Shown here piece after piece: positions 1-64,000 of a stretch of DNA of 64,000 nt (positions within the stretch are counted from its first letter, which is position 1; every line of letters begins with the position of its first letter). Origin of the DNA: Limnobacter sp. Its GTDB lineage: Bacteria > Pseudomonadota > Gammaproteobacteria > Burkholderiales > Burkholderiaceae_B. A program made the position numbers and the translations under genes. The DNA lies in contig JARWZZ010000007.1 in the NCBI GenBank assembly GCA_029866125.1, positions 341,519 to 405,518 of the forward strand, in the 5' to 3' direction. The notes below the pieces were generated by a model that was not told the origin of the DNA, did no database searches, and saw only the letters and a list, made by a program, of their open reading frames with translations.

Positions 1-58
1 ACTCAATTTGGCATTGGGTATTCCCACCCGAAGGAGATCTGGTTATAATCGCTGGCTT

Positions 59-148
59 GGAAGCTTGGGTGAGCGGTTTAAACCAGCAGTCTTGAAAACT
101 GCCGAGGATGTGAGTCCTCCGTGAGTTCGAATCTCACAGCTTCCGCCA
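59..148 (+). tRNA. tRNA-Ser(TGA), long variable arm, encoded CCA
   Basis: Acceptor stem GGAAGCT/AGCTTCC, anticodon loop CT-TGA-AA, T-loop GTTCGAATC, 3' GCCA; TATAAT at 44-49 upstream. Confidence 0.97.
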
Positions 149-149
149 A
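135..149 (+). repeat. att core direct repeat, tRNA-proximal (attL)
   Basis: CACAGCTTCCGCCAA, identical to 6498-6512. Confidence 0.92.
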
Positions 150-160
150 GAACGTAATGA

Positions 161-187
161 AATAGCGCCTTTCGGGGCGCTTTTTCA
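161..187 (+). terminator. Intrinsic terminator supplied by the island after tRNA-Ser
   Basis: GCGCC-TTTCGG-GGCGC hairpin followed by a T run. Confidence 0.75.
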
Positions 188-190
188 TTT

Positions 191-212
191 CTACCCATGT
201 TCCTACCCATGT
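191..212 (+). repeat. Tandem CTACCCATGT x2 (12-bp period), likely integrase arm-type sites
   Basis: The same tandem motif recurs at 6355-6375 near the other end of the island. Confidence 0.7.
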
Positions 213-436
213 TTTTTCGCTCGCTTGAGCGTGTCAGATAGCCCTTTGTGGCCACTCTGAATCCCTTATCGCCGCCACTACGCGTTTGTTGTGTTTTTGC
301 AAATTACTTTAACCGTTGCGGTCCAATCCGAGCAGGGGGGAAGATTTTTGCCACAATAGCAACACAGGCCAAAGGAATTGGCGTCTGTAATATCTACTTT
401 TGACAATCAAAATATTCATCCTACTGGGCATAAGTC

Positions 437-1039
437 ATGTATTGCAGATCTGCTTTTATTGGGTTATTGCTTTTGAGTGGTGCTTGCTCAGATGGCCCGA
501 CCGCACGAAATACGGAAAATATTGATGTAACGCCAATCCCGGAACAGGCATTTTATTTCGGAGCCAAAGAGGCCCCTTACAAAGAGTTAATTCTGAGGGG
601 AATTCAAATGGTTCAGAGAGATAATCCAGTTTGCCGCAAGGATATTCAGCCTTACTCCTTGGCTATGTCGCCCTCAAAAGGCACGGCTGACGACCCGGTC
701 TTTTTTATTACATGCGGGTCTGACGCCAAAGCCTTTAACGTTTGGTTCTCCAAATCGCAAATTGAGAACGACCAGAGCGTCAAAGCACCTGAAAACCTGC
801 CAAGAGCCAAATTGTTATCGTTGTGTGAGGATTGGATTCGCTCTCAGGCAACAAATCCGCACACGGTCGACATGTCTCTAATAGTGAACGCCAGGATAGA
901 AAACTTTGCGAACGGTAACTCAAGGCTATCAACCACTTTCAATGCCAAAAACAAACTCAACCAAGAGTCGAAATTTGGTGCTACCTGCTTGGTTGAACCT
1001 GACGGCCAGGTGGAAGGTCAAGTGACGTTGCTAAATTGA
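437..1039 (+). CDS. Hypothetical lipoprotein, 200 aa (island cargo)
   Basis: Lipobox-like LLSGA-C at residue 17; opposite strand to the core satellite genes; TTGACA at 400-405 upstream. Confidence 0.8.
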   Translation: MYCRSAFIGLLLLSGACSDGPTARNTENIDVTPIPEQAFYFGAKEAPYKELILRGIQMVQRDNPVCRKDIQPYSLAMSPSKGTADDPVFFITCGSDAKAFNVWFSKSQIENDQSVKAPENLPRAKLLSLCEDWIRSQATNPHTVDMSLIVNARIENFANGNSRLSTTFNAKNKLNQESKFGATCLVEPDGQVEGQVTLLN

Positions 1040-1069
1040 TTACCCTGCGTGTTATGGGCGGTGGTCACT

Positions 1070-1163
1070 AATCAAAGTTTTGTAACTAACTCAATTAATT
1101 TGATCTTTAGATAACTTATGCGAGTTCGCATGACCCGCAAGGGACACCCCCCGGGAAGGACCC
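1070..1163 (-). other. Candidate lambdoid cos packaging site (cosQ 1157-1163, cosN-like ~1119-1140, IHF box 1070-1082)
   Basis: Minus strand reads GGGTCCT-TCCCGGGGGGTGTCCC-TTGCGGGTCATGCGAACTCGCA; AATCAAAGTTTTG matches WATCAANNNNTTR exactly. Confidence 0.6.
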
Positions 1164-1245
1164 AAGGGGGTGGGGGGTGTATGGCCCTCTGCCCAAGCCT
1201 TGTCTCATTCAGCGCCGCCGGTCATTCGGGCAGGGGTGGTGGGTC

Positions 1246-1341
1246 TTATGGTAGCTTTGGGGGCTCTTTCAAGAAAAGCAGCACTAGTAGTACCAGAGGA
1301 AACAACAAAACGATCAAGGTAAATTTAATGAAGTTTGCCAA
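1246..1341 (-). CDS. Small hydrophobic peptide, 31 aa (MANFIKFTLIVLLFPLVLLVLLFLKEPPKLP)
   Basis: TTG start 8 nt after GGAG; single TM-like stretch; below the ORF track cutoff; translated by hand. Confidence 0.45.
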   Translation of the reverse strand: MANFIKFTLIVLLFPLVLLVLLFLKEPPKLP

Positions 1342-1493
1342 AGTCTAATCTCCAATTACCAATCGCCTGGTGGTCGGGTCGGCCGATTGTCTGAGCGTCC
1401 ATCATAGACTAGCTTTTTGAATTCTGCATATAGTCTCCCACCTTGGGCCATGTGGAGTTGTCGGGCAGGATGGCTATCCATAAAAATTGGTTC

Positions 1494-1607
1494 CAGACAG
1501 CGGACAAACGGACACACCTATAGGTGTGTGTCCGTGTATGTCCGGTCTTGGGAAGTGGGACGGACAGACATTGTCCGGACAATGTCTGGAGTTTGTCCGG
1601 TGTCCGG
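1494..1607. repeat. CGGACA/TGTCCG iteron and palindrome cluster, candidate replication origin
   Basis: 9 hexamer copies in 1501-1606; perfect 24-bp palindrome at 1565-1588; directly downstream of the primase stop codon. Confidence 0.7.
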
Positions 1608-1609
1608 TA

Positions 1610-3604
1610 TTAAAATTTCCAGAAATAGCCATGACTGCCCGCAATCAATCCCATTTTGCGAAGGTCCTCCACTGCCCGCCGAAAAGCCTTTTGCCTTGTT
1701 CCCACCGGAGCCCCCTGATCGAAACTAGGGCATGCATAGAACAAATCCCGCCAAACGTGTTCGGGGACACACTCCCTTGGCGCGTCCAAGCCCATCTTTT
1801 CGACTACTTCATAGGGCGTTTGAACCGCCTTCCCGTTCTCGCTGGCGGTGGTTAGACACTCGAGCGCATCCACCTGCCTGGCACTTAATTTGTGTCTTTT
1901 GGCGGTGTTTGTTGGTGCTTCAGTGGGCACCAGTACCGCAGACATTTGCAGTTCCCCGGTGTCAGGGTCAACAGGCCAGTCGTTGAGCACTACGTCCAGT
2001 AGATCGAAGGATTGGTCTGGACCAGGCTCGATCTCCTTTTGCTTGGTGGTCTTGAGTGTCCGTGTCCCTTCCTTGTTTGTCAGCGCGAAGGCGGAATCCA
2101 CCCCAGCGGGTAGGGCACTGGCTCCGCGCGACCTATCGCCTTCCCCGTGGCCTACATGGTGCACAATCAGCACAGTGCAGTTGAAGGGGCGAAGGAAGAA
2201 TCTTTCGATGTGGTGCAGTATTTTGGCTACATCCGAGTTTGAGTTTTCATCCCCACCACCTGTGCGGTTAAATGTATCCAGCACCAGCAAGGACAGTGGA
2301 CCGTTTGTCTCCACAATGTAATTAACGGCGTTGTGTGCATCAAAGCAGGACGTTTCATCAATCAGTTGCACCGTACGTTGATTGAAAAACATTGGAACCT
2401 CAGCAATTTCCACCTGGTTGTATTTTGCCCAGGCAGCGCAGCGACGACGGAAACCCGCAAACCCTTCCCCTGCAAGGTAACAAACCCCACCCTGCTTAAC
2501 CTTTCGCCCATTCCATTCACGCCCGGTAGCGACACACAATGACCAATCCAATGACAAAAAACTTTTGCCGGCAGATGGGGGGCCAAATAGCAGGGCCAGC
2601 GCCCCCGCTTCAATGTGTCCATGAATGAGCCAGTCAGGCGGTGCTTTATCCTTGAGCATTTCGCCGATTGGAACGAAATAGCTTTCCACCGCATCCACTG
2701 CACCTGGTGCGATGGGCCTTGGAGCCTTGGACGCGGGATTGATCCACCCGAGGGCTTGGGCTTCCTTGAAAATTGCAGGGTAGCCCGTTTGCACGCCGTT
2801 AAAGCTATCCCATTTTTCGGCGGCTTCTACTTCGTCAAAACGCGTGTCTGTCTCGGACCATTCAAACCACAATTCCCGGCCAACCTCGCCCAGTGCTTTC
2901 AATCGTTGACCGTTGCGAATCCAGGCGTCGTAATTGGTCGCCTCTAGGCTGCGCAGTGCAGATTTAATGTCCCGTATGGTGGTCGCGTCGATGTGGTCAG
3001 TTTCCACTTGGTGAGTTTCTTCGGCTGGTATTTGGGTCGCAGCATTGGGTTTGGGTTTGAGCAATTGTGATAGCCGCATTTTCACACTCTCGGGCAGGGA
3101 TTTCACTTCGTTAGAATTCACCCTCTGCCCGGTGAATGTCACGAACCCATTACGCCCGAATACCTCCACCCCTATTGAATTGTTTTTGGCGCTAGGCATG
3201 CTGCCCATCCAAATTGCATGGATACCTTTCCCACCCGGTGATCGTTCAGCATAGGTGGTGCCTGCTAAGGCTTCAGCGTCGGGGTGTAGCCCCTGCCCGT
3301 GTTTGTCGTCAAAGTCGCCAATGGTGATTCCAAATTCGGGCAGTGTGGCAATCCCAAGGCCTGCATATCCACCGCCATTGAGCACATCTAGGGCTACATC
3401 AAACATGGCCAGCTTGGATTTGTCTTCCTCAGTGCCATGACCACCCCGGGTGGTCCCGTTGACGTAATAGGGAATCTTTGCAACTTTCCCACTTTGTTGT
3501 CGGATTGCCTTCCACAGCACCCAGCATTTAAGGTGGCGTAGGGCTTCAGGGCAGGCGGCTTGTAAACGGTCGGTGATGGTTACAATTTGTGGGTTTTGGT
3601 TCAC
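1610..3604 (-). CDS. Primase-helicase: prim-pol (NrS-1-like AEP) + PriCT-2 + AAA_25/RepA-type helicase
   Basis: WVLWK..KIPY and GDFDD prim-pol motifs; Walker A GPPSAGKS and Walker B LLVLDT. Likely GTG start at 3604 overlaps the upstream stop (GTGA); the ORF track extends it to 3697. Confidence 0.88.
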   Translation of the reverse strand: MNQNPQIVTITDRLQAACPEALRHLKCWVLWKAIRQQSGKVAKIPYYVNGTTRGGHGTEEDKSKLAMFDVALDVLNGGGYAGLGIATLPEFGITIGDFDDKHGQGLHPDAEALAGTTYAERSPGGKGIHAIWMGSMPSAKNNSIGVEVFGRNGFVTFTGQRVNSNEVKSLPESVKMRLSQLLKPKPNAATQIPAEETHQVETDHIDATTIRDIKSALRSLEATNYDAWIRNGQRLKALGEVGRELWFEWSETDTRFDEVEAAEKWDSFNGVQTGYPAIFKEAQALGWINPASKAPRPIAPGAVDAVESYFVPIGEMLKDKAPPDWLIHGHIEAGALALLFGPPSAGKSFLSLDWSLCVATGREWNGRKVKQGGVCYLAGEGFAGFRRRCAAWAKYNQVEIAEVPMFFNQRTVQLIDETSCFDAHNAVNYIVETNGPLSLLVLDTFNRTGGGDENSNSDVAKILHHIERFFLRPFNCTVLIVHHVGHGEGDRSRGASALPAGVDSAFALTNKEGTRTLKTTKQKEIEPGPDQSFDLLDVVLNDWPVDPDTGELQMSAVLVPTEAPTNTAKRHKLSARQVDALECLTTASENGKAVQTPYEVVEKMGLDAPRECVPEHVWRDLFYACPSFDQGAPVGTRQKAFRRAVEDLRKMGLIAGSHGYFWKF

Positions 3605-3912
3605 CGGTGTATCCCCCCAAAAAGTCGGGCGGTGTCCCTGCTGATTCGGTAACGCGCCAGCAATGGGTTGACTTCTTTCTCCCGTTCTACTGGCCAACCT
3701 TGTTTTATGAGCCAGTCAATGATTTGCGATAAGTCACCAAAAGCGTCAAACGCCCACTCGATTGGGTCCAGCAGGTGCCCGTGCGCCATTAGCTCCAAGG
3801 CCTTGTACTCCAAGGTGTAGCGTGGTGGTAGGGCGGGCTTTCGATAGCGAATAAGATGCACCAATGAGGCTTTAGCGGGCTTCATGTTGTCGGGGGTGTT
3901 GTGCGTTGTCAT
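3601..3912 (-). CDS. Hypothetical protein, 103 aa, possibly winged-helix DNA-binding
   Basis: 4-bp overlaps with alpA (ATGA) and the primase (GTGA); C-terminal LSQIIDWLIKQGWPVE..ARYRI pattern resembles wHTH. Confidence 0.7.
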   Translation of the reverse strand: MTTHNTPDNMKPAKASLVHLIRYRKPALPPRYTLEYKALELMAHGHLLDPIEWAFDAFGDLSQIIDWLIKQGWPVEREKEVNPLLARYRISRDTARLFGGIHR

Positions 3913-4139
3913 GCCAGCACCCCTTTGCTTTTCTGAATCAGGTCGTTAATCCAGGCCTCCACCACGCTTTCAGGCCAAAGCGCGACTCGCTCCCCAAATT
4001 TCACGGGCGCAGGGAATGAGCCCACAGCAATGAGTTGATATATTGTGGAACGTGATATACCGCAGCGGGTAGTAACATCCCGCATACGCAGCAATCGGGC
4101 AGGGGGTGTAGGCGTTTGGGGTTGTGTGTTGTTGTCCAT
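3909..4139 (-). CDS. alpA: AlpA-family transcriptional regulator / recombination directionality factor
   Basis: LLRMRDVTTRCGISRSTIYQLIAVGSFPAPVKFGERVALWPESVVEAWI is a typical AlpA HTH. Confidence 0.95.
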   Translation of the reverse strand: MDNNTQPQTPTPPARLLRMRDVTTRCGISRSTIYQLIAVGSFPAPVKFGERVALWPESVVEAWINDLIQKSKGVLA

Positions 4140-4231
4140 TTGAGCACCTTGTACTTGTTGAGGTGCTTCTTATTGAATAGATCGGAATGAGGGCTAGAAA
4201 GGAAACAATTTATAAAACAATTGTTCCCCCC

Positions 4232-4735
4232 TTAGTCTCCATTTGGAACTTCTGTTGCCTGGACCGGTAATCCCATTAACTTGAGTTGTCCAGGGTCTCC
4301 ACCAATTTTCAGGTATCGGCGCTGCCCGCGATTCAACTTGGTTTTGAAAGACTCGCAAAGTTTGCCAGCGGACTCATCGTCGATACTCGGGTGTGCGGCT
4401 AACACTTTCTGCCTGACAAATTGATTTTTTGAGAGTGTCCGGTCATTTGACCACCTCCCAACAAACTCGATAAACAATTCCAAATCTTCCTGCCTGAGAT
4501 TTCGTCTATCAGGCCCTTCGATATTTCCGCGTAGGGTTTCCGCGATAATCCACCTTTCAAAAGGATTAAGGGAATTCGCCTGCTCAACCACGTTGGATAG
4601 AAGGTCAATATCTCCCGAGTTGAGGTAATCCAACAAACCGGTCAAAAACTCGCCGGTTACCTTACCCTCTTTACCGTTGACCTTTGTCGGAAGGTCTACG
4701 CCCCCAAAGGAAATTCCTAGTTTGCTCATCAACAC
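4232..4735 (-). CDS. Hypothetical protein, 167 aa
   Basis: Open frame co-oriented between int and alpA; no family recognised. Confidence 0.7.
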   Translation of the reverse strand: MLMSKLGISFGGVDLPTKVNGKEGKVTGEFLTGLLDYLNSGDIDLLSNVVEQANSLNPFERWIIAETLRGNIEGPDRRNLRQEDLELFIEFVGRWSNDRTLSKNQFVRQKVLAAHPSIDDESAGKLCESFKTKLNRGQRRYLKIGGDPGQLKLMGLPVQATEVPNGD

Positions 4736-4746
4736 CCTTCAGATGT

Positions 4747-4818
4747 GTTCCTTCGTAATCGGGACCACCGCCAGGGGGTGAAGGAACCCCTTTTCGATTC
4801 GCGGGTCTAGGCGGTGGT
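4747..4818 (-). ncRNA. Candidate structured cis-regulatory RNA (int-alpA-motif-like) with possible pseudoknot
   Basis: 9-bp stem ACCACCGCC/GGCGGTGGT, inner GGGGT/ACCCC hairpin; GTTCCTTC (4747-4754) is complementary to GAAGGAAC (4780-4787). Confidence 0.5.
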
Positions 4819-4836
4819 GCTTAAAACTTGGCGCTC

Positions 4837-5013
4837 TCAGGGTGCCTTATTATTCAAGGCTTCCCCCGCCTGCTCGAGTAGAGTTTGAACCGCCCAAATC
4901 GCTAATAGGTTTGTTTGGTCTAGGCCTGGGCGCGACATGGCGTCCTCCCCAACCATCAAGTCGAGAATTGCCCGCGCCTGGGTAATGCGTTCGTTAATCA
5001 AATCTGAGTTCAT
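4837..5013 (-). CDS. Small hypothetical protein, 58 aa (MNSDLINERITQARAILDLMVGED...)
   Basis: ATG preceded by GAGGAA; follows the int stop by 31 nt; absent from the ORF track (<60 aa). Confidence 0.65.
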   Translation of the reverse strand: MNSDLINERITQARAILDLMVGEDAMSRPGLDQTNLLAIWAVQTLLEQAGEALNNKAP

Positions 5014-5044
5014 TTAGTTAGTTCCTCGCTAGAAAATTAGTTAA

Positions 5045-6340
5045 TCAAGCCGTTCTAATCGGAATGACCGTCGCGGGGGAATCTGCCTTATCGCAGAAGT
5101 CGGCCCAATCCTGCATCAATCGAATCCTTTTATCGAGCAAGTTGCCGCGCATGTAAGCGGCGACCACCTTGTCGGTCAAGTTGTGCGCCAAAGCCTTTTC
5201 AAGCACCTCATGTGGATAGGCCGTGCGCTCTCCACCCCAAACTCTGAATGTGGACCTGAAACCATGAACCGTGACCGTCCTAGGCTCTTTGCCTGGCTCC
5301 CCTTGCTTGCGGTCCACCCATCCAAGCCCATCAGCCTTCAGCTTTTCAGCGTGTAGCCTTCGCAAAGTTGCGGTCAGAGTCATGTCGGATAACATTGAAC
5401 CACCAGGGGAGAAAAACACGTAATCTGAAGCGGTCCGTGGCAAAGACTCGAGCAAACGTATTACCTGGTCTGACAGTGGGACGGTGTGCTCCCTGCCTGC
5501 TTTCATCCGGGCAGGGGGGATGGTCCACAATTTGTTAGCCAAATCAAACTCGTTCCATTTCGCGCCTCTGACTTCCCCCGATCTGGTAGCGGTCAACATG
5601 CAAAACTCAATCGCCTTGGCTGCCATGCCTTCTCTTTGCCTAAGTGCCGCCAGGAATGCACCAATCTCGACGTAATCAAGCGCTGGGAAGTGCCGTTCCC
5701 CCTGCACCTTGCTAGGGGTTGCCAATTGGTGTTGAAGGTGCCCCTTCCACCTAGCAGGGTTTTCTCCCGTGCGGTATTCCCTAGAAGTCGCCCAGTCAAG
5801 CACCGCCTCAATCCTCCCGCGCAAACGGGACGCGGTTTCGTTCTTCGTCAGCCATATCGGCTCTAGCACTTGGAGCACTAAGCCCGTGTCCACGGCAGAC
5901 ACGGGCAGTTTGCCTAGTTTGGGCTCCGCGTATGTCTCCAAAGTGGACACCCACTGGTTCACATGCTTTGTGTTTTTCCAGTCTGGCGACTTTGCTTTGA
6001 TGTAGAGTTTGGCGCATTCACTGAAGGTTAGGTCCTTCGCTGCCTCTACCCTTGCCCTGGACTTCGCTGCATCCCTTTCCACAATTGGGTCACGGCCCTC
6101 ATGGACACTTTGCCGTGCCTGGCCTGCTCGCTCTCTGGCAGATGAAAGCCCAAAGGTATCCAGAGGCCCTAAACCCATTTCCCTGGGCTTGCCAGTTACT
6201 GGGGAGGTGAACCTAAAGACCCATGACTTAGCCCCACTGGCGGTGACCTGGAGAAACAATCCGCCCCCGTCACTCAAATGTCCCGGCTTGGTGGCCTTGG
6301 TTACAGCCAAGGCTGTCAGCTTGTGAATTGATTTGGCCAT
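5045..6340 (-). CDS. P4/IntA-family tyrosine integrase with N-terminal arm-binding domain
   Basis: DGGGLFLQV..GAKSWVFRF arm-binding domain; catalytic residues in TRSGEV, HGFRSTF, LAH, AAY. Confidence 0.96.
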   Translation of the reverse strand: MAKSIHKLTALAVTKATKPGHLSDGGGLFLQVTASGAKSWVFRFTSPVTGKPREMGLGPLDTFGLSSARERAGQARQSVHEGRDPIVERDAAKSRARVEAAKDLTFSECAKLYIKAKSPDWKNTKHVNQWVSTLETYAEPKLGKLPVSAVDTGLVLQVLEPIWLTKNETASRLRGRIEAVLDWATSREYRTGENPARWKGHLQHQLATPSKVQGERHFPALDYVEIGAFLAALRQREGMAAKAIEFCMLTATRSGEVRGAKWNEFDLANKLWTIPPARMKAGREHTVPLSDQVIRLLESLPRTASDYVFFSPGGSMLSDMTLTATLRRLHAEKLKADGLGWVDRKQGEPGKEPRTVTVHGFRSTFRVWGGERTAYPHEVLEKALAHNLTDKVVAAYMRGNLLDKRIRLMQDWADFCDKADSPATVIPIRTA

Positions 6341-6354
6341 AATTGGTCCGTTTC

Positions 6355-6375
6355 CTACCCATGTCCCTACCCACG
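6355..6375 (+). repeat. Tandem CTACCCATGT/CTACCCACG, likely integrase arm-type sites
   Basis: Matches 191-212 with the same 12-bp period; lies just upstream of the int start. Confidence 0.7.
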
Positions 6376-6490
6376 AAAATATAGCAGATTTGGGTGGATT
6401 TTCCTGTATTTCTTTGGACGATAAATCGCTCAGATAACCAATCTGCGCGGGTCTTGGGTGGGTGTTGTGGATCTTCCTCGGACTACCCTA

Positions 6491-6512
6491 TGGCGGACAC
6501 AGCTTCCGCCAA
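6491..6512 (+). repeat. attR: duplicated tRNA 3' end with symmetric core TGGCGGA-CACAGCT-TCCGCCA
   Basis: Direct repeat of 135-149; perfect 7-bp inverted repeat around a 7-bp spacer. Confidence 0.9.
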
Positions 6513-6519
6513 AAACACC

Positions 6520-6546
6520 AAAACCCGCCCTTGTGGCGGGTTTTTT
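6520..6546 (+). terminator. Intrinsic terminator, probably the original tRNA terminator displaced by the insertion
   Basis: AAAACCCGCC-CTTGT-GGCGGGTTTT followed by a T run. Confidence 0.85.
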
Positions 6547-6664
6547 GTTTTTGCGCCCTGTGAGTGGATTCGAACGAACGGATTTGAAGCAAGAGTCGCA
6601 TTGGCTGATTCCATTCCCGTGGTAACCTGTGGCTCGGATTTTATGCAGCAGTAGAGCTTTATCC

Positions 6665-9358
6665 ATGCCGTCACTTCTCGCCTTATTTGCTTTCATGTTG
6701 ATGGTTTTAGGGGGCTACGGTTACGTCAACCAGCCTGTTCAGGAACCACCTTGGACGCGGGTCATACCCGGGTTTGCCTTTTCTCCTTATCAGGAGGGGC
6801 AAAGCCCGTTGAACAACAGCCTCCCGTCTGTTGACGAAATTTCCAAAGATCTGGCCTTGCTGGCTGGCAAAACTCAAGCAATACGTACCTACACGGTTGC
6901 TGGTGTGTTTGGTGAAATTCCCCAGTTAGCAAAAAAGCACAACATCAATGTGGCCTTGGGCGCTTGGATCAGTGCTGACCTCGACGCCAACGCCAAAGAG
7001 TTGGACCGGCTGATGGAGGTGGCCCAAAGCCCTTCGCACAATGTGGTCCGTTTGATTGCGGGCAACGAGGTTTTGCTGCGCAAGGAACTGCGCTTGGACC
7101 AACTGACCGGGTATTTGGACAAGGTGCGAGAAGCCACGGACATACCCGTCAGCACCGCTGAGCCATGGCATGTTTGGCTTAAAAACCCCAAGTTGGCTGA
7201 GCATGTGGACTACTTGGCTGTCCATTTGCTGCCCTATTGGGAAGGGGTTGCGCTGGATAACGCGGTGGAGTTTTCCATGAATTCCTACCGGCAGTTGCAG
7301 CAGGCATTTCCGGGCAAAAAGATTGTGATTACCGAGGTGGGCTGGCCCAGTCAAGGCCGCTCCATCAGGCAGGCGGATGCATCACCCGCCAATCAAGCCA
7401 AATTTTTAAGAAGGTTTATTCACCGCGCTGAACAAGAAGACATCCTGTTTTATGTGATGGAGGCGTTTGACCAACCCTGGAAGGCTGACATCGAAGGCAG
7501 TGTAGGTGGCTATTGGGGCGTATTTGACAGTGGCAGGGCACCCAAATTTGAAACCCGAAGCCCGATTATTGCCATTCCTGAATGGAAGCTGCTTGCTGCC
7601 ACCTCGATTGTGGTGGCCTTGCTGCTGACCCTACTTTTGTTGACAGACGGTTCTGCTTTGAAGTTACGTGGGCGCGCATTCCTGATGTTCAACGCGTTTG
7701 TGGCTTCATCCTTGATTATCTACGTGGTGTACGATTTTTCGATTCAATATCACACTTGGGTGAGCGTCACGGTTTCTGCTTTGTTGCTTTTGGGCATGGT
7801 CGGCGTTTTTGTAATTGTGCTGGCCGAGGCGCATGAATGGGCTGAAGCCATGTGGTACCGGCAGCGTAGAAGGTTGCTTATTGCACCGGGTTTAAACCGT
7901 AAGCCTGTGCCCATGGTTGATACGCAAGAAGCGAGTCTAGGGCAGGGTGAACGCCTTCCATTTGTGTCTATTCATGTGCCTGCCTATGAAGAGCCTGCTG
8001 ACATGATGATTGCCACCTTGAATGCTTTGGCCAATTTGGACTATCCGCATTTTGAAGTGGTTGTGGTGGATAACAACACCCGCAATGAGTCCACATGGAG
8101 GCCGGTGGAGGCGCATTGCAAGGCGCTCAATTTGCAAAACCTGAGTGTGCAAAATCCCCGCGTTGAAGACAACAGGCGACCTGAAATTCAAGAAAAGCAG
8201 TTTCATTTTTACCATGTGAGCCCACTTTCAGGCTACAAGGCCGGTGCGCTGAATTATGCTTTGGAGCGCACCAGCAGCAAGGCTGAAGTGGTGGCGGTGA
8301 TTGATGCGGATTACAAAGTCACTTCCAACTGGTTGAAAGACTTGGTCCCCGAGTTTGCAAAACCTGAGCTGGCGATTGTGCAGGCCCCGCAGGATTATCG
8401 GGATGATTCGGACAGCCCCTTCAAAGCCATGTGTTCTGCCGAGTACAAAGGGTTTTTCCACTTGGGTATGGTCACTCGTAACGAGCGGAATGCGATTATT
8501 CAGCATGGCACCATGACCATGGTTCGTCGAACCGTGTTGGAGTCTGTTGGCGGCTGGGGCGTCAACACCATCACCGAAGACACCGAGTTGGGCTTGCGGA
8601 TTTTCGAGCATGGATTTGAGGCGGTGTACATCGATCAAAGCTACGGCAAAGGGTTGATTCCTGATACGTTTACTGATTACAAAAAGCAAAGGTACCGGTG
8701 GGCTTACGGCGCAATGCAAATTTTGCGTGAGCATGCAGGGCAGTTAATCGGATCCAAGGACAGTAAGCTGACACCCGGGCAGCGTTACCATTTTGTATCC
8801 GGCTGGTTGCCTTGGATTGCCGATGGTTTTAATTTGCTGTTCACTTTGATGGCGGTTGTGTGGTCTGCGTTGATTTTGTTTGACCCGATTGCTTACAATG
8901 CACCCCCGCTGTTAATTAGTGTGGTGCCGTTGATGTTCCTCGCCTTCAAAATTGCCAAATTGTTTACGCTGTATTTGGGCCACATCAAGACTGGTGTTGG
9001 CACAGCAATGTCAGCCATTTTGGTGGGCTTGTCTTTGAGTTACACCATTGGCAGGGCCACCTTATCGGGTTTGTTTATTGGGCGAAAAATTCCGTTTATA
9101 CGCACGCCTAAAATGAGCAGTGGGTTTGCCTTAATCAGCGCATTGAATTCAGCCCGAGATGAGGCTTTACTCGCATTTGTATTGCTGGGCTTGGTTGGCC
9201 TCTTTTACTTTCAACTTGGATTTGAGTCTCAAGAAAACTGGATGTGGTGCTTGGTGTTGGTGTCGCAAAGCCTGCCCCATTTGGCAGCCATTTTGGTGGC
9301 GATGATCAGCACCTTGGGTAACAACACATCTCAACAAATACCTCAAACAACTGCCTGA
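6665..9358 (+). CDS. ndvB: GH17 + GT2 fusion, NdvB-like (cyclic) beta-1,3-glucan synthase
   Basis: N-terminal GH17 (GNEVLL, ITEVGWPS), TM segment, GT2 motifs (YKAGALN, IDADY, ITEDTEL, QRYRW); start placed at ATG 6665. Confidence 0.8.
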   Translation: MPSLLALFAFMLMVLGGYGYVNQPVQEPPWTRVIPGFAFSPYQEGQSPLNNSLPSVDEISKDLALLAGKTQAIRTYTVAGVFGEIPQLAKKHNINVALGAWISADLDANAKELDRLMEVAQSPSHNVVRLIAGNEVLLRKELRLDQLTGYLDKVREATDIPVSTAEPWHVWLKNPKLAEHVDYLAVHLLPYWEGVALDNAVEFSMNSYRQLQQAFPGKKIVITEVGWPSQGRSIRQADASPANQAKFLRRFIHRAEQEDILFYVMEAFDQPWKADIEGSVGGYWGVFDSGRAPKFETRSPIIAIPEWKLLAATSIVVALLLTLLLLTDGSALKLRGRAFLMFNAFVASSLIIYVVYDFSIQYHTWVSVTVSALLLLGMVGVFVIVLAEAHEWAEAMWYRQRRRLLIAPGLNRKPVPMVDTQEASLGQGERLPFVSIHVPAYEEPADMMIATLNALANLDYPHFEVVVVDNNTRNESTWRPVEAHCKALNLQNLSVQNPRVEDNRRPEIQEKQFHFYHVSPLSGYKAGALNYALERTSSKAEVVAVIDADYKVTSNWLKDLVPEFAKPELAIVQAPQDYRDDSDSPFKAMCSAEYKGFFHLGMVTRNERNAIIQHGTMTMVRRTVLESVGGWGVNTITEDTELGLRIFEHGFEAVYIDQSYGKGLIPDTFTDYKKQRYRWAYGAMQILREHAGQLIGSKDSKLTPGQRYHFVSGWLPWIADGFNLLFTLMAVVWSALILFDPIAYNAPPLLISVVPLMFLAFKIAKLFTLYLGHIKTGVGTAMSAILVGLSLSYTIGRATLSGLFIGRKIPFIRTPKMSSGFALISALNSARDEALLAFVLLGLVGLFYFQLGFESQENWMWCLVLVSQSLPHLAAILVAMISTLGNNTSQQIPQTTA

Positions 9359-9361
9359 AAA

Positions 9362-11053
9362 ATGACCAGCAACCTGTTTAAACAACTTTCTAATCCTGCA
9401 CGGTTGGCCTTGCTGCTTCTTGCGCTGGTGTTTTTAAATGCGGTGCTGAGTTTTACCGCTGTGTGGCCCACTTTGTTTGTGGTGCCCGATGCACGAATTT
9501 CCCCCGAGTTTATTGGCTTTTTGGTGGTGTTGACGGCATGGATGGCCTTGGCCGGCAAACCTGCGCAGCGAGTTTTGGCTGTTGCGGCAGGCTTTTATGC
9601 TTTGTTGGTGCTGTGCAGGTATGCGGATGTGGTTATTCCCAATATATTGGGGCGCCCGGTTAACTTGTATTGGGACGTGCCTGAATTGCCCCGGTTTGCA
9701 TGGGTAACAGCCCAAGGTTTGCCGTGGTGGCTTTCAGTGTCCGCACTTGTTTTAATGGTAGGGGCGGTGTGGGGCTTTCACAGGCTGTTGCTCAAATCCA
9801 TGTTGACTGTGGTTGATGGTTTGCAACCCTTTGCGCGTCGCCCATGGCTGTGGGGTATTTTGCTGCTGCTTTCTGCAGGCGCCGCCACTTGCTATTTGGG
9901 TTTGCGCAATCCAGATTCACCCCTTGTAAAAGCCGTGGCCACAGTGGTGTCCAAGCCTGTGCTGCCCACCTATGTCACTGAACTTGGCAAGCTGTGGGAC
10001 ATCATGTCCCCAGAACGTGCAGCGCGCCTACTGCCCGAGTCCACGGTGGTAGACGCTGCGCTTAAAAAACCAGTTGGCAGGTCGTTGGCCCAATTGCAGG
10101 GCCGCGATGTGCACCTGATTTTTCTTGAAACCTATGGTGCTGTGCTTTATGACCAAGCAGAATCTGAAGCCGCCACTGTGGATACGCGCAACCAGCTTGA
10201 AAAGGCCATACAAACCAGTGGTCGGCAAGTGGTGTCTGCGTTTTACAAATCACCCACCATTGGTGGCGCAAGCGATTTGGCGCATTTGTCGTTGTTATCG
10301 GGTATTGATTTGAGCGATTCCCGCAAACACGATGTGCTGCTGACCACAACCCGGCCCACTTTGTTGAAGGTGTTTCAACACGAGGGTTATGACGTGTTTG
10401 GTTTATACCATTCTGTGGCTTGGGACTGGGTGGAACGTGTTTTTTACGGCTTTGATGTGTATTTGAGTGGGCCAGATTTGGGTTATGAAGGGCCTGCATT
10501 TGGGTTTTGGAAAATACCCGACCAATTTGCAATTGCGCGTGTGGAGCAAATGTACCCGCGGACCCAAAGCGCAAAGCCACGCTTGACCCTGTTCCCAACC
10601 ATATCAAGCCATTTTCCGTTTCACCAAGTGCCGCCTTACCAGCCAGATTGGCAGCGCCTTTTAGGGCCTAATCCCTTTGAAGCGGACGACGCTGCTCGCG
10701 CACAGGCTGAGCCTGTAAGCTGGGAATACATGAAGCCGGACTACCTACGAACCATCAATTATGTGAACACGTGGTTGGCGGGTATGTTCAAGCAACCGGA
10801 GCCACGCGAGACGGTGTACCTGCTGATTGGCGACCACCAACCCACGGGCAGTGTGACCCGTGAAGACACGCCTTGGGATGTGCCCGTGTTTGTGGTGTCA
10901 AGTGATGCCCAGTTGCTGGATGCTTTTCGCGCCCAAGGCTTTAGTGATGGATTACGTCCCAAGCAACGCAAACCCCTCGGCGGCCTTCACGACCTGACCG
11001 AGGTGTTACTCAAAGGGTTTGGGGGCAGCGTCACCGAACTTACATCTAAATAG
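9362..11053 (+). CDS. Membrane-anchored alkaline-phosphatase/sulfatase-superfamily protein
   Basis: N-terminal TMs; LIFLETYG, SPTIGG, ISSHFPF and IGDHQP motifs; 3 nt after ndvB. Confidence 0.7.
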   Translation: MTSNLFKQLSNPARLALLLLALVFLNAVLSFTAVWPTLFVVPDARISPEFIGFLVVLTAWMALAGKPAQRVLAVAAGFYALLVLCRYADVVIPNILGRPVNLYWDVPELPRFAWVTAQGLPWWLSVSALVLMVGAVWGFHRLLLKSMLTVVDGLQPFARRPWLWGILLLLSAGAATCYLGLRNPDSPLVKAVATVVSKPVLPTYVTELGKLWDIMSPERAARLLPESTVVDAALKKPVGRSLAQLQGRDVHLIFLETYGAVLYDQAESEAATVDTRNQLEKAIQTSGRQVVSAFYKSPTIGGASDLAHLSLLSGIDLSDSRKHDVLLTTTRPTLLKVFQHEGYDVFGLYHSVAWDWVERVFYGFDVYLSGPDLGYEGPAFGFWKIPDQFAIARVEQMYPRTQSAKPRLTLFPTISSHFPFHQVPPYQPDWQRLLGPNPFEADDAARAQAEPVSWEYMKPDYLRTINYVNTWLAGMFKQPEPRETVYLLIGDHQPTGSVTREDTPWDVPVFVVSSDAQLLDAFRAQGFSDGLRPKQRKPLGGLHDLTEVLLKGFGGSVTELTSK

Positions 11054-12524
11054 ACGGGCAGGAGTCAAACCAGGGCTTGGCCACTTCAAGTTGGGAGGCC
11101 AATCTGAACAAACGCCCCTCTTGAGCAAATGGCGCCATAAATTGCACACCGATTGGAAGCCCATCTGGCGTCCAGTGCAAAGGCACGCTCATGGAAGGTG
11201 TGCCTGTTAAATTGGACAATTGGGTAAAAGGCACCCGCCGCAAATTGGCTTGACCCGTTTTGTGCACTTGGCCACTTTTAAGCAGCAGCTTGCCCAGCTT
11301 CATAGACAGCAAGGGTTTAAGCGCCGCTTGTTGCCAAGCCGGGGTGTTTTGCTCGCCGATGAGGGCTGGAATGGCTGCCACGGTGGGCGTCATGTAAATG
11401 TCGTAGGATTTATAAAACTTGCCCAAAGCACGGGCATAGCTGTTCCACCTGAAAAGGGTTCGAGTGTACTCACCCGCGCTGAGTGCGCTACCCAAAGCCG
11501 CCAATGCTTGAGTGTCGGGTTCAAAATCACTGGCTGAAGCTCCAGTTTTGAGTTTTGCTTCAGCCATGTTTGCGGCGGTTTGGCCCATGTACATGGTCAA
11601 AAACGAATCAGCCAGTTCAATGCCATCAACCTCGGGCTCTGCTTTTTCCACTTCATGCCCAAGACTGCGCAAAAGCTGGATGGTGTCGAGCACGGCTTTG
11701 ATGCATTCGGTATCCACCTCCAAGCCTAAGGGGGACCTTGTGGAATAAGCAATGCGAAGCTTTCCGGGTGCCATCGATACCTCTTCAAGGAAAGGGCGTG
11801 ATGGCGGCTTGATGTGGAAGGGGGCACCTGTATCTGGCCCATGAAGGGCGTCCAGCATGGCCGCACTGTCACGCACGCTGCGGGTAAGCACATGCTCACT
11901 GGAGGCCCCGTGCCAGAATTCCGCAAAATGTGGCCCGGAAGGTACGCGCCCACGTGAAGGGCGCAAGCCAAACAGCCCGCAGTGGGAGGAGGGTATGCGT
12001 ATAGAGCCACCGCCGTCGCTTGCACCTGCGATGGGGACAATGCCCGAAGCAACCGCTGCCGCTGCGCCGCCGGAGGACCCGCCCGGGGTCCGGTCCAAAT
12101 TCCACGGGTTGCGTGTTGGGCCCCAAAAAGTTGGCTCGGTTGTGCCTTTGAGTGCAAATTCGGGTGTGTTGGTTTTGCCAAATATGACCAAACCTGCGTT
12201 CAAGCACCGTTGTACATATTCAGAATGCTCGGTGGGTACAAAGTTTTTAAGTGCCCGGCTGCCCGCTGTGGTGGGCACACCCGCGTAGTGCTGTGCAATG
12301 TCTTTGATCAAAAATGGCACGCCTGCAAAAGGCCCAGTCAGTTTGCTGTGGGTTTGCTTTTCGGCAAGCTCATACATGGGTATGGTGATTGCATTCAATT
12401 TGGGGTTCACTTCATTGGCCCTGGCCAAGGCGCAGTCCAGCAGCTCTTTGGGGCTGACCTCTCGTTTGTGAACCAGTTCGGCCAAGCCCACTGCATCGTG
12501 CTTGCGGTATTCCTCAAATTTCAT
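11046..12524 (-). CDS. Amidase signature family enzyme
   Basis: PFLIKD, GKTNTPEF, GGSSGGAAAAV, SDGGGSIRIP. Confidence 0.93.
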   Translation of the reverse strand: MKFEEYRKHDAVGLAELVHKREVSPKELLDCALARANEVNPKLNAITIPMYELAEKQTHSKLTGPFAGVPFLIKDIAQHYAGVPTTAGSRALKNFVPTEHSEYVQRCLNAGLVIFGKTNTPEFALKGTTEPTFWGPTRNPWNLDRTPGGSSGGAAAAVASGIVPIAGASDGGGSIRIPSSHCGLFGLRPSRGRVPSGPHFAEFWHGASSEHVLTRSVRDSAAMLDALHGPDTGAPFHIKPPSRPFLEEVSMAPGKLRIAYSTRSPLGLEVDTECIKAVLDTIQLLRSLGHEVEKAEPEVDGIELADSFLTMYMGQTAANMAEAKLKTGASASDFEPDTQALAALGSALSAGEYTRTLFRWNSYARALGKFYKSYDIYMTPTVAAIPALIGEQNTPAWQQAALKPLLSMKLGKLLLKSGQVHKTGQANLRRVPFTQLSNLTGTPSMSVPLHWTPDGLPIGVQFMAPFAQEGRLFRLASQLEVAKPWFDSCPSI

Positions 12525-12677
12525 GACTGCCTCTTCCTGCTGGGTGTTGAATATTTTTGTTCAGTTTACAAGTAAAAAATGCGGATTGCGGGGCCCAATA
12601 CTGCACTTTGAGTGGAGGCTACTGGCAGATTGGGTCTACTATCACGCTAATTCAAATCCAAGCGGAGAACTCCAATC

Positions 12678-13034
12678 ATGAAAGCAAGACAATTAAAGAA
12701 ACTGCACCTGGGTGAGTATGCAGAGTTCATCCTTCCCTTTACTGCAGTCATGGGTGAGAAGGTCAATGACGACGAATTCGGTGTGTTTGTGACTGAGTTT
12801 TCTACCTTTTTGAACTCAAACCACTTGGGTTTTGGTTTTTTGACTTTGGTTGAAGAAGGCCCACCCATGAAAGTTTACGGTGCGGTAGAGCCCCTTCGCC
12901 GTCCATGGAACAAGGATTTTGTGGGTTTGACTGATGCGCAGCAGGCGCTGGTGAAAACATGGTTGGAAGGCAGCCGCCATGTGACCAACGTGAACATGCA
13001 CGAGCTGAAAGATGCTTGGTACGGTGAGTTTTGA
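12678..13034 (+). CDS. yggL: YggL (DUF469) ribosome-binding protein
   Basis: LKKLHLGEY N-terminus and DAWYG C-terminus. Confidence 0.8.
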   Translation: MKARQLKKLHLGEYAEFILPFTAVMGEKVNDDEFGVFVTEFSTFLNSNHLGFGFLTLVEEGPPMKVYGAVEPLRRPWNKDFVGLTDAQQALVKTWLEGSRHVTNVNMHELKDAWYGEF

Positions 13035-13051
13035 TTCAAGGGTCAATGGTG

Positions 13052-13270
13052 ATGCAAGACATTCTGATTAATAAAGAACCAGTTGAACTGTACAAAATCC
13101 TGAAGTTTATGGGAATGTCAGCCAGCGGCGCGGATGCCAAAAACAGGGTGGCGGACGGCATGGTGAAAGTAAATGGTCAGATTGAATTGCAAAAACGCAA
13201 AAAAATCATGTCTGGCGATGTGATTGAGTTTGATGGGCAGAAGTTCAAGGCGCGATTGGAGTCGATTTAG
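13052..13270 (+). CDS. S4-domain RNA-binding protein (YbcJ/YaaA-like)
   Basis: LYKILK..SGADAK..G.VKVNG.IE.QKRKKI..GD. Confidence 0.88.
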   Translation: MQDILINKEPVELYKILKFMGMSASGADAKNRVADGMVKVNGQIELQKRKKIMSGDVIEFDGQKFKARLESI

Positions 13271-13321
13271 CGTTTATCGAGTGAGCGGCTATCGAGTTTC
13301 TGCCTGAGGTTTATTTGCTCT

Positions 13322-13924
13322 ATGCCCAGCACTATTTTAACGCCCGCACACAGCGAACTGATCGTCAAAAAAAGTCGGTTTATCGGCTGTGTGCAGCCAG
13401 TGCCAGACCGCAGCACTGCCAAACAGATTGTTGAAAGCCTGTGGGCACAACATCCGGGTGCCGCACATGTGTGTTGGGCTTTGATGGCGGGCGGACAGTC
13501 GGCTGCAGTGGATGATGGTGAGCCCAGCGGCACAGCCGGTCGGCCAATGCTGGACGTGTTGCGGCATCAAGACCTTGAAGGTGTATTGGCCACGGTGGTG
13601 CGTTACTTTGGCGGGGTCAAGCTGGGCGCAGGGGGCTTGGTGGGTGCGTACACGGACTGTATTGCTCAAGCCTTATTGAATGCCGACAAAATTCCAATCC
13701 TGAAACAATGCCATTTGCACTGCCAAGCGCCTTACTCTTTAGAAGGCTTTATTCGTCGGCAGATAGATGCTTCAGGGGCCATGTTGACAAGCGTACAGCA
13801 TGGGTCATTGGTGGATTTTAAAATCACTTTGCCTGAATGTGCCGCTGCGGAATTTGTGGCGCGAATCAATGAGTTTGGGCAGGGGCGAGTGGGGTGGGTA
13901 AAACCCGTGGGTGAGCAAAGCTAA
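13322..13924 (+). CDS. yigZ: IMPACT/YigZ family protein
   Basis: KKSRFI, DDGEPSGTAGRPML, VVRYFGGVKLGAGGL. Confidence 0.93.
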   Translation: MPSTILTPAHSELIVKKSRFIGCVQPVPDRSTAKQIVESLWAQHPGAAHVCWALMAGGQSAAVDDGEPSGTAGRPMLDVLRHQDLEGVLATVVRYFGGVKLGAGGLVGAYTDCIAQALLNADKIPILKQCHLHCQAPYSLEGFIRRQIDASGAMLTSVQHGSLVDFKITLPECAAAEFVARINEFGQGRVGWVKPVGEQS

Positions 13925-13969
13925 CTTTTTTGTAGATCCGTGGGCTGATTCCTACGGTCGTTTCCTTGG

Positions 13970-14215
13970 TCATTCATGCAAAGCCAAGTTGAGTTGGTCC
14001 ACGATGCCAGCCCAGTCGGAGTCAATTTCTATGCACTTTCTAAGCGCGGTGGCTTGGCTTTGTGTCCAAAATGTGGCGTCTTCCAGTTTGACATGCGAGT
14101 CCAGCGGTGAATGCCTCTCCAAAAATTGAGTGATTGATTCATCATCGGATGGCAGGCCTAGCGAGTCAAATAGCTCGGCAAAGCGGTGAATGGGTTTTTC
14201 CATGGTGTGGCTCAA
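13970..14215 (-). CDS. DUF2789 family protein
   Basis: ELFDSLGLPSD..I..FL..H..L..A.FWT..QA..L..D.DW..VDQL..L. Confidence 0.82.
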   Translation of the reverse strand: MSHTMEKPIHRFAELFDSLGLPSDDESITQFLERHSPLDSHVKLEDATFWTQSQATALRKCIEIDSDWAGIVDQLNLALHE

Positions 14216-14329
14216 TCCAAATAAACGAGCATCTATCCTACTCCCTTATGGGTGCAAATCTCCATTTTGTACACAATGGGTTGGGTTCTGCTTTTAAGTT
14301 GTAAGTATTAGCTGGGGTAAAATTCAAGC

Positions 14330-15580
14330 ATGAATTCATCCAATCCACTCCAAAATGGCTCTGCCAAGTCTTCTGCACTAAGAAGCTTGCCTTTCATTCA
14401 ATTGATGCTGTTCCGCATAGGAATCACATTGTGCTATCAAACCCTATCTGTGGCGGTGGGTTGGCATGTGTTTGATTTGACCAAGGATGTGATGTCTTTG
14501 GGATGGGTGGGGCTTGCCGAGTTGATTCCTTACTTTGCCACTGCCTTGGTGGCTGGGCATTGGGTGGACACTTATTCCCGTAAAAAGCTGACCATACTGG
14601 CAGGCTTAACACATGTGATTTTGGCCCTTGCCATTGCATTATTTACTGCCGATGAGCACGCTTGGACAGTGGCCTTTTTATACGCAGCAGTGGCGGTGGG
14701 CGGGCTGGCCCGTGCTTTTGTGCGCCCTTTGTATCAAACCTTAATCGCTTCTGTTTTACCGCGCGAGGATTACGCCCGTGGTGCAGCAGTCAGTACCACC
14801 ACCTTCCAAGCCTGTTTGGTGCTGGGGCCTGCCACCAGCGGTTTGGTAATTGCTTATGGTGGCGTAAACAGTGCCTACATGCTGGCTGCTGCATTTGCAC
14901 TGGTTGGGCTGATCGCGGGTTGGATGTTGAAAGAGGTGTATGCCGTGCATCAGGCCAAACCTGGGCCGATTGTCCAAAGCATTCGTGAAGGTTTGTCTTT
15001 TGTATTCAAAAGCAACATCATTTTGGCGGCGTTGTCCCTGGACATGTTTGCAGTGCTGTTTGGTGGGGCAGTGTCCCTGTTGCCTGCTTTTATCAGCGAG
15101 GTGTTGCAGGGTGACCCCAGCGTATTGGGTTACCTAAGGGCTGCCCCGGCTTTGGGGTCTACGATTGTGGGCCTGGTACTGGCCAAGTTTATGCTGGACC
15201 GTTATGCGGGCAAAATCCTACTGCTTTCGGTGGTTGCATTTGGTTTGTGCATCATCGGTTTTGCCTTGTCCACCACGGTTGTCATGGCATTTGTATTTTT
15301 ATTTTTGTCCGGTGTGTTTGATGGGGTGTCAGTGGTGGTGCGCTCGACCATTTTGCAGCTGTGCACACCGGATGAAATGCGGGGCAGGGTGTCTGCCATC
15401 AATGGGCTATTTATTGGCTCATCCAATGAGCTTGGGGCATTTGAATCGGGCTTGGCCGCCAGCATGTTGGGGCTGGTGCCTTCGATGGTGGTGGGTGGCG
15501 TAATTACAGTGCTGGTTGTGGGTGTAACCGACAGGTTGGCCCCCGCATTGCGTAAGCTAAATATGTCCGATCTTCAATAG
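14330..15580 (+). CDS. MFS transporter (EntS-like/MFS_3)
   Basis: About 12 hydrophobic segments; D.F.VLFGGA and P.EMRGRV motifs. Confidence 0.9.
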   Translation: MNSSNPLQNGSAKSSALRSLPFIQLMLFRIGITLCYQTLSVAVGWHVFDLTKDVMSLGWVGLAELIPYFATALVAGHWVDTYSRKKLTILAGLTHVILALAIALFTADEHAWTVAFLYAAVAVGGLARAFVRPLYQTLIASVLPREDYARGAAVSTTTFQACLVLGPATSGLVIAYGGVNSAYMLAAAFALVGLIAGWMLKEVYAVHQAKPGPIVQSIREGLSFVFKSNIILAALSLDMFAVLFGGAVSLLPAFISEVLQGDPSVLGYLRAAPALGSTIVGLVLAKFMLDRYAGKILLLSVVAFGLCIIGFALSTTVVMAFVFLFLSGVFDGVSVVVRSTILQLCTPDEMRGRVSAINGLFIGSSNELGAFESGLAASMLGLVPSMVVGGVITVLVVGVTDRLAPALRKLNMSDLQ

Positions 15581-15616
15581 TGTCTGATCTTCAATAGTTT
15601 CTGATTTTCAATAGTG
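15566..15616 (+). repeat. 17-bp tandem repeat x3 spanning the MFS stop codon
   Basis: TCCGATCTTCAATAGTG / TCTGATCTTCAATAGTT / TCTGATTTTCAATAGTG. Confidence 0.85.
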
Positions 15617-15621
15617 CCTTG

Positions 15622-16338
15622 TTATTTCCAGGTGTTCCACATCTTCGGTTTGGGTGGGGGTGTGCACACACCTCTTCTGGGTTTCATCTGACTGTCCAGT
15701 ATTCGGCACCACACAATCAGTAGTTTTCTCATTTCACCCGGCTCGCGCAACAAATGCGCGTCAGCCGCCATGCCCCGGACCACCCACTGGGTCAGGGTCA
15801 TGATGTCGGGTATGGTTTCCGCATGGGCTCGGGGTTCAAAGTAATGGTGGGTGGCTTGTATCAACATCTCCATACACACGCCTGCCAGTTGCCGCATAAT
15901 CTGCGCCAAATCCGCATCGTTGCGGCTGGCATTCATCAGCTCAAGAATGACCAGATTTTCTCGTGTTTTGAAAAGCATGTCCCAGCAGTTCAAAATCATT
16001 CCCTCAAGCTGGCTGTTGGCGCTTGCTGCAGGTGAACTTTCCTCGGCTGAATGAACCCCGCCTGAATAACCCACCGTTGCCACTGCTTCACCCAACAGGC
16101 GATAAAGCCTTTTAGCCAGTTGCAAGGTTGCCGCTTCGATCAACAGTGATTTGTTGGGGAAGTGGTGCAGAAAAGCGCCCCGCGACGTATGTGCCGTTTC
16201 AATGATTCGACTGACTGTGGTGCTGGCGTAGCCCTCTTCGGCAATGCAGTCCAGCGTGGCTTCAATCAGCCGTTCCCGCATTTGCTCGGTGCGTTCACCC
16301 TGTGAGCGTCGGGTGGAGTTTGATTTGATGGATTCCAT
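15622..16338 (-). CDS. TetR-family regulator
   Basis: RERLIEAT..I.E.GY..TT...I...A..SRGA..HHFP.K. Confidence 0.93.
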   Translation of the reverse strand: MESIKSNSTRRSQGERTEQMRERLIEATLDCIAEEGYASTTVSRIIETAHTSRGAFLHHFPNKSLLIEAATLQLAKRLYRLLGEAVATVGYSGGVHSAEESSPAASANSQLEGMILNCWDMLFKTRENLVILELMNASRNDADLAQIMRQLAGVCMEMLIQATHHYFEPRAHAETIPDIMTLTQWVVRGMAADAHLLREPGEMRKLLIVWCRILDSQMKPRRGVCTPPPKPKMWNTWK

Positions 16339-16402
16339 GGGCTGGATTATCTCAAAGAATTTTCGGAATGTAAGTGGCCGGGGTACACAGTGTTATTAAA
16401 AA

Positions 16403-16420
16403 ACAGTATGCTTGTACTGT
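16403..16420. promoter_or_regulatory. Palindrome ACAGTA-N6-TACTGT, likely TetR operator
   Basis: Perfect inverted repeat between divergent tetR and acyl-CoA dehydrogenase genes. Confidence 0.55.
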
Positions 16421-16466
16421 AAATAAAAATTATCACAGGAGATACAACTTGAGCGCATTGCCACCC

Positions 16467-17624
16467 ATGGATTTGGTCCGCCCCATGATTCCCCGGACTT
16501 TGTTTACTTCCGACCATGATGACTTCCGCAACACGGTACGTCGTTTTTTTGAAGAGCAGATTGCCCCCCACAGCGAGCGATTTGAAGAGCAGCAGCACAT
16601 TGACCGCAATTTGTGGAACAAGGCAGGCGAGCTTGGATTGCTGTGCGCGACCATGCCTGAGGAGTACGGCGGCTCTGGTGTAGATCGCTTGTACAGCGTG
16701 ATTTTGATGGAAGAGCAGGCCCGCGTGGGTGATTCAGCTTCTGGCTTTTCATTGCATTCCGACATTGTTGCCAACTATGTGAACAACTTTGGCAACCACG
16801 AGCAAAAGCTGAAGTGGCTGCCCCGCATGGCCAGCGGCGAAGTGGTCACTGCCATTGCGATGACAGAACCGGGCACAGGTTCCGATTTGCAGCGCATTAA
16901 AACCACCGCAAAACTGGATGGCGATGCGTATGTGGTCAATGGCTCCAAAATTTTTATCACCAATGGTTATTTGTGCGACATGGCGGTGGTGGCTGTTAAA
17001 ACCGGGCCAGATGAAATGGGTGCAGCCAGTGTGTCGCTGCTGATTATCCCGGCTGATTTGCCCGGCTTTAGCAAAGGCAAACCGCTGAAAAAAGTAGGTA
17101 TGCGTGGTCAAGACACCTGCGAATTGTTTTTCGACAATGTGCGCGTACCCAAAGAAAACCTACTGGGCCAGGAAGGCATGGGCTTCATCATGCTGATGCA
17201 AGAGTTGGCTTGGGAACGTTTGATGATTGGTATCGCATGCGTTTCATCTGCTGAGTATTGCCTCAATTGCACGGTGGATTACGTGAAAAACCGTAAGGCT
17301 TTTGGCAAAACCGTGGCCTCGTTCCAAAACACCCGTTTCAAGCTGGCTGAAATGCGTTCTGAAACCCAGATTGCACGTGTGTTTATTGACCGCTGTATTG
17401 AAGAAGCACTCAAGGGCAAACTGACGGTTGAGGCTGCTTGCGCTGCGAAATACTGGGTGTCCGATTTGCTAAGCAAAGTGGTCGATGAGGGCGTGCAATT
17501 GCATGGCGGGTATGGCTTTATGCTGGAATACCCAATTGCCCGAGCTTTCATTGATAGCCGCGCCAACCGGATTTACGGTGGCACGAATGAAATCATGAAA
17601 GAATTGATTTCTCGGTCGATCTAA
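16467..17624 (+). CDS. Acyl-CoA dehydrogenase (long-chain type)
   Basis: AIAMTEPGTGSDL, GSKIFITNG, QLHGGYG, IYGGTNEIMK; start at 16467 or 16485. Confidence 0.95.
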   Translation: MDLVRPMIPRTLFTSDHDDFRNTVRRFFEEQIAPHSERFEEQQHIDRNLWNKAGELGLLCATMPEEYGGSGVDRLYSVILMEEQARVGDSASGFSLHSDIVANYVNNFGNHEQKLKWLPRMASGEVVTAIAMTEPGTGSDLQRIKTTAKLDGDAYVVNGSKIFITNGYLCDMAVVAVKTGPDEMGAASVSLLIIPADLPGFSKGKPLKKVGMRGQDTCELFFDNVRVPKENLLGQEGMGFIMLMQELAWERLMIGIACVSSAEYCLNCTVDYVKNRKAFGKTVASFQNTRFKLAEMRSETQIARVFIDRCIEEALKGKLTVEAACAAKYWVSDLLSKVVDEGVQLHGGYGFMLEYPIARAFIDSRANRIYGGTNEIMKELISRSI

Positions 17625-17642
17625 TGTGGAAGGTGGCTGCAT

Positions 17643-18446
17643 TTAAGCCCCCACCTGCGAGCTGACTCCACCATCTACCGCTAAAATTTGCCCAGTGATG
17701 TGCTTACCCGCATCACTTGCAAACAGCACTGCGGCGCCCTTCAAGTCTTCGTCATCGCCCAAGCGTTTCAAAGGGGCTTGGTTGGCAATGGCTTCTTCAC
17801 CTGCTGCTTCCAACAAACCCTGTGACATTTTGCTGGGGAAAAACCCCGGTGCAATGGCATTGACTGTGATGCCGTATTTGCCCCATTCACAAGCCAGCGC
17901 GCGGGTGAAATTGACCACCGCGCCCTTGCTGGTGTTGTAGGCAATGGTGGTCATAAAAGCAGGGTTGCCGCCTATGCCGGCGATGGATGCAATGTTGATA
18001 ATGCGCCCGTGTTTGTTGGGAATCATGCTGGCTTTGGCGATGTGTTGCGACAATAAAAAGTAGCCGCGAATGTTCAGGTTCATCACCTTGTCCCACGCTT
18101 CCAGAGGGTGGTCTTCCGCAGGGGCACCCCAACTGGCGCCCGCATTGTTAATCAAAATATCCACTTTGCCCAGGCGGGCCAAAGTTTCTTCAGCAAGCCG
18201 GTGGATGTCTGCCTCTTTGCCTGCATCGGCTGCAATGTAACTGGCTTCAATGCCTTGCTTGAGAAGTTCATCCGTGGCTAGTTCCAAGTCGGCTGCTTTG
18301 CGTGAGCTGATGATAATTTTTGCACCCGCCTCACCCAGCGCTTGTGCCATTTGCAAGCCCAAGCCGCGAGAGCCGCCGGTGATCAAGGCGGTTTGGCCTT
18401 TCAGATTAAACAGGTCGTGGGTTTTGCGAATATTTTTGTTGGTCAT
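17643..18446 (-). CDS. SDR oxidoreductase
   Basis: TGGSRGLG, NNAG, YNTSKG. Confidence 0.93.
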   Translation of the reverse strand: MTNKNIRKTHDLFNLKGQTALITGGSRGLGLQMAQALGEAGAKIIISSRKAADLELATDELLKQGIEASYIAADAGKEADIHRLAEETLARLGKVDILINNAGASWGAPAEDHPLEAWDKVMNLNIRGYFLLSQHIAKASMIPNKHGRIINIASIAGIGGNPAFMTTIAYNTSKGAVVNFTRALACEWGKYGITVNAIAPGFFPSKMSQGLLEAAGEEAIANQAPLKRLGDDEDLKGAAVLFASDAGKHITGQILAVDGGVSSQVGA

Positions 18447-18467
18447 GGTGTCTCCTTTTTATTTGTT

Positions 18468-20330
18468 TTAAAGGCTTTCGGGTGCCACATTGAGGCAAGT
18501 CATGTCGCCTGCGTTGACAACACTCAGCCAGCTTTGTACTTTGGGTAATTCATAGGCAAAAAAGTAATCACATGCAGCTTGTTTGCCTGCAATGAAATTT
18601 GCTGTGTAGTGATTCTCAGGTTTGATGGTGGCGAGTTTAAGATCCAGCCAAATCCATGCCAACACCATGTGCCCAAATGCCTGCAAATACGGTGTGGCAT
18701 TGGCCAGTGCGTGTTGCGGGTTGTTGGTGGTCCATGCGTTTTGAGTAGCGCGGGTGATGCTACGCACAGCTGCTTTCAAATGGGTGGAGTGGGTTAGAAA
18801 ACCGTCGCCTATCGCATCTGCTTTGGCTGTGGTTTTTTCAATTTCGGCTATCAGTGTGCGCAGGGCTTTGCCTTCATTCATCAATACTTTGCGACCCAAC
18901 AGGTCCAGCGCTTGAATGCCATGTGTGCCTTCGTGAATCATGTTCAAGCGGTTGTCGCGCCAATATTGTTCCACTGGAAAATCGCGGGTGTATCCGTAAC
19001 CGCCCAGTACCTGGATTGCCAGGCTGTTGGCTTCTTGCGCCCATTCGCTGGGCCAGCTTTTTGCGATGGGAGTCAGCAATTCCAGTAGCAGTAGTGCGTG
19101 CTCCTTTTGTTCAGCATTGCCGGTGTAATCCTCATCCACCAATCGGGCGCAATACAGGGCCAGTGCCAAGCCGCCTTCAGCAATGGCCTTTTGAGCAAGC
19201 AGCATACGCTTCACATCGGTGTGTTCAACAATGGGTATTTGCGGGCTGCTGTGGTCTTTGCCCCCTGCGCCTGCTGCTCGGCCTTGCGGGCGTTGCTTTG
19301 CGTAATCCAGTGAGGCTTCAAAACCGGCATAGCCCAACATGCTGGCACCTAAGCCGACAGCAATACGGGCCTCGTTCATCAATGTGAACATGCAATTGAG
19401 GCCTTTGCCTTGGCCGCCAATTAAATAACCGATTGCACCGGCTTGCCCATTGATTTTGAATTTGCCTTCCCCAAAATTCAGTAGGGTGTTGACTGTGCCC
19501 CTGTAGCCGCATTTGTGGTTGAGTCCAGCCAAGGCAACATCATTGCGTTTGTTTGAAATTCGTCCGTCGCTGTGTACCAATTTACGCGGCACAATAAACA
19601 GGGAAATGCCTTTCACGCCGGGTATCAGTTTGCCGTTTTCATCGGGGATTTTGGCCAGCACCAGGTGGACTATGTTTTCGCCCATTTCGTGTTCCCCACC
19701 GGAGATCCACATTTTATGACCCGTCAAACGGTATCGTTTGCCTAGGGTATCAATGTCCCAATCCGGTTGTTCCCAGTCTGTAGCGGGTGCTATGTCTGGC
19801 ACTGCTTTGGTCAGAATATCTGACAAGCTGGACCCAGCTTGAGGTTCGCTTAAACACATGGTGCCAAAAGTGCGGCCTTCAAAGCCAGGCTTGGCAAATA
19901 CTTCAATCTGTTGTGCGGAGCCGTGTGCCAAAATGGTGTTGGCATTGCCTCGGGTTAGCATGGGGTAGGCAGCCAAGGCCACGCTGGCTTTGTAGAAAAA
20001 ACTCATGGAGGCCATCTCGACCACAGTAGGCAATTGCATGCCACCGACCTCGGCGGACTTGCTGGCGGCCATTAGGCCGGCTTCATTGAAACAAGCCAAG
20101 GCCTTTGCGGTTTCAGCAGGCAAGTGCACCTTGATGCCGTCAAACTCGGGTTCATGAATATCGGTCAGGCGGTTGACGGGTGCAAACTGGTCACGGGCGA
20201 TTTGCTCACTCAGGTCCAAAACGGCATCGAAGGTTTCTCGGTTGTGCTCGGCATGGAATTCCCGTTCGCACAATGCACCGGCTTTTAACCAGTCGTGCAA
20301 TAAAAAATCAAGGGTGATTCGATGGCTCAT
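18468..20330 (-). CDS. Acyl-CoA dehydrogenase (~620 aa type)
   Basis: GTMCLSEPQAGSSL, G.KMWISGG, QVLGGYGY, IHEGTHGIQALDL; start probably MSHRIT at 20330. Confidence 0.93.
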   Translation of the reverse strand: MSHRITLDFLLHDWLKAGALCEREFHAEHNRETFDAVLDLSEQIARDQFAPVNRLTDIHEPEFDGIKVHLPAETAKALACFNEAGLMAASKSAEVGGMQLPTVVEMASMSFFYKASVALAAYPMLTRGNANTILAHGSAQQIEVFAKPGFEGRTFGTMCLSEPQAGSSLSDILTKAVPDIAPATDWEQPDWDIDTLGKRYRLTGHKMWISGGEHEMGENIVHLVLAKIPDENGKLIPGVKGISLFIVPRKLVHSDGRISNKRNDVALAGLNHKCGYRGTVNTLLNFGEGKFKINGQAGAIGYLIGGQGKGLNCMFTLMNEARIAVGLGASMLGYAGFEASLDYAKQRPQGRAAGAGGKDHSSPQIPIVEHTDVKRMLLAQKAIAEGGLALALYCARLVDEDYTGNAEQKEHALLLLELLTPIAKSWPSEWAQEANSLAIQVLGGYGYTRDFPVEQYWRDNRLNMIHEGTHGIQALDLLGRKVLMNEGKALRTLIAEIEKTTAKADAIGDGFLTHSTHLKAAVRSITRATQNAWTTNNPQHALANATPYLQAFGHMVLAWIWLDLKLATIKPENHYTANFIAGKQAACDYFFAYELPKVQSWLSVVNAGDMTCLNVAPESL

Positions 20331-20425
20331 TTTTACTACCTTTGTGATGTCTGATTCATACAATGATCAGGTTATGATTCGACCATTATGTATCAAACCA
20401 AAAACAAATATTGATAAGGGTATGA

Positions 20426-21310
20426 ATGATGGAAATTCGTTTTGATGGTCGTGTCGCAATCGTGACAGGAGCGGGTAATGGGCTGGGTCGCGCCCACGCA
20501 ATGGGTCTGGCATCCCGGGGTGCCAAGGTGGTGGTCAATGATTTGTCTTTGGAAACAGCCCAAAAAGTCGCTGATGAAATCAATCGTCAAGGCGGCGAAG
20601 CCATTGCCCTTGCGGCCAATGTGGCGGATGTAGACCAAGTCAATCAAACAGTGGCCACAGCCTTGGAGAAGTGGGGCCGCATTGATATTTTGGTCAACAA
20701 TGCGGGCATTTTGCGTGACAAAACATTTGCAAAAATGGACATGTCAGACTTCCGTTTGATTGTGGATGTGCATTTGATGGGTTCAGTGTATTTTTCCAAG
20801 GCGGTGTGGGAAATTATGCGCAATCAAAACTATGGTCGGATTGTGATGACCACATCAACCTCGGGTATCTACGGCAACTTTGGTCAAGCCAACTATGGTG
20901 CTGCGAAGTCAGGCGTAGTGGGCTTGATGAATGTGCTTGCCATTGAGGGAAAAAAGAACGACATCCGGGTAAACTCCTTGGCTCCAACCGCAGCCACAGC
21001 CATGACTCAGGACTTGCTGAGTCAAGAAGCACTGGCCCAACTTGCACCTGAATTGATTACGCCCGGCTTGTTGGTCTTGGTTAGCGAGAATGCACCCACC
21101 GGAACCATATTGGGAGCGGGTGCAGGTTGTTTTGCGGTGTCAAAAATGGTGGAAAGCGATGGCGTGTTTTTTGAAGGAAACAAGTTGACTCCAGAAAACA
21201 TTGCCGCACACTTTGCCGACATTGCCCAACTTCCTGCGACGGATACACCCCTTACTGCATTTGACCAAACCAGCAAGTATTTGAAGAAAGGTGGCCTCAG
21301 CCCTGTCTAG
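20426..21310 (+). CDS. SDR oxidoreductase (3-hydroxyacyl-CoA dehydrogenase, MFE-2-like)
   Basis: TGAGNGLGR, NNAGILRD, GNFGQANYGAAK. Confidence 0.92.
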   Translation: MMEIRFDGRVAIVTGAGNGLGRAHAMGLASRGAKVVVNDLSLETAQKVADEINRQGGEAIALAANVADVDQVNQTVATALEKWGRIDILVNNAGILRDKTFAKMDMSDFRLIVDVHLMGSVYFSKAVWEIMRNQNYGRIVMTTSTSGIYGNFGQANYGAAKSGVVGLMNVLAIEGKKNDIRVNSLAPTAATAMTQDLLSQEALAQLAPELITPGLLVLVSENAPTGTILGAGAGCFAVSKMVESDGVFFEGNKLTPENIAAHFADIAQLPATDTPLTAFDQTSKYLKKGGLSPV

Positions 21311-21347
21311 GTTTATCGATCCTGATTCAATTGCGCTTGAGCAAAAC

Positions 21348-24206
21348 CTAAGCCTCAATTCTTTCGCAATAAAGCTTGACTGTTTGCTCAAGCACTTCGA
21401 TGGAAATGGGTTTGGATAAAAAGCCCACCATACCCACATCCATGCATTTTTGCCGTGCTTCCGTAAGTGTGGATGCGGTTAACGCAACCACAGGAATAGG
21501 GGGCCGATTGTTTTCTTGTTCGTAGGCTTTGATTTGCACAGTGGCCTCGTAGCCGTCCATTCTGGGCATGTGCAGGTCCATCAAGATAAAATTGGGTTGC
21601 AGGCCTTGTTTAATCCGTTGCACAGCTTCCTCCCCGGATGCCACACACTCGGAGCTAAGGCCCATTTTTTTCAGGAATGACACCACCACCGTCTGATTGA
21701 TTTTTTCGTCCTCTGCAATCAACACATGACCTTTGTATTGTTGTAATCGGTTTGTTTTTACTGCGTAAGGTTGATTGGTTAAATCAACGGCTAAGTCATT
21801 GGCTTCATCATCAGCCACGCCTTGAATGGTTTTGGTCCTGACTTTGATGGTGAACCAAAAGTTGGATCCAACCCCTTCTTGCGAGCTCACTCCGACCTCA
21901 CCATCCATCAGTTCAGTTAGGTTTTTAACAATCGACAAGCCCAAGCCCGTGCCCTCGTATTGGCGGTTGTAGGCATCATCAAGTTGAGAAAACGGCTTAA
22001 AAAGTTGGGGAATGTTTGCTGCTGAAATTCCAATGCCGGTGTCTTGCACATTGAACTTTAGGAAGCTGGAGCCATCGTCTTCAGTCAGCTGGTGGGCCTG
22101 AATGGTCACACTGCCGTCGGCTGTAAACTTGATTGCGTTGGCCACCAGATTGTTCAAAATTTGCTTAATACGCACTTCATCGCCAGAAAATTGGGCGTCC
22201 TCCAATCCACTCCAGTTGATCGAAAGGTTGAGATTTTTTTCGCGGGCCTGAATTTCAAACAAGCGGTGAATGTCTTCCAGCAATGCTTTGGGTTTGAAGT
22301 TTTGAATTTTAAGGTCAAGCTTGCCAGATTCAACTTTTGCAAGGTCAAGCACATCATTCAGCAATGCCAGCAGGGTTTCGCCCGACGAAAGGATAATCCC
22401 GGCCTGCTTGAGTTGATCGGCGTTGTTGGACTCAATTTGCATGAGTTTTGCAATGCCCAAGATGCCGTTCAGCGGTGTCCTTAATTCATGCGACACAGTG
22501 GCGAGGAACCTGGACTTGGCTTGGTTGGCCGCCTGTGCTTGGGCGCTGGCAATTTCCAGTTGCCTATTTTGATTTTCGATAAACTGGGTTTGCTCGTGTA
22601 CTTTTCGGCGTACCAATTCGGTTCGACCTGAAATGGCCATCAACATCACCTGCAGCAATGCGGCAAAAAATATGCCCATAACGCCTGCCACCCAAGCAAA
22701 TAGAGGGCGTTGGGCCTGCAAGTAAGCGGTGGAGGGAATCAGTTCAATCGTCCAACTGCGGTCAGCCACATTCAATGTATTGGTCCATCCAAATTCCTTC
22801 ATTTTTTGATCATTCTGCCAATCTTGTTGCCAGTTGTTTGATCTGAAAAAGTGAAGGTCGGATTGAATTTTCTCGGTGTCTGAAAGCCGCAGCGCAAGCT
22901 GGGGGTTGAGTCGGTCCTGCAGCGCAATTCGCACCATTTGATTGACCTTGATAACCCCGACAGCAAAGCCAGAGATTTTAAGGTCGGAGGCTGTGCCAGG
23001 CTTGGCCAAATTGTTGCCCGTCAAAATGGGTTCGAGCAACAACACACCCATATCAGGCTCGGCATCCTGAATCAAGTTGACGGGTGCAGTTACAGCGCCC
23101 AATAAAGAGTTCAGGCTGCTTTCAATTGCCGAATGCCTGATTGAGTTGGAATGAATGTCGTACCCCAACGCGGACTTGTTTTTGATGATGGGGGATATGA
23201 ATGCGACGGGTGCATAAATGTCTCGCACAGCGGCCGTGCCTAACTTCCCATTGGCTTGGTCTTCTCTGATTTCAAAATCAGCAAATTCAGTTGTGCCCAG
23301 CAAGTCTCGCATTCTGCGCTCAAAAGCGTCGCGGTCTTCGTGTCGCACCAAAGGATTGAAGCTGAGTGCAAATACGTCTTTTTGCTTGGCCAGCGTAACG
23401 TGGGTGAAGTAATTAAACTGCAGCAGGCTTAGTTCTGGGTTTACCTCAATAAGTCGGGCCATCGAGGCCAGCATTTCCCGATGGGCAATGATTCTGTTTT
23501 CCAGTTGGCGCTGTATCCGCTCGCCTTCCTCCGCAACCTGGGCGCGGATTTCTTCCTTCTCGTAATTGGCGGCCACAGTAAACACCATGGCAGACAAACC
23601 CAATGCCACACTCAGCGGGATGAGGATGGTGCGCAAACGGGGCCAGTCCCGCTTTTCACCTTCTTTAAACAGCAGCAGAAAAAACGGGGCCGCTAAAAAC
23701 ACACCCAGTACGTCCCCGGCATACCAAGTCCACCATGTGAAAAACACATTGTCCGCAGGAATGATGCCCAATCCATACATGCTACCCACACCCACGGATG
23801 CGCTGCACACACAGGCCAGCACCCCACCTGTCATGAGCAAGGCAAGCGTGTGTTTTTCATTGTCAAAGTATTCCCAGCCCGGCTTGAGTAAGCGCCTAAC
23901 CAATTGGCTACCGGTGAAAGCTTGAAAAGTAGAGCCACATGCAATCAAGCCCGCCAAAAGGGCAGAGCCCGCAATTGGCTGGTCTTTAAAAATGGAGACA
24001 CTCAGATTGAGAAGAAATGAGCCCAACAACACCGAGGCTAAGCCTGTACGCCTAAACCGCAATGCAACAGCCAAGCCCAAGCCGGCTGCAGGAAACATGG
24101 GGGATGAGTACCCAGGACTGATTGCCAGTGCCAGACCCAATGCGCCCAGAATCCAATATGCAATTGCAAGGGTGGGCATTAGTCGAGCAGAGGGGCTAAC
24201 GTGCAT
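21348..24206 (-). CDS. Hybrid sensor kinase: MASE1 + CHASE + HisKA/HATPase + receiver
   Basis: TWWTWYAGDVLGV (MASE1), SHELRTPLNG, GTGLGL, LMDLHMPRMDG. Confidence 0.92.
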   Translation of the reverse strand: MHVSPSARLMPTLAIAYWILGALGLALAISPGYSSPMFPAAGLGLAVALRFRRTGLASVLLGSFLLNLSVSIFKDQPIAGSALLAGLIACGSTFQAFTGSQLVRRLLKPGWEYFDNEKHTLALLMTGGVLACVCSASVGVGSMYGLGIIPADNVFFTWWTWYAGDVLGVFLAAPFFLLLFKEGEKRDWPRLRTILIPLSVALGLSAMVFTVAANYEKEEIRAQVAEEGERIQRQLENRIIAHREMLASMARLIEVNPELSLLQFNYFTHVTLAKQKDVFALSFNPLVRHEDRDAFERRMRDLLGTTEFADFEIREDQANGKLGTAAVRDIYAPVAFISPIIKNKSALGYDIHSNSIRHSAIESSLNSLLGAVTAPVNLIQDAEPDMGVLLLEPILTGNNLAKPGTASDLKISGFAVGVIKVNQMVRIALQDRLNPQLALRLSDTEKIQSDLHFFRSNNWQQDWQNDQKMKEFGWTNTLNVADRSWTIELIPSTAYLQAQRPLFAWVAGVMGIFFAALLQVMLMAISGRTELVRRKVHEQTQFIENQNRQLEIASAQAQAANQAKSRFLATVSHELRTPLNGILGIAKLMQIESNNADQLKQAGIILSSGETLLALLNDVLDLAKVESGKLDLKIQNFKPKALLEDIHRLFEIQAREKNLNLSINWSGLEDAQFSGDEVRIKQILNNLVANAIKFTADGSVTIQAHQLTEDDGSSFLKFNVQDTGIGISAANIPQLFKPFSQLDDAYNRQYEGTGLGLSIVKNLTELMDGEVGVSSQEGVGSNFWFTIKVRTKTIQGVADDEANDLAVDLTNQPYAVKTNRLQQYKGHVLIAEDEKINQTVVVSFLKKMGLSSECVASGEEAVQRIKQGLQPNFILMDLHMPRMDGYEATVQIKAYEQENNRPPIPVVALTASTLTEARQKCMDVGMVGFLSKPISIEVLEQTVKLYCERIEA

Positions 24207-24357
24207 TGTTTTTCTAATAGGTAGCTAAAAGCCGAGCTCTAAATCATATAACTTTCCCGGGCCGCCTATTAATGAGAATAAGGTGAGATTTCATCTAATT
24301 TGACACAATTAGGCGCATTTTTACCTGTTTTTTGATTGACAGCTTGTCTTTATTTGC

Positions 24358-25365
24358 CTAATCGAGCCTGATGTCCGCCTGTCTGATTAGACGCTCCCAA
24401 ACAGGCATTTCCTTGTTGTATTGGGTTTGGAACCTTTCTGGCGAGCTGTCAATAATTTCAAAGCCAAATCCTTCCACACGTGCCGCAAATTCAGGGCTTT
24501 TTACAATATTGCCCAGTTCCCTTGCCAGTTGTTGTTGTATGGGCTTGGGGGTGGATGCGGGCGCAGCCAGCGCAATCCAGCCAATGATGTCAAATATTTC
24601 ATCTTTGAGCCCCAATTCGCTCAAAGTGGGTACATTTGGCAGTAATTTAACTCGCTTTGCCCCAGAAACACCCAAGACTTTGAGTTTGCCCGCATCCAAA
24701 TGCTGCTTAACCACCAGTGTGGACGCAAACCCCATTTGAATGCCTCCGGATAAAAGCTCCTGAATCATGGGTGCCTCGCCTTTGTAGGGTATGTGTGTCA
24801 TGTCTGCGTTGTACGCCTTGCTAAGCTGGGCACTAGCCAAATGGCTGTAACTACCCGTGCCGTAAGACCCATAGTTCAACGCGCCCTTGTTTTTTTGCAG
24901 GTATTGAATGAAGCTGTTGACATCATTGACAGGCACGCTAGGGTGCACAGCCAGTACCAAGGGGGCAGAGGCAATTTGATAAACCAAAGCGAAATCTTTG
25001 GTGGGGGAATAGGGCAGTTTGGAGTATAGGAATTGATTGGTCAGCAGGGAGTTGCTAAGGCCCACCACCAAGGTGTAACCATCGCCTTTGGCTTTGGCCA
25101 CTGAGTCTGTGCCGATTATGCCTGCTGCCCCAGGTTTGTTGTCCACGATAAATGGCTGGCCCAATTTGGTAGCCAACTTATCGCTTAGTATGCGGGCGAC
25201 TGCATCGGTGCCGCCGCCAGGTGGGTAAGGTACTACCAGTTTGACCGGGCGGGTGGGGTAGTCGTCCTTGGCATACGCTGCACCTTGAATCAAAGAACAG
25301 TAGGCTAAAACCAAGGCAATACCCGTTGGGAAAAGCTCTTTAGCAAGCAAGCGGGGCAATATCAA
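24358..25365 (-). CDS. Bug/TctC tripartite tricarboxylate transporter substrate-binding protein
   Basis: YPTRPVKLVVPYPPGGGTD, VDNKPGA.G.IG, HIPYKG. Confidence 0.94.
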   Translation of the reverse strand: MILPRLLAKELFPTGIALVLAYCSLIQGAAYAKDDYPTRPVKLVVPYPPGGGTDAVARILSDKLATKLGQPFIVDNKPGAAGIIGTDSVAKAKGDGYTLVVGLSNSLLTNQFLYSKLPYSPTKDFALVYQIASAPLVLAVHPSVPVNDVNSFIQYLQKNKGALNYGSYGTGSYSHLASAQLSKAYNADMTHIPYKGEAPMIQELLSGGIQMGFASTLVVKQHLDAGKLKVLGVSGAKRVKLLPNVPTLSELGLKDEIFDIIGWIALAAPASTPKPIQQQLARELGNIVKSPEFAARVEGFGFEIIDSSPERFQTQYNKEMPVWERLIRQADIRLD

Positions 25366-25478
25366 ATTGTGACTCCTTCAGTGCGGCAACTTGTTCTGTC
25401 ACACAGCTTGGTTAAATTGTGCAAACTGGGATTACACTCAGCATACCTTTTTTTATTATTTAACAATGTCATCAATTA

Positions 25479-26699
25479 ATGTCATTACTTTCTAGCCTCT
25501 TATTACTGATTGTTTTTGCACGACTCTTTGGTCGATTGTTTGCACGTTACAACCAACCCGAATTGATCGGCGAAATTTTGGCTGGCGTGCTGCTGGGCCC
25601 GGCTGTGCTGCATCTGATTGAACCCAACTTGGCCTTGGCAGGCATCACGGAATTGGCGGTATTTCTAATCATCTTGAATGCTGGTTTGGAAATGCGTTTT
25701 TCTGACATCTTTGACGCCATGAAAGGCCGAGGCATGGTCTTGGCGGCCATTAGTTTTATTGTGCCGTTTGGAGGTGGGGTTGTGGTGGCTGCAATCTACG
25801 ACTTGGATGTGATGCGCATGATTTTCTTAGGCCTGTGCATATCCATTACCGCGCTGCCGGTTGCGGTCAAGTTGATGGACAGCATGGGCATTCTTCACAC
25901 CCCGATTGCCAAATTTGCACTGGCCACAGCGATTGTGAATGATGTTGCGGCCCTGTTCATTTTGGGCATTGTATTGAACCTGCCCGAAGAGCTTGTGTTT
26001 AACGATGCAGTCGGCGCGGTTGGGGTTGCAACGCTGAAATTAATTGGGCTTGCTGTGTTTGTGTTGGCCATCAACAAGTTGTTGGAATGGTTTGAAAAAC
26101 GCAATTACAACGTACAGGCGCTGCCCGAGACGATGATTCGTATTTTTGGCCCCGAAGCGCTGTTTGGCATTGTGATTGTATTCGTTTTGACTTTTGGAAC
26201 CATCAGCGAAGCCCTTGGTTTTCACTTTGTGATTGGCGCGTTTTTTGGTGCCTTGTTTCTGGACAAAAGGCATTTTTTGGCCTCTCGGTACGAGGATTTA
26301 CAAGGCACCCTGTCCTCAGTCACCAACGGGTTTTTAGCGCCGGTTTTCTTTGCCTATTTGGGTTTGGAGTTGCAACTTAATTCCCTCAGCGAGGTTGACT
26401 TCCCGATTGTGGTCATTCTGGTTTCGGTGGTGACAAAAATGCTTGCAGGTTGGTGGGGCGGGCGAATTGTGGGCATGGGTACGCGCGAGGCGATTGGCTT
26501 GGGTTGCGTGCTTAATGGTCGCGGGGTGATGGAATTGGTGGTGGCGGGTATTGCCTATCAAAAAGGTTTTATCGGTCCAACCATGTTTTCCACCTTGGTG
26601 CTGATGGGCATTATTACCACCTTTTTGACGCCATTGTTTTTCAAGCAAACCTACCCTGGTAGGCTGCTTGAAGATTACCGGGAGCGCAACCGGTCCTGA
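25479..26699 (+). CDS. Cation:proton antiporter (CPA2/Na_H_Exchanger)
   Basis: GEILAGVLLGP, SITALPV, NGRG.MELVV. Confidence 0.9.
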   Translation: MSLLSSLLLLIVFARLFGRLFARYNQPELIGEILAGVLLGPAVLHLIEPNLALAGITELAVFLIILNAGLEMRFSDIFDAMKGRGMVLAAISFIVPFGGGVVVAAIYDLDVMRMIFLGLCISITALPVAVKLMDSMGILHTPIAKFALATAIVNDVAALFILGIVLNLPEELVFNDAVGAVGVATLKLIGLAVFVLAINKLLEWFEKRNYNVQALPETMIRIFGPEALFGIVIVFVLTFGTISEALGFHFVIGAFFGALFLDKRHFLASRYEDLQGTLSSVTNGFLAPVFFAYLGLELQLNSLSEVDFPIVVILVSVVTKMLAGWWGGRIVGMGTREAIGLGCVLNGRGVMELVVAGIAYQKGFIGPTMFSTLVLMGIITTFLTPLFFKQTYPGRLLEDYRERNRS

Positions 26700-26711
26700 T
26701 TGTTAAGTCTA

Positions 26712-27482
26712 TTACTTGGCTTTTCTGGCGGCTGCCAGCTGGGCTTGTAGCGCATCTATCCGGTTGTGGTTGTCTTCAGAGCCAATATAAGACCTGAACA
26801 ACCACTCTTGCGTGCGCATGGACATGTCCAAGTCCTGATTCAGCACCACGTTGGACAAACGCTTGGTTTCAGCCAAGCAGCCCCGGTCATAGGCGGCCAT
26901 GTCTTTGGCAATTTGTGCCACCGAGCTGAGTAACTCACCTTCAGGAAACACCTTGCTGACATAGCCCATTTTCTCAGCTTCAGCCGCATCATAAATACGC
27001 CCTGTAAGTGCCACCTCTTTGGCGCGGCCCATGCCAATAATGCGCCACAGTGGGTCCATGATTGGGGTTAGCGACAACACAATTTCACGTTGCCCAAACT
27101 TGGCGCGTGTGGATGCGTAGCGAATGTCACACATCATGGTCAAATCAAAACCGCCAGCAATTGCAGCGCCACCCACTGCACAAATTACAGGCTGTTCACA
27201 GAACAAAATAGCGCGATAAGCCCGGTGGAATAGGGCGGTGTAGGCCTCGTTGCTAACCTTCTCCAGTTTGCGGATTTCGTTGAGGTCAAAACCCGCTGAG
27301 AAGTAACGCTCACCCCCGGTGAACACAATCACATTCACATCTTGCCGTTGGCCCAAGCTGTTGAACATGGCGGTCACTTCGTCCAACACATCGGGGGCCA
27401 AGGCATTGCCTTTGTCCGGACGGTTGATGGTGACCGTTGCAACTTTGTCGGCTACTGAAAGGGTGAGGTATTGAAATTCCAT
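26712..27482 (-). CDS. Enoyl-CoA hydratase/isomerase
   Basis: INRPDKGNAL, FSAGFDL, AIAGG..L...CDIR. Confidence 0.93.
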   Translation of the reverse strand: MEFQYLTLSVADKVATVTINRPDKGNALAPDVLDEVTAMFNSLGQRQDVNVIVFTGGERYFSAGFDLNEIRKLEKVSNEAYTALFHRAYRAILFCEQPVICAVGGAAIAGGFDLTMMCDIRYASTRAKFGQREIVLSLTPIMDPLWRIIGMGRAKEVALTGRIYDAAEAEKMGYVSKVFPEGELLSSVAQIAKDMAAYDRGCLAETKRLSNVVLNQDLDMSMRTQEWLFRSYIGSEDNHNRIDALQAQLAAARKAK

Positions 27483-27635
27483 GGCTGTCTCTTTAAGTTG
27501 TGGTTTCTATTGCAATTTAGATTGATGCGAAGATTGATACAGAGGTTACCACCGAAGTTACTGAGGAGTACCAAAGTACTGTCAATTCAAATCTGATGTT
27601 GTGTACACTGTATCCATTTTAATAGGAGACATATC

Positions 27636-28049
27636 ATGACTGCACTTCAAGCCGTATTGGGTTTTGCCGGATGGACTTTGCTTTTGGTTGCTGGTGTTTT
27701 TGCTTACCGGGGTTTGCGTTTTGCAACCGGAACGCCGATTAACAGCTGGGCCCGTGGCAACAAGGCCACACAAGACGCGCCTTTCATTCAACGGTTGGAA
27801 GATGCCCATGCCAACTGCCTAGAAAACCTACCCGTGTTTGCCGTCATTGTGTTGGCTGCCGCCGCCATGGGCAAGTTGGACGTGATTACACCGTTTGCAG
27901 CTTGGGTTTTGTACGCGCGGGTGGGCCAGTCATTGGCACATTTGTCAGGTTCAGGCCAAATCAACGTTTTTGCACGCGCCAATTTTTGGGCTATTCAAAT
28001 TGGTTTGATGTTCTGGATGTTTTATCAGTTGTTGTGTGTGGCTGTGTAA
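27636..28049 (+). CDS. MAPEG family protein
   Basis: AHANCLENLPVFA, Y.ARV..S.AH. Confidence 0.88.
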   Translation: MTALQAVLGFAGWTLLLVAGVFAYRGLRFATGTPINSWARGNKATQDAPFIQRLEDAHANCLENLPVFAVIVLAAAAMGKLDVITPFAAWVLYARVGQSLAHLSGSGQINVFARANFWAIQIGLMFWMFYQLLCVAV

Positions 28050-28079
28050 TATTGAGTAAAGCACTAAAAGGCCAACACC

Positions 28080-28721
28080 ATGGTTGCAAACGCCCCCTAT
28101 AGCCTTCCTGAAGAAATTGCCAACGCAATCAGCCACGGCATCGGCACCATTGCGGCAATAGTCGCCATGGTGCTGCTTTTGGTGAAAGCCAGCCCAGTGC
28201 TGGATGCGCCCAAGCTGGCGGGCGTTGCAATTTACGGCCTTAGCCTCATCCTGCTGTTTTTGTGCTCAACCCTTTACCATTCCATCACGCATGTGGGGGC
28301 TAAAGCCTTGTTCAAGCGGCTGGACCATTGCGCAATTTATTTATTAATTGCCGGGTCTTACACGCCCATGTTGATGATTACGCTTAATACCACATCGGCA
28401 CAGGTGATGTTGTGGGTCATTTGGGCGCTTGCGTTTGCGGGTATTGTATTCAAGATTTTCTTCATTCACCGTTTCAAGCGTTTGTCCCTTGTAACCTATT
28501 TGTTGATGGGGTGGTTGTCGCTGGTATTGATCAAAGACCTGTGGGATGCACTTGAGCGAGCCGGATTCTGGTTGATGCTTGCCGGGGGTTTGTGCTTCAC
28601 AGTGGGTGCCGCTTTTTATGCGGCCAAGCAAGTGAAATACACCCACGCCATTTGGCATGTGTTTGTGGCCGCCGGTGCAGCTTGCCATGCAGTGGTGATT
28701 GGGGTTTACGTCATTCCCTAG
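28080..28721 (+). CDS. Hemolysin III / PAQR family membrane protein
   Basis: EEIANAISHG, STLYH, DHCAIYLLIAGSYTP, HAIWHVFV. Confidence 0.93.
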   Translation: MVANAPYSLPEEIANAISHGIGTIAAIVAMVLLLVKASPVLDAPKLAGVAIYGLSLILLFLCSTLYHSITHVGAKALFKRLDHCAIYLLIAGSYTPMLMITLNTTSAQVMLWVIWALAFAGIVFKIFFIHRFKRLSLVTYLLMGWLSLVLIKDLWDALERAGFWLMLAGGLCFTVGAAFYAAKQVKYTHAIWHVFVAAGAACHAVVIGVYVIP

Positions 28722-28755
28722 CCATTGGGTTGGGGTCCTTTTTTCGCAATTTTTC

Positions 28756-28784
28756 TTGATTTAGCCCCTGTGCCTACCTATAAT
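28756..28784 (+). promoter_or_regulatory. Sigma70 promoter TTGATT-17-TATAAT
   Basis: -35 at 28756-28761 and -10 at 28779-28784, just upstream of the riboswitch. Confidence 0.7.
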
Positions 28785-28789
28785 AGGGA

Positions 28790-28945
28790 TACTCATTGGG
28801 GAGTAGCTTCTTTACCCGGCTTTAAAACTTGGTAAAGGCTTACGTCAACACACTTAGCCGGCGCATCAAAATAAGGCGTCAACACAACGGCTATGGCGTA
28901 AGCGGTTTATGACATGTTCATCAACTTGGCAAGACCTTTGACTAC
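28790..28945 (+). ncRNA. yybP-ykoY Mn2+ riboswitch
   Basis: GGGGAGTAGC ... CGTCAACAC ... GGCAAGACC conserved strands, upstream of a UPF0016 Mn exporter. Confidence 0.85.
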
Positions 28946-29013
28946 ATCGTTTCCAGTTTGGCCTGGAGGATCGGTGTGGTCATTTGGTTTTTCCAGGCCC
29001 AGGAACTTTTTAG

Positions 29014-29595
29014 ATGTCATCCGCACTTCTCGTCTCCACCGGCGTTATCTCGCTGGCTGAAATTGGAGACAAAACTCAACTCCTTGCATTCCTTCTCGCT
29101 ACACGGTTCAAAAAACCTGTTCCAATTATCATTGGTATTACGCTGGCTACCCTGATTAATCATGGATTGGCGGGTGTACTCGGCGCTTGGATAACTGCCA
29201 ATATCAGTCCAGAAACCCTGCGCTGGGTACTTGGAATATCCTTCTTGGCCATGGCTGCATGGACCTTAATACCCGACAAAATTGAAAACGAAGAAACCCA
29301 ATTGGCAACCAAGCTGGGTGTATTTGGCGCTACTTTTGTGACCTTCTTTTTGGCAGAAATGGGTGACAAAACACAAATCGCAACCGTGGCAATGTCTGCC
29401 CACTATGCGGATGTGGTGATGGTGGTTGCAGGTACCACCTTGGGCATGCTGATTGCCGATGTGCCTGCCGTTTTTGCGGGTGACAAACTCTCTCAAAAAA
29501 TACCGATGAAGCTGGTGCACAGCATTGCTGCTGGCATGTTTGCGTTGCTGGGCTTGGCCACCTTGTTGGGGCTGGGTTCTAACTTTGGATTTTAA
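29014..29595 (+). CDS. TMEM165/GDT1 (UPF0016) Mn2+/Ca2+ exporter
   Basis: Two E(I/M)GDKTQ motifs. Confidence 0.95.
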   Translation: MSSALLVSTGVISLAEIGDKTQLLAFLLATRFKKPVPIIIGITLATLINHGLAGVLGAWITANISPETLRWVLGISFLAMAAWTLIPDKIENEETQLATKLGVFGATFVTFFLAEMGDKTQIATVAMSAHYADVVMVVAGTTLGMLIADVPAVFAGDKLSQKIPMKLVHSIAAGMFALLGLATLLGLGSNFGF

Positions 29596-29612
29596 GAGCA
29601 GGAGTTTGAATC

Positions 29613-30608
29613 ATGAAATCATGTCGTTTGTGTAATCAGTCATTCATTTCCAACTGGTCTTCCAAAGATGCAAAATCGGGTGAGTCTTTGCAAATGGCCT
29701 TGTGCGGAGCTTGCGGTTTGGTGCAACAAACCCAGTTACCCACCGATGAAGAGCTACGAATTTACTACTCCCATCACTACAGGGAGGATTACAAAGCCAC
29801 ACACAAGCCCAAGTTGAAGTATGTTGCTCGTGCAGGCAATGCAGCAAAAGACAGGCTTGCATTCATTGAACGTGCAGGCATTCAATCCGCAGGTAGGCAG
29901 TTGTTGGATATAGGTGCTGGCGGAGGGGAATTTTGTTACCTTGCTTCACGGGCTGGGTTTGAGGTAGGTGGGATCGAGCCTCATCAAGGGTATTCTGAGT
30001 TTGCCCGTGACGAGTATGGTGTGGATATACAAACTTGCGGTATTGCTGACCTTCAAGCGCGGCAAGCCGATGTGGTGACCTTGTTTCATGTGATTGAACA
30101 CATGGCCCGCCCCACGGAAGCGGTTCGTAAAATTTGGTCGGTATTGGTGGAAGATGGCCATTTGGTGATTGAAGTCCCCAATATCCATCAAGCCGATGCA
30201 AGCCCCCATAATATTTATTTCAAAGCCCATTTGTTTTATTACTCGCGTTTCAGCCTCATGGCTGCAGTCAGTCAATTTTTTGAGCTGATCTGTGTGGAAG
30301 ATGAAGGCAATTTGTTTATGGCTTTCAGAAAGCGGGCTCAACCCTTGAGTCAGATGATCTTGCCTACCCAAGCCCAAATAAAAATGACTGCTGACCGATT
30401 GTCTAGAAAAGGCTGGGTGGAGTACTTGACCGTGGGTGGTGGCCTGAAAAAACCTTTCAAACGCCTAACAAAAATTGGGCAAGAGTTGTTGATTGGAAGG
30501 GCGAGGCCGCGCGTGGTGCTCGACCAGGTTTGGGAATCAAGCAGGAACTACAAACCAGCTTACCTTATGCTGGTTGTTGGGCTTGGATACTTTGCTTGGA
30601 CTTGGTAA
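29613..30608 (+). CDS. Class I SAM-dependent methyltransferase with N-terminal Cys (Zn-ribbon-like) motif
   Basis: CxxC...CxxC, LLDIGAGGG, GIEP, FHVIEH. Confidence 0.85.
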   Translation: MKSCRLCNQSFISNWSSKDAKSGESLQMALCGACGLVQQTQLPTDEELRIYYSHHYREDYKATHKPKLKYVARAGNAAKDRLAFIERAGIQSAGRQLLDIGAGGGEFCYLASRAGFEVGGIEPHQGYSEFARDEYGVDIQTCGIADLQARQADVVTLFHVIEHMARPTEAVRKIWSVLVEDGHLVIEVPNIHQADASPHNIYFKAHLFYYSRFSLMAAVSQFFELICVEDEGNLFMAFRKRAQPLSQMILPTQAQIKMTADRLSRKGWVEYLTVGGGLKKPFKRLTKIGQELLIGRARPRVVLDQVWESSRNYKPAYLMLVVGLGYFAWTW

Positions 30609-30629
30609 CAAAACTTGTTTTGAGTTTTC

Positions 30630-31535
30630 TCATTCCTCTTCAAAGGACTCGTATTCACCTGACAAAAAATCAATGAAGGCTCGAACTGCTGGCCGCATTC
30701 CTCTTTTGGACGGAAATACCATGTGGATGATTTCCCGCCGAAGTGACCAGTCTGGGAGCAGTCGTACCAACTCACCACTTGCCAGTTGTTTGGGAACCAT
30801 CAGGTGCGGTAATTGCACCACTCCTAAACCTGCAATCGCAGAGGTTCTTAATGCAACCATATCTGTGGTAGAGAACCTGGGTGAGTAAGGCACGACTGCT
30901 CGTTCGCCGCTGAGGTGGGTTAAGCACCATTCGAAGGTGTTTTGCGCCTGGCCGATGCCCAAGCTTGGCCAGGTTTTCAAGTCATTTGGATGGGACGGAT
31001 TTCCAAGTTTTGCAATCAATGAAGGAGATGCGAACAGGCCGAGTCCGCGGTCTGACAATATCTTCAAAATTAAATCGCTGGCCTCGAGTGGGTAGGGGCG
31101 AACCCGGATTGCCAGGTCAATCCCTTCTGCCACCACATCGACCCTGCGGTTGCTTGCCTCCAAGTCAATAGAAACATGCGCGTATTTCAGCATGAATCTA
31201 GAAATCATTCCCCCGATGTGTGCGTACAAGAGTGCCGTGGGGCAGGTCACTCGAATCAGCCCTCGGGGTTCAGCGTGGTTGTGTTCAATCAGTTCCTGTG
31301 CGTTCTCAGCCTCGATCAGCATTGATTTGCAGTGTTGCAGGTAGGCTTTGCCTATTTCAGTGACATGAAGTTTACGGGTAGACCTGTAAAGCAACTGGGT
31401 ATTAAGACGTTCTTCCAGTGTTGAAATTCGACGGCTCAGCGTGGATTTTGGGATACCCAGTGCCCTTGCTGCTGCCGAAAAGCCTTGGTGTTCTACAACC
31501 TTGGCAAAGTAGTACAAGTCATTGAGATCGATCAT
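30630..31535 (-). CDS. LysR-family regulator
   Basis: DLNDLYYFAKVVE..GFSAAAR.LG.PKS.LSRRI. Confidence 0.95.
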   Translation of the reverse strand: MIDLNDLYYFAKVVEHQGFSAAARALGIPKSTLSRRISTLEERLNTQLLYRSTRKLHVTEIGKAYLQHCKSMLIEAENAQELIEHNHAEPRGLIRVTCPTALLYAHIGGMISRFMLKYAHVSIDLEASNRRVDVVAEGIDLAIRVRPYPLEASDLILKILSDRGLGLFASPSLIAKLGNPSHPNDLKTWPSLGIGQAQNTFEWCLTHLSGERAVVPYSPRFSTTDMVALRTSAIAGLGVVQLPHLMVPKQLASGELVRLLPDWSLRREIIHMVFPSKRGMRPAVRAFIDFLSGEYESFEEE

Positions 31536-31560
31536 TTTTCGCAGTTAAGGTTCGTCTATT

Positions 31561-31576
31561 GTTCCGTAAATGGAAC
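31561..31576. promoter_or_regulatory. Palindrome GTTCC-N6-GGAAC, likely LysR site
   Basis: GTTCCGTAAATGGAAC between divergent lysR and ycaC. Confidence 0.5.
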
Positions 31577-31666
31577 AAACAGTTGTCCCAGACGCATATT
31601 ATCAAGAAACTTTGCTCCATGTAATATTCGCTTGCCTTAAAAACTCGAATCCCACAGGAGATCTAC

Positions 31667-32287
31667 ATGAAAAAGCCTTACATCCGCCTCGACAAAAATG
31701 ATGCTGCTGTTTTACTGGTGGACCACCAAGCCGGATTGCTTTCTTTGGTGCGCGACATTGAGCCTGATCGTTTTAAAAACAACGTGTTGGCTCTCGCAGA
31801 CCTTGCCAAATACTTCAAGCTACCTACCATTCTGACCACCAGTTTTGAAACAGGGCCCAACGGTCCACTGGTACCTGAGTTGAAAGATATTTTCCCTGAT
31901 GCACCTTACATCGCTCGTCCAGGTCAAATCAATGCATGGGATAACGAAGACTTCTTGAAAGCTGTTCAAGCGACTGGTAAAAAGCAATTGATTATTGCCG
32001 GTGTAGTGACTGAGGTGTGTGTGGCCTTTCCCGCACTTTCTGCACTGGAAGAGGGTTACGACGTTTTTGTAGTTACAGATGCTTCCGGCACATTCAATGC
32101 GCTGACGCGGGACTCCGCTTGGCAACGGATGTCAGATGCTGGGGCTCAATTGATGACCTGGTTCGGTGTGGCTTGTGAGTTGCATCGCGACTGGAGAAAT
32201 GACATTGAGGGACTAGGTGCGCTATTTTCCAACCATATTCCCGACTACAGGAACCTGATTACCAGTTATACATCCCAGACCAAGTAA
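31667..32287 (+). CDS. ycaC: Isochorismatase-family hydrolase YcaC
   Basis: AVLLVDHQAGL, GPNGPL.PEL, TEVCVAFPALSA. Confidence 0.92.
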   Translation: MKKPYIRLDKNDAAVLLVDHQAGLLSLVRDIEPDRFKNNVLALADLAKYFKLPTILTTSFETGPNGPLVPELKDIFPDAPYIARPGQINAWDNEDFLKAVQATGKKQLIIAGVVTEVCVAFPALSALEEGYDVFVVTDASGTFNALTRDSAWQRMSDAGAQLMTWFGVACELHRDWRNDIEGLGALFSNHIPDYRNLITSYTSQTK

Positions 32288-32323
32288 ATTCATCACTCAA
32301 GGCAAGGTGCATGTCACTCAGGT

Positions 32324-32968
32324 TCAGGAGGTGAGCCTCAACACCAAGCCCTCCAGCAGCAGCACATTCACATCAACCAAGTCGTCGATGGGGGTGGAAA
32401 AGTCTGACACGATCCATGCCATGGTCAGTTGGCTGACGGCCCCCACAATGCCAACAGTGAGCAGGTTTTCCTGTGTTTCGCTGAGGGCAAGGTGGGGGTA
32501 CAAGCCTTTAATCATCAGTAGCAACATTTGTCCGTATTCGCGAATTGTTCCCAAATAGGCCTGATTGACTCGGTCACTCACGCCCAGTACTTCAAACCAC
32601 AATGTTTTGGCCACAATGGGGTTTTGCACCTCGGTGAAAAAACGGTGAAGGGCGGGTCGCGCAACTTGGCTTACGGTCATGCCGGGCGTGATGTTGTTCA
32701 TCGATTCAAATATAGCGGCCACCATGCGCTGGGTTTCACGCTCGTACACTTGAATCAGCACATCCTCAACCGACTCGAAAGACTCATAGAAATACCGGTC
32801 GGTCAGTTTGGCATGTCTGCACAAACCCCTGACTGAAGTGCTTTTGAAGCCTATGGTGCCAAACAGCTCAAGCCCTGTGTCTAGGAATTGTTCCCTTCGG
32901 CGTTGAACGCGGTCCTCGGTGCTTTCGCCACCATACACGCGGCTATTGGGTTTGGGGTTTAAGGTCAT
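32324..32968 (-). CDS. TetR-family regulator
   Basis: RRVYGG-type N-terminus, GLELFGT.GF..TSVR.LC..A.LT.RYFYESF. Confidence 0.92.
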   Translation of the reverse strand: MTLNPKPNSRVYGGESTEDRVQRRREQFLDTGLELFGTIGFKSTSVRGLCRHAKLTDRYFYESFESVEDVLIQVYERETQRMVAAIFESMNNITPGMTVSQVARPALHRFFTEVQNPIVAKTLWFEVLGVSDRVNQAYLGTIREYGQMLLLMIKGLYPHLALSETQENLLTVGIVGAVSQLTMAWIVSDFSTPIDDLVDVNVLLLEGLVLRLTS

Positions 32969-32977
32969 GGTTTAAAT

Positions 32978-33058
32978 TTGACTACATTCCTCGTCAGATG
33001 TAAAGAAGCATTAGAGTTTTTCTACGACGATATGAATTGACTACATTTGTCGTCACAT
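32978..33058. promoter_or_regulatory. Two copies of TTGACTACATT..TCGTCA.AT (TGAC-N10-GTCA), likely TetR operators
   Basis: Copies at 32978-32999 and 33037-33058 in the divergent tetR/lipase intergenic region. Confidence 0.65.
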
Positions 33059-33104
33059 ATATTTTGGGCGGATTGGTATTCAAGTTTGCGCAGGAACACT
33101 CAAC

Positions 33105-34040
33105 ATGAAAAAAACAATTGCGTATCTCGCTTTGGCAGGTGTGACGGGTTTGGCATTGGCCAATGCAGCCACCTACCCAGCTGTGGGCGAAAAAACACTT
33201 CAGGTGGGTGGGCAAATTGAAGCGCGTGTACACGGTTTGACCGAGAAATCAGTGTTGGCGGGTGGCATAAGTCACCGCATTTATGAAGGTGGCGATGCGC
33301 AAAAGCCTACGCTGGTTTTGTTGCACGGTTACAGCGCCGACAAGGATGTGTGGCCACGGTTTGCCGCGCATTTGGTGAAGGATTTCCACATTGTTATTCC
33401 AGACATGGCTGGCCATGGCGAGACTGGTTTTCACAAGGACTGGACTTACGACATACCCAGCCAAGCCGCACGGATCGTGGCTCTGATGGATGAAATGGGT
33501 GTGGACAAATTCCACGTGGCGGGCAATTCGATGGGCGGTTTTATCACCGCCACCTTGGCTGCAAATTATCCTGGCAGGGTGATGAGTGCAACGGCCATAG
33601 ACCCCGCAGGTGTGATGCCGCCCGTGGCCAGTAAAATGGACAAAATGATTGCTGCTGGGCAGAACCCTTTTGAAGTGCAGGATCGCGCCCAGTTTGATGC
33701 TTTCTACGCCATGACGATGGCCAAGCCGCCTTACATGCCCAAGTTTGTGCTGGATGGGCTTGCAAAAACCTACCAGGACCGACGCGAGGAGTTGGCGGTG
33801 ATCTACCAAGGATTCCATCGCAAAGACATGTTGGATAACAGGTTGGCTGACATCAAAGTACCCTTTTTCCTCATTTGGGGTAAAAAAGACGAGTTGCTGG
33901 ACGTGAGTTCAGTATCTGTTTGGCAGGCGGGTGTGCCTGGCATTAAGGTGCATGTATTTGAAGAGTTGGGACACATGCCCATGGTTGAAGCCCCCAAGGC
34001 CACGGCTGATGTGGTCGGTGGTTTTTTGAAATCGATTTAA
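33105..34040 (+). CDS. Secreted alpha/beta hydrolase (lipase/esterase)
   Basis: Signal peptide; LLHGY, GNSMGG nucleophile elbow, GHMPMVE. Confidence 0.92.
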   Translation: MKKTIAYLALAGVTGLALANAATYPAVGEKTLQVGGQIEARVHGLTEKSVLAGGISHRIYEGGDAQKPTLVLLHGYSADKDVWPRFAAHLVKDFHIVIPDMAGHGETGFHKDWTYDIPSQAARIVALMDEMGVDKFHVAGNSMGGFITATLAANYPGRVMSATAIDPAGVMPPVASKMDKMIAAGQNPFEVQDRAQFDAFYAMTMAKPPYMPKFVLDGLAKTYQDRREELAVIYQGFHRKDMLDNRLADIKVPFFLIWGKKDELLDVSSVSVWQAGVPGIKVHVFEELGHMPMVEAPKATADVVGGFLKSI

Positions 34041-34117
34041 ACCAATGAGTGTAAACAGCGTGGTGGACAGGCTTAGGTTATCCACGCTGTTTAATGAAAC
34101 ACGCTCTGTTTTCGTTT

Positions 34118-34435
34118 TCACGGATTTTTAAGGCGTATGTCGTTTTTAACGGCAGAAACGCCACCAATGCTGCGTGCTAACACTTCGGCTTGGGTCATTT
34201 CAGCCACTGAGTTTACAAACCCGCTCAGTTGTACTGTTCCCTTGTAGGTTTCCACATTGATTTCGGTCGATTTGAGTGTGGGGTCATTGACGATTGCTGA
34301 CTTTAATTTGGTGGTGATCACCGAGTCATCAATGTATTCGCCCGTGCTGGGTGTGCCTGGCTTTGAATCGCATGCAACGGCTAGGAATAGGGCAAGTACT
34401 GCCAAAGTCTTGCCCAGTCTGTAATTCATTCGCAT
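34118..34435 (-). CDS. BON-domain lipoprotein (OsmY-like)
   Basis: Lipobox AVAC; GEYIDDSVITTK.K, INVETYKGTVQLSGFV. Confidence 0.92.
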   Translation of the reverse strand: MRMNYRLGKTLAVLALFLAVACDSKPGTPSTGEYIDDSVITTKLKSAIVNDPTLKSTEINVETYKGTVQLSGFVNSVAEMTQAEVLARSIGGVSAVKNDIRLKNP

Positions 34436-34491
34436 AGTGGTTACCTCCAAATTGATGGTGCCTTACACTATCGATACCTTTGAAGGTGGTC

Positions 34492-34507
34492 TGTTCGGTG
34501 TCGCACA
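34492..34507. promoter_or_regulatory. TGTTCG-N4-CGCACA, candidate Crp/Fnr-family activator site for the BON gene
   Basis: Near-palindrome; its centre lies ~41.5 nt upstream of the TSS implied by a minus-strand TAGTGT -10 at 34470-34465. Confidence 0.4.
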
Positions 34508-34749
34508 TTACTACTACTCAATCGACACTACATACTTTCTTTAATCACGCGTTCATTAAGGGCTTGAAGGGGTCGGGCATTGCCTTTGAATAGATTCCTG
34601 AACGCTTTAATTTGACTGCCACTCAATGTAATGGGTTTCTTCACCACCATGAAGCCATTTGCCATGGGGAGACTGTGGTGTTAGGTTAAGCGCTATTTTT
34701 GCCTTCGTCAGATTCCCTGGACGCAACGATGTCGATTGAGAGGTAGGTA

Positions 34750-35193
34750 ATGGGTTTGTGGTTTTTGTCGCTTATTCAAATGTTGGTTTCGGCGTATTTT
34801 TCGGCTGTGCCGGAAATGACGACCCGACAACTTTCCCCGTCGATGGTGTTGGTGGATGTGCGCAGCCCAGAGGAATTTGCTGTCAGCCATATTCAGGGTG
34901 CGGTCAACCTGCAAAGTGTGGAGGATGTGCTTCATCTAAGCCGCAAACACCCCAATCAACACATTGTTATTTACTGTTCAGTGGGTGTGCGCAGTGGCAT
35001 TGTGGCGCGTGACGTGTTGAAGCAAATCAAGACCGACTCGCCCATGGGCAAAATTTACAACCTTCAAGGCGGAATTTTCCGATGGGCCATTGAGGGCAAA
35101 GCCTTGGTCAATCAGCAGGGCAGCGTTGCGGTGGTACACGGTTTTGGCTGGCCGTGGAAGTACCTTTTACCTGCCGAAATAAGGGGTCAATGA
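34750..35193 (+). CDS. Rhodanese-like domain protein
   Basis: VDVRSPEEFAVSHIQGAVN, IYCSVGVRS, YNLQGGIF.W. Confidence 0.9.
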   Translation: MGLWFLSLIQMLVSAYFSAVPEMTTRQLSPSMVLVDVRSPEEFAVSHIQGAVNLQSVEDVLHLSRKHPNQHIVIYCSVGVRSGIVARDVLKQIKTDSPMGKIYNLQGGIFRWAIEGKALVNQQGSVAVVHGFGWPWKYLLPAEIRGQ

Positions 35194-35339
35194 GTAAGGT
35201 ATTAAAAAGCGAAAAATCATGCACTCAGTGGCCAGATTTCACCTGATTAAAATAGTTGAGCAGTGCAGTAATAGTTACTGCAGTTTGTGTTAGCTTATTG
35301 CTTGCAATAACTAAAAATCAGTGTCGAGGAGAGAGACGA

Positions 35340-36827
35340 ATGAGTTGCTACATGTCTACCAAGGAAATCGCGGCCTATGGACCTTACAAACTTGAAAATG
35401 ACGGACTAACCCCCAAACAACGCGCGCGCAAACGGATGGAGGCGCAAGGCTTGATGACCAAGGGCCAGCATTTGGGCCACCGCTGGGCCATTGGTTGCGT
35501 TTCCTTAGAAATTACCCAGCGCTGCAATTTGGACTGCACATTGTGTTACCTGTCTGAAAGTGCAGAAGCAGTCAAAGACATTCCCATCGACGAAGTGTTC
35601 CGTCGCATTGACGAAATTCGTGCCATGTACGGCCCCAATACGGACATTCAAATCAGTGGCGGTGACCCCACTTTGCGCCAGCGTGATGAGCTGATGGCCA
35701 TCGTGCGTAAAGTACGTGATTCCGGCATGCGCCCATCCTTGTTTACCAATGGCATCAAGGCCAGCCGCGACATGCTGGAAGAATTGGTCGAAAACGGTTT
35801 GGTGGATGTGGCCTTCCATGTGGATTTGACCCAAGAGCGCAAGGGCTACACCACCGAGGTGGAGTTAAACGAGGTGCGCCAAGAGTACATCGAACGCGCC
35901 CGCGGTTTGCCTTTGTCCATCTTTTTCAACACCACGGTGTACGACGGTAACTTCCATGAAATACCGAAGATTGTTGATTTCATGGTGAAGAACAGCGACA
36001 TTGTGCGACTCGCTTCCTTCCAGCTGCAGGCGGACACTGGCCGTGGCGTGTTGACTGAGCGTGATTTCATGATCAGCCAAACCACAGTGGCTGACCAAAT
36101 TCGCAAGGGTGCGGGTTGTAATATCAATTTTGATTCCATGGACATTGGCCACTCCAAGTGCAACAAGTACGCCATGACTTTGGTGGCTGACAACAAAGTA
36201 CATGATGTGTTTTACAACACTGAATATGTGCAAGATGTACTGGCCACTATGGGCAGCGACATTGTGTTTGACCGCCAAAACAAGCGTCAGGTGGTTGAGC
36301 AAATGGCCAATTGGGTCATCAAAAACCCCAAGTTGTTGCCAAAAAGCTTGGGTTGGTTGAAAGACAAAACCAAGGACATGGCAATGGATATTTTCCGTGC
36401 CAAAGGCAAGGTCAATAAGTTGTCTTTCTTCATCCACAACTTTATGGATGCCTGCCATCTGGAAAAAGACCGCATCGACTCTTGCGTGTTTATGGTGGCT
36501 ACAGCTGAAGGCCCAATCAGCATGTGTTTGAACAATGCCAAGCGCGATGACTTTTTGCTCAAGCCGATTGCCATGCCGCAAGCCGAAGGTGTGATCAAAT
36601 TCTGGAACCCCATCACTGGCAAACTACAAGACAACAAGCCCGAGCGCCTTGTGGTGGAGCACACTCGCAAAACTGCGCGCGGGCGTACCAAAGAGAAAAT
36701 GGACGCCGAACGTTTGGCAGCCAAAGCAAACTTTGGTAGAACCGAGAGTGATGTGCTGCAAGATGATGTTTCAGTGAATGAGATTGCAATGAATGAGGCG
36801 GTGGCAAAGCAAACTGTAGAGAGCTGA
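35340..36827 (+). CDS. Radical SAM protein, Tes/MJ0619-like family
   Basis: CNLDCTLC (CxxxCxxC), QISGGDPT, FTNGI; C-terminal FMD..L..DR..SC.F...G..SMC..N block; ATG at 35340 after GAGGAG. Confidence 0.85.
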   Translation: MSCYMSTKEIAAYGPYKLENDGLTPKQRARKRMEAQGLMTKGQHLGHRWAIGCVSLEITQRCNLDCTLCYLSESAEAVKDIPIDEVFRRIDEIRAMYGPNTDIQISGGDPTLRQRDELMAIVRKVRDSGMRPSLFTNGIKASRDMLEELVENGLVDVAFHVDLTQERKGYTTEVELNEVRQEYIERARGLPLSIFFNTTVYDGNFHEIPKIVDFMVKNSDIVRLASFQLQADTGRGVLTERDFMISQTTVADQIRKGAGCNINFDSMDIGHSKCNKYAMTLVADNKVHDVFYNTEYVQDVLATMGSDIVFDRQNKRQVVEQMANWVIKNPKLLPKSLGWLKDKTKDMAMDIFRAKGKVNKLSFFIHNFMDACHLEKDRIDSCVFMVATAEGPISMCLNNAKRDDFLLKPIAMPQAEGVIKFWNPITGKLQDNKPERLVVEHTRKTARGRTKEKMDAERLAAKANFGRTESDVLQDDVSVNEIAMNEAVAKQTVES

Positions 36828-36828
36828 T

Positions 36829-37659
36829 ATGAATACACCCAGCAAATTCCAAGTCAGCCCCGAGGGCAACACACTGAGTCGGTGGATACGTTTGGCACTG
36901 ACTTTGTTATTGCCCAGTTTGGGTTTGCTGGGTTGTTCAACTTTGATTGCACCGCCTCAATCTGCGGAAAGCGCTGCTTCGTATCAACAGGCCATGGCCA
37001 CGTTTGATGCCGTGTTGAAGAAGCATGTGGATGCGCAGGGCAGGGTTAACTTTGTTGCAATTGCTCAAGCACCTCAGGCCTTGGAGTCGGTGGTGCGTTT
37101 CATCGCCAATGAGTCACCTGCCAATCGGCCTGCAGTGTACGACACACCGCAGAAAGTATTGGCCTACCACATCAATGCCTACAACGCCTTGGCCATGTAT
37201 GCAGTGGTTAAAGAGGGTATTCCTCAAGCACTCAAAGGCTTTACGTTTTTCCGCTTTTTCTTGTTCAACCGCGTGGTTGTGGGTGGCGAGTCCATGTCGC
37301 TATATTCCTATGAGAATAAGATAATCCGAAAACTGGGCGACCCCCGCATTCACTTTGCCTTAAATTGCATGAGTGTGGGCTGCCCCCAATTGCCGCAAGA
37401 TATTTTTGAACCGACCAAGTTGAATCAACAACTGGATGCGGAGGCTCGCGAATTTTTTGCGGACCCACGGCAACTTGTTGTGAAAGACAATGTGGTCATG
37501 GTGTCCGAAATTCTGAAGTTTTTCACTGAGGATTTTTTGGCTGCTGCGCCATCCCTTCAGGCTTACATCAACAAGTACGCACCCACCCCCGTACCGATGG
37601 ACAGCAAAATTGAATTCATCAAGTACGATTGGACGGTAAACCGCTGGCCAAATACTTAG
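36829..37659 (+). CDS. DUF547 domain lipoprotein
   Basis: LAYHINAYNA, DPRIHFALNCMSVGCP, YDWTVN; lipobox LLGC. Confidence 0.92.
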   Translation: MNTPSKFQVSPEGNTLSRWIRLALTLLLPSLGLLGCSTLIAPPQSAESAASYQQAMATFDAVLKKHVDAQGRVNFVAIAQAPQALESVVRFIANESPANRPAVYDTPQKVLAYHINAYNALAMYAVVKEGIPQALKGFTFFRFFLFNRVVVGGESMSLYSYENKIIRKLGDPRIHFALNCMSVGCPQLPQDIFEPTKLNQQLDAEAREFFADPRQLVVKDNVVMVSEILKFFTEDFLAAAPSLQAYINKYAPTPVPMDSKIEFIKYDWTVNRWPNT

Positions 37660-37688
37660 TCAAACATTTAGTCAAACACTTAGTCAAC
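37654..37688 (+). repeat. 12-bp tandem repeat x3 spanning the DUF547 stop codon
   Basis: ACTTAGTCAAAC / ATTTAGTCAAAC / ACTTAGTCAAC. Confidence 0.85.
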
Positions 37689-37718
37689 AACACTCAATAA
37701 GCCAGTGGGGGGGTATCC

Positions 37719-38132
37719 ATGAACAAAGGTTTTGTTGGGTTGGCCCGCACCTTTTTTGCCTTATTGATGTTGGCCAGTGCCACTGGAAAACTCTTGGACA
37801 TGCCCGGTTTTTACGGCATCGTCCGCACCTACCAAATGATGCCTGAATGGCTGATTATTCCCGGCGCTTGGGTGCTGGCTTTGTTTGAGTTGGCCTTGGG
37901 TTTTGCCTTGTGCAGTAAAGCATGGCGCAAAGTCGTTTGGGTGCTGCTGCCCTTGCATCTGTTTTATTTGGTGGGCCTTAGCCAAGCACTTGTGCGTGGA
38001 TTGGTCATACCCAACTGCGGGTGTTTTGGTGTGTACTGGGGGCGGCCACTTACGCCGTACACCCTGCTGGAGGACATTGCCTTGCTTGTCCTTGCATTTA
38101 CCTTGTATCGACTTGCACCCAAGGTTCAGTGA
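37719..38132 (+). CDS. MauE/DoxX family membrane protein
   Basis: GKLLD..GF...V..Y, ELALG, NCGCFG. Confidence 0.88.
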   Translation: MNKGFVGLARTFFALLMLASATGKLLDMPGFYGIVRTYQMMPEWLIIPGAWVLALFELALGFALCSKAWRKVVWVLLPLHLFYLVGLSQALVRGLVIPNCGCFGVYWGRPLTPYTLLEDIALLVLAFTLYRLAPKVQ

Positions 38133-38137
38133 ACTGC

Positions 38138-38719
38138 ATGCGCTTCTCCATTCCCCGTTTTTGTTCCGTTTTTGTGTTCGGGTCCGTATTGGCTGTTTGC
38201 TTCAGCTTGCCTGCGCATGCCTTGCAAGTGGATGGGGTTGAACTACCCGATACGTTTGCCTATGAAGGGCAAACCTTGACCGCCAATGGTTCGGGCACGC
38301 GCTTGTATTCTTTTCTCAAAATTAAAGTGTATTCAGCAACGCTTTATCTCCCTGTTAAAAACAGCAATCCCGAACAAATTCTGGCCAGCAAACTGCCACG
38401 TGTGCTCCACCTTAAAATGCGTGTGGATGCCAAGCGGGATGATGCCATGGAGGCTTGGGCATACTACCTGAAGCAGAACTGCAGTAGCCCTTGCAAAATC
38501 AACCCGCAATCTCAAGCCCGTTTTTTGGATGCGCAAGCCAACCTGAAGGAAGGCGACACTGAAACCTACTTTTTCACAGCGCAGGGTTTGATGATCAAGC
38601 GCAATGGGCAAGATGTTTTGAATATTGGAGATGCTGATTTTGCGAATCTGGTTTTGGCGGGTTGGCTGGGTAAAGAGCCCACCACTGAGGCATTGAAGGC
38701 CAAATTGCTTGGAAACTAA
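38138..38719 (+). CDS. Chalcone-isomerase-fold (fatty-acid-binding-like) periplasmic protein
   Basis: Signal peptide; L.ANGSG.R.Y.F.KIKVY.A.LY, FA.LVL..WLG..P. Confidence 0.85.
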   Translation: MRFSIPRFCSVFVFGSVLAVCFSLPAHALQVDGVELPDTFAYEGQTLTANGSGTRLYSFLKIKVYSATLYLPVKNSNPEQILASKLPRVLHLKMRVDAKRDDAMEAWAYYLKQNCSSPCKINPQSQARFLDAQANLKEGDTETYFFTAQGLMIKRNGQDVLNIGDADFANLVLAGWLGKEPTTEALKAKLLGN

Positions 38720-38768
38720 TCCATGCAATATTCCTGTGTGAGTGGAGGCTAGGCGACCATTTTTATAT

Positions 38769-38795
38769 AAAAAAAACCACCCATGGAAGGGTGGT
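38769..38795 (-). terminator. Intrinsic terminator for the DUF1302 operon
   Basis: ACCACCC-N6-GGGTGGT hairpin with a T run on the minus strand. Confidence 0.7.
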
Positions 38796-38889
38796 GTCGA
38801 GCGTAGTCCATCTTTCGGAGTTGATAACCACGGAGGCCTGAAAAGCCCCTAGACGAGAAGACATTCCTTGGGGTTTCTTACCCGATCAA

Positions 38890-40755
38890 TCAAAAAGCCT
38901 TGGATGCTGTGAGGGCGAGGAAATCCCTGTCGCGCAGTACGTCATAGTCAGCAGCATTGATGTATTTGGTGTAGTTCACCGCTGCTTTGGTGGCGGAGTC
39001 AAATTCAAAGGTGACACCCAAGCCCAATGTTTGGCGACCTTCATTGAAACTCTGACCGGGTTCAGGTGACCAGCCTTCCACATCATGCGAGAAAGCAATA
39101 CTTGGCAACATTGCAATGCCTTTGTAGACATCCCGATAATTGCCGGCTAACCGCAATCGATAGCCCCAAGAGAAGTCTGTCACAAAGCCTGCATTGAAGG
39201 TGTTGCCTGCATCGGCACCCCCACCAAACACGGAGGATCGACCATAACGCTGGGTGCGTGTATCGGGTAATCCACTGACAAACACGGCACCCACTTCGCC
39301 GGCAAGACTGTATGCCGATGCACCCAGAATCCGATCAAATTGGCGGATAAATGAGGATTGGATTTGGGTGACATTGAATCGGTCGTAACCTTTGACGATT
39401 GAACCATTTGGCGCCGCTGCATAACGGCTGCTGAATGTAGAACCCGTGCCAGGTCGATTGGCTTGGTTATCGATTGTAGACACTTGATTGCTACCGTTGA
39501 ACACAGGTATGGATTGTCCGAAAATTCCAGCTCTGAGCAATTCCACCGTGCTGATCTGGATGGGTACATCCATTGCACGACTGACTTCTCCAGCCCATGC
39601 CCAGCCTTTGTAGTTGGTGGAGAAACTACCACCAATGATGGAAATGTTTTCTGGGAAGTCCACCACATATTGACCGTCATAGGATGCGTTTTGCACAGGT
39701 GCGCCTGCGGTGGTGACGCCACGCGCAAAGGTGCTTCCGTCAGATGCTTTTTTCAAACTGAAGAGTGGTAAACGATTGTGGTAATTCATGTAATAAGCGC
39801 CGAATTCGGCACCCAAACTGGAGGCATATTTTCTAAATGCCAAGCCGAATTGGCCACCGTTTTTCGGATCTTGATCTGGACCACGGTTGATCACAAAACC
39901 GGCTGGGTAATTGTTTTGATCCGCAGCCGAAGCGGCAAACGCCAAGCGGTTGCAGCCATCGGCACCCACATCGGAGCTTGAGAAATAGGTGCCACACAAC
40001 TCGGGTACTGAGTTGCGCCACTTCAGTTGGTAAAAGGCTTCCAGACTGGTGGATTCTGTGGTCGAGATATTGGCATACAGCATTTCGGATGGGGTGAAGG
40101 CTTCTTTCAATTCTGCACCGGGCCTGCGCAGTGCAGACACATCAATTGGATTCAAGCCAGAGATCGGGCTTTGAATAAAGAAGCTTTCGCCCCATCCGAT
40201 AACCTGACGACCCAAGCGGATGCTGGACTCCTTGCCCATTAACTGAGTGTTCCAGTATCCATAGGCTTCCAACAAATTAATACCGTCAAATTTTGCATAA
40301 GGTGCTGCGCCCGAATCATTCAGGTGACGGTCACGTGCATTGGATGTCGGCTCATGGCCATGGTAGACGCCGCTGTTGTTTAAAGTGGAGTCATAAAACC
40401 ATTTGACCCGAGTGAAGGCACCGTAGTTGTCCCTTTTCAGCTCCAGTTCATGGATGCCTTTCACAATGGTTGAGAACGCATCGCCTTTGTCGAAGTTCAG
40501 GTTGCCGTCATCGCCTGTATTGGATTTACCAGTGCCTTTGGTTCCATCCCGCGAAGAGTTGCCGGGCGAGTACAATGCACGGTCGCGGTTTTCCATGCGA
40601 ATGCTTTGACCGACGCTGACTGTGCTGTTGATGGTTAAATCCATGTCACCGATTCTCAGCTCAACCGCATATACGGAGGTGCTACCAAGCAGGATCAAGC
40701 CTGTCGCCAATTCGGCTGCCACTCTAGTGGCTTTGTGTTGTTGAGTATTCATCAT
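38890..40755 (-). CDS. DUF1302 family outer-membrane beta-barrel
   Basis: DDGNLNFDKGD, RLGRQV.GWGES.F, LEAFYQ, RDRDF....S..F C-terminus. Confidence 0.92.
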   Translation of the reverse strand: MMNTQQHKATRVAAELATGLILLGSTSVYAVELRIGDMDLTINSTVSVGQSIRMENRDRALYSPGNSSRDGTKGTGKSNTGDDGNLNFDKGDAFSTIVKGIHELELKRDNYGAFTRVKWFYDSTLNNSGVYHGHEPTSNARDRHLNDSGAAPYAKFDGINLLEAYGYWNTQLMGKESSIRLGRQVIGWGESFFIQSPISGLNPIDVSALRRPGAELKEAFTPSEMLYANISTTESTSLEAFYQLKWRNSVPELCGTYFSSSDVGADGCNRLAFAASAADQNNYPAGFVINRGPDQDPKNGGQFGLAFRKYASSLGAEFGAYYMNYHNRLPLFSLKKASDGSTFARGVTTAGAPVQNASYDGQYVVDFPENISIIGGSFSTNYKGWAWAGEVSRAMDVPIQISTVELLRAGIFGQSIPVFNGSNQVSTIDNQANRPGTGSTFSSRYAAAPNGSIVKGYDRFNVTQIQSSFIRQFDRILGASAYSLAGEVGAVFVSGLPDTRTQRYGRSSVFGGGADAGNTFNAGFVTDFSWGYRLRLAGNYRDVYKGIAMLPSIAFSHDVEGWSPEPGQSFNEGRQTLGLGVTFEFDSATKAAVNYTKYINAADYDVLRDRDFLALTASKAF

Positions 40756-40782
40756 CTGTCTCCTCGATTTTCTTCTTGTGAC

Positions 40783-42144
40783 TCAGCGACCCATACGGCG
40801 CAGGGCAGATGTTGAGAAATCTGCAGCAGCGAATTTTTTACCGAACTCCACGGGCTTCTCTTCATTGGTCAAGGCATTGACCAAATAGCGACGAGCTTGA
40901 AGGTCGTACATCACTTCGCCGGCCTGAGCAAAGGCAGGGGCGTTGTAGAACTGGACGCCATAGACCTCGCGTACACGCCACAAACCGCCGCGTGAGTCGT
41001 ATTGGTCAGCGTGCAAAATAGTCCAGGAATCTTCATCGATGTAAAACACACGCTTGGAATAAATATGGCGCGCACCGGGTTTTAGATTGGCCTCGACCAC
41101 CCACACGCGGTGGGGCTCATAACGCACCAAATCCTGATTGACATGAGACTGTCCGAGAATTTGTGAGTACTTCAAGTCCTTGCTCGTCATTTTGTAGTTG
41201 TTGTAGGCCACGTACATTTCTTTTTTACCAACCAGTTTCCATGTGTAGCGGTCGGGTGCACCGTTGAATCCATTGAAGTCATCATTGGTGCGAAGGCCGT
41301 CCGCACCCGTACCTGGGCTGTCATACGCGATTTCAGGCGCGCGAATGACACGTCGCTGTCCAGGGTTGTACTGCCATGCCAACCTGGGTTCTGCAACCTG
41401 ATCCAGAGGTTCATGCACCAGAATCACCTCACCTGCCGCATTGGCAGGGGCGGTGGTTACACTCATGTAATAGAAGTTACGGTTGGGTTCCGGATCAGAC
41501 AGAAATGCAGCCGAGGCGATGCTCTCCTTGCGTTTGCCCAAGGTATATACCCCATTGGTTTGTACAGGGAAGTCAGCCGATTCTCTGATGATCGATCCAC
41601 CCAAATCACGCATAATGTGATTCCAGATGACCTGCACGCCTTCGGTTGGAACAGGAAAGGGAACCGTGGATTTTTTCAGGTTTTGCAGTCCATTTCCGCC
41701 TGCTGCCAGTTTGATGTTTGCAGCTTCCTCTTTGGCGTATTTGTACACATCAGGCCGATAAGCTGCTGTGCGATGCGAGGGGTACACATTCATTTTGAAT
41801 GTGGGGTAACGCTTCATCATCTCCATTTGGCCGGGAGCCAGCTTGTCTTTGTGCTGCTCCATGTTGGCGGCTGTGATGGTCACTGTGGGTTTTTCTGATG
41901 CAAAAGGGTCTAAGTAGCCTTTGGCGGGGTTAAAACCTGCAACAGGCTTATCCAAGCCACCTTCCCATGAAGGAATGGTTCCCGACGCATTGCCTGCTTT
42001 CTCCGCGCCCATGGGTGTTAGTGTACTGCCCAGTTTGGAATAATCCTGCGCCAATGCGGGCGCACCGATTGAGCCCAAGATTGAGCCCAATATTAATCCC
42101 AGAATGGTAAAACTCAATCGACTTTCGGTTTTCTTGACTTTCAT
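40783..42144 (-). CDS. DUF1329 family periplasmic protein
   Basis: LTPMGAEKAGNASGTIP.W.GG, AWQYNPGQRRV.RAP, YIDEDSW. Confidence 0.93.
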   Translation of the reverse strand: MKVKKTESRLSFTILGLILGSILGSIGAPALAQDYSKLGSTLTPMGAEKAGNASGTIPSWEGGLDKPVAGFNPAKGYLDPFASEKPTVTITAANMEQHKDKLAPGQMEMMKRYPTFKMNVYPSHRTAAYRPDVYKYAKEEAANIKLAAGGNGLQNLKKSTVPFPVPTEGVQVIWNHIMRDLGGSIIRESADFPVQTNGVYTLGKRKESIASAAFLSDPEPNRNFYYMSVTTAPANAAGEVILVHEPLDQVAEPRLAWQYNPGQRRVIRAPEIAYDSPGTGADGLRTNDDFNGFNGAPDRYTWKLVGKKEMYVAYNNYKMTSKDLKYSQILGQSHVNQDLVRYEPHRVWVVEANLKPGARHIYSKRVFYIDEDSWTILHADQYDSRGGLWRVREVYGVQFYNAPAFAQAGEVMYDLQARRYLVNALTNEEKPVEFGKKFAAADFSTSALRRMGR

Positions 42145-42182
42145 TGTTTCTTCTCCCTTTGATTTTTGTCGTTTAATTTGGG

Positions 42183-43919
42183 CTAGAGTTGCCACACCAC
42201 CGGTTTTGCACAATTCACCCAGCCTTCGATTTGCTCTGAATACCTCTCTTCAATGATGTTTCTTCGAATTTTCATTGTGGGGGTGAGGAATCCGTTGGCT
42301 ATGGTCCATTGCTGGTTTACAACCACCAGGCAGGCCAATTGCTCATGCGGGTCCAGGGAGGTGTTCACTGCGTTTTTTAGATCGGTGAGCTCATGTGTCA
42401 ATTTGCTGACCTCATCTGGACTCATCTTCAACACAGTTTCGGCATTCAGCATCAGTAGCCCGACAGGTTGTGCTTCACCTGCGCCCATGACACAAGCCAC
42501 TTCGATGATCTGATTGGTCATCAGTTTGTTTTCGATCGGTGCAGGGGCTACATACTTGCCCTTGCTGGTTTTAAACAACTCCTTAATTCGACCTGTGATT
42601 CGAAGTCTTCCTAGCTCATCCAATGAGCCCATATCCCCAGTTTTGAAGTAACCGTCTGAAGTGAATGCGTCAAGTGTCTTTTCGGGTTCAAGGTAATAAC
42701 CCAGCATACGTGCGGGGCTTTTGATCAAGACTTCACCTTGGGTGTCAATTCGGCGCTCAACGCCATCCAGGGGCTGACCCACATAGCCAATGCGTTTGGC
42801 ATCAGGCCTTGAAAAATGGGAGTAAGAGAAGTCCTCCGACATGCCATAGCCCTCTAGCAATTCGAGTCCAATATCCCAGTACCATTGGAGTAAGCGGGTT
42901 GGAAGAGGGGCAGAGCCCGATACTGCAAATTTGACTTGATCCAACCCTAGGCTTTCCAGCACAGCTTGTCGGCAGGCTGATGCGGTGTCAGGATTCTGCA
43001 GTTGTTGATTCAGCTCTGCTTCTGACACACTACGGAAAATGCTTTGCTGAAATTTCACCCAGAGCCGTGGTACGCAATGGAAGATGGTGGGGCGAGCCCG
43101 CTTGATGTCCCGATTGAATGTAGCCAGAGATTCGATAAAGAATATTTGGCATCCATGGCGCAATGCGGTGGCAAAGACAACCGCGCCCTCAAACACATGG
43201 GCCAGCGGTAAATAGGACAGCATCCGATCTTCAAGGCACACTGGAGCAACTTGGGAATAAGCCTGAGATGAAACCTGAAAGGATTTGAAACTGAGCATCA
43301 CGCCTTTGGGCACACCGGTTGTTCCCGAGGTGTAAACAATGGTTGCAAGGTCATCTTCATGGGGCATGTTTACATGGGCAACCGGGCATTCTGTACTGAT
43401 GATTGATTCCCAGCATTGAATGCTTTTGGATTGCAGTTCCAGCGAGGTGCCCGGTAAACAGACCACCGGAGTATCGATATTCAATCCATCAGCCATGGTT
43501 TGCCAATCATCCACCTGACCCAGAATAATCAGCCGGCTGTCGCTGTGCTCCAAAATGTACTGAAAGGTTTTGGGATTGAGTGATGGGTAGACTGGTACAC
43601 TGACATGGCCTGCCATCCAGATTGCAAGGTCTGCCATCATCCAGTGGGCTGAATTTTTACCCAAAAGCGCAATCCTTGAGCCTTTGGGATACTCCAAAGA
43701 CTGGAGATAAGACGCCATGCGGCGCACCTGGGCTGCGGTCTCTTTCCATGTGTAGTCTTGCACTCCGGTGGCAAGTGGCTGAGACAGAAATACCGAGTCT
43801 GGTTGAGATTTCTCCCAGTGCAACAACCCCTCCAGCGGAGTCCACTGATCGTGCCGCAATCCGACAGGATTTGACAGAGTGGAGGAGGGGGTATTGGCCC
43901 TATTTAATACATCAAGCAT
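42183..43919 (-). CDS. Long-chain acyl-CoA synthetase (AMP-binding)
   Basis: YTSGTTGVPKG, EGYGMSE, TGDMG, GRIKELFKTSKGKYVAP. Confidence 0.93.
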   Translation of the reverse strand: MLDVLNRANTPSSTLSNPVGLRHDQWTPLEGLLHWEKSQPDSVFLSQPLATGVQDYTWKETAAQVRRMASYLQSLEYPKGSRIALLGKNSAHWMMADLAIWMAGHVSVPVYPSLNPKTFQYILEHSDSRLIILGQVDDWQTMADGLNIDTPVVCLPGTSLELQSKSIQCWESIISTECPVAHVNMPHEDDLATIVYTSGTTGVPKGVMLSFKSFQVSSQAYSQVAPVCLEDRMLSYLPLAHVFEGAVVFATALRHGCQIFFIESLATFNRDIKRARPTIFHCVPRLWVKFQQSIFRSVSEAELNQQLQNPDTASACRQAVLESLGLDQVKFAVSGSAPLPTRLLQWYWDIGLELLEGYGMSEDFSYSHFSRPDAKRIGYVGQPLDGVERRIDTQGEVLIKSPARMLGYYLEPEKTLDAFTSDGYFKTGDMGSLDELGRLRITGRIKELFKTSKGKYVAPAPIENKLMTNQIIEVACVMGAGEAQPVGLLMLNAETVLKMSPDEVSKLTHELTDLKNAVNTSLDPHEQLACLVVVNQQWTIANGFLTPTMKIRRNIIEERYSEQIEGWVNCAKPVVWQL

Positions 43920-43970
43920 TTTGATCGTTCTTTTAGGTAGTTTGAGCTGCAAGACTCATGGTGATTTTCA

Positions 43971-44711
43971 TCACTGCATGTGTACGCCACCATTCACATT
44001 CAATGTAGTGCCCGTGATGTAGCTGGCCTGGTCAGAGCACAAAAAGGACACAGCAGCGCCAATGTCTTGGGGTGTACCAGGACGCTTCATCGGAATGATG
44101 TCTAGAATGGATTGGCGAATGTCTTCCCGAATGGCCAGTACCATTTCAGTTTCGATAAATCCGGGGGCAATGGCATTGACTGTTACGCCTCTTGCCGCTA
44201 CTTCTTGAGCAAGTGCCTTTGTAAATCCAATACACCCTGCCTTGGCAGCTGTGTAGTTGGTTTGTCCGGCTTGGCCACGAAGGGCATTGACTGATGAAAT
44301 ATTGACTATCCTGCCCCAACCCCTCTCCGTCATTTTTGAGGAGACCTGATGGGTAACGTTAAACAGGCTGTCCAAGTTGGTGCCCATCACCGCGTCCCAG
44401 TTTTCTTTGCTTAACTTGGGGAAAAATTTATCGCGTGTAATTCCTGCATTGTTGATCAGTACATCCACTTGTCCAAACTCTGCTTCAATGGAGGCAATCA
44501 TTCGGGTACAGGATTCGTAATCCGAAACATCGCCTTCGGCAGCATGAAATTCGTAACCCAAGCCGCGTTGCTTTTCCAGCCAAGCTGCTTTTTCGGGGTA
44601 AGCAGGAAGACAGTTGACGAGCACCTTGTACCCATCCTCGTACAAGCGCTGGCATATTGCGGTTCCAAGTCCACCCATTCCACCTGTCACTAGCGCGATT
44701 CGCTGATTCAT
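43971..44711 (-). CDS. phbB: Acetoacetyl-CoA reductase
   Basis: ALVTGGMGGLGTAIC.RL, NNAGITRD, GQAGQTNYTAAKAG. Confidence 0.9.
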   Translation of the reverse strand: MNQRIALVTGGMGGLGTAICQRLYEDGYKVLVNCLPAYPEKAAWLEKQRGLGYEFHAAEGDVSDYESCTRMIASIEAEFGQVDVLINNAGITRDKFFPKLSKENWDAVMGTNLDSLFNVTHQVSSKMTERGWGRIVNISSVNALRGQAGQTNYTAAKAGCIGFTKALAQEVAARGVTVNAIAPGFIETEMVLAIREDIRQSILDIIPMKRPGTPQDIGAAVSFLCSDQASYITGTTLNVNGGVHMQ

Positions 44712-44946
44712 TCTTTTCCCTTCATTCAATTGAAAGCCTGTTCTCCAAGAACGATGTGGAAATTGTAGGTGGGGGGTTCTTGTGGGGGCAGTCGGATATT
44801 TCCAGTAATCGGCTCAGACAATTCCTATAAGGCGTGGGCACTTTGGGATCTGTTCAATCCTTGTCTTTGAAGATATGCTCAGATATTTCCTACACGGTAT
44901 GTAGACGATTCTGACTACGCCCATTTTGGTCAGGAAATTAATATGA

Positions 44947-46014
44947 ATGTCGATGATTGAGGAACAAATCATGAACCCCGACGATAAGACCTTCTATTCC
45001 GATATCCCTTTTCAGGCAATCGTAGAGCAGTCACTGGCGGGAATCTACATCATTCAAGATGAGAAGTTCATGTATGTGAATGAAACTTGGGCCAAGATGG
45101 CGGGCTATACCCCGGATGAGATTGTGGGTAAAAATATGCGTCAATTCATCCACGCGGATATTTTGGAAGAGGTGATGGACCGGTACTACAAGCGCATTCA
45201 TGGTGAACTGAAAAGCGTGCATTTCATCACCAAGGCGATTAGTAAATCCGGGGCGATTGTTCGAATTGAAGTTCATGGAAGTTATGTTGAATTCCAGGGC
45301 AAACCGGCGGTAGCAGGTATTGGAATTGATGTTACAGAGCGTCTTGAGCGTGATGAAGAGTTAAAGCGGTCCAAGGCGCAGTTGCAAGAGCTTGCCGCCC
45401 ACATTGATAAAATCAGAGAAGAGCAGCGAGGCAAGTTTGCAAGGGAATTGCATGATGTGCTGGGCGGAATGCTGACCTCGATGAAGATGGACGTCACGCG
45501 AATTATGCGTCGCGTGAATACCCCTGAGCTGCAAGAAATTACCCGAGGCTTGCGGCTACTGACGCAGGAAACCATCGACACCGTACGAAAAATATCCGAA
45601 GAGTTACGCCCCAGTGTATTGGATCACCTTGGCTTACAGGCAGCAATTGAGAAGGACATTGCCGAGTTTTCCAAGCGCTATAGCATCAATTGCCATGTGG
45701 ATCAGGATGAGGGCATTAAAGACCTTTCCCCACGCAAAATTACAGCCACCTACCGCATATTTCAAGAGGCACTGACCAATATTGCTCGACATGCCGATGC
45801 CTCGGTTGTGACGGTATCGCTGTCTTGTGAGGGCGAGAATTTCAGTATGGAAATAATTGACAACGGTATCGGCATTGATTTGCGATCATCTCGGATCGGA
45901 TCGATTGGTCTGTTGAGTATGAAAGAAAGGGCGCGGGCCATTGGTGGGACACTGGAAGTGGGGCCTGGACTGGTGTGCGGCACACGCTTGTGCTTAATGG
46001 CAGCGATGAATTAA
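44947..46014 (+). CDS. PAS-domain sensor kinase (HisKA_3/NarX type)
   Basis: PAS domain; ARELHD.LG..L, FQEALTNIARHA, DNGIG. Confidence 0.92.
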   Translation: MSMIEEQIMNPDDKTFYSDIPFQAIVEQSLAGIYIIQDEKFMYVNETWAKMAGYTPDEIVGKNMRQFIHADILEEVMDRYYKRIHGELKSVHFITKAISKSGAIVRIEVHGSYVEFQGKPAVAGIGIDVTERLERDEELKRSKAQLQELAAHIDKIREEQRGKFARELHDVLGGMLTSMKMDVTRIMRRVNTPELQEITRGLRLLTQETIDTVRKISEELRPSVLDHLGLQAAIEKDIAEFSKRYSINCHVDQDEGIKDLSPRKITATYRIFQEALTNIARHADASVVTVSLSCEGENFSMEIIDNGIGIDLRSSRIGSIGLLSMKERARAIGGTLEVGPGLVCGTRLCLMAAMN

Positions 46015-46059
46015 CCGCTGATATGACTGAATGGAATTTATCGTAAAGGTGGATACGAA

Positions 46060-46692
46060 ATGATTGATGTATTGGTGGTCGATGACCACACCATTTTCCG
46101 TTCGGGTCTGAGACGTTTGTTCTCTGATGAGCAAGATATTCAAGTGGCCGATGAAGCGCGCAACGGTGCCATTGCCCTGTCCAAACTGCGTCAACGAATG
46201 TTTGATGTGGTCCTGCTGGACATTAGCATGGAAGGCCGCAGCGGCCTTGAAGTGCTGGAGTCCATGAGGGCTGAATATCCTGCCCTGCCGGTGTTGGTTT
46301 TGTCCATGTACCCCGAAGAGCAATATGCAATGGTGGCCATGAAGTCTGGTGCCAATGGGTATTTGTCCAAGGATGTTGAACCGGATGAGTTGATCCGTGC
46401 CATCCGGCACATTGCCAACGGGCAGCGTTACCTCAGCAGCAAAGGTGCGGAGATGGTGTTGATGCAACTGGATGGGCGTGATGAACGACCTGCGCATCAA
46501 AAGTTATCGGCGCGGGAGTATGAGGTTATGCGAATGATTGTCAATGGGGTATCGCTGACTGAAATTGGCGCAAAGATGTTTATCAGTGTGAAAACTGTGA
46601 GTACGCATCGCACCCGGATACTGGACAAACTGGGGTTAACCAGCAACGCAGAGTTGGTGAAATTTGCCATACGGCAGGGTATTGAAACTTGA
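46060..46692 (+). CDS. NarL/FixJ-family response regulator
   Basis: VVDDH, LLDISM, LSAREYEV, SVKTVSTHR..IL.KL. Confidence 0.94.
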   Translation: MIDVLVVDDHTIFRSGLRRLFSDEQDIQVADEARNGAIALSKLRQRMFDVVLLDISMEGRSGLEVLESMRAEYPALPVLVLSMYPEEQYAMVAMKSGANGYLSKDVEPDELIRAIRHIANGQRYLSSKGAEMVLMQLDGRDERPAHQKLSAREYEVMRMIVNGVSLTEIGAKMFISVKTVSTHRTRILDKLGLTSNAELVKFAIRQGIET

Positions 46693-46799
46693 ATGCCGAT
46701 GTAAATGTCGGAATGTTCTGAGGATGTTAAGGGAAAGGTCTGACTAGCAAAAGCAAGCCTTGATTTAGACAATCGACGCAGATTTTATAGGGATAAATA

Positions 46800-48200
46800 A
46801 TGAGTGTTCTGATTGTACTGATCTCGCTGGCGTTCCTGATGCTGGTGGCTTATCGCGGCTTCAGCGTGATTCTTTTTGCTCCGATTGCTGCCATGGGTGC
46901 GGTGTTGTTTACTGATCCCAGCCTGGTCATGCCCATGTTCACAGGCTTGTTTATGGACAAGCTGGCGCACTTTGCCAAGTTGTATTTCCCCGTTTTTCTT
47001 CTGGGTGCCATACTCGGAAAAGTCATCGAGCTGTCTGGCTTTGCCAAGTCAATCATTGCCGCTGTGGGTAAGTTTTGCGGCCCCAACAATGCGGTGATAG
47101 CAATTGCCCTTGTGTGCGGTTTGCTGACCTACGGCGGGGTGTCTATTTTTGTAGTTGTTTTTGCAGCCTACCCCTTTGCCGCCGAAATGTTCAAGGCTGG
47201 AAATATTCCAAAGCGCTATATACCTGCAACCCTGGTGGCGGGTGGTGCCACTTTCACCATGGATGCATTGCCAGGTTCACCTCAAATCCAGAACATCATT
47301 CCCACCACATTTTTCAATACTGACACCTGGGCCGCCCCTTGGTTGGGTCTGATTGGTGGCATTTTTGTCTGTGTTGTTTCACTGGGCTATCTGATTTGGC
47401 TAACCCGCCGTGCACAGCGCAAGGGTGATGGTTATGGTCAAAATCTTGTGAATGAACCTGAGCCGTTTACCCTTGAAAAACTACCTCATCCTTTGCTGGC
47501 TTTGTTGCCATTGCTTACGGTTGCGGTGATGAACAAGTTATTTGGCTCCAGCATTATTCCCGCTTTTTATGGGAAGACTGTGGAATTCGTTCCGGCAGTT
47601 ATTGGATCTGCGCCACCGGTTGTACAGGAAGTCCAAAAAGTCATCGCCTTGTGGTCTGTAGAACTGGCTTTGTTGTGTGGCATTGCCGTGTGTTTGTTGA
47701 CTGCTTGGAAAAGTGTAGCGCAGAGGTTTTCGGATGGATCCAAAGCGGCCATCAACGGGGCCATGCTGGCCACTATGAACACAGCGACTGAATATGGTTA
47801 TGGTGCAGTGATCGCCGCATTGCCAGGGTTTTTGATCGTGGCTGAAGCTCTGAAGGCAGTGCCAAATCCTTTGATCAATGAGGCCATTACCGTTACTACA
47901 CTGGCTGGTATTACCGGTTCTGCGTCTGGTGGGTTGAGTATAGCTCTGGCTGCGATGTCTGAGACCTTCATGGCCAGTGCCACCGCAGCGGGAATACCGT
48001 TTGAGGTGTTGCACCGCGTGGCTTCTATGGCTTCCGGTGGCATGGATTCTTTACCTCACAATGGAGCAGTCATCACCCTTTTAGCGGTGTGCGGCTGCAC
48101 TCATCGGGATGCCTATCCCGCTATCTTCGGAATCACGTTGATCAAAACATTCGCAGTTTTTTTCGTGATCGCTGTCTATTATTTGACTGGCATTGTCTAG
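46800..48200 (+). CDS. GntP-family permease (3-hydroxybutyrate/short acid permease-like)
   Basis: LTYGGVS.FVV.FA.YP, LPGSPQIQNIIP, GSASGG, DSLPHNGAVITLL. Confidence 0.88.
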   Translation: MSVLIVLISLAFLMLVAYRGFSVILFAPIAAMGAVLFTDPSLVMPMFTGLFMDKLAHFAKLYFPVFLLGAILGKVIELSGFAKSIIAAVGKFCGPNNAVIAIALVCGLLTYGGVSIFVVVFAAYPFAAEMFKAGNIPKRYIPATLVAGGATFTMDALPGSPQIQNIIPTTFFNTDTWAAPWLGLIGGIFVCVVSLGYLIWLTRRAQRKGDGYGQNLVNEPEPFTLEKLPHPLLALLPLLTVAVMNKLFGSSIIPAFYGKTVEFVPAVIGSAPPVVQEVQKVIALWSVELALLCGIAVCLLTAWKSVAQRFSDGSKAAINGAMLATMNTATEYGYGAVIAALPGFLIVAEALKAVPNPLINEAITVTTLAGITGSASGGLSIALAAMSETFMASATAAGIPFEVLHRVASMASGGMDSLPHNGAVITLLAVCGCTHRDAYPAIFGITLIKTFAVFFVIAVYYLTGIV

Positions 48201-48230
48201 TCCTCAAATCTAAAAAAACAGGAAATAACA

Positions 48231-48961
48231 ATGAGCAGGGAAGTTGTGATTGTAAGTGCCGTTCGCACGGCAATTGGTACATTTGGCGGAAGCCTCAAAG
48301 ACACTCCACCGACTGAGCTGGCCTCACTGATGGTGAAGACTGCATTGAGTCGAGCCGGTGTAGATGGTCAAGAAGTAGGGCAGGTTGTGTTTGGACATAT
48401 TCTCAACACCGAGCCCAAGGACATGTATTTGTCCCGTGTTGCTGCGGTCAACGGCGGCTGCCCAGTAATCACCCCGGCATTCAATGTGAACCGCTTGTGC
48501 GGTTCAGGTTTGCAGGCTGTGATTTCTGCCAGTCAAAGCATTTTGCTGGGTGATACCGATGTGGCCATTGGCGGTGGCGCAGAATCCATGAGTCGTGGGC
48601 CTTATGTGAGCACCACCTCACGTTGGGGTTCTCGTCTGGGAGATGTCAATCTGATAGACATGGTGCAGTCATCCTTGCATGACCCTTTTTACAATACTCA
48701 CATGTGCGTAACTGCTGAGAATATTGCTGCGGACTGAGGTATCACGCGTGAAGATCAAGACCGTGTTTCTCAAAGACAATGGCACTGTAACCGCGGGAAA
48801 TGCCTCGGGAATCTCACTGGGGCATCCAAGTGGGGGCGACCGGTGCCATCATCACAGTCAAAGCCGTGCACGAGTTGTAACGCACGCAAGGCCGCTATGC
48901 ATTCGTGACCATGTGTATTGGTGGCGGGCAAGGTATTGCCGCTATTTTGGAGCGTTGCTAG
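48231..48961 (+). pseudogene. bktB: Beta-ketothiolase BktB pseudogene: two internal deletions, two nonsense codons and a frameshift
   Basis: Intact 5' part to NRLCGSG..AENIAAD, then TGA (48735-37), GITREDQD joined to VFLKDNGTVTAGNASG, joined to ISLGHP, +1 shift, TAA (48878-80), then MCIGGGQGIAA. Confidence 0.92.
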
Positions 48962-49014
48962 AAAAGAATGTGACGGTGGGCGTATCTATGCGATGGCATA
49001 GATACGCATAATCA

Positions 49015-50502
49015 TTAATCCGGCCAGGCACCATTGGTCAATTTCACAGCATGGAAACCGTTGTAGATATCGGTGTACCAAACCTCTTTTCGCTCAGGTG
49101 CAAAAGTAGGACTAGACATTGCAAAATTGATGGCCTGTGATGGCACAGGCAAGGGGCGTGGTAAAACTGGAGCGTTGAAATAAGCCACCTCCACAGGATG
49201 AAAAATATCCCGAATATCAAAAATTCTCAAGCCTGAAGAAATCATGCTGCAAGCCACAATCGTCGGATTGACGCGTGTGGGAATATTGCAATAGTGCCCC
49301 GCATAACCACCTACCAAACCTGTCCCTGTACCATTGCTGTTTGCAGGGTCGTTGGCAATGGCAGCGCGGCTTTGCGGGCGGTGTACATCAAGCCTGATTT
49401 CTGAAACCACTTTGGGTCGTTTCTCATCCGAGATGTCAATAATTCTGGACGCACCGACTACAATTCCATTGCCCGCGGGGGTGGTGCCGGCCTCATCAGC
49501 TGCAAACTCATCCGCTTCCAGCAAATAAGGTTTACCGTCTTTTGTAAATGGCAGCGCAATTTGTGGAATGGTTGCTGTGGGCCAAGCCAGCGTGGCAATT
49601 TCTTTCACTTTAGGATTGGGCTTTCGCGCTTGAATTTCTGAGGTGTCCAAAATACGCAAATACACAGGTTTGTCATTGGTTGCCATGTACACGCGATTGC
49701 CATCATCGCTGACGGTGATGCCATGTGCGCGATACACACCTGTCCAGAGCGTCTTGGTCAGTTTTGGATTAGACAAATCAACCGCTGCCAGAGTACGTGC
49801 CATTGAGGAGGCGGAATAGAAGGTTTTTCCATCGGGTGAAATGCCACTTTCATGGCCCAGAATGCCGGTTGGAAGCGACGACAAAAGCACCGGAAAACGG
49901 CAATCTTCTTTGAGGTCATACACATCTACAAATCCGGGAGCAGTCACAGGGGTTCCCATTACCGCAGCCAGAATACCGGCTGACTCACTCACCACCAGTG
50001 ACTCATGGGCAGACATCATGGCTGGTGTGCGAAGGGAAGTTGTTTTCTTGGGGCGAGTGGGGTCTGTCATGTCCAAAACCACAACACCCACGTCTCCATC
50101 CAAGGCATCGGTTGGAAACACCAAGGTGGAATCGTAGTAAGCGCATTCGTGACCTTTGTTGTCCTTGTACCGCACTACCTTGTAGCCGCCTACTGTACCA
50201 AAAGGGCTTTGCTCAACATAGGAGCCCACTACCTCTGTGTTGCAGCTGAACCCCGCTGCCGCTTTGCCCGAGTCGTAGTCTTCTTTTGATACACGCCCCT
50301 GCATACCCGACTCCGGCTTTGAGCCGGGACCGCACTGTGCCTGCGGCGTGGCGGGGATTTTACTTGCTTCCGCTGCCGCAGTTTGAGTGGGTGCCACTGT
50401 GCTGGTGATGCCGTTGTTGGTCGAACCGCCGCCACATGCCGAAAGCGTTGCCAAGCAGACCATCGCTGCTTGAGCCAATTTTGTATTTGATGCTTGAGTC
50501 AT
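49015..50502 (-). CDS. LVIVD-like beta-propeller lipoprotein, paralogue 1
   Basis: Lipobox LSAC; repeated D(L/I)S(N/D)P..P blades; ATG at 50502 after GGAGA. Confidence 0.8.
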   Translation of the reverse strand: MTQASNTKLAQAAMVCLATLSACGGGSTNNGITSTVAPTQTAAAEASKIPATPQAQCGPGSKPESGMQGRVSKEDYDSGKAAAGFSCNTEVVGSYVEQSPFGTVGGYKVVRYKDNKGHECAYYDSTLVFPTDALDGDVGVVVLDMTDPTRPKKTTSLRTPAMMSAHESLVVSESAGILAAVMGTPVTAPGFVDVYDLKEDCRFPVLLSSLPTGILGHESGISPDGKTFYSASSMARTLAAVDLSNPKLTKTLWTGVYRAHGITVSDDGNRVYMATNDKPVYLRILDTSEIQARKPNPKVKEIATLAWPTATIPQIALPFTKDGKPYLLEADEFAADEAGTTPAGNGIVVGASRIIDISDEKRPKVVSEIRLDVHRPQSRAAIANDPANSNGTGTGLVGGYAGHYCNIPTRVNPTIVACSMISSGLRIFDIRDIFHPVEVAYFNAPVLPRPLPVPSQAINFAMSSPTFAPERKEVWYTDIYNGFHAVKLTNGAWPD

Positions 50503-50780
50503 GTGACTCGTCTCCAATTCACTGTTGTCTGTGTTGTTTGCTTTTTTATCTATACTCCGGAAGCCCGGGTTTTAGATCTCAATTGTGGAGTCAGAATTTT
50601 CCTCTTTGGTTTTCCGGACCTTCCCATAGTGTTGGCCTTGGATTGCTCAGCTAACAGTCGGATGATTCCATTGGATCTGTCAGAAAAATCTGAATTCGCG
50701 CTGTGTTTAAATTTATGCAGACAAAGCAGGACGGTTGGTAATAGTGTGCCAAGTATCAATCCAACGCATGACCGGAGACT

Positions 50781-52259
50781 GTGGTGAATTTCCCTTTCAA
50801 TCAACGAGACAGCCTAAAAGCGGGCTTAGCCATTCCATTGAGTATTGCGCTGCTCACTATGTTGGTAGCTTGCCAATCCGATTCGCCTACCCCCTCAAGT
50901 GGCATTACCTCTGCTCCCCAAGGCAGCGGCACTCCAGTGGGAGCCAATCAAGCGTCGCCTGCGGTGTGTGGCGCAGGGTCCAAACCCGAGACTGGTTTGC
51001 AGGGGCAAGTACCCTTGGTTGATCGGGAAAGTGGTCGAAGTGAGCAGGGCTATTCTTGCAACATGGAACTGGTGGGCCAATATCAAGGTGAGGGAGCGAC
51101 CTGGGTCAACCCCTCGTATTCGCATTGTGCGTACATGGGCACTACTTTCACAGGCATCTTGCAGAAAAAATCCCAAGGCGTACAGGTAGTCGATGTCAGT
51201 AATCCGGCCAAGCCTGTGTTGTCCACCAACCTAACAAGCCCCGCATTCATGCAAAGCCCTTGGGAATCCATGAAGGTCAATGAACAGCGTGGGCTGCTTG
51301 CAGGTGTAGCGGTGGGGCCAGTGGTAAGTGCTGGATTTTTTGATGTGTATGACATCAGCAAGGATTGCGCCAAACCTGTTTTGCTCAATTCTTTCGCTGG
51401 AAATTTCACCTTGCCTGCAAACGTGATTGGACACGAAGGGGCGTGGTCCCCCGATGGCAACACTTACTGGTCTACGGGTTTGAACCCAGGCTCTGTCACT
51501 GCAATTGATGTGAAAGACCCGAAGAATCCGAGGGTCATTTATTTCGGCATACTCAGCTTTGACAACCACGGATTTGAGTTGAGTGAAGATGGCAATCGCA
51601 TGTACCTCACCACCAAGGTGCCTAGTGGCATCATAGTTTTGGACACGTCTGCTGTTCAGGCGCGCAAACCACTTCCAGTGATTACCCCGATTGGCAGCGT
51701 GACATGGAAAGACGGTGGAACAACTCAACATTCCATCCCAGTGACCTACAGCGGCAAACCGTATCTATTGGCTGTGGATGAGGGCGGGGCAGGTGCGGCG
51801 CGCTTTATTGACATTTCAGACGAGAGAAAACCCAAGGAAGTGTCCAAACTTAAGCTGGCTATACACGCGCCTGAAAATGCGGATATTCGGGCAGCTGACA
51901 CCGCCAACAATGGCACCTTCGGGTATGAAGGGCACTATTGTCAGTTCGATAAGAAGATTGATCCCACTGCTGTGGCCTGCGGCTACATTCAGTCTGGCGT
52001 GCGGGTGTTTGATGTTAGAAACCCTTTGCAACCCAAAGAAATTGCGTATTTCAACCCCCCGGCACAAACCACCAAAAAAGCTCAACTAAAAGGGTCTGAA
52101 CATGCAACCAGTGTGATTGGCGCCACGGCGGATTTGTCCACCGACTGGTGTACTTCACCACCGCGTTTTGTGGCGCCCGACCAATTGTGGGTGACCTGTC
52201 AAGACAACGGCTTTATGGTGCTGAGGTTCACCAATGGAGCTTATCCGCTAGTCAGATGA
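50781..52259 (+). CDS. LVIVD-like beta-propeller lipoprotein, paralogue 2
   Basis: Lipobox LVAC; VVDVSNPAKP, RFIDISDERKP, RVFDVRNP. Confidence 0.82.
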   Translation: MVNFPFNQRDSLKAGLAIPLSIALLTMLVACQSDSPTPSSGITSAPQGSGTPVGANQASPAVCGAGSKPETGLQGQVPLVDRESGRSEQGYSCNMELVGQYQGEGATWVNPSYSHCAYMGTTFTGILQKKSQGVQVVDVSNPAKPVLSTNLTSPAFMQSPWESMKVNEQRGLLAGVAVGPVVSAGFFDVYDISKDCAKPVLLNSFAGNFTLPANVIGHEGAWSPDGNTYWSTGLNPGSVTAIDVKDPKNPRVIYFGILSFDNHGFELSEDGNRMYLTTKVPSGIIVLDTSAVQARKPLPVITPIGSVTWKDGGTTQHSIPVTYSGKPYLLAVDEGGAGAARFIDISDERKPKEVSKLKLAIHAPENADIRAADTANNGTFGYEGHYCQFDKKIDPTAVACGYIQSGVRVFDVRNPLQPKEIAYFNPPAQTTKKAQLKGSEHATSVIGATADLSTDWCTSPPRFVAPDQLWVTCQDNGFMVLRFTNGAYPLVR

Positions 52260-52378
52260 CGAAAACACAAGCAGAACATTCCGAGGAAGAATTAGGATCT
52301 TTCTGACTGACCTGCGAGGAACACCTTTTTTATACTCAAAAACACATTGAGTGTTTGAGTTGAATAAGGTCCCTCTCC

Positions 52379-54661
52379 GTGAAAAACAAAGTCATCGCCT
52401 TTCTTGAAATCACATTAACCAAGCATTCTCTGATTTTGGGATGCCTGAGTTTAAGCGGCTTGATGCTGACCGCATGCAATCAATCGGACGATACTTCGGC
52501 CACCCGCATCAATTCCTTTCAAGCCAACTCCTTGTTTCAAAGCGAGGAGGGCTACCGTCCAGGACCAGAAATTTTGTATGCGGAGCCTGCCAAAGCGCCT
52601 CAATTGGAGAATGTGCTTCCATGGAGTGCTTCACCCATTCTGGTTTCTGGTTCATCGGCCTACCGCAATGGCGAGTTTTTGTATCAGGATTTTTTATACG
52701 ATGACCACGGTGCGGCTGGCATCATCGATCCCATCGATAACCCCTTTTTTATGGAGTTCTCGTTTACACCTGCATCGGGCACGATGACCTACCCCAAGGC
52801 ACCAGAGTATGCCAACAACGCGGCTGACTTGGTCGAATTTCGGGTCAAACCGCTGGACGGAGAAACCGCATTCCGATTGACTTTGAACACACTGATCGAT
52901 GCCAGTCGAAGTGCATTCACTATTGCAATCGGGGATTCAGATTCTCCCCGTGTTTGGCCGCACGGTGCAGGGGTTAAGTCACCTGCAGCCATGTTCCTCA
53001 CAGTTCATGGTGATGTTGCAACCCTAATTGATGCAAGCAACGGTAAGGAAATTTTACCTGCCCCTGCTGTTAAAGTGGACTTGCAAAGGCGTCAAATCGA
53101 TGTGCGGGTGCTTCACTCCGCTTGGAATCCAGGTCGAAATACTGTCAGAATGAGCAGTGGCGTGGGTGTGTGGGATGTAGCATCAGGCTCATACCTTAAG
53201 CCTAGGCTTTCTGCTTCTGAAACAGCACCTGGCGGTATGGCGCCTGGCGGCGCTTCGCTGTTCAATATGGCATTTCGCTTCAATGAGCCCCTTCCTGATT
53301 TCAAGACTTATGGGCTTGGTCTTGCCTATGTAGATTCATTGGCCATTTTTCAAGCAACACCCAAAATGTTCTGGCGTGAGTATGCGCAGTCTCAGGCTCT
53401 GCGTGATGGGGATGTCACTCCGTTTTTTGCGCAAGTGGATTTTGCCAAACTGTCCAGCAAAACGGACGATGATTCAGGTGTTCCCAAGACCGGAAAACTG
53501 AATCGGATCTTCGCCAGTCAGTTTGCATTTGCGCAAGGTGTGGATTTCACAAAAATGTGCGATAGACTTGTTGATGGCGGCACATGTGAAGGCTCCTTCC
53601 GCGGCCAGTTACAGCCTTACTCCATTTACATTCCAGACCGCGCGCAACCTGCTGATGGTTGGGGCATGACCCTCTTGCTGCACGCTTTGGGCACCAATTA
53701 CAACTTATTTACCAACAGCAAATACCAGTCCAGTCTGGGCGAAAGAGGCAAGGGTTCATTGGTCGTCTCTCCGTTGTCCAGAGGGCATGACGGTGACTAC
53801 ACTGACATCGCAGAGGCAGACGTGTTTGAAGTCTGGGCTGACGTGGCCCGTCACTACCCTTTGGATAAGACATGGAGTACGGTCACCGGATTCTCAATGG
53901 GTGGAGGAGGCACATTCTCCATGCTTGCCCGCTGGCCCGACCTTTTTGCAGCAGGGGCAGGTGTAGCTGCCTTGCCCGAGGGCGATCGAATCAAGTCAAT
54001 GCGTAATACACCCGTGATGACTTGGATCGGTTTGCTGGATGAAGGGTCAACACCAGATCGACAAACGACTTCCAGCAGTAAACTCCAAAAAGAGGGTTTG
54101 CGATTTGTATTCGATCAGTTTCCAGCAGCAGACCATTTGACGCTTGCAACGAATGACGAATACAGTCCGCTTGTTGAATTTCTCGAAACGCCCAGATTGA
54201 ATCCAGACCCCTCTCATGTGACTTTTGTCGTGCAAACCAAGCGTGACTCTGCTCGCGCAAAAACAGTGGCAGACCATGCGTACTGGTTGTCTGGCTTGAA
54301 GTTGCGAAACACGGAGTCGCCTGATGGATCCGTTGTGGGCCCAAGCGGTCAGATTGATGCGTATTCACAGGCTTTTGGTCTTGGCCCAGCCATGGCAAAA
54401 GGGGCGGTCACTTCAATGGGCGTATTGCAGGGCGGAGCACATGGCCCTACGCCGTACATCAGGTCCAGTCAGGAGCTAGACCCACCTGCAAAAACTCAAG
54501 CCATGGACACACTGGTTTTGACTGCCAAAAACATTGCCAGTATGACCGTGGACGTGCGCCGTGCGCGGCTTAGCTGTAACCCCATTATTAAAGCAACAAG
54601 CGATGGGCCTTTGAGCATACTTCTGAAAGGCTGTGACCGAGTTGTTCAAGTGGATTCATGA
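52379..54661 (+). CDS. Large lipoprotein: glucodextranase/DOMON-like N-terminal part + alpha/beta hydrolase
   Basis: Lipobox LTAC; YQDFLYDDHGA; TGFSMGG nucleophile elbow; DHL candidate catalytic His. Confidence 0.75.
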   Translation: MKNKVIAFLEITLTKHSLILGCLSLSGLMLTACNQSDDTSATRINSFQANSLFQSEEGYRPGPEILYAEPAKAPQLENVLPWSASPILVSGSSAYRNGEFLYQDFLYDDHGAAGIIDPIDNPFFMEFSFTPASGTMTYPKAPEYANNAADLVEFRVKPLDGETAFRLTLNTLIDASRSAFTIAIGDSDSPRVWPHGAGVKSPAAMFLTVHGDVATLIDASNGKEILPAPAVKVDLQRRQIDVRVLHSAWNPGRNTVRMSSGVGVWDVASGSYLKPRLSASETAPGGMAPGGASLFNMAFRFNEPLPDFKTYGLGLAYVDSLAIFQATPKMFWREYAQSQALRDGDVTPFFAQVDFAKLSSKTDDDSGVPKTGKLNRIFASQFAFAQGVDFTKMCDRLVDGGTCEGSFRGQLQPYSIYIPDRAQPADGWGMTLLLHALGTNYNLFTNSKYQSSLGERGKGSLVVSPLSRGHDGDYTDIAEADVFEVWADVARHYPLDKTWSTVTGFSMGGGGTFSMLARWPDLFAAGAGVAALPEGDRIKSMRNTPVMTWIGLLDEGSTPDRQTTSSSKLQKEGLRFVFDQFPAADHLTLATNDEYSPLVEFLETPRLNPDPSHVTFVVQTKRDSARAKTVADHAYWLSGLKLRNTESPDGSVVGPSGQIDAYSQAFGLGPAMAKGAVTSMGVLQGGAHGPTPYIRSSQELDPPAKTQAMDTLVLTAKNIASMTVDVRRARLSCNPIIKATSDGPLSILLKGCDRVVQVDS

Positions 54662-55998
54662 GTACGGCTGGCTTTTATACTCAATCCAATGGTGACCTGA
54701 TCACCCTCGCAACTGGCGCGAACCTCACCACCATGAAGCCTGGAAATGGCAGCCACAATAGCCAATCCCAATCCATGGTTGGCATGGCTTTCTGTGCGTG
54801 ATTTTTCCACACGGTAAAAGGGTTCGAACAGTCGGTGAATTGCATCGTGTGGAATGGGTTTACCCGTGTTGCGAACCTCAATCCAAACCAAGTCACTTTC
54901 ATGTTCCTGCTGAATTGAAATGTTCACAGTGCTTCCTGCATTGGCGTACCGAATCGCATTGGATAGCAGGTTGGACACTGCGCGCTTCAATAGCTCGGAG
55001 TCGCATTCTGCCGACGCATCACCCGTCAGCTTGGCATCCAATTGTGCATCTTCCAGACTGTAAGCAAAGTACTCCAACACCCCTTCAAGCGGAGCCCGAA
55101 CCGAGGGTAGGGTGGTGAAGTTTCCACGTTGGCCTTGGGTGGTATGCGCCAAAAAAAGCATGCTTTGGATAATACGGTTCATGCGCTGCAATTCTTCAAG
55201 ATTGGAGTGAATCGAGTCTCTCCAATGCGCGGAATCTACGTCTTTTTCTTTCAGTAAAAGTTCATGGCTAATCGTCAAGCTGGACAAAGGGGTGTTCAGC
55301 TCATGGGCCACATTGTTGTTGAATGAAAGCAGCTGTTGGTTGTACTGGGTAACCTTGCCCATCAGCATATTGAATTGCTCGATCACTGGCAGCAACTCAT
55401 CGGGCTCCTTGCTGGAGTCAATTGAAATCATGCTTTTTTCATTCGATTGCGCAGGGTTAAACTCGGCAATGCGACGACCAAACTCCCTGAGGGGCTTAAG
55501 TTGGAGTTTGGCCAGTATGGCGCTAATCACCACCACAATACCTGCCCACACAATGGACGCAATCACAAACAAGCCACCAATGAAGGTCAGGAAGTTTCGG
55601 TCTTCTGTGATGTTCATGGCCAATTCAAGGTCTGCCATGGGCATTTCGCCACCCAAACCCGCCAGCGAAATCATGTAGGTTTCCTTGTACTTGGCATCGG
55701 CCCAAAGCACTGGCGGGCCGTACATAATTTGCCCATCTGCACCAATCACTTTGGCTTGCACATTGCCAATGCTGAGTAAAACCTCATCCAATCGTTGCCA
55801 CATTTCAGCAGCGTTGGCCATGCTGTTTTTGATAAGCACTTGTTCCGCCGCCAGCGTGGCTTGTTCAATCGCGTCGTGATGTCGCATTTGCTGCCACATC
55901 CAAATACTTTGGTAGGCAAATGCTGCAATCACGACTACGCCCACCATGCTAAGCAAGGAAATTTGCAATGATGCTCGACGCGCCATGGAAAATTTCAT
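54646..55998 (-). CDS. Heavy-metal-type sensor kinase (CusS/IrlS-like)
   Basis: Two TMs; VAHELNTPL, NLLSNAIRY, FEPFYR, GLGLAIV. Confidence 0.88.
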   Translation of the reverse strand: MKFSMARRASLQISLLSMVGVVVIAAFAYQSIWMWQQMRHHDAIEQATLAAEQVLIKNSMANAAEMWQRLDEVLLSIGNVQAKVIGADGQIMYGPPVLWADAKYKETYMISLAGLGGEMPMADLELAMNITEDRNFLTFIGGLFVIASIVWAGIVVVISAILAKLQLKPLREFGRRIAEFNPAQSNEKSMISIDSSKEPDELLPVIEQFNMLMGKVTQYNQQLLSFNNNVAHELNTPLSSLTISHELLLKEKDVDSAHWRDSIHSNLEELQRMNRIIQSMLFLAHTTQGQRGNFTTLPSVRAPLEGVLEYFAYSLEDAQLDAKLTGDASAECDSELLKRAVSNLLSNAIRYANAGSTVNISIQQEHESDLVWIEVRNTGKPIPHDAIHRLFEPFYRVEKSRTESHANHGLGLAIVAAISRLHGGEVRASCEGDQVTIGLSIKASRTHEST

Positions 55999-56723
55999 GA
56001 TTCATTTCCATCCTGTGGTGGTTCTGGCCGCAATTCCAGCACATAGCCCATGCCCCTTACGGTGTGCAAAAGTGGGGTGTTGAAAGGGTCGTCCATCTTG
56101 CCCCGCAATCGGCGAATGGCCACATCCACCACATTGGTTTCGCTGTCAAAATGCATGTCCCACACCAACTCTGCCAACTCGGTGCGGCTGAGTACTTCGC
56201 CTTTTCTACGCAGTAATAACCACAGCAATGTGAATTCTTTGGCGGTTAAACGTAGGTCTTGTCCGGCACGGCGGGCTTGACGTTTAAGTGCGTCCAGTTC
56301 CAAATCTGCAAGCGATAAACTGGTTGCCGCCGCTTGGGGGTTTCCGTTGTTACCAACGCCAATGGTTCTGCGCATCAGCGCATGTACGCGTGCAACCAAT
56401 TCAGAAAATGCAAAAGGTTTGGTCAGGTAATCGTCCGCCCCGGCTTGTAGCCCCTTCACACGGTCTTCCACCATGGATCGCGCTGTCAGCATCAGCACTG
56501 CGGTTGATTTTTTATTGCTCTGACGCAAGGCCTGCAAAACTCCAAGGCCATCAAGGTCGGGAAGCATGCCGTCCAGAATGATGAGGTCATATTGACCTTC
56601 CGTGGCCAAGTGCAAGCCGTCAATGCCTGAGTGGGCAATGTCCACAACAAAGCCTTCTGCCACCAATCCCTTCTTCAGGTATTGGGTGAGTTTGATTTCG
56701 TCTTCAATAAGTAGGAGTTTCAT
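55995..56723 (-). CDS. Heavy-metal-type OmpR response regulator (CusR/IrlR-like)
   Basis: MKLLLIEDE start at 56723; GADDYLTKPFAFSEL, FDSETNVVDVAIRRLR.K.DDPF..LLHTVRGMGY. Confidence 0.92.
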   Translation of the reverse strand: MKLLLIEDEIKLTQYLKKGLVAEGFVVDIAHSGIDGLHLATEGQYDLIILDGMLPDLDGLGVLQALRQSNKKSTAVLMLTARSMVEDRVKGLQAGADDYLTKPFAFSELVARVHALMRRTIGVGNNGNPQAAATSLSLADLELDALKRQARRAGQDLRLTAKEFTLLWLLLRRKGEVLSRTELAELVWDMHFDSETNVVDVAIRRLRGKMDDPFNTPLLHTVRGMGYVLELRPEPPQDGNES

Positions 56724-56757
56724 GAAAGCAGTATATGCAAACCAGCTGGAATGTTCG

Positions 56758-56773
56758 ATTACAAATTTGTAAT
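56758..56773. promoter_or_regulatory. Perfect palindrome ATTACA-AATT-TGTAAT, CusR/CopR-box-like
   Basis: Lies between the divergent regulator and a small secreted gene; fits the cop-box pattern T(G/T)ACA-N4-TGTAAT. Confidence 0.7.
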
Positions 56774-56882
56774 GTTGCAGTGGGGGTTTGGTCATGAGGG
56801 GCTGGTTAAGCTGGGAACCATGTCGAAGCAAGTCGCCCAGACAACACTGAAAACCGAAACTTAAATCCTTAGGAGAATTACC

Positions 56883-57254
56883 ATGAACACACGCCAATTC
56901 AACGCCAAGTCTTTCATTGCCACAGCAGCCATCGCGTTTGCCGCCGCAGCACCCACATTTGCTTTTGCATGGGGTACTGGTGAACAAACTGAGCACCCAG
57001 TATTTAGCACCAGTGTAAGCCGCTCTGCACCCTTGAACACGCTGGCATGGGGCCTCGGTGATCAAACTGAGTTTCCTCAATTCAATCCGGTTATCAAGTC
57101 TGAAGGTGAGGCCTTTTCTGGATTGGTCACAGCGAGCGATCGCATGCAAAAGAAAGCCATGGCAACAGCGCTGAATCAGAAAACCCGGATGCAGGTTTTA
57201 GATGAGCTAAAAATGGCAAGTGATTTTGAACGCGCCCAGCAAAATGTAAATTGA
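56883..57254 (+). CDS. Small secreted protein with internal AWGxG(E/D)QTExP repeat, DUF4148-like C-terminus
   Basis: AFA signal peptide; RBS AGGAGA; repeats 26 aa apart; TRMQVLDEL..A. Confidence 0.82.
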   Translation: MNTRQFNAKSFIATAAIAFAAAAPTFAFAWGTGEQTEHPVFSTSVSRSAPLNTLAWGLGDQTEFPQFNPVIKSEGEAFSGLVTASDRMQKKAMATALNQKTRMQVLDELKMASDFERAQQNVN

Positions 57255-57316
57255 GTTCTTAGGTGCTTGGGTCACTGACTGCTGTCAATTGCCAATATCA
57301 ATGTGGCAGCAGTTAC

Positions 57317-57688
57317 TCAAGCCTTCTTGACCTGAAAACCTTGGCCCTTCAGGTTCTCGACCATCTTGTCACAGTGGTCGCCTTGTATTTCAATGACTCC
57401 ATCTTTGACTGTGCCGCCCGATCCGCATGCAGTGCGTAATTGTTTACCCAGTGCAGCCAGTGCGATTGCGTCCAGCGGCAGCCCCTTGATCACCGTAACG
57501 CTTTTGCCCCCACGCCCTTTGGTTTGAAGCGACACGCGCACCTGCCCATCACCCAGTTTATTGGCCTGCGCGGCCTGCTTGCAGCTGCATTGTGCCAGCG
57601 CGTTGCGGCATGTGGGGCATGTACGGCCCACCTCGGTGGAGTACACCAGTCCACCTTTGGGTTGATCGCTTCTCGAGTTAAATTTCAT
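57317..57688 (-). CDS. yciH: Translation initiation factor SUI1/YciH
   Basis: GLVYSTE.GR, KGRGGK.VT.I.GL, CG.GGTVKDG.IEIQGD. Confidence 0.95.
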   Translation of the reverse strand: MKFNSRSDQPKGGLVYSTEVGRTCPTCRNALAQCSCKQAAQANKLGDGQVRVSLQTKGRGGKSVTVIKGLPLDAIALAALGKQLRTACGSGGTVKDGVIEIQGDHCDKMVENLKGQGFQVKKA

Positions 57689-57807
57689 GGTTGGTTTTGC
57701 AGTATTCTTGTTGGGTGCTTAAGCTTAAGGCAATTTAGATGCCTTTGGCAGCCCCCTCATGTGTAGCACTTCTTGAACATTTTCTTCAACCCAACAATTT
57801 AAACACG

Positions 57808-58197
57808 ATGCACTCTTTGTTAACCCCACTCGCTGACCTTGTTTTGGTGTTGCACACGGCAGTGGCTGCATTTGTGGTGTTGGGTTTGCCTGTGATTTGG
57901 ATTGGAAATTGGAAAAGTTGGGTTTGGGTCAATAAGCTTTGGTTTAGGCTGCTGCATTTGGGCACCATTGGCTTTGTGGTTGTTCAATCGCTACTGGGTA
58001 TGGTGTGCCCGCTCACCATTCTTGAGAATTGGCTCCGCACGCTGGCTGGCGGGGAAGGGCCTGGCCCCAGTTTTATTGAGTATTGGTTCACACGGCTTCT
58101 TTTTTACCAAGCGCCCACCGAGGTTTTTACCCTCGCTTACACGCTTTTTGGGCTTGCTGTGGCTTGGACTTGGTGGAAATTTCCGCCGAAGCCGTGA
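57808..58197 (+). CDS. DUF2784 family membrane protein
   Basis: LADLVLVLH..FVV.G, FRLLHL, CPLT.LENWLR. Confidence 0.88.
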   Translation: MHSLLTPLADLVLVLHTAVAAFVVLGLPVIWIGNWKSWVWVNKLWFRLLHLGTIGFVVVQSLLGMVCPLTILENWLRTLAGGEGPGPSFIEYWFTRLLFYQAPTEVFTLAYTLFGLAVAWTWWKFPPKP

Positions 58198-58207
58198 TCG
58201 GTAATTT

Positions 58208-58888
58208 TTAAAGCATCCCCTTCATCATCAACAACTCTTTCAATTGTTCTCGCTTGATCTGGTTGGTCAGGCTTTTAATCAATTCTGATTGGGCATGTCG
58301 CCCCGCAAACTCCGCCATTTCCACTGCCGCTTCGTGGTGTCTAATCATCAGTTCCAAAAACAGACGGTCTTTTGCAGGCCCAGTTCTGGATGACAACTGC
58401 TCAAAATCATTCATGGTAGGGGAGCCAGGCATAAGCCCACCTTCGCTGGCTTTGCAGCGGCTGATGTAGTTCAGGTCTTCAACTGAAATTTGTTTGCTGG
58501 GAAGGTCCACCCAGTCCATGGTGGAGCCCGATGGCACCACAGGTTTTCCCCATGCGGTCAGCCAGCCTTGCATCAAGCCTCGCTCATGGCTTTGCGCAAT
58601 CACTATTACGTGGGTTAACTTTTCGATCTGCGGATCGGCCGAATGTATGGCCAGAGTAGACAATATGATGGCCTCATCATGGTGTTTCATCATGGCCTGT
58701 GCAAAGCCAATGTCCACATCATTGGGGTTTAGTACAAGGTTGTTGTTCGGTTTTAAATAAGAAATAAAGCTCATTGATTGAGCCTGATTAGAAAAATGAC
58801 TCACTCCCAAGCCCACTGAAAGCAAGCTTATTGTGACCAGGCCAGCCACTTGCACTTTACGTTTTATATTCACTTTCAAAGTCATCAT
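58208..58888 (-). CDS. DUF305 (ferritin-like, CopM-type) protein
   Basis: DIGFAQ.M..HH.EAI, MPG, FLELMIRHH..AVEMA. Confidence 0.9.
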   Translation of the reverse strand: MMTLKVNIKRKVQVAGLVTISLLSVGLGVSHFSNQAQSMSFISYLKPNNNLVLNPNDVDIGFAQAMMKHHDEAIILSTLAIHSADPQIEKLTHVIVIAQSHERGLMQGWLTAWGKPVVPSGSTMDWVDLPSKQISVEDLNYISRCKASEGGLMPGSPTMNDFEQLSSRTGPAKDRLFLELMIRHHEAAVEMAEFAGRHAQSELIKSLTNQIKREQLKELLMMKGML

Positions 58889-58892
58889 CTTT

Positions 58893-60395
58893 TCACTTCA
58901 AAGGGTAGGTGCCGGGGGCAAATTCAAGCGCCATAAACCCATTGTCTACGCACACCACCCAAAGCTGTCCATTGGGTTTAAACACAGGGGGAGACGTGCA
59001 CCAATCCGTGCTGAAGTCTGCATTTTGCCCAGCAAGAGGTGAATTGTGTTCAGACCCCTGCAGCTGTAATTTTTTGTTGGCTTGTGCTGGGGGGTTAAAG
59101 TAAGCAAACTCCTGTGGGGCGCTGGGGTTGCGAATATCAAATACACGAATACCTGATTCGAAATACCCGCAGGCCATGGCCGTGGGGTCAATAGGGCTGT
59201 CCAGCGTGCAGTAGTGGGACTCATAACCAAAAAGTCCGTTCCTGCCCAACAGGCCTTCGACCTTGAAATCATTGTCTGATTGGCGAGTTGCAGCCTGACT
59301 GGCTTGGTGAATATCCAGTTTCAGGTGCGATACCATCACTGGTTTTTTCTCATCCTGAATGTCCAGAATACGCACCACACCTGTATCCAACTCGTCTGCC
59401 ACCACCAACAATTGGCGACCGTTTTGTGTAAACGGAATGGTTGATTGGGTGTTGCCCTCAGTGCTCCAGTGCAGGCTACCTACCATCCTAATTTGTGGAT
59501 TGGGTTTGCGCAGCTGAATGTCACTCACATCAAAAATATTCACGCCAGTGGGGTTGATGGATGCAGCGTACATACGTGTGCCATCTGCATTGAACTCAAA
59601 CCCATGATTGGAGTTTGTGGGGGCTGCCATGTAAAGCATTTTTGGCTTTGTTGGGTCTTCCAAACCAATTGCTGCAATGTCTCCTCGTGATGAGGTTACC
59701 CAATAGGTGTTGCCATCAGGAGACCACCCACCTTCATGGCCCAATATGGTTTGTGGAAGTGTGAGATTGCCCGCCAGTTTATTCAGCAACACGGGTTGTT
59801 TGCAGTCTTTGGAAATGTCATACACATCCAAAAATACTGCACCTAAAATTGGCCCCACTGCTGCGCCTGCAAGTAAGCCTCGCTTCTCATTTACCTTCAG
59901 CGATTCCCAAGGCCCGATCGCAAATGCAGGGCTGGTTAGGTTGGTAGCAAACTTGGGATTACGTGGGTCACTTACATCCACAACCTGCACGCCTTGGCGA
60001 GCTTTAAGTGGAATTCCAGAAAAGCTGGTGCCCATGTACGCGCAATCTTTGTAAATGGGATTCACCCAGGTTGCCCCTTCCCCCTGATACTGTCCTATCA
60101 AGCTTAGGTTGCATGAGTAGCCTTGCTGACTTCGACCGCTGTCTCGGTCTTTTTTGCTCACCCGGCCTTGAATATCAGTTTCTGGCTTGTCGGTCGCTTG
60201 GCAATTGTTGGCGCGCGTCACCGATTCATTGGCGGCAATTGGGGCTGCATTCCCGCCCACTCCCGATGAAGCTGTGGAGCCAGACGATCCCCCCAAGCAT
60301 CCGCTTAAAACAAGGCAGGAACTCAAAGCAAATATGCCAAGGCCAACGGGGTTCTTATGCTTCAGAAAGCTGAAAAGCTGCGTGTGATTGTTCAT
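58893..60395 (-). CDS. LVIVD-like beta-propeller lipoprotein, paralogue 3
   Basis: Lipobox LSGC; long identity blocks with 50781-52259 (GQYQGEGATWVNP, STDWCTSPP). Confidence 0.82.
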   Translation of the reverse strand: MNNHTQLFSFLKHKNPVGLGIFALSSCLVLSGCLGGSSGSTASSGVGGNAAPIAANESVTRANNCQATDKPETDIQGRVSKKDRDSGRSQQGYSCNLSLIGQYQGEGATWVNPIYKDCAYMGTSFSGIPLKARQGVQVVDVSDPRNPKFATNLTSPAFAIGPWESLKVNEKRGLLAGAAVGPILGAVFLDVYDISKDCKQPVLLNKLAGNLTLPQTILGHEGGWSPDGNTYWVTSSRGDIAAIGLEDPTKPKMLYMAAPTNSNHGFEFNADGTRMYAASINPTGVNIFDVSDIQLRKPNPQIRMVGSLHWSTEGNTQSTIPFTQNGRQLLVVADELDTGVVRILDIQDEKKPVMVSHLKLDIHQASQAATRQSDNDFKVEGLLGRNGLFGYESHYCTLDSPIDPTAMACGYFESGIRVFDIRNPSAPQEFAYFNPPAQANKKLQLQGSEHNSPLAGQNADFSTDWCTSPPVFKPNGQLWVVCVDNGFMALEFAPGTYPLK

Positions 60396-60653
60396 GTCTT
60401 ATGATTTACAAATGTAATTTTTATGGATGGCAAACTCATCTTGCTCTTTGATTTCATGACAAGTTTTGCCAGTGTCTCGCTTACAGTAAAACCCATTGAC
60501 TCAAGCATGGCAAGGCTATGAGTCATCTTGTTTTGAGATACCGGCATGCGAATTCAATACTGAGTCTCCCCAATTACTTCTGGTTAGACTAAGCAAACAA
60601 GCTGCGTCAAACACAAGGAACGTAAGCTGAAAAAAATACAAAAGGAGACAGAT

Positions 60654-61967
60654 GTGATTGCCAACCCAGACGTTCTATTGTCCAAACCGCTAGATGCGAC
60701 GGATATGTCCAGTACCTACCGCAAAGTCACACTTAGACTGATTCCATTTCTTTTTGTCTGTTACATCGTGGCGTATTTGGATCGCGTCAACGTGGGTTTT
60801 GCCAAGTTGCAAATGCTTTCCCAGTTGCAGTTCAGTGAAACGGTTTATGGACTAGGTGCTGGAATTTTCTTCATCGGTTATTTTATTTTTGAAGTGCCCA
60901 GCAATGTGATGCTTCACAAAATGGGCGCCAAAGTTTGGATTGCACGAATCATGGTGACCTGGGGCATACTGTCCACGCTGATGATGTTTGTGAATTCACC
61001 AGCAACCTTCTATATCCTTCGATTTTTTCTAGGCGCGGCAGAGGCAGGCTTTTTCCCCGGCATCATTCTGTACCTCACTTACTGGTACCCTTCACACCGT
61101 CGCGCCACGGTTGCAGCCTTGTTCCTTACAGCCATTCCAGTGTCTGGTGTCATCGGCGGCCCCTTGTCTGGATGGTTGCTTCAGCGCTTTGATGGGATGG
61201 CCGGATTGGGCGGTTGGCAGTGGATGTTCTTCTTTGAGGGCCTACCTGCAATTGCTTTGGGCTTCTTGGTTCTGGTTTTTTTGGACAACAAAATCAGCGA
61301 TGCCAAATGGCTCAGCGAAAAAGAGAAGCACTATTTGGAAAGCGAGATTGCCAAGGACATCAAGTCCCAAGGTGGTGAAACTTCCATGCGTGAAATGTTT
61401 AAAAATCCACGCGTTTGGCTAATCGCGGTGATCTATTTTTGCTTGATCGCCGGTCTATATGGCATCAGCTTTTGGTTGCCTTCCATCATCCGTTCCACAG
61501 GCGTAACCAGCCCATTGACCATTGGTTTTCTGACCACCATTCCCAATGCGTTTGCAATTGCTGGCCTGATTTACACCAGTCGCAGTTCAGACCGTAAAGG
61601 TGAGCGTCGCTGGCATGTGGCCATTCCCGGACTGATCGGTTGCGTGGGCTTTATTCTCAGTGTGACTTACGGCGCAAGTACTTTCTTAGCCATCTTGAGT
61701 TTGTCCATGGCCATGACCGGTGTGATGAGTGCATTGCCCGCGTTTTGGAGCATTCCAACCGCGTTCTTGAAGGGCAGTGCTGCCGCAGCGGGTATCGCTT
61801 TGATCAACTCCATTGGTAACTTGTCTGGTTTTGCTAGCCCTTATATGGTCGGTTGGGTGAAAGACTTGACCCAAAGCACCAACGTTGCGCTGTATATTTT
61901 GGCTGGCACTTTGTTTGTGGGCTGCATGTTAACCCTGCTGTTGCCTGCCAAAGAAGTCAATCGATAA
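60654..61967 (+). CDS. MFS transporter, anion:cation symporter family (TtuB-like)
   Basis: YLDRVNVGFAKLQM, FEVPSN, GAAEAGFFPG.ILYLT.WYP. Confidence 0.94.
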   Translation: MIANPDVLLSKPLDATDMSSTYRKVTLRLIPFLFVCYIVAYLDRVNVGFAKLQMLSQLQFSETVYGLGAGIFFIGYFIFEVPSNVMLHKMGAKVWIARIMVTWGILSTLMMFVNSPATFYILRFFLGAAEAGFFPGIILYLTYWYPSHRRATVAALFLTAIPVSGVIGGPLSGWLLQRFDGMAGLGGWQWMFFFEGLPAIALGFLVLVFLDNKISDAKWLSEKEKHYLESEIAKDIKSQGGETSMREMFKNPRVWLIAVIYFCLIAGLYGISFWLPSIIRSTGVTSPLTIGFLTTIPNAFAIAGLIYTSRSSDRKGERRWHVAIPGLIGCVGFILSVTYGASTFLAILSLSMAMTGVMSALPAFWSIPTAFLKGSAAAAGIALINSIGNLSGFASPYMVGWVKDLTQSTNVALYILAGTLFVGCMLTLLLPAKEVNR

Positions 61968-62007
61968 CAAGAATCACCTGAGACAACATTTTGTTGAGTA
62001 GCCACAA

Positions 62008-63420
62008 ATGAGTGCTGAATTCGTACAAACCAAAACCGTAGACACTCTGCCCACAGAGTTCGTGAGATTGCTGTCTGATATTCCAGAGATACGATTCAGC
62101 ACGGGTGAGGCCATCTGCCTGCAACACGGGTCGGATGAAAGTTCACTGGCAGGTATGCCCCCACACGGCGTCGCTTTTGTTAAAACACTGGACCAAATCG
62201 TGGCTGTAGTGAAGCTGTGTTATGAGTTCAAGATCCCGGTCATACCCTATGGCGCAGGCACTTCGCTGGAAGGGCAGCTTCAAGCTATTCATGGCGGTGT
62301 GTGCATCGACATGTCGGAAATGAATCAAATTGTTCAGATTCGTCAAGACGACATGGACGTGACCATTCAACCGGGCGTTACCCGCAAGCAATTGAACAAT
62401 GCGCTGCACGGCACGGGTTTGTTTTTCCCGATTGACCCAGGCGCCGATGCTTCAATCGGCGGCATGGCTGCCACCCGTGCCTCGGGTACCAATGCAGTGC
62501 GTTACGGCACCATGCGAGAAAACGTGCTGAATTTGGTGGTTGTACTGGCTGATGGCCGGGTCATCCGCACCGCTGGCCGTGCCCGAAAATCGTCTGCAGG
62601 TTACGACCTCACTCGTTTGTTTGTGGGTTCAGGTGGCACTTTGGGCATTATTGCTGAACTGACCGTGAAGCTGCATCCGTTGCCGGAAGCCGTTTCTTCC
62701 GCTGTGTGTGCATTTCCCACCATGGAAGCAGCAACTCGCACAGTGATTGAAGCGATTCAAATGGGTATTCCATTGGCCCGGGTGGAGTTGGTCGATACTT
62801 TGTCTATCAAGGCTATCAACGCGTACAGCAAAACCACTTTGCCTGAATCACCCGCTTTGTTCTTTGAATTTCATGGTTCTGACACTGCTGTTGCAGAACA
62901 GGCTGAACTGGTGCAGGAATTGGCCTCCAACAACGGGGGTCACAACTTTGAATGGGCGCGCAGGCCAGAAGACAGAAGCCGACTCTGGCAGGCAAGACAC
63001 GACGCCTATTTTGCGGCACTCTCCTTGCGGCCCGGTATGCGGGCTGTCACCACGGATGTGGTGGTGCCGATTTCTTCTTTGGGAAAGTGCATTGATGAAA
63101 CCATTGCTGATTTTGAGGAGTTGGGCCTGGTTGCCCCGATTCTAGGGCATGTGGGCGATGGTAACTTTCATGCGATTATTCTTGTTGACCCCAACAGCGA
63201 TGACGAAACTGAAAGGGCGCAAGAAGCCTCCAGCCGACTCGTCAAACGTGCACTGGCCATGGATGGCAGTTGCACGGGTGAACATGGCATCGGCTTGACC
63301 AAGCAAAAGTACATGAACCTGGAGTTTGGCGAAGACACTGTGGATTTAATGGCCAGTATCAAAATGGCGATTGACCCCCACAATTTGATGAATCCGGGCA
63401 AAATCTTCACTTTAAAATAG
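62008..63420 (+). CDS. FAD-linked oxidase (D-lactate dehydrogenase/GlcD family)
   Basis: GAGTSLEG, FPIDPGADA.IGGM, GHVGDGNFH, TGEHGIG, NLMNPGK. Confidence 0.93.
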   Translation: MSAEFVQTKTVDTLPTEFVRLLSDIPEIRFSTGEAICLQHGSDESSLAGMPPHGVAFVKTLDQIVAVVKLCYEFKIPVIPYGAGTSLEGQLQAIHGGVCIDMSEMNQIVQIRQDDMDVTIQPGVTRKQLNNALHGTGLFFPIDPGADASIGGMAATRASGTNAVRYGTMRENVLNLVVVLADGRVIRTAGRARKSSAGYDLTRLFVGSGGTLGIIAELTVKLHPLPEAVSSAVCAFPTMEAATRTVIEAIQMGIPLARVELVDTLSIKAINAYSKTTLPESPALFFEFHGSDTAVAEQAELVQELASNNGGHNFEWARRPEDRSRLWQARHDAYFAALSLRPGMRAVTTDVVVPISSLGKCIDETIADFEELGLVAPILGHVGDGNFHAIILVDPNSDDETERAQEASSRLVKRALAMDGSCTGEHGIGLTKQKYMNLEFGEDTVDLMASIKMAIDPHNLMNPGKIFTLK

Positions 63421-63478
63421 GGATTTGGCTCTGTGCTATAGTTTCCGCATAACAAGAAATTAAACGGAGACACACAGC

Positions 63479-64000
63479 TTGGAGCTACGCCAATTCAAAT
63501 ATTTTGTGGCAATCGTCGACAGTGGTAGTTTGTCTCGTGCTGCCCAAACCCTTTACATCGCCCAGTCTGCGCTCAGTAAACAAATAGCTGACCTGGAAGG
63601 GGAGTTGGGTACCCAGCTTCTCGACCGCACTCGCAATGGTGTTCGAGTGACGGAAACTGGTCAAATCTTCTACGAATATTCTCAGGCCATTCTCAAGCAA
63701 GTTGAAGACGTCAAAGCCGCTGTAAAAAGCACAGCCAGTCACATTGTGGGGCAGGTCGCAGTGGCTATTCCACAAAGCGTGTCCAACGCATTGGCCTTGC
63801 CATTGAATATTGCGGCGCGGCAAAAGCTGCCTGGAATTACCCTAAACCTGAATGAAGAACTGACCGGCAATTTAATTGATCAGTTGCAACAGGGGCGGGT
63901 GGATTTCATTCTTTTCACCGACAATATTTCGCCCAACAGTTTCAAGGTACGCCCCATTGTTCAAGAAGAATTGTTTCTTATTTCAGCCACCCACAACCCG
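63479..64000 (+). CDS. LysR-family regulator, truncated by the window end
   Basis: TTG start after GGAGA; reads (M)ELRQFKYFVAIVDSGSLSRAAQTLYIAQSALSKQI; missing from the ORF track. Confidence 0.9.
   Translation, partial: MELRQFKYFVAIVDSGSLSRAAQTLYIAQSALSKQIADLEGELGTQLLDRTRNGVRVTETGQIFYEYSQAILKQVEDVKAAVKSTASHIVGQVAVAIPQSVSNALALPLNIAARQKLPGITLNLNEELTGNLIDQLQQGRVDFILFTDNISPNSFKVRPIVQEELFLISATHNP

Follow-up and report, generated by a model that had tools for sequence, protein, structure and literature searches.

A 6.4-kb integrase-alpA-primase island at a tRNA-Ser gene of Limnobacter sp., a plausible minimalist phage satellite

An island inserted in a tRNA-Ser gene of Limnobacter sp. encodes its own integrase and replicase and raises the question of whether it is an intact phage satellite and, if so, by which route its DNA would be packaged. 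In the window, i.e. the whole stretch of 64,000 nucleotides analysed, the first-pass annotation had described such an element at tRNA-Ser, flanked by 15-bp att direct repeats and with the minus-strand order int, orf58, structured RNA, orf167, alpA, winged-helix-like protein and primase-helicase. This order agreed with coordinates and domains. We then weighed the satellite reading against known systems and against three other explanations.

Island boundaries and integration module

The island spans 6,363 bp and is bounded by the 15-bp direct repeat at the 3′ end of tRNA-Ser(TGA). The repeat is exact, and can be extended to 18 identical nucleotides out of 19 (135-153 versus 6498-6516). The features of this module are as follows.

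59-148, plus strand: tRNA-Ser(TGA), the integration target, with its 3′ end rebuilt by the island (ARAGORN; Rfam tRNA, 55.5 bits)
135-149, plus strand: attL core, exact 15-bp direct repeat CACAGCTTCCGCCAA (repeat comparison; identical core used by the related island L024)
164-181, plus strand: island-borne hairpin and T-run terminating the rebuilt tRNA gene (terminator scan; sequence)
188-221, plus strand: two copies of the tandem arm-type repeat TTCCTACCCATG on the side of attP that faces the cargo, candidate sites for arm binding by the integrase (repeat family D1)
4750-4817, minus strand: int-alpA RNA motif, Rfam RF02996 (covariance-model match)
4837-5013, minus strand: orf58, small conserved protein adjoining int (41% identical to orf55 of island L018, same position)
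5045-6340, minus strand: int, P4-type tyrosine integrase (Pfam Arm-DNA-bind_3, Phage_int_M and Phage_integrase)
6352-6373, plus strand: tandem arm-type repeats on the int side of attP, immediately 5′ of the int start codon (repeat family D1)
6498-6512, plus strand: attR core, the original tRNA 3′ end, displaced (repeat comparison)
6520-6544, plus strand: native tRNA-Ser terminator beyond the island, directly adjoining the tRNA in relatives (terminator scan; empty-site comparison)

An uninterrupted site was found in at least nine congeneric genomes, in which the tRNA 3′ end continues directly into the terminator and flank that follow attR here. These comparisons indicate that the insertion is precise and the island sharply bounded. 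The D1 repeats of the two arm regions are 91% identical over 22 nt; L024 and L038 have the same arm-site layout, with diverged sequence. The motifs TRSGE, HGFRSTF and AAYMRG are visible in the translated integrase, which is 51% identical to that of L024, and both enzymes use the same att core. The attP junction of the Limnobacter island was absent from the JGI metagenome contigs and from its own assembly.

The structured RNA lies between int and alpA and scores 52.4 bits against RF02996, for a gathering cut-off of 35.8. The motif is also present in L018 and L027; it is conserved, with the inner stem GGGG/CCCC replaced by CAGG/CCTG in L027 and L038. By its position, orf58 is an analogue of PICMI iolg/icg; it is a candidate excision co-factor.

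Replication genes and origin

Downstream of the RNA motif, the minus strand carries the following features.

4232-4735, minus strand: orf167, orphan protein; its slot, flanked by the RNA and alpA, is hypervariable (ORF list; homologue search)
3909-4139, minus strand: alpA, AlpA-family regulator or excision factor (PF05930, E 4e-14; PHROG excisionase/regulator families)
3601-3912, minus strand: orf103, small fast-evolving protein, possible winged helix (coordinates; one homologue; fold match)
1610-3604, minus strand: primase-helicase/initiator, 664 aa from a GTG start, the ORF being open to a TTG at 3697 (Pfam PriCT_2 and AAA_25; PHROG primase/helicase families)
1487-1610, minus strand: replication origin, nine CGGACA iterons in both orientations around the 18-nt palindrome ACACACCTATAGGTGTGT at 1512-1529 (clustering; 7-island alignment)

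The replicase comprises an N-terminal AEP-type primase, PriCT_2 (PF08707), a RepA-like AAA_25 helicase (PF13481) and a conserved C-terminal domain, and shows a Walker A motif (GPPSAGKS) and a DFDD motif. Its matches in the PDB are the primase domain of SaPI5 PriRep5 (E 2e-10) and RSF1010 RepA (E 3e-4). The family is also present in tailed phages; within the order, the clade is carried by only one of 401 genomes, the Limnobacter genome described here.

Iterons had been proposed to follow the primase-helicase gene, and 9 of the 30 CGGACA hexamers of the window are indeed concentrated in 106 bp (1501-1606), four on the plus strand and five on the minus strand, the first about 4 nt past the replicase stop codon. 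The alignment of seven islands revealed compensatory variants of the palindrome (ACC/GGT, TCC/GGA, TTC/GAA and CCC/GGG), and the iteron sequence co-varies with the replicase, from CGGACA to CGACAC in L026 and to GTGCA in the phage L040. Metagenome contigs and a phage show the same architecture of iterons and palindrome. Judged from these comparisons, the origin is the best-supported part of the island, the fused AEP-primase/RepA-like helicase being followed directly by its own origin of iterons and palindrome, an arrangement like that of SaPI Pri-Rep/ori modules.

AlpA is 58-93% identical across relatives. The orf103 gene overlaps alpA and the replicase gene by 4 nt each, and the three genes form a translationally coupled operon. 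A single homologue of orf103 was found (57% identical), and in comparison with L124 the gene is a divergent patch within a backbone that is otherwise about 95% identical. The winged-helix label given to this protein was only partly borne out: its top Foldseek matches are all winged-helix proteins of MarR/ArsR type, but the best E value is only 0.02 and the AlphaFold pLDDT 58.7, so that the model hints weakly at this fold. For orf167, no homologue was present among 5.8 billion clusters and the structure model was unusable (pLDDT 44); unrelated genes fill its slot in L124, L018, L024 and L027.

Relatives, variable slots and cargo

The island belongs to a rare, mainly metagenomic family of 6.4-7-kb tRNA islands that have the core and the origin architecture in common. 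Members with equal gene order and a size of 6.4-7.0 kb are found at tRNA-Ser (L024) and tRNA-Arg (L018), and none of the family islands has packaging or virion genes. No conserved family gene is missing from the Limnobacter island, and its core ORFs are all intact with catalytic motifs. In L038, the order is cargo, a partial tRNA 3′ half with arm repeats on either side of it, and int, which we read as an attP junction from a circle or a tandem array. L124 is a mosaic, with a backbone 90-98% identical and two divergent or swapped slots. Otherwise near-identical relatives vary in the orf167 slot, in the C-terminal portion of orf103 and in the cargo region after the origin, whose features in the Limnobacter island are listed here.

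1246-1341, minus strand: putative 31-aa hydrophobic small ORF (ORF; GGAG 8 nt upstream)
1060-1180, minus strand: proposed "cos-like" stretch, non-coding DNA between convergent genes, packaging role not supported (relatives, lambda comparison, phage search)
437-1039, plus strand: cargo, predicted lipoprotein of 200 aa (ORF; LLLLSGAC lipobox)

The single plus-strand lipoprotein gene was recovered as described, with a lipobox-type signal. The protein has remote matches to PHROG 35526, 29597 and 32961 (E 7e-7 to 4e-5), and no close homologue among 5.8 billion clusters. No homology support was found for the putative 31-aa ORF; L018 has a hydrophobic ORF of 43 aa (orf43) at the equivalent position, with no sequence similarity to it. 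Long non-coding stretches extend from 222 to 436 and from 1040 to 1245.

Relation to known satellites and possible routes of transfer

The reported lack of terminase, capsid and tail genes held true, no such family being matched in Pfam, PHROGs, NCBIfam or PADLOC, and neither a packaging signal nor a packaging-redirection gene was identified in the island. Because it has no genes to make or fill virus particles, the island probably hitch-hikes in a phage. Searches of the Limnobacter genome for TerL, with four Pfam families, and for an HK97 capsid found neither, so that no resident helper exists; a GpA-type terminase was not found in it either. No close relative of the island was present in IMG/VR.

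The first-pass annotation had called the element PICMI-like. PICMIs need int, iolg, alpA and prim, with alpA-up1-prim co-regulated (PMC10803314). In the island, the integrase (PF00589 and related), AlpA (PF05930) and the primase-helicase are co-located within 6.4 kb, and the four libraries revealed no packaging-redirection or capsid gene in its 6,363 bp. The parallel with PICMI115 of Vibrionaceae includes the size of about 6-7 kb, the lack of capsid-remodelling, terS or structural genes, the order (int, int-adjacent small gene, alpA, small gene, primase/replicase, accessory genes), variable gene families in the int-alpA and alpA-prim slots, and a helper expected to be exogenous. This gene logic stands, but membership is not supported, as the island fails both hallmarks: the PICMI model requires a DUF3987 (PF13148)/DUF5906 (PF19263) primase and integration downstream of fis is, for its authors, a "hallmark characteristic" (PMC10803314), whereas the island has an AEP primase with PriCT_2 and the RepA-like AAA_25 helicase and is integrated at tRNA-Ser. 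It also differs in its non-Vibrio host and in carrying an int-alpA RNA motif.

With proteobacterial PICIs of the EcCICFT073 type, the island shares the integrase, the AlpA activator, the pri-rep module with adjoining origin, site-specific integration at a tRNA or other site, and accessory or defence cargo; it differs by the lack of terS/rpp-type packaging redirection and of capsid morphogenesis genes, and by being half the usual size. The SatelliteFinder PICI model has five core components, of which at least four are needed for the accepted types A and B (PMC10085698). Only int, alpA and pri-rep are present here and, by the model description, the island would score only as Type C, the remaining core components being missing; the SatelliteFinder authors consider such int+alpA+pri-only elements unreliable, possibly defective or other mobile elements (PMC10085698). 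In SaPIs, the iterons lie directly downstream of rep in opposite orientations (PMC9371898). The island has the same arrangement of hexanucleotide iterons directly 3′ of the ORF, and resembles SaPI5 PriRep5 (PDB 7OLA) in its fused primase-helicase-initiator with a homologous N-terminal primase domain and in a C-terminal domain available for iteron recognition. Its helicase is, however, RecA/RepA-like (AAA_25) instead of SF3, the centre of its origin is the 18-nt palindrome and not a plain AT-rich spacer, and its host is Gram-negative. P4 and P4-like elements likewise have a P4-family integrase with an arm-binding domain, an AlpA/Vis-type regulator, their own primase-helicase and origin, and tRNA integration; unlike them, the island has no psu-delta-sid operon, no epsilon and no demonstrable P2-type cos, its int is at the tRNA-distal end, and its replicase is of another family.

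On balance, we favour an intact, integrative and self-replicating int-alpA-primase island that is a PICI- or PICMI-like phage satellite, a lifestyle that its sequence makes plausible. The P4-type integrase, with arm sites flanking the 15-bp core, inserted the element at the tRNA-Ser 3′ end, the island supplying a replacement tRNA end and a terminator. Upon infection by an exogenous helper phage, AlpA may turn on replication and also excision, the latter by Int together with AlpA and/or orf58. A helper-encoded terminase would then package the DNA, amplified or concatemeric, into helper capsids via some signal, and cos is no likelier here than a headful or pac-type route, as in PICMIs. Phage exclusion or interplay with the helper is the probable role of the lipoprotein and the variable slots.

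A more specific proposal was that a PICMI-like satellite has its own lambda-like cosQ-cosN-IHF site, and that cos-cut concatemers are packaged by the cos-type terminase of a helper. In its favour, the stretch is non-coding, 12 of the 13 nt of GGGTCCTTCCCGG (1151-1163, minus strand) agree with lambda cosQ and its flank, and an IHF-consensus match lies at 1070-1082, two of the four such matches of the window falling in the island. However, 38 of 1000 shuffles and 44 of 289 control windows reached the local score of 21 against lambda cos, lambda cos was matched better elsewhere in the island, and GGGTCCT is not enriched (3 observed versus 6 expected). Neither 50,697 phage records nor the Limnobacter genome contained a match to the stretch, and no related island, not even L024 at the same att site, has a significant match to region 1040-1487. 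With similarity not above chance and no conservation, the lambda-type cos site is not supported, nor is packaging through such a site; the missing GpA-type terminase, and the PICMIs themselves, which have no cos and use headful packaging, with headful-like random ends (PMC10803314), also make this proposal very improbable.

Could the island instead be an integrative plasmid-like replicon, maintained as an episome and spread vertically, by transformation, by vesicles or by conjugative mobilisation via a cis site? Its RSF1010 RepA-type helicase domain and its own iteron origin would fit, as would the lack of a packaging function, of a prophage in the host and of relatives in IMG/VR. Against this, no relaxase, coupling protein, partition function or known oriT was found in the island by Pfam, PHROGs and NCBIfam searches, the backbone of integrase, AlpA and int-alpA RNA is typical of P4, PICI and PICMI, a SaPI has a related primase domain, tailed phages share the whole replicase family, and the rapid evolution of the cassette slots is in keeping with an arms race between phages and satellites; we regard this explanation as rather unlikely. 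Decay of a larger prophage or satellite to a remnant, now fixed and immobile and perhaps kept for its cargo, would explain the single occurrence of the replicase clade in the order, the orphan orf167 and lipoprotein, and the long non-coding stretches. Yet the att cores and arm-site sets of the two ends are intact, the core genes are open, the gene set conserved in the family is complete, islands of this size and gene order are found at different tRNA sites, and an attP form exists for one relative (L038); we give this explanation little credence.

The satellite reading may extend to the relatives. We tentatively propose, as a possibility that falls short of probable, that the island and its relatives are functional phage satellites of the minimalist kind and form a family outside Vibrionaceae, with a non-homologous replicase (AEP primase and RepA-like helicase), an iteron/palindrome origin shared with temperate podophages, and two cassette-like hypervariable slots setting helper specificity or anti-phage activity. 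If this is true, the PICMI lifestyle, with no packaging genes and concatemers packaged by an exogenous helper, would have arisen repeatedly and would be widespread at tRNA sites.

Insertion at tRNA-Ser and gene content

The features of the island and of its target gene were located as follows; orf58, orf103 and orf167 are small genes named by their length in amino acids.

59-148, tRNA-Ser(TGA), found by ARAGORN
164-181, the island's own terminator, found by terminator scan
437-1039, plus strand, protein of 200 aa with a lipobox signal
1610-3604, minus strand, primase-helicase (replicase) of 664 aa with PriCT_2 and AAA_25 domains
3601-3912, minus strand, orf103
3909-4139, minus strand, alpA (PF05930, E 4e-14)
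4232-4735, minus strand, orf167
4750-4817, minus strand, int-alpA RNA (Rfam RF02996, 52.4 bits against a gathering score of 35.8)
4837-5013, minus strand, orf58
5045-6340, minus strand, int, with Arm-DNA-bind_3, Phage_int_M and Phage_integrase domains and visible TRSGE, HGFRSTF and AAYMRG motifs

The att core CACAGCTTCCGCCAA at 135-149 corresponds to the final 14 nt of the tRNA plus one extra base, and an exact second copy lies at 6498-6512. The genus was searched with a query that joined the left flank to what follows position 6512. The empty site was found in at least nine congeneric genomes: the tRNA 3′ end is continuous with AAAACAT/CCAAAACCCGCCC...GGCGGGTTTTTTGTTTTTGCG...GATTCGAACGAACGGAT, which in the window forms the terminator and flank beyond attR. 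Since tRNA, terminator and flank are uninterrupted in these congeners, the 6,363 bp represent a precise insertion. Both the 15-bp direct repeats of the first-pass annotation and an empty attB, for which it suggested a comparison of related strains, were thereby found. The island restores the tRNA end and brings a terminator of its own. A tandem repeat of 22 nt, TTCCTACCCATG, is present in two copies (188-221) some 40 bp inward from attL, and it is found again at 6352-6373, immediately upstream of the int start; these repeats are placed as would be expected of integrase arm-type sites on both attP arms. The joined attP of the island gave no match in JGI metagenome contigs and is not present in its own assembly.

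Two further observations concern the surroundings of this site. At the tRNA-Ser of two congeneric genomes (L030 and L035, from G021 and G022), a second copy of the segment of about 90 bp that comprises att core, native terminator and flank lies about 160 bp downstream of the tRNA gene, with a filler of about 70 bp between the copies; a scar, or a miniature element that uses this att site, could explain it. In addition, the 909-aa gene right of attR (6620-9358 and beyond) is not next to tRNA-Ser in congeners. The two island flanks map far apart in congeneric genomes, which places a synteny break about 110 bp right of the island.

The genes listed correspond to those first proposed (int, orf58, a structured RNA, orf167, alpA, a primase-helicase and one plus-strand lipoprotein), the structured RNA being RF02996. 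Overlaps of 4 nt (ATGA, GTGA) couple alpA to orf103 and orf103 to the replicase gene, and identical couplings were found in the related islands L018 and L124. Residues 17-201 at the N-terminus of the replicase, which include DFDD and SPGGKGIH motifs, align with the SaPI5 PriRep5 primase domain (PDB 7OLA, E 2e-10); for the ATPase domain the match was to the RepA helicase of RSF1010 (1G8Y). The structure model of orf103 (moderate pLDDT of 58.7) has a helix-helix-helix-strand-strand topology, and every top Foldseek match was a MarR/ArsR winged-helix protein. The best E-value was only 0.02, so the earlier description of orf103 as wHTH-like stands as tentative. The lipoprotein has remote PHROG matches only and no close homologue was found; for orf167 we found no homologue, and its single-sequence structure model was unusable (pLDDT 44). 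Searches of Pfam, PHROGs, NCBIfam and PADLOC gave no match to any terminase, portal, capsid, tail, TerS, HNH or capsid-size family, in agreement with the proposed absence of packaging and virion genes. The sole PADLOC match, of AlpA to the 'mad1' HTH model, was judged a generic HTH match and was set aside.

The predicted replication origin

The iterons noted in the first-pass annotation are indeed clustered: of 30 copies of the hexamer CGGACA across the 64 kb, 9 fall within 1501-1606. They begin just past the replicase stop codon and are arranged in both orientations around an 18-nt palindrome, ACACACCTATAGGTGTGT (1512-1529). Seven related islands have an equivalent layout behind their replicase genes. 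The palindrome arms show compensated changes, being ACC/GGT in the window, TCC/GGA in island L027, TTC/GAA in island L038 and CCC/GGG in six JGI contigs, while in L026, the most distant island (47% replicase identity), the iterons are CGACAC. For SaPI origins, a rule has been described that places the iterons directly downstream of the rep gene, in opposite orientations (PMC9371898). The iterons here conform to it: they sit right behind the initiator gene and change along with the initiator. Of the functional elements on the island, the predicted origin has the strongest support.

The same architecture occurs in L040, a contig of a BPP-1-like podophage whose replicase is 32% identical. There, GTGCA-type iterons surround a palindrome with the same CCTATAGG centre (3540-3670), following the primase-helicase gene, which argues that the island replicon is phage-derived or shared with phages. 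The origin core was also seen in the six JGI metagenome contigs (L126-L131), with the palindrome ACACCCCTATAGGGGTGT. In two of them it follows replicases about 33% identical to that of the window; in the others it adjoins unrelated or unrecognised genes.

Related islands and variable slots

Among 5.8 billion protein clusters, only seven close relatives of the replicase were found, 47-68% identical, along with one partial sequence at 90%. The gene order on their contigs is that of the window island, and none of them carries packaging or virion genes. One relative, L024 (7.0 kb), has the same tRNA-Ser, the same att core and an integrase 51% identical, and L018 (6.7 kb) is at tRNA-Arg(ACG). Tandem arm repeats of different sequence occupy the same two positions in L024 and L038. 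In L038 (4200-4535) the order is cargo, arm repeats ATTTCCGTACC, about 48 nt from the 3′ half of a tRNA that is not present in full, arm repeats and int; this arrangement points to an attP junction, in a circle, a concatemer or a tandem array, in run SRR33696487. A hidden TerS among the post-origin ORFs was considered and rejected: those of the relatives form no single conserved family, and therefore nothing conserved is missing from the window island.

Comparison with L124 revealed a backbone 90-98% identical at the DNA level, whereas the C-terminal two thirds of orf103 fall to 53-70% and the orf167 slot is filled by an unrelated gene. These divergent or swapped segments are sharply bounded (3582-3816 for the orf103 C-terminal part, 4175-4740 for the orf167 slot). 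Such cassette-like slots are compatible with an arms-race function.

The island clade is rare. Among 401 genomes in the order, with 60 relatives also searched, the replicase clade is carried by the island's own genome only. A scan of genome contigs with the replicase gave one distant match only, and IMG/VR yielded phage helicases only, with none of the 80 matches above 43% identity.

Packaging and the mode of spread

Taken together, the sequence comparisons indicate a real, intact and probably self-replicating integrative island, a novel form of the satellite-like elements built on int, alpA and a primase. As published, the PICMI model combines int, alpA, a primase of the DUF3987/DUF5906 type and fis as requirements, and its authors describe insertion at fis as a hallmark (PMC10803314). 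The likeness to PICMI first proposed holds for layout and size and fails for the primase type and the fis site. Given these two differences, the island would function like a PICMI without being one. Unlike P4, it lacks the P4-specific genes.

A cos-like site had been proposed at about 1060-1180 from GGGTCCT, a dyad and an IHF consensus. The region 1040-1487 is not significantly similar to any of the related islands (blastn; Smith-Waterman against shuffles), and the cos-like stretch has no second copy in its own genome and no match among 50,697 phage records. Its best local alignment to the lambda cos region, GGGTCCTTCCCGG (12/13 nt, score 21), was equalled in 38 of 1000 shuffles and in 44 of 289 control windows, and other parts of the island match lambda cos better. 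The window shows no enrichment of GGGTCCT, the IHF consensus was counted 4 times where 2.9 would be expected, and folding of the stretch gave a z of -0.9. All these tests were at chance level and the cos site is unsupported. The 64-kb window has four matches to the IHF consensus (WATCAANNNNTTR), and the island holds two of them: one near the cargo end (1070-1082) and one within alpA (4028-4040). The own genome contains no GpA-type terminase, no HK97 capsid and no TerL (PF03354, PF03237, PF05876, PF04466), and a resident helper phage was discarded on this basis.

With a non-conserved stretch, a lambda match reached by controls and no GpA-type terminase in the genome, a cos-based packaging mechanism is the least probable reading. 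In PICMI, neither a cos nor a pac site was found and packaging appeared to be headful (PMC10803314). We lean towards spread by hitch-hiking in the particles of exogenous phages, via a presumed packaging signal. By gene content, int+alpA+pri, the island is a 'Type C PICI' in SatelliteFinder terms, a type that its authors set aside as possibly defective or other mobile elements (PMC10085698). Two other readings are a non-satellite episomal or mobilisable replicon, which we consider unlikely while giving it real weight, and a fixed remnant, which is highly improbable.

If the 6-7-kb islands are truly satellites hitch-hiking with phages, three core functions and an origin would suffice to parasitise a tailed phage, far from Vibrio. 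Satellites would then be undercounted, because current finders discard elements with int, alpA and pri only. New helper-sensing or anti-phage genes may lie in the two swapped slots, and the origin, with its co-varying iterons and compensated palindrome shared with phages, would offer a clean system for initiator-origin specificity.

Follow-up and report, generated by a model that had tools for sequence, protein, structure and literature searches.

Satellites that lack a terminase and are packaged through a copied helper cos are exemplified by P4, which depends on helper P2, remodels capsids by means of psu, sid and delta and has 19-nt ends at a cos of P2 type, and by SaPIbov5, which encodes Ccm and relies on cos phages of the HNH type. 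In lambda, cosQ is the signal for termination of packaging. For lambda-like phages, it is established what cosQ, cosN and cosB do and that cosQ is strongly conserved (PMC4669245, PMC9026076). Lambda-type cosQ and cosN also occur in the E. coli cos-type PICIs, such as EcCICFT073, which carry int, alpA and a primase gene, keep cosQ and cosN to hijack the terminase of a lambda-like helper and have a cosB unlike those of known phages (PMC6092414, PMC6739421, PMC9026076). The PICMI satellites of Vibrionaceae, which measure approximately 6 kb, consist of int, a small ORF, alpA, a second small ORF, a primase gene and non-coding DNA, and contain no packaging or capsid genes; they lie next to fis, encode a DUF3987/DUF5906 primase, depend on a virulent phage and have random (headful) ends, with no cos identified (PMC10803314). 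Packaging of PICMI DNA as 8 copies was shown experimentally (PMC10803314).

The locus described here was found in the window, that is, the whole 64-kb stretch of Limnobacter DNA that was analysed, and forms a satellite-like island of approximately 6.36 kb (~149-6516) that is bounded by att repeats and adjoins a tRNA-Ser(UGA) gene (Table 1). The order of features on the minus strand is integrase, 58-aa ORF, int-alpA RNA, orf167, AlpA, orf103 and primase-helicase. Thus, the island combines an integrase and att repeats with an excision regulator and a replication module of its own, while structural and lysis genes are absent, no recognisable terminase, capsid, portal or lysis gene having been noted in Pfam and PHROGs searches. 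As judged from annotation, this gene content and the size of the island match a small phage satellite. The 58-, 103- and 167-aa ORFs could conceal a packaging factor. No match to orf167 or orf103 was obtained in Pfam, PHROGs or a PDB sequence search, and the models of these proteins from single-sequence AlphaFold (pLDDT 44 and 48, respectively) were too poor to judge the fold. The 200-aa ORF at the other end of the island had no Pfam match, and its matches in PHROGs were all of unknown function.

The array of GGACA/TGTCC units next to the primase gene was near-invariant in four elements with primases only 54-68% identical and is likely, from this conservation, a strongly constrained candidate replication origin. 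Between this array and the cos-type site described below, a tiny hydrophobic ORF of 23 codons with a TTG start (1246-1317, minus strand) was noted; at the counterpart place in the related element L008, a membrane-like 43-aa peptide was called (10246-10377).

Table 1. Features of the Limnobacter island and of compared loci; positions are those of the window unless a contig is named, and descending positions are read on the minus strand.
Feature	Position	Strand	Remarks
tRNA-Ser(UGA)	59-148	+	ARAGORN; Rfam tRNA match; 3' end is the integration target
attL	135-153		direct repeat with 6498-6516, 18/19 identical
ORF, 200 aa, uncharacterised cargo	437-1039	+	convergent with cos; fills the remainder of the island past cos
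Candidate cosB	1064-1118	-	AT-rich (~40 nt before the IHF consensus)
Two TTAGT[T/G]AC repeats (TTAGTNAC)	1089-1082, 1071-1064	-	flank the IHF core; read from sequence
IHF consensus CAAAACTTTGATT	1082-1070	-	AATCAAAGTTTTG on the + strand at 1070-1082; exact WATCAANNNNTTR
cosN-like candidate nicking site TTGCGGGTCATGCGAACTCGCA	1140-1119	-	imperfect dyad TGCGGGT/ACTCGCA, 6/7
Predicted cohesive-end segment GGGTCATGCGAAC	1136-1124	-	terminus expected after 1124 (+/- 1 nt)
cosQ-cosN spacer TCCCGGGGGGTGTCCC, 16 nt	1156-1141	-	TCCC...G-run...CCC style, as in phage cos sites
cosQ heptamer GGGTCCT	1163-1157	-	exact match; same heptamer in lambda cosQ and before terS in GpA prophages and viral contigs
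C run ACACCCCCCACCCCC	1180-1166	-	upstream of cosQ; TT between C run and GGGTCCT
Iteron/palindrome array, GGACA/TGTCC units	1494-1620	-	immediately after primase stop codon
Same array in relatives	L006 6590-6740; L008 10010-10130; L014 5434-5560
Primase-helicase, PriCT_2 + AAA_25	1610-3697	-	Pfam; PHROGs DNA primase/helicase
orf103, 103 aa	3601-3912	-	no family assignment
AlpA-family excisionase/regulator	3909-4139	-	Pfam PF05930, E = 3.6e-14
orf167, 167 aa	4232-4735	-	no family assignment
int-alpA RNA motif	4750-4817	-	Rfam RF02996, 52.4 bits (gathering score 35.8); between integrase side and orf167/alpA
Tyrosine integrase	5045-6340	-	Pfam Arm-DNA-bind_3, Phage_int_M, Phage_integrase
attR	6498-6516	+	copy of tRNA-Ser 3' end
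Primase-helicase loci of a cos-phage subgroup	L120 168-2612; L128 421-3069; L108 2955-5003; L129 11066-13507; L225

A packaging signal of lambda type had been proposed for this region by a sequence-only reading, and each of the elements on which that proposal was based (a C run, GGGTCCT, a gap of 16 nt, a dyad and an IHF consensus) was located as placed there. In addition, ACACCCCCC (1180-1172) and GGGGGGTGT (1152-1144), as read from the sequence, form a 9-bp inverted repeat around cosQ. Neither GGGTCCT nor the IHF consensus alone was above chance, with 3 occurrences of the former in the window versus 6.0 expected and 4 occurrences of the latter versus 2.9 expected. The composite of cosQ, spacer and cosN is far above chance.

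Comparison with lambda was based on the cos sequence in record NC_001416. In this record, the site reads ...ACGGGTCCT-TTCCGGTGATCCGACAGG-TTACG, followed by GGGCGGCGACCT and CGCGGG. In agreement with the earlier proposal, order, polarity and spacing of the elements were as in lambda within 1-2 nt, the spacer being 16 nt in the island as opposed to 18 nt in NC_001416 and GGGTCCT lying 28 nt before the position equivalent to the lambda nick as opposed to 30 nt. The order and polarity of cosQ, spacer, cosN and AT-rich cosB are likewise those of the other phages of the lambda-like group (21, phi80, N15 and Gifsy-1), which have GpA-type terminases. A GCGA(A)C..CGC core that contains a dyad is common to the island and lambda, the island sequence aligning to ...GCGACCT/CGCG of lambda, and in both a match to the IHF consensus follows cosN in the orientation of lambda I1. 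In coordinates that start at the first G of the 13-mer, I1 occupies bp 79-91 and has one mismatch to the IHF consensus whereas the island core occupies bp 55-67, is exact and thus lies approximately 24 nt nearer cosN. The TTAGT[T/G]AC repeats around this core recall the R3-I1-R2 order of lambda (PMC4669245), yet the R-type repeats themselves are unrelated. Further differences are the cohesive-end sequence, which is of GGGTCATGCGAAC type in the island as opposed to GGGCGGCGACCT in lambda, the host, which is not an enterobacterium, and the lack of terS and terL after the site. The position in which a phage would carry terS is occupied by the convergent 200-aa ORF, which has no similarity to terminase; the site is not part of a phage packaging operon, and the missing adjacent terminase is the state expected of a satellite copy.

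The Limnobacter genome encodes both IHF alpha and IHF beta (above curated cut-offs), and an A/T tract followed by short repeats, for example GGTAGTCA or AGTGAC, was also seen in phage cos sites of the lambda-type group. Since neither the cosB of the island nor its exact cosN was found among phages of INPHARED, IMG/VR and the family genomes, assignment of the segment that includes the IHF site as a functional cosB is, on this sequence evidence, only plausible.

Alignment to the cos regions that precede terS in related prophages, which the sequence-only reading had proposed for this genome as well as for relatives, was positive for prophages of relatives; the genome itself has no GpA prophage. 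Prophages with a GpA terminase were present in 32 of 401 genomes of the family, including two of the same genus (L079 and L080), and the large terminases of these two were confirmed to have the GpA ATPase and nuclease domains. In L079, CGGGTCCTTTTTCCAGACTCCCTTTACGGGCGAATGCAGCGCG was found 35-85 bp upstream of terS in the layout CGGGTCCT-TTTTCCAGACTCCCT-TTACGGGCGAATGCAGCGCG; in L080, TGGGTCCCTCCCAGCAAAGCATGGTGTAAGGGTAATGCGAACCTC was found upstream of terS in the layout TGGGTCCC-TCCCAGCAAAGCATGGTG-TAAGGGTAATGCGAACCTC. In both prophages, a small ORF comes shortly after this layout and is followed by the GpA gene. The same layout was noted 0.7-1.1 kb upstream of the GpA domain in four other prophages of the family (L086, L088, L090 and L093). 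Thus, all six sites consist of GGGTCC[T/C], approximately 16-20 nt and a cosN-like sequence. A homologue of minor tail protein Z (GPZ) is encoded just upstream of cosQ in L079 (2903-3496, minus strand), which places cos between a tail gene and terS in this prophage.

In the Limnobacter genome (3.28 Mb in 21 contigs, assembly 93% complete), by comparison, the site was unique, no second copy or near-copy having been noted even at 4-6 mismatches, and no GpA-type large terminase was found. The genome therefore has no resident helper, and the helper would come from outside. DNA searches with larger segments found no counterpart of the site: blastn of 1040-1260 against 50,697 phage records returned chance-level matches only, and a search of 201 family genomes with 1040-1640 returned origin-like fragments only, with no cos.

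The distinctness of the site within the host genome was evident from results obtained with two profiles. The narrow profile was built from lambda and the six prophage sites only, which had been chosen through the terminase protein and not through the window sequence. With this profile, 1163-1124 on the minus strand was the top match in the 3.28-Mb genome, ranking first of 6.6 million positions; its E value of 1.9 is by itself a weak score, and the chance of the top match landing in the 6.4-kb island is approximately 0.2%. The broad profile, built from 44 dereplicated sites, gave E = 5e-8 genome-wide for the window site as opposed to E = 3 for the next-best match, a result that is partly circular because most members were fetched with patterns derived from the window. 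The top rank and the GpA prophages with the same layout support the earlier claim that the element, although it encodes no terminase, carries a cos for the terminase of a lambdoid helper.

The same arrangement of cosQ, spacer and cosN was found in approximately 100 viral contigs. Of the two IMG/VR search patterns, both derived from the window site, GGGTCCN{18,24}GGGTNATGCGAAC (pattern 1) matched 26 viral contigs compared with 2 for a reversed control, which was made for this pattern, and TGGGTCCTTN{13,15}CCNTGCGGGT (pattern 2) matched 75. Of the contigs whose downstream flank measured 2.5 kb or more, 7 of 14 for pattern 1 and 45 of 50 for pattern 2 had a co-oriented GpA gene with its start 515-893 bp past the site. 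Agreement extended to positions outside the search patterns, namely TCC(C) after cosQ, the G run of the spacer and CC before TGCGGGT, and the C run before cosQ was shared by most pattern-2 contigs and by L132. The composite in the island is, by these similarities, a phage cos. Its predicted cohesive-end segment shares 12 of 13 bases with the GGGTAATGCGAAC core of the 26 pattern-1 contigs, all of which have A where the window has C. No viral contig contained an exact match to the 19-mer of the window cosN. A metagenome scan for the C variant gave 11 matches, about the number expected by chance, of which only L210 and L215, which contain the exact C-variant core, resemble a real cos, and yielded no helper.

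In a subgroup of the cos phages, the first gene after cos was not terS but encoded a Toprim/D5-like primase-helicase of approximately 800 aa (loci in Table 1), with GpA 3-7 kb further downstream. In L139, the gene right after cos (5007-6095) encodes a protein with a TIR-domain-like N-terminus, MIFLSYAREDANIAL..., as judged by eye; this gene may represent defence cargo in a cos-proximal position.

Five viral contigs (L109, L113, L115, L122 and L126; G401-G405) and the metagenome contig L210 stop exactly after GCGAAC. The end sequence of all six is ...GGGT(A/C)ATGCGAAC, with the C variant of the window in L210. The opposite end of G401, which is 35.8 kb and 96% complete, begins with CGCGAG..., the bases found right after GCGAAC in uninterrupted relatives. 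From these sequences, the stops after GCGAAC indicate a true end of the DNA, in the place of the lambda terminus, ...GCGACCT/CGCG. In a search meant to define the overhang, no contig was found to begin with the 13-mer. Such an asymmetry of ends, with contigs that stop after the 13-mer and none that start with it, is unlike that of a simple filled-in 5' overhang.

Occurrence of the site among relatives of the island was uneven. In the metagenomic elements L008-L013, with primases 58% identical to that of the island, a homologous segment was found in the same place, downstream of the origin; the cosN of these elements, GGGGGTTCGGCGACTCCGCG, is nearer to that of lambda than is the cosN of the window, and their cosQ is degenerate. 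Clear cos sites were also present in L017 (TTGGGTCCTTTCAGGAGTGCTTCCCCTGCGGGT) and L052, which are contigs of Magnetococcales MAGs with primases 32-38% identical, and a weak cos-type site was present in L014. No recognisable cos of lambda type was found in the close relatives L006, L238, L239 and L240, including by a scan with the broad profile, so that possession of the site varies within this island family. On sequence comparison, the packaging module appears to be exchangeable within the family. The same module of relatives with a weak or no cos contains small ORFs of 73-86 aa (L014 6553-6774, L006 7997-8224 and L238 3656-3916), that of L014 with a weak wHTH signal; these ORFs may be alternative packaging or regulatory modules.

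More widely, primase relatives in genome contigs were at most 36-43% identical, the best named one being from an uncultured betaproteobacterium (36% identity), and only L017 and L052 among them had a cos. Primase relatives in viral contigs (80 loci) had no cos of lambda type. Within the genus, in which 26 species were searched, the island primase was found in the host genome only and was absent from all other species.

Comparison with described satellites indicates a combination of features rather than membership of one group. Like EcCICFT073 and other E. coli cos-type PICIs, the island has int, alpA and primase genes, lambda-type cosQ and cosN and a cosB unlike those of known phages. It differs from this type in that neither rpp nor terS lies next to cos, with no co-oriented gene downstream, in that no capsid-related or interference gene is recognisable, in its size of 6.4 kb as opposed to 10-11 kb and in its bacterial lineage. 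A distant analogue of Rpp might be encoded elsewhere in the island, away from cos. With PICMI, the island shares its order of genes and non-coding DNA, its approximate size and the lack of packaging and capsid genes, and a concatemer in full-size heads would be expected for both. In contrast with PICMI, the island is targeted to tRNA-Ser, its primase is of the PriCT_2/AAA_25 type and its cos is explicit and of lambda type; by integration site, primase type and cos, it falls outside PICMI, which it nevertheless seems, by analogy, to resemble in its way of working. With P4 and SaPIbov5, the likeness lies in a copied helper cos and no terminase. However, the cos of the island is of lambda type as opposed to the P2 type of P4, and with no Pfam or PHROG match to psu, delta, sid, epsilon or Ccm the island is not a P4-like element.

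Taken together, we consider it likely that the island is an integrated phage satellite with a lambda-type cos on the minus strand that is packaged by the GpA-type terminase of a helper. As read from its sequence, the only packaging function of the island would be this cis-acting site, comprising cosQ, cosN and the candidate cosB (~1118-1064). Upon arrival or induction of the helper, an infecting or temperate phage with a GpA-type terminase, excision dependent on AlpA and Int would be triggered, and the primase-helicase would copy the resulting circle from the iteron origin to give multimers. The TerS/TerL holoenzyme of the helper, together with host IHF, would then bind cosB and nick cosN around GGGTCATGCGAAC, with DNA translocation towards cosB and thus through the cargo ORF, att, int and primase gene. 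Packaging would stop at a downstream cosQ-cosN once the head was full enough, cosQ serving for termination. With about 1/6 the length of a 36-45 kb helper genome and no recognisable gene for capsid size, the island would most likely be packaged as an oligomer of approximately 5-7 copies in full-size heads, for which PICMI provides the experimental precedent.

Alternatively, the cos might be real and its cosB private, with orf167 or orf103 acting as Rpp or as a satellite TerS to redirect the helper terminase. Such an arrangement agrees with the finding that the cosB of the island occurs in no phage and has a precedent in E. coli cos-type PICIs, in which helper cosQ and cosN are kept and a private cosB is read by an Rpp-TerS complex (PMC9026076, PMC6739421); moreover, orf167, a protein without family assignment, is within the size range of TerS and Rpp (135-153 aa for Rpp). 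We consider it unlikely, however, since the specificity gene of PICIs and phages is directly downstream of cos, where the island has a convergent unrelated ORF, and since sequence matches that would assign either protein to a family are lacking in Pfam, PHROGs and PDB. In addition, P4 and SaPIbov5 are examples of satellites that can use a helper cos with no redirecting protein.

The uneven distribution of the island and its site bears on a different proposal, namely that the cos is a relic of recombination with a lambda-like phage that no longer works, the island persisting or moving by other means. The host genome contains no helper, the island occurs in 1 of 26 species of the genus and several relatives have no such site, all of which would fit a relic. 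Against this stand the intact state of the island genes and of the site itself (cosQ heptamer, spacing, GGGT.ATGCGAAC core and dyad) and the retention of a cos-type site in the same module of islands with distant primases (38-58% identical), which argues for selection; a relic is rather improbable. Less credible still is chance resemblance or a different role in cis, for instance in terminating transcription, in binding a regulator or within the origin. It is true that the single motifs do not exceed chance and that protein binding or hairpin formation is conceivable for the GC-rich inverted repeat (1180-1172/1152-1144) and for the dyad in 1139-1119. Nevertheless, neither a terminator-like site nor an Rfam family was found at 1040-1200 in a terminator scan and an Rfam search, dozens of phages have this composite ahead of their terminase genes, and the site ranked first genome-wide with the profile made from phage sites only and reached the E value given above with the broad one, so that this explanation is very hard to sustain.

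In principle, a satellite with a cos is nothing new, as P4, SaPIbov5 and EcCICFT073 already use one, and with helper-cos copying by satellites so well established the conceptual gain is modest. The novelty lies in the lineage and in the pairing of an explicit lambda-type cos with a minimal gene set like that of PICMI. For a very small satellite, the cos provides a concrete packaging mechanism, with the DNA ends of the island predicted after 1124, within 1119-1140, and with the helper predicted to be a phage that has a GpA-type terminase and a cos of the form GGGTCCT...GGGT(A/C)ATGCGAAC. The occurrence of the lambda cosQ heptamer and of the cosQ-cosN layout in about a hundred environmental viral contigs indicates conservation well past enteric phages, and contig ends mark the cleavage site; this could help to locate cos sites and cos-only satellites overlooked by satellite finders based on proteins. 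Somewhat more tentatively, the island may represent an unrecognised and widespread class of minimal cos-only satellites outside enterobacteria, consisting of int, alpA, primase, origin and a copied cos, with swapped modules and with packaging as oligomers of approximately 6 copies in GpA phages, although we hold the case for such a class to be slightly short of even. If it exists, its members would include those in this genome, the metagenomic relatives and the Magnetococcales MAGs, and the packaging modules would have been swapped to follow local helpers, which would explain the other modules in some close relatives of the Limnobacter island.

What the first reader, a model, noticed from the sequence alone, without database searches (positions are those of the whole stretch)
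34750..38719. Uncharacterised operon built around a Tes/GDGT-MAS-like radical SAM with envelope and lipid-binding partners
Seen: co-oriented rhodanese, radical SAM (CxxxCxxC), DUF547 lipoprotein (1 nt gap), MauE/DoxX with CGC, and a chalcone-isomerase-fold protein (5 nt gap). The radical SAM has GHSKCNKY and FMDACHLEKDRIDSCVFMVATAEGPISMCLNN, which by my recollection resemble the C-terminal Cys-bearing blocks of the MJ0619/Tes tetraether-lipid synthase family. It lacks that family's N-terminal Cys-rich metal domain. Known: Tes couples lipid tails by C-C bond formation, and CHI-fold proteins can bind fatty acids. DUF547 and rhodanese also accompany ArsS arsenosugar clusters, but no glycosyltransferase or arsM is present here. 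Inference: an undescribed lipid- or envelope-modifying radical SAM pathway in a likely aerobic bacterium.
Basis: partly seen in the sequence, partly recalled or inferred. Interest (0 to 1): 0.65.

Follow-up and report, generated by a model that had tools for sequence, protein, structure and literature searches.

The report
Tes-like radical SAM/DUF547 envelope operon
A Limnobacter-like bacterium carries a real five-gene operon built around an uncharacterised relative of the archaeal tetraether-lipid synthase and four exported cysteine-bearing proteins; comparative genomics ties it to the widespread ArsS/TIGR04283 "arsenosugar-type" gene set, so it is a testable candidate for unknown lipid or organo-arsenic chemistry.

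Summary
The operon is rhodanese (34750-35193), radical SAM (35340-36827), DUF547 lipoprotein (36829-37659), MauE/DoxX-like (37719-38132) and CHI-like (38138-38719), all on the + strand with the stated 1-nt and 5-nt gaps.

What the enzyme is:
- It is neither Tes nor TrsS (90.7 and 110 bits; cut-offs 450 and 490).
- GDGT-MAS is by far its closest solved structure (Foldseek E 4e-16 over 407 columns).
- It lacks the N-terminal rubredoxin and [4Fe-4S]N domains.
- It keeps two Cys of the C-terminal cluster site and has an invariant His where GDGT-MAS has the labile Met439.

Comparative evidence:
- The radical SAM/DUF547 pair is nearly invariant (76/80 loci).
- ArsS lies beside it in at least 19/80 loci (0.15 expected), spread over at least 12 changes on the tree.
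- A natural TIGR04283-glycosyltransferase::radical SAM fusion exists.
- TIGR04283 is present in 47/56 genomes that carry the enzyme, against 51% background.
- ArsM is not enriched, and it is absent from this genome.
- This genome holds ArsS, TIGR04283/TIGR04282, the DedA-flavoreductase and a second DUF547 beside a patatin, on other contigs.

Best reading (about 0.4): an accessory, lipid-directed radical step of the ArsS/TIGR04283 pathway, followed by an envelope thiol relay. The chemistry is unproven, and the arsenic link is indirect for this organism.

The parts
34750..35193 (+). Rhodanese-domain protein (147 aa) with an N-terminal hydrophobic segment, probably a membrane anchor or export signal. 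The catalytic loop is C76-SVGVRS.
   Evidence: PF00581 E 3.5e-16. Best NCBIfam hit is NF045521 'rhoda_near_glyco', 83.5 bits, below the cut-off of 145. C76 is invariant in 6/6 orthologues. It lies upstream of the radical SAM only in the window's clade.
35264..35282 (.). Perfect 8-bp-arm palindrome TGCAGTAA-TAG-TTACTGCA in the 146-nt rhodanese/radical SAM spacer. It could be an operator or a weak hairpin.
   Evidence: It is not conserved in the Limnobacter litoralis spacer, so its function is unknown.
35340..36827 (+). Tes/GDGT-MAS-like radical SAM enzyme (495 aa from ATG 35340; the longest ORF starts at TTG 35256). The CxxxCxxC motif is at C90/C94/C97. Other invariant residues are C81, C302 (GHSxCN), H394 (FFIHNFMDA), C410 and C424 (numbering of the 523-aa ORF).
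   Evidence: AlphaFold2 model with pLDDT 86.8. Foldseek top hits are 7TOL/7TOM at E 4e-16, 407 columns, TM 0.53; the next fold (viperin) is at E 1.7e-7.
36829..37659 (+). DUF547 lipoprotein (276 aa; lipobox LLGC, Ser at +2). It carries the invariant motif H175-x3-N179-C180-x4-C185-P186.
   Evidence: PF04784. It lies next to the radical SAM in 76/80 loci, downstream in nearly all. Invariant columns come from 46 sequences. AlphaFold2 pLDDT is 92.8, with no PDB fold match (best E 1.1).
37719..38132 (+). MauE/DoxX-like four-helix membrane protein (137 aa) with an invariant N99-C-G-C-F-G-V105.
   Evidence: PF07291 E 7.5e-19. Present in 35/80 loci. The motif is invariant in 34/34.
38138..38719 (+). 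Exported chalcone-isomerase-like protein (193 aa; signal peptide ending AHA|L) with a mostly conserved C115-x3-C119 pair.
   Evidence: PF16036 Chalcone_3 E 1e-26. Present in 26/80 loci. Cys conservation is 24/27 and 21/27.
38776..38795 (.). GC-rich hairpin between the operon end and the convergent DUF1302 gene. The T-run is on the minus strand.
   Evidence: It terminates the convergent gene and may also stop the operon's transcript; this was not tested.

Best explanation
The operon encodes an accessory module of the widespread ArsS / TIGR04283 / TIGR04282 'arsenosugar-type' system.

Proposed mechanism:
1. The cytoplasmic enzyme is a trimmed relative of the tetraether synthase GDGT-MAS. It cleaves SAM at its CxxxCxxC cluster.
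2. The 5'-deoxyadenosyl radical abstracts hydrogen from an unactivated carbon of a hydrophobic substrate. That substrate would be a lipid or isoprenoid tail, or a lipid-linked sugar made by the TIGR04283 transferase.
3. The substrate radical is captured at a remodelled C-terminal Fe-S site. Two Cys are shared with GDGT-MAS, C302 is a further candidate ligand, and an invariant His replaces the labile Met439. The result is a new C-heteroatom (S or As) or C-C bond.
4. The product crosses the inner membrane.
5. In the envelope it is bound or processed by four exported or membrane proteins that all carry conserved cysteines: the rhodanese, DUF547 (CxxxxCP), the MauE-like protein (NCGCFGV, probably the membrane redox partner) and the CHI-like protein (CxxxC, probably a carrier of hydrophobic ligand).

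Shown here: gene structure, family placement, fold, conserved residues, pair conservation, gene adjacency, the fusion and the co-occurrence.

Inferred: the lipid nature of the substrate, the second cluster, the direction of the thiol relay, and any involvement of arsenic in this particular organism.
For: Family and fold:
- Best HMMs are TrsS (110 bits) and Tes (90.7 bits).
- GDGT-MAS is the best solved relative by sequence (E 3.6e-19, plus a collinear weak FMDA block at chain 450-494).
- It is also the best by fold (E 4e-16, 407 of 491 residues; the next fold is nine orders of magnitude weaker).
- With the 20-residue tag offset (RS Cys at chain 118/122/125 = native C98/C102/C105), the family's invariant H394 aligns with Met439, C410 with C455 and C424 with C470 (PMC9433317).

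Module:
- The radical SAM/DUF547 pair occurs in 76/80 loci and in 5/5 independent genomes of the class sample.

Link to the ArsS/TIGR0428x system:
- ArsS lies within 7 kb in at least 19/80 loci, against 0.15 expected (P about 1e-34). This needs at least 12 changes on the tree.
- ArsM, ArsC, TIGR04283, TIGR04282 and a nucleoside-hydrolase-like gene also recur nearby.
- A 712-aa TIGR04283::radical SAM fusion is seen on three contigs.
- TIGR04283 is present in 47/56 genomes with the enzyme, against 154/300 background (Fisher 1.4e-6).
- Four Burkholderiales loci hold DUF547b, DedA-flavoreductase, patatin and ArsS divergent from radical SAM, DUF547, MauE and CHI. This genome has homologues of every part (patatin by Pfam only); those aligned are 40-65% identical, and they lie on four contigs.
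- DUF547, DedA-flavoreductase and CHI-like genes also accompany ArsS in genomes without the Tes-like enzyme.

Envelope thiols: invariant or near-invariant Cys in all four partners.
Against: - No substrate, product or expression data exist.
- In this window none of the arsenic-type genes is adjacent, and the genome (93% complete) has no ArsM.
- ArsM-like genes are not enriched among genomes with the enzyme (16/56 against 95/300).
- ArsS and TIGR04283 are each in about half of all genomes of the class. Genome-level co-occurrence is therefore weak evidence: 6/6 in the class sample gives p 0.012 and 0.017.
- Alphaproteobacterial carriers lack ArsS and use a different second radical SAM.
- The names 'arsenosugar biosynthesis glycosyltransferase' for TIGR04282 and TIGR04283 are annotation by association, not tested function.
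- The HMM match to the C-terminal block is weak on its own (6.9 bits).
Confidence: 0.4

Rival explanations
1. Sulfur (or selenium) insertion that has nothing to do with arsenic. The substrate radical attacks a sulfide of the C-terminal cluster, as in the trapped C-S intermediate of GDGT-MAS or in LipA and BioB. This yields a thiolated lipid, quinone or isoprenoid. The rhodanese, DUF547 and MauE-like proteins then form the sulfur or thiol relay that handles or cross-links it in the envelope.
For: - GDGT-MAS forms a C-S bond with its C-terminal cluster (PMC9433317), and that site is partly conserved here.
- A rhodanese with a standard six-residue sulfurtransferase loop opens the operon.
- The nearest HMM, TrsS, is a (seleno)protein family. 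The rhodanese also weakly matches (seleno)protein rhodanese families.
- All envelope partners carry conserved Cys.
- ArsM is absent from this genome.
Against: - The rhodanese is present in only 5/80 loci.
- It appears to be anchored or exported, so it could not re-sulfurate a cytoplasmic cluster.
- This reading does not explain the repeated adjacency to ArsS, ArsM and ArsC, or the fusion to TIGR04283.
- There is no in-frame TGA, so the enzyme is not a selenoprotein.
Confidence: 0.15
2. A true Tes/Mss-type tail-to-tail C-C coupling enzyme that makes membrane-spanning lipids (diabolic-acid or brGDGT-type) in aerobic bacteria.
For: - The closest characterised enzyme is GDGT-MAS.
- Bacterial Tes homologues have been proposed as membrane-spanning-lipid synthases, and the synthase of aerobic producers is still unknown (PMC13159169, PMC13459092).
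Against: - The score is far below the Tes cut-off (90.7 against 450).
- The rubredoxin and [4Fe-4S]N domains are absent.
- Met439 and Tyr459, strictly conserved in archaeal GDGT-MAS, are His and Val here (PMC9433317).
- The family is in only 2% of the class sample.
- The obligatory exported dithiol partner and the links to ArsS and TIGR04283 have no role in C-C coupling.
Confidence: 0.08
3. Maturation of a protein or peptide. The radical SAM would modify a precursor or one of the exported partners, with the MauE-like protein acting as in methylamine dehydrogenase maturation.
For: - MauE is needed for maturation of the methylamine dehydrogenase small subunit (established knowledge).
- Many radical SAM enzymes with auxiliary clusters are peptide maturases, and there are weak HMM matches to several.
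Against: - There is no SPASM or twitch domain hit.
- No small precursor ORF is conserved in the operon.
- The fold beyond the core matches GDGT-MAS, not the maturases.
- The MauE-like gene is present in only 35/80 loci.
Confidence: 0.04
4. A pterin methyltransferase, as many database names state ('7,8-dihydro-6-hydroxymethylpterin dimethyltransferase').
For: Source names attached to many homologues.
Against: - The name comes from the earlier assignment of MJ0619, which the structure and activity work on GDGT-MAS could not corroborate (PMC9433317).
- There is no pterin or methanopterin context in any locus examined.
Confidence: 0.01

Closest known systems
GDGT-MAS / tetraether lipid synthase Tes (M. 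jannaschii MJ0619; PDB 7TOL/7TOM; NCBIfam NF045702)
   Same: - A radical SAM core plus a C-terminal domain of the same fold (Foldseek E 4e-16, 407 columns).
- The FMDA...C...C block is collinear.
- Two of the C-terminal cluster Cys positions are kept.
   Different: - No rubredoxin domain and no [4Fe-4S]N domain.
- Met439 is replaced by an invariant His, Tyr459 by Val and C438 by Ile.
- 90.7 bits against a cut-off of 450.
- It occurs in bacteria, mostly aerobic lineages.
- It is always paired with an exported DUF547 protein.
- It is linked to ArsS and TIGR04283 genes rather than to ether-lipid genes.
TrsS radical SAM (seleno)protein (NCBIfam NF045646; Haft & Tolstoy 2025, paper not held here)
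   Same: It is the best-scoring HMM, and the match runs almost end to end (residues 74-427 against profile positions 80-430 of 441). It belongs to the same Tes-related branch.
   Different: - 110 bits against a cut-off of 490.
- No selenocysteine.
- No partner methyltransferase in this operon.
- Different lineages.
ArsS (TIGR04167), the 5'-deoxyadenosyl-transferring radical SAM of arsenosugar synthesis, with TIGR04283 and TIGR04282
   Same: It is the genomic partner: adjacent in at least 19/80 loci, and the same genome encodes ArsS (443 bits), TIGR04283 (234 bits) and TIGR04282 (139 bits). The TIGR04283 transferase is fused to this enzyme family in some bacteria.
   Different: It is a different radical SAM family; TIGR04167 is not among the 25 best of the window enzyme's 51 NCBIfam hits. 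The window operon itself holds none of these genes. ArsM is absent from this genome.
DoxX-SseA (rhodanese) membrane thiol-oxidoreductase complex of Mycobacterium tuberculosis, and MauE of methylamine dehydrogenase maturation (from my own knowledge)
   Same: A small DoxX/MauE-type membrane protein works together with a rhodanese or with exported thiol proteins.
   Different: No SodA partner and no mau genes. The CGC motif and the DUF547 partner are specific to this module. This comparison was not tested here.

Membership tests
Tes / GDGT-MAS (NF045702) | HMM score above the curated cut-off (450 bits) | tested here: not met
   90.7 bits, and the match covers the radical SAM core only (residues 75-282).
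Tes / GDGT-MAS (NF045702) | N-terminal rubredoxin (C9x2C12x20C33x2H36) and [4Fe-4S]N (C73, C77, C80, His) domains | tested here: not met
   The alignment to 7TOL begins at native residue 92. The N-terminus is a conserved helical extension with no Cys, apart from C81 next to the core (PMC9433317).
Tes / GDGT-MAS (NF045702) | C-terminal auxiliary cluster domain with the labile Met439 and conserved Tyr459 | tested here: not met
   The fold and two Cys (C410, C424) are kept. Met439 aligns with an invariant His, Tyr459 with Val and C438 with Ile.
Tes / GDGT-MAS (NF045702) | Overall fold of the core plus the C-terminal domain | tested here: met
   Foldseek to 7TOL/7TOM: E 4e-16, 407-410 columns, TM 0.53.
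Tes / GDGT-MAS (NF045702) | C-C coupling of lipid tails | not testable with these tools
   This needs lipid analysis or an enzyme assay.
TrsS (NF045646) | HMM score above the cut-off (490 bits) | tested here: not met
   110.4 bits.
TrsS (NF045646) | Selenocysteine in the enzyme | tested here: not met
   The ORF has no in-frame stop codon.
ArsS (TIGR04167) | HMM score above the cut-off (300 bits) | tested here: not met
   TIGR04167 is not among the 25 best of the window enzyme's 51 NCBIfam hits. The genome's true ArsS is elsewhere, at C19, with 443 bits.
SPASM/twitch radical SAM maturases | SPASM or twitch Cys-rich C-terminal domain | tested here: not met
   Only PF04055 and PF13353 are found. 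The C-terminal fold matches GDGT-MAS.
Radical SAM superfamily (PF04055) | CxxxCxxC motif and a partial TIM-barrel core | tested here: met
   C90/C94/C97 are invariant. PF04055 scores 60.4 bits against a cut-off of 29.5.
DUF547 (PF04784) | Pfam score above the gathering threshold | tested here: met
   80.3 bits against 27. The H-x3-NC-x4-CP motif is invariant.
MauE (PF07291) | Pfam score above the gathering threshold | tested here: met
   68.7 bits against 27.
MauE (PF07291) | A mau (methylamine utilisation) gene context | tested here: not met
   No mau genes lie in the 30000-44000 stretch of the window read or in the related loci clustered.
Chalcone-isomerase-like (PF16036 Chalcone_3) | Pfam score above the gathering threshold | tested here: met
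   94.4 bits against 27.
Chalcone-isomerase-like (PF16036 Chalcone_3) | Binding of a fatty acid or other hydrophobic ligand | not tested
   No ligand-binding analysis was possible with these tools.
Rhodanese 'rhoda_near_glyco' (NF045521) | HMM score above the cut-off (145 bits) | tested here: not met
   83.5 bits. The generic rhodanese domain, PF00581, is met.

The most novel reading that the evidence does not exclude
The family would be a third kind of organo-arsenic radical SAM enzyme, after ArsS and ArsL. It would be an 'arsenolipid synthase' that activates the terminal carbon of a lipid tail as Tes does. It would couple that carbon to a trivalent arsenical, or to the ArsS/TIGR04283-derived arsenosugar, giving arsenic-containing hydrocarbons, fatty acids or lipids whose biosynthesis is unknown. 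The exported vicinal-dithiol proteins (DUF547, the MauE-like and the CHI-like protein) would bind or reduce the arsenical in the envelope.
Probability: 0.12. Interest if true: 0.9.

Novelty: new variant of a known kind. Interest (0 to 1): 0.6.

Why it matters
Bacterial relatives of the tetraether synthase are acknowledged in the literature but have no assigned reaction (PMC9433317 discussion; PMC13459092). DUF547 has no known function or solved fold in any organism.

- This work defines a compact module, present in at least 567 species genomes, and a specific set of partner genes.
- It predicts which residues to mutate (C302, H394, C410, C424 of the enzyme; C180 and C185 of DUF547).
- It names an experimentally tractable host (cultivable Limnobacter).
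- If the link to ArsS and TIGR04283 reflects chemistry, it opens the unknown late steps of arsenosugar or arsenolipid formation.
- If it does not, it still points to a new radical modification of envelope lipids, handled by a previously unseen periplasmic thiol system.
- The ArsS/TIGR04283 core is in about half of the sampled genomes of this class, mostly without ArsM. Its annotation as purely 'arsenosugar' therefore deserves scrutiny.

Tried and rejected
- **Rfam scan of 33900-39100:** no riboswitch or other RNA family at E <= 0.1.
- **Sigma-70 scan:** no promoter-like site.
- **Palindrome at 35264-35282:** not conserved in L. litoralis, so I dropped it as a regulatory lead.
- **Genome-level co-occurrence with ArsM:** no enrichment.
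- **Genome-level co-occurrence with ArsS:** weak, because ArsS is in 48% of the background. The 50 handles were also chosen mostly from loci without an adjacent ArsS, which biases that fraction downward.
- **Fold search for DUF547:** no PDB relative.
- **PDB sequence searches for the CHI-like and MauE-like proteins:** nothing useful.
- **Model coordinates:** not available in the Python box. Cys-Cys distances and tunnels could not be measured.
- **Haft & Tolstoy 2025 paper defining TrsS:** not held.
- **P0122 (radical SAM-DUF547 'fusion'):** it keeps a lipobox-like linker and is a single sequence. I do not rely on it.
- **Carotenoid cluster beside the fusion gene in L089:** seen once only, so I treat it as a lead.
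- **The 28-aa hydrophobic N-terminal extension of the TTG-35256 ORF:** rejected as part of the protein, because homologues lack it.

Full report
**1. The observation**

The window holds five co-oriented ORFs exactly as described:
- rhodanese, 34750-35193;
- radical SAM, ending at 36827;
- DUF547, 36829-37659;
- MauE-like, 37719-38132;
- CHI-like, 38138-38719 within the longer ORF 38021-38719.

Pfam assigns all five above threshold. The 1-nt and 5-nt gaps, the CxxxCxxC motif, the GHSKCNKY and FMDAC...SMC blocks, the DUF547 lipobox and the CGC motif are all present.

The radical SAM gene most likely starts at ATG 35340, behind GGAGAGAGA. This matches the closest homologue's MSCYMS start. The start leaves a 146-nt spacer after the rhodanese gene.

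G+C content is that of the surroundings. The nearest named organism is Limnobacter litoralis: 82% identity for the enzyme, with the same five-gene synteny.

**2. What the enzyme is**

NCBIfam places it nearest to TrsS (110 bits; cut-off 490) and Tes (90.7 bits; cut-off 450), far below both cut-offs. MoaA, PqqE and NirJ-type models score lower and match the core only.

A profile of 23 homologues finds GDGT-MAS (7TOL) as the best solved relative, at E 3.6e-19. A second, weak, collinear match covers the FMDA...C...C block.

An AlphaFold2 model (pLDDT 86.8) hits 7TOL/7TOM at E 4e-16 over 407-410 columns. The next folds (viperin, PqqE, BlsE) reach about 1e-7 and align only the core.

The N-terminal rubredoxin and [4Fe-4S]N domains of GDGT-MAS are absent.

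The deposited chain carries a 20-residue offset: its RS Cys at 118/122/125 are native C98/C102/C105 (PMC9433317). Using that offset with the HMM alignment gives these equivalences:

| This family (523-aa ORF numbering) | GDGT-MAS |
|---|---|
| H394 (invariant) | Met439, the labile cluster ligand |
| C410 | C455 |
| C424 | C470 |
| Ile | C438 |
| Val | Tyr459 |

Further invariant Cys are C81 and C302. The catalytically important C-terminal site therefore looks retained but remodelled. That is an inference, because I had no coordinates to check it.

**3. The family and its partners**

- More than 3,400 proteins match at E <= 1e-5 in the 90%-clustered collection.
- 134 representatives at 50% identity match at E <= 1e-30.
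- At least 567 species genomes encode a relative.
- Only 6 of 300 evenly drawn genomes of the class carry it.

In the best 80 loci the gene is paired with DUF547 in 76. A MauE-like gene follows in 35 and a CHI-like gene in 26. A rhodanese is present in only 5, which are the window's own clade plus one other. The pair is also present in all five other carriers from the class sample.

Conserved residues in the partners:
- DUF547 has an invariant H-x3-N-C-x4-C-P motif and a lipoprotein signal.
- Its high-confidence model (pLDDT 92.8) has no PDB fold relative.
- The MauE-like protein keeps NCGCFGV in 34/34 sequences.
- The CHI-like protein keeps a CxxxC pair in most sequences.
- The rhodanese keeps its catalytic Cys.

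One cytoplasmic Fe-S enzyme is thus coupled to up to four envelope proteins with reactive cysteines.

**4. The wider neighbourhood**

De novo clustering of neighbouring ORFs, followed by NCBIfam scans, identified these recurrent neighbours:
- ArsS (TIGR04167, 453 bits);
- ArsM-type methyltransferases;
- ArsC;
- TIGR04283 and TIGR04282 (the 'arsenosugar biosynthesis glycosyltransferases');
- a nucleoside-hydrolase-like protein;
- a DedA/VTT-flavoprotein disulfide reductase fusion;
- a second DUF547 paralogue;
- a patatin.

ArsS lies within 7 kb in at least 19/80 loci, where 0.15 is expected. The trait needs at least 12 changes on the enzyme tree, so it is not one inherited arrangement. ArsM and ArsC adjacency is confined to Bdellovibrionia/Myxococcia clades, plus one gammaproteobacterial MT-radical SAM-DUF547 cassette.

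Four Burkholderiales loci show a complete divergon: DUF547b, DedA-reductase, patatin and ArsS on one strand, and radical SAM, DUF547, MauE and CHI on the other.

A 712-aa protein fuses a full TIGR04283 domain (230 bits) to this enzyme (50% identity). It occurs on three contigs. Its locus has DUF547 upstream and a carotenoid gene cluster downstream.

Alphaproteobacterial operons end with a different small radical SAM (319 aa; Rv1681-like 93 bits, ArsS 56 bits) instead of ArsS. That gene often lies next to TIGR04283.

**5. This genome**

The 3.28-Mb assembly encodes:
- ArsS (443 bits, contig C19, between thiG and thiD);
- a TIGR04283 (234 bits)-TIGR04282 (139 bits)-DUF3047 operon on C2;
- the DedA-reductase fusion on C2;
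- a second DUF547 beside a patatin on C17.

These are orthologues of the parts that lie contiguous in the Burkholderiales divergons. No ArsM-like gene is found, although L. litoralis has one.

**6. Controls that temper the arsenic reading**

| Gene | Class background (300 genomes) | Genomes with the enzyme |
|---|---|---|
| ArsS | 145 (48%) | 6/6 in the class sample (p 0.012) |
| TIGR04283 | 154 (51%) | 47/56 (84%; Fisher 1.4e-6); 6/6 in the class sample (p 0.017) |
| ArsM-like | 95 (32%) | 16/56 (29%), no enrichment |

- The TIGR04283 figure includes alphaproteobacteria that lack ArsS.
- The ArsS association is unclear in the wider set. The 50 handles were chosen mostly from loci without an adjacent ArsS, and 26 of them have ArsS elsewhere.
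- In 20 ArsS loci from genomes without the enzyme, TIGR04282 (12) and TIGR04283 (11) are the usual neighbours. DedA-reductase (6), ArsM-like (6), DUF547 (3) and CHI-like (1) genes also recur.

The picture is a very common core (a small radical SAM plus TIGR04283 and TIGR04282) with a rare add-on (the Tes-like enzyme plus DUF547, with or without MauE and CHI). The tie is tightest to the TIGR04283 transferase, not to arsenic methylation.

**7. Mechanism proposed**

By analogy with GDGT-MAS, the enzyme abstracts hydrogen from an inert carbon of a hydrophobic substrate and traps the radical at its C-terminal cluster (PMC9433317).

Three observations favour a membrane lipid, or a lipid-linked product of the TIGR04283 transferase, that is then flipped to the periplasmic side:
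- the fusion to the transferase;
- the exported location of all obligatory partners;
- the recurrence of lipid-type accessories (the DedA domain, the patatin, and CHI-fold or, according to earlier scan notes, SRPBCC proteins).

DUF547 and the MauE-like protein would form a DsbA/DsbB-like or dithiol-binding pair acting on the product.

Whether the new bond is C-S, C-As or C-C cannot be decided here. I put 0.4 on the overall reading, and 0.12 on the specific arsenolipid-synthase version.

**8. Rivals**

- Arsenic-independent sulfur insertion: 0.15.
- True tail-to-tail coupling: 0.08.
- Protein maturation: 0.04.
- The legacy pterin-methylase annotation: 0.01.

The remainder is unassigned.

**9. 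Literature**

The GDGT-MAS paper notes bacterial homologues of unknown function (PMC9433317). A 2022 study found no Tes homologues in most bacterial producers of membrane-spanning lipids (PMC13159169). A 2026 review of lipid-modifying radical SAM enzymes mentions no arsenic-linked Tes relative (PMC13459092). DUF547 appears only as an uncharacterised domain fused to glutaredoxin in plants (PMC13621322). Searches that combined DUF547 or Tes homologues with arsenic found nothing relevant.

Earlier notes of this scan reached similar readings in other genomes. I derived the arsenic link independently first, and I treat those notes as leads only.

**10. Verdict**

This is a real, uncharacterised operon. 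It is a new variant within the Tes-related radical SAM branch and is not a member of Tes, TrsS or ArsS. It is functionally tied to the ArsS/TIGR04283 system by adjacency, fusion and co-occurrence. Its chemistry is unknown and readily testable.

Noticed in passing
window 38890-44729 (minus strand): A DUF1302 (621 aa) / DUF1329 LolA-like (476 aa) outer-membrane pair lies convergent to the operon. An AMP-forming acyl-CoA-synthetase-like gene (589 aa) and an SDR (252 aa) lie upstream of the pair on the same strand. This looks like a set for uptake or activation of hydrophobic substrates. It is not conserved next to the operon in relatives.
   Followed up: partly
window 34118-34450 (-) and 33105-34040 (+): A BON-domain (OsmY-like) lipoprotein gene is transcribed divergently from the operon across a 300-nt spacer. 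An exported alpha/beta hydrolase lies beyond it. Neither is conserved beside the operon in L. litoralis.
   Followed up: partly
class sample of 300 genomes: ArsS (TIGR04167) and TIGR04283 are each present in about half of evenly sampled genomes of the class. ArsM-like genes are in about a third. The 'arsenosugar' core is far more common than its literature suggests, and it often lacks an arsenic methyltransferase.
   Followed up: partly
L085:12091-13050; also L009, L010, L014, L024, L031: Alphaproteobacterial versions of the operon end with a second, unnamed 319-aa radical SAM (Rv1681-like 93 bits; ArsS 56 bits). It seems to take the place of ArsS and often lies next to TIGR04283.
   Followed up: partly
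L089:8039-19340: A DUF547 gene and the TIGR04283::radical SAM fusion are followed on the same strand by a complete carotenoid glycoside-ester-type cluster: lycopene cyclase, two desaturases, phytoene synthase, an acyltransferase, a GT2, Caroten_synth and an FA_desaturase. This may hint at an isoprenoid substrate. It was seen in one locus (a second, similar place on another contig was not shown).
   Followed up: no
own genome, L082:4662-6995 (G000 C2:31.6-34.0 kb): TIGR04283, TIGR04282 and DUF3047 form a tight operon just downstream of mgtE. DUF3047 is another uncharacterised member of the ArsS-type system.
   Followed up: no
L088:7081-8996: In one metagenomic relative, two ECF-type sigma factor genes and a DUF3379 (anti-sigma-like) gene lie directly upstream of the radical SAM/DUF547 pair. 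This suggests envelope-stress control in that lineage.
   Followed up: no
window 29613-30608 (+): A methyltransferase-like ORF (331 aa) has an N-terminal CxxC...CxxC zinc-ribbon. It is unrelated to the operon as far as I can see.
   Followed up: no

Follow-up and report, generated by a model that had tools for sequence, protein, structure and literature searches.

W1, W2 and W3, three proteins encoded in a 64,000-nucleotide stretch of Limnobacter sp. DNA (the window), are lipoprotein-anchored, disulfide-stabilised seven-bladed β-propellers of the Sb-PTE (haloalkylphosphorus hydrolase) superfamily. Within it they fall in a large sister clade, here termed ‘Gln-type’, in which a DUF305/CopM-like gene is genetically coupled to the propeller. 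We assign them with high confidence as metallo-propellers of the Sb-PTE superfamily that are coupled to DUF305. DUF305 is a widespread domain whose function has so far been unassigned, and it now gains a near-obligate tie to an exported, enzyme-type propeller family; propeller and DUF305 are two unannotated families whose functions could be assigned together. The genes and regions concerned are as follows.

49015–50502, minus strand: W1, propeller lipoprotein paralog 1 (500 aa; lipobox LSAC); the open reading frame extends to 50517, with the likely ATG at 50502.
50503–50780, no strand: intergenic region from which W1 and W2 diverge; the sister genome has a 2.2-kb gene (p740) at this place.
50781–52259, plus strand: W2, propeller lipoprotein paralog 2 (492 aa; lipobox LVAC); the copy used for the structural model.
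52379–54661, plus strand: 760-aa lipoprotein with a carboxylesterase/feruloyl-esterase-like central domain (3WYD, LC-Est1C, E = 5.6e-18), 120 nt downstream of W2.
54646–55998, minus strand: sensor histidine kinase of the heavy-metal type, CopS/CusS-like (TIGR01386, 262.7 bits, cut-off 292.55; Pfam HisKA and HATPase_c).
55995–56723, minus strand: response regulator of the heavy-metal type, CopR/CusR-like (TIGR01387, 289.7 bits, cut-off 279.2).
58208–58888, minus strand: DUF305/CopM-like partner, anchored in the membrane by its N-terminus; the gene begins 4 nt past the W3 stop.
58893–60395, minus strand: W3, propeller lipoprotein paralog 3 (500 aa; lipobox LSGC; clade B), in a canonical propeller–DUF305 cassette.

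W2 and W3 are 57% identical to each other, and W1 shares 40% identity with W2 and 38% with W3. A sequence-only reading of this DNA had described three Cys/His-patterned paralogous lipoproteins here, and all of the motifs it listed were found. The blocks C-x5-PE..QG, SCN, CAY, DC-x2-P, (W/H)ES, GHE, HG, DE, HYC and AC are invariant in W1–W3, STDWCTSPP occurs in W2 and W3 only, and the same block residues are invariant in all 90 family sequences examined. W2 belongs to clade B and has four Cys pairs; W3 is fast-evolving, with an end branch of 0.7 in the tree. W1 belongs to clade A, has no fourth Cys pair and no adjoining DUF305 gene, and retains all of the hub residues.

The genome (Limnobacter-like, 3.28 Mb) encodes six propeller paralogs, of which three lie inside 11.4 kb; by our own rough estimate, three of six random positions would fall so close together with a probability of ~2e-4. 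Six copies in 3.3 Mb suggest that the system matters for the biology of the Limnobacter-like host. Lipoboxes, read directly from the sequences, are present in all six (LSAC, LVAC, LSGC, LVAC, LTGC and LAAC; pattern L-[ASV]-[AG]-C), and in W1, W2 and W3 the lipobox is followed by a low-complexity linker. By these features W1–W3 are predicted bacterial lipoproteins of the signal peptidase II substrate type. Across the upstream regions of the six paralogs, no 8-mer was common to at least three, and the regulatory search found no meaningful inverted repeats. A TTACA-N2-TGTAA palindrome 5′ of W3 was rejected as a regulatory site, its frequency being no higher than chance (expected 1.5 per window). 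No DUF305 remnant was found between W1 and W2.

The family assignment draws on both structure and sequence. An AF2 model of W2 (pLDDT 89.6, pTM 0.88) gave the Sb-PTE structure 5HRM as its best Foldseek match (E = 5e-31, TM 0.74–0.75), with the next match at 6e-9. A phmmer comparison of W2 with 5IOJ gave 1.3e-25, the family profile matched Sb-PTE over its full length in hmmsearch (2.8e-44), and hhalign of the family against Sb-PTE returned a probability of 100 and E = 6e-47. Identity to Sb-PTE is 25%, and Sb-PTE sits on a very long separate branch in the tree. The family itself comprises 544 clusters at 50% identity (E up to 1e-30), and 2,066 cluster representatives fall within E up to 1e-10.

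W1–W3 had been put forward as a candidate new extracytoplasmic metalloenzyme family, but they have a known relative that has been both crystallised and characterised. The likenesses suggested at that time fared no better: methanethiol oxidase/SELENBP1 and the carotenoid oxygenases are missing from the top 50 Foldseek matches, and NosZ stands at rank 42 with a TM of 0.32. The description as LVIVD-type propellers needs correction. The Pfam LVIVD model (PF08309, cut-off 20.2 bits) stays below threshold in W2 (18.2 bits) and W3 (15.0 bits) and has no match in W1, while many homologues do carry a precomputed PF08309 match and the database name ‘LVIVD repeat-containing protein’. Three other models were rejected, namely choice-of-anchor B (TIGR04312; 23.6 and 24.3 bits against a threshold of 100), methanethiol oxidase MtoX/SELENBP1 (NF052453; no more than 18 bits, within one blade, where 650 are required) and a hydrazine synthase model, which gave no more than a sub-threshold match in the Pfam/NCBIfam scan.

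Sb-PTE is a flame-retardant-degrading phosphotriesterase with a two-metal centre, the ligands of which are presumably E201, H258, H317, H389, E407 and H475; these positions were reportedly described by Mabanglo et al. in 2016. All six are invariant in 120 close Sb-PTE relatives, in agreement with this assignment. Five of the six are kept in the family (E162 = E201, H218 = H258, H263 = H317, E334 = E407 and H385 = H475), and the H389 position is a Gln (Q316) in all 90 family sequences examined. The ligand columns are invariant in these 90 sequences and dominant in 150 cluster representatives. From the Sb-PTE clade to the Gln-type clade, H389 changes to Gln, G/A/S-406 to Asp (D333) and Phe-476 to Tyr (Y386), D333 and Y386 being clade-specific residues that adjoin ligands. 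The conserved Glu and His residues had earlier been proposed to form a metal site, and they do map by alignment onto the Sb-PTE metal ligands. From this we infer a conserved metal site at the propeller hub.

The cysteines, which had been read as disulfide pairs, behave in that way across the family, the two members of a pair being present or absent together. Four pairs co-vary strictly: C63–C93, C116–C196, C387–C400 and C457–C473. With 151 rows scored, both members, one member and neither member were counted 43, 0 and 33 times for pair 457/473, 141, 0 and 1 times for pair 387/400, and 123, 1 and 1 times for pair 63/93. The two pairs held in common with Sb-PTE are invariant in the Sb-PTE clade, and we take them to be disulfides in the Sb-PTE crystal. 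The equivalent of Sb-PTE pair C146–C242 is kept in all copies, that of C542–C559 is confined to W2, W3 and the C21 copy, and C411–C443 is absent from the family, which has Gly or Ala at both positions.

The product of 58208–58888 scores 117 bits against Pfam PF03713 (threshold 27) and 71 bits against the NCBIfam CopM model (NF049983, cut-off 90). It is a DUF305 member, with a putative CopM function. Its PDB matches are 2QF9 (3.4e-17, over the whole domain) and CopM 5FFA (3.6e-12), and 78 partner sequences all have the same residues at M66, H69, H70, M153, H184, H185, M191 and E218. To our knowledge CopM is the only DUF305 member to have been studied, and it is described as a copper-binding resistance protein.

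A link between the propellers and DUF305 had been noticed in the window, and it extends well beyond it: in 69 of 80 related loci, from Proteobacteria and Actinomycetota, a DUF305 gene adjoins the propeller gene in the same orientation (65 downstream, 4 upstream), often with overlapping stop and start codons. Three of the four DUF305 genes in this genome abut a propeller, and three of the six propeller copies have no DUF305 gene of their own; W2 orthologs in other Limnobacter have DUF305 upstream. We consider it fairly probable that DUF305 is a helper of the propeller, in metal supply or guarding. The fourth DUF305 gene (C16) has no copper genes around it. An apparent propeller–LPATG–TM–DUF305 fusion (P0129), which may be a read-through call, was left out of the evidence.

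Neither of the other proposed functional neighbours, CusRS-like pair or DUF1302 locus, recurs as a conserved neighbour of the propeller in any of the 80 loci. The two-component pair spans 54646–57149, the longest open reading frame of the response regulator running to 57149, but the TIGR01387 match begins at residue 143 of that frame. Other conserved neighbours in the 80 loci are generic only (SDR in 15 loci, acyl-CoA dehydrogenase in 10), and larger neighbour clusters proved to be antisense-ORF artefacts. Beyond the two-gene pair, no synteny was found with other Limnobacter loci.

The 760-aa esterase lipoprotein has a 76% identical counterpart beside the W2 ortholog in the sister contig L100 and is absent from 80 other loci; it is a lineage-specific partner. 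The W1 ortholog in L100 (89% identical) is preceded by a 740-aa esterase-type lipoprotein. The DUF305-less W1 and W2 stand beside lipoproteins with esterase domains; this is true of one of them in this window and of both in the sister genome. At loci of the Sb-PTE clade, DUF305 is found in none of five, and a tannase-type esterase gene adjoins in four of five.

These observations can be assembled into a working model. Following Sec/lipoprotein export, the propeller would fold outside the cytoplasm, where three or four disulfides would form. At the hub, two groups of residues would make up the metal site: E162, which corresponds to the bridging position of Sb-PTE, together with H218 and H263, and opposite them Q316, E334 and H385. 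The DUF305 protein, anchored in the membrane and bearing invariant His-His and Met residues, may then deliver, insert or proof the metal, and it could serve propellers in trans, since three of the six genomic propellers have no DUF305 gene of their own. As in Sb-PTE, a metal-activated water or hydroxide would attack an ester-type substrate, which fits the esterase lipoproteins adjoining the DUF305-less copies. The pairing with these esterases is lineage-specific, an observation that counts against this model. Taken as a whole, we lean slightly towards an exported metalloenzyme, most probably a hydrolase, that depends on DUF305 for the supply or guarding of its metal. Hydrolytic chemistry, argued by analogy with Sb-PTE, is plausible at somewhat short of an even chance. 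The candidate metals are Cu, Zn, Mn and Fe, with copper possible.

The chemistry may differ from that of Sb-PTE because one ligand is Gln and because DUF305 coupling is zero of five in the hydrolase clade. We tentatively raise the possibility that the Gln-type, DUF305-coupled propellers form a distinct, hitherto unrecognised class of extracytoplasmic metalloenzymes, in which a CopM-like chaperone of their own would load the hub with metal, perhaps copper, and the chemistry would be unlike His-type Sb-PTE hydrolysis. If this were true, DUF305 would be primarily an enzyme-maturation factor, not a copper sponge.

The strongest alternative to a hydrolase, although we judge it unlikely, is a copper enzyme: an oxidase or a redox catalyst of another kind, with sulfur or aromatic compounds as possible substrates. 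The hub of this enzyme, made up of three His, Gln and carboxylates, would be Cu-loaded by the CopM-like DUF305 protein, and its expression would be tied to copper or sulfur-compound stress. The invariant His/Met set of the DUF305 partners is typical of periplasmic Cu(I) binders, and CopM is itself a copper-binding DUF305 protein (PMC4335983). The substitutions of H389 by Gln, of a small residue by Asp and of Phe by Tyr, together with DUF305 coupling, set the clade apart from the hydrolases. By gene layout alone, comparable pairs occur in a copper-induced operon of Myxococcus xanthus (PMC3707914) and in a tetrathionate-induced locus of Starkeya novella under an ECF sigma factor (PMC6527743). 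The CopRS-like pair of the window lies 2.2 kb from the W3–DUF305 cassette, but CopRS is not a conserved neighbour in the 80 loci. Against copper, too, the ligand set is carboxylate-rich and free of Cys and Met, which is atypical of copper sites; the copper propeller NosZ matches poorly (TM 0.32), and MtoX reaches 18 bits against its cut-off of 650. Iron-related contexts have been reported for DUF305 domains as well (diatom, DtxR).

It is quite improbable that the propellers are not enzymes at all, being instead binding or scaffold proteins of the cell surface or periplasm, or one half of a metal-sequestering pair with DUF305 for copper tolerance. The first LVIVD/YVTN propellers to be described came from cell-surface proteins (PMC2447325), an S-layer protein, 1L0Q, is also among the matches of the family profile (8e-14), and CopM has been proposed as a metal sponge (bioRxiv 10.1101/013581). 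Yet the six invariant hub residues, which occupy the catalytic metal ligand positions of an enzyme across phyla and in six old paralogs, form an active-site pattern, and a protein of 50 kDa with one metal site would be an inefficient sponge. That W1–W3 are functional orthologs of Sb-PTE, degrading organophosphate flame retardants or plasticisers as phosphotriesterases, is very improbable, for although Sb-PTE is the only strong relative by structure and sequence and five of six ligands and two of three disulfides are conserved, identity is 25%, Sb-PTE lies on a very long separate branch, His-389 in 120 Sb-PTE relatives stands against Gln in all 90 family members examined, the conserved partners differ (tannase vs DUF305), and the family is old and spread across phyla while triester substrates are man-made (PMC9853848).

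Sb-PTE, the sole characterised relative, falls in a sister branch that differs at one ligand and has another partner gene. The family might reveal the ancestral activity from which the flame-retardant phosphotriesterase was recruited.

Set beside known systems, W1–W3 most resemble Sb-PTE of Sphingobium sp. TCM1 (5HRM, 5IOJ), which is likewise an exported seven-bladed propeller, homologous over its full length, and which shares with them E201, H258, H317, E407 and H475 and the pairs C146–C242 and C542–C559. They differ from it in having gained C63–C93 and C387–C400 while missing C411–C443, in their lipoprotein anchor and in forming a separate deep clade. Their genetic company differs as well: the Sb-PTE clade has a tannase-family esterase as its neighbour and the Gln-type clade has DUF305. 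The product of 58208–58888 shares two HH motifs, conserved Met residues and export or membrane anchoring with CopM of Synechocystis PCC 6803 and the DUF305 structures (5FEJ, 5FFA-E, 2QF9 and 3BT5). Unlike CopM, it is coupled to a propeller gene and not to copRS in one operon, and its copper binding is putative.

Two further systems were set beside these genes by their layout, not by sequence comparison. In the curA operon of M. xanthus, gene E (MXAN_3417, a propeller lipoprotein annotated with PQQ_2 domains) is immediately followed by gene F (MXAN_3416, a DUF305 lipoprotein), as in the W3 cassette; the operon is copper-responsive and under two-component system control, and the text consulted mentions no separate phenotype for either gene (PMC3707914). 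The operon also has a multicopper oxidase and a CopA ATPase (PMC3707914), copper-handling genes of a kind absent from this window. In S. novella, Snov_0990 and Snov_0991 are under the control of RpoE1, an ECF sigma factor, and are induced on tetrathionate (PMC6527743), whereas the surroundings of the copies here contain no ECF sigma gene. There, Snov_0990 (DUF305) and Snov_0991 (a YVTN propeller) lie 12 bp apart in the same two-gene layout, behind a promoter that has been mapped experimentally (PMC6527743).

Three propeller lipoprotein genes, termed W1 to W3 in coordinate order, were located in the window:

49015-50517 (-), likely start ATG at 50502: W1, 500 residues
50781-52259 (+): W2, 492 residues
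58893-60395 (-): W3, 500 residues

W2 and W3 are 57% identical, while W1 shares 40% identity with W2 and 38% with W3. Lipoprotein signals are established for all three, with lipoboxes LSAC (W1), LVAC (W2) and LSGC (W3), each followed by a Ser/Thr/Gly/Pro-rich linker. The sequence-only reading had described paralogs with common motif blocks, and every block it listed was found, invariant in W1, W2 and W3. The host genome is Limnobacter-like (3.28 Mb, 21 contigs; nearest named loci Limnobacter) and encodes six paralogs, with a further one on each of contigs C21, C1 and C4.

Only one entry of the PDB was clearly related by sequence search: 5IOJ/5HRM, listed as “haloalkylphosphorus hydrolase”, the protein being Sb-PTE, a phosphotriesterase from Sphingobium sp. 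TCM1. W2 matches 5IOJ in phmmer (E 1.3e-25), a 66-member family profile matches it over its full length (E 2.8e-44), and hhalign gave a probability of 100 when 36 aligned Sb-PTE relatives were the target (E 6.2e-47, 389 columns). The AlphaFold2 model of W2 (pLDDT 89.6, pTM 0.88) retrieved 5HRM from the PDB in Foldseek with E 5e-31 and TM 0.74-0.75, the second-best match being at 6e-9; the fold and the homology to Sb-PTE are established. Other propellers put forward earlier as structural relatives fell away, NosZ appearing only at Foldseek rank 42 (TM 0.32) and methanethiol oxidase/SELENBP1 and carotenoid oxygenases nowhere in the top 50. An LVIVD assignment was below threshold (18.2 and 15.0 bits vs a cut-off of 20.2), as were matches to the choice-of-anchor B and MtoX curated models. 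Clustered at 50% identity, the family comprises 544 clusters at an E limit of 1e-30 and 2,066 at a limit of 1e-10, and database names go no further than “LVIVD repeat-containing protein” or “hypothetical”.

In Sb-PTE, Glu-201 reportedly bridges two metals, with His-389, Glu-407 and His-475 on one and His-258 and His-317 on the other. The hub of its propeller is reported by Mabanglo et al. 2016 to carry a two-manganese centre. In agreement with this ligand list, all six positions are invariant in 120 Sb-PTE relatives (47-99% identity). They correspond to the following residues:

Ligand positions in W2 and Sb-PTE
E162 (W2): E201 (Sb-PTE)
H218 (W2): H258 (Sb-PTE)
H263 (W2): H317 (Sb-PTE)
Q316 (W2): H389 (Sb-PTE)
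E334 (W2): E407 (Sb-PTE)
H385 (W2): H475 (Sb-PTE)

The mapping is agreed by phmmer, hmmsearch, MAFFT and hhalign save at the E162 column, where E162 falls opposite E201 in hmmsearch and hhalign and is displaced by three residues in phmmer and MAFFT. For comparison we used the best 80 loci of 552 relatives found in species-representative genomes, drawn from Limnobacter, Nevskiales, Aquabacterium, sphingomonads and many actinomycetes; 84 relatives from these loci were alignable at the hub columns. Conservation of the hub is established: E219, Y386 and the six mapped residues do not vary across the six paralogs and these 84 relatives, D333 is kept in 89 of the 90, and the E-H-H-Q-E-H core dominates in the 150 best cluster representatives. 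From this mapping and invariance, the branch holding W1-W3 and their relatives (the Gln-type clade) keeps five of the six Sb-PTE ligands, the sixth being an invariant Gln. Two changes beside the ligands correlate with the Gln, namely G/A/S-406 to Asp and Phe-476 to Tyr. The proposed convergence of Glu and His residues on a metal site holds only by way of homology to the Sb-PTE crystal structure.

Cysteines were scored over 151 aligned rows (150 cluster representatives and Sb-PTE), leaving a row uncounted where either position was a gap:

Joint occurrence of Cys pairs
63/93: both 123, one 1, neither 1
116/196: both 133, one 0, neither 0
387/400: both 141, one 0, neither 1
457/473: both 43, one 0, neither 33

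Covariation of the cysteines is established, the members of each of the four pairs being jointly present or absent, and their earlier reading as disulfides is probably correct. Both cysteines of 457/473 are missing in W1 and in the paralogs on contigs C1 and C4. Two of the four pairs, 116/196 and 457/473, have aligned counterparts in the Sb-PTE clade, where the matching cysteines are invariant and are reported as disulfides in the crystal.

Rooted on Sb-PTE, the tree splits the six copies into two deep clades: A, with W1 and the paralogs on contigs C1 and C4, and B, with W2, W3 and the paralog on C21. W3 sits on a long branch and lacks a close ortholog in the 80 loci; the remaining five cluster with sequences of other Limnobacter or Burkholderiaceae genomes. 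The duplications are old and do not stem from a recent tandem event. On a sister-genome contig (L100; orthologs 89% identical), the W1 and W2 orthologs stand in mirror arrangement with two lipoproteins of about 740 aa, p740 and p741 (<-W1<-p740, W2->p741->). The p741 ortholog of the window resembles carboxyl and feruloyl esterases in its central domain (3WYD, E 5.6e-18), and p740 is missing from the window:

50503-50780: W1-W2 gap without p740, compared with L100:7655-9877, the 740-aa esterase-type lipoprotein gene

From these two arrangements, the DUF305-less copies therefore sit with esterase lipoproteins.

Three other genes of the window were noted:

46800-48200 (+): 466-aa polytopic, permease-like membrane protein, without a match in Pfam and NCBIfam; conserved in L100 between a LuxR-type regulator and the thiolase gene
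48231-49011 (+): broken thiolase gene, a 168-aa N-terminal ORF plus a 95-aa fragment
56883-57254 (+): ORF of 123 aa showing a clear signal peptide and repeats of the motif W-G-x-G-(E/D)-Q-T-E-(H/F)-P, divergent from copR and overlapping an over-long copR ORF

The L100 thiolase at the same place is intact (394 aa; 93% identity over the N-terminal part), and the window copy has either become a pseudogene or been cut by a deletion in the assembly.

Coupling to DUF305 is established, as the sequence-only reading had proposed. A DUF305 gene (Pfam, 117 bits) starts 4 nt downstream of W3, and the C21 and C1 copies each adjoin one too, so that of the four DUF305 genes in the genome, three are propeller partners. 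The fourth (G000:C16:175616-175891; L101:6422-6907) is a short single-repeat form that stands alone, with neither propeller nor copper genes nearby. Among the 80 loci, DUF305 lies on the same strand immediately downstream in 65 and immediately upstream in 4; in 2 it is on the opposite strand, as part of a second, convergent cassette, and 9, some at contig ends, are without it. Propeller stop and DUF305 start codons often overlap, e.g. in Sporichthya. The 80 loci share no other conserved neighbour family, and the Limnobacter loci no wider synteny. The CopRS-like (CusRS-like) pair and DUF1302/DUF1329 locus, earlier counted into one linked set, are not conserved across the 80 loci and, to judge from the comparative data, are local coincidences.

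Limnobacter humi and a Limnobacter MAG (L026 and L029) have a pair of cassettes arranged tail to tail: a clade-B propeller and its DUF305 face a clade-A propeller, whose DUF305 protein has 368 aa. Relatives therefore carry both propeller clades together, as a double module. P0129, a 723-aa cluster representative, is an apparent fusion of a propeller, an LPATG sortase signal, a membrane helix and DUF305; it could be genuine or reflect read-through of two actinomycete genes.

We propose that the propellers would be exported unfolded and fold with their disulfides outside the cytoplasm, where one metal ion, or two, would bind at the hub. The membrane-anchored DUF305 protein, which carries His/Met motifs, would supply or guard the metal, and might serve orphan propeller copies in trans. 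The most likely chemistry would be attack of a metal-bound hydroxide on an ester-like substrate, the main rival being a copper-dependent redox enzyme. In the DUF305 partners, M66, H69, H70, M153, H184, H185, M191 and E218 are kept in 78/78 sequences, and the nearest solved structures are 2QF9 and CopM. The copper rival is favoured by three reports: CopM is a copper binder (PMC4335983), copper induces the M. xanthus curA operon, in which a propeller lipoprotein gene precedes a DUF305 lipoprotein gene (PMC3707914), and tetrathionate induces a DUF305-propeller pair in Starkeya (PMC6527743); the latter two resemble the present pair in gene arrangement. The ligand set here is, however, carboxylate-rich and atypical for copper. 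Our literature search found no paper on the biochemistry of the DUF305-propeller pair.

The sister, His-389-type Sb-PTE clade differs in its surroundings. DUF305 occurs in none of its five loci (L095-L099), whereas a tannase/feruloyl-esterase family gene (PF07519) adjoins in four. TonB receptors and further esterases are often nearby. This setting hints at an ancestral role of the Sb-PTE clade in aromatic-ester catabolism, and the esterase pairing of the DUF305-less copies echoes its tannase pairing. By comparison with these five loci, DUF305 coupling therefore accompanies the Gln/Asp/Tyr triad, and the two set the Gln-type clade apart from the characterised hydrolase clade.
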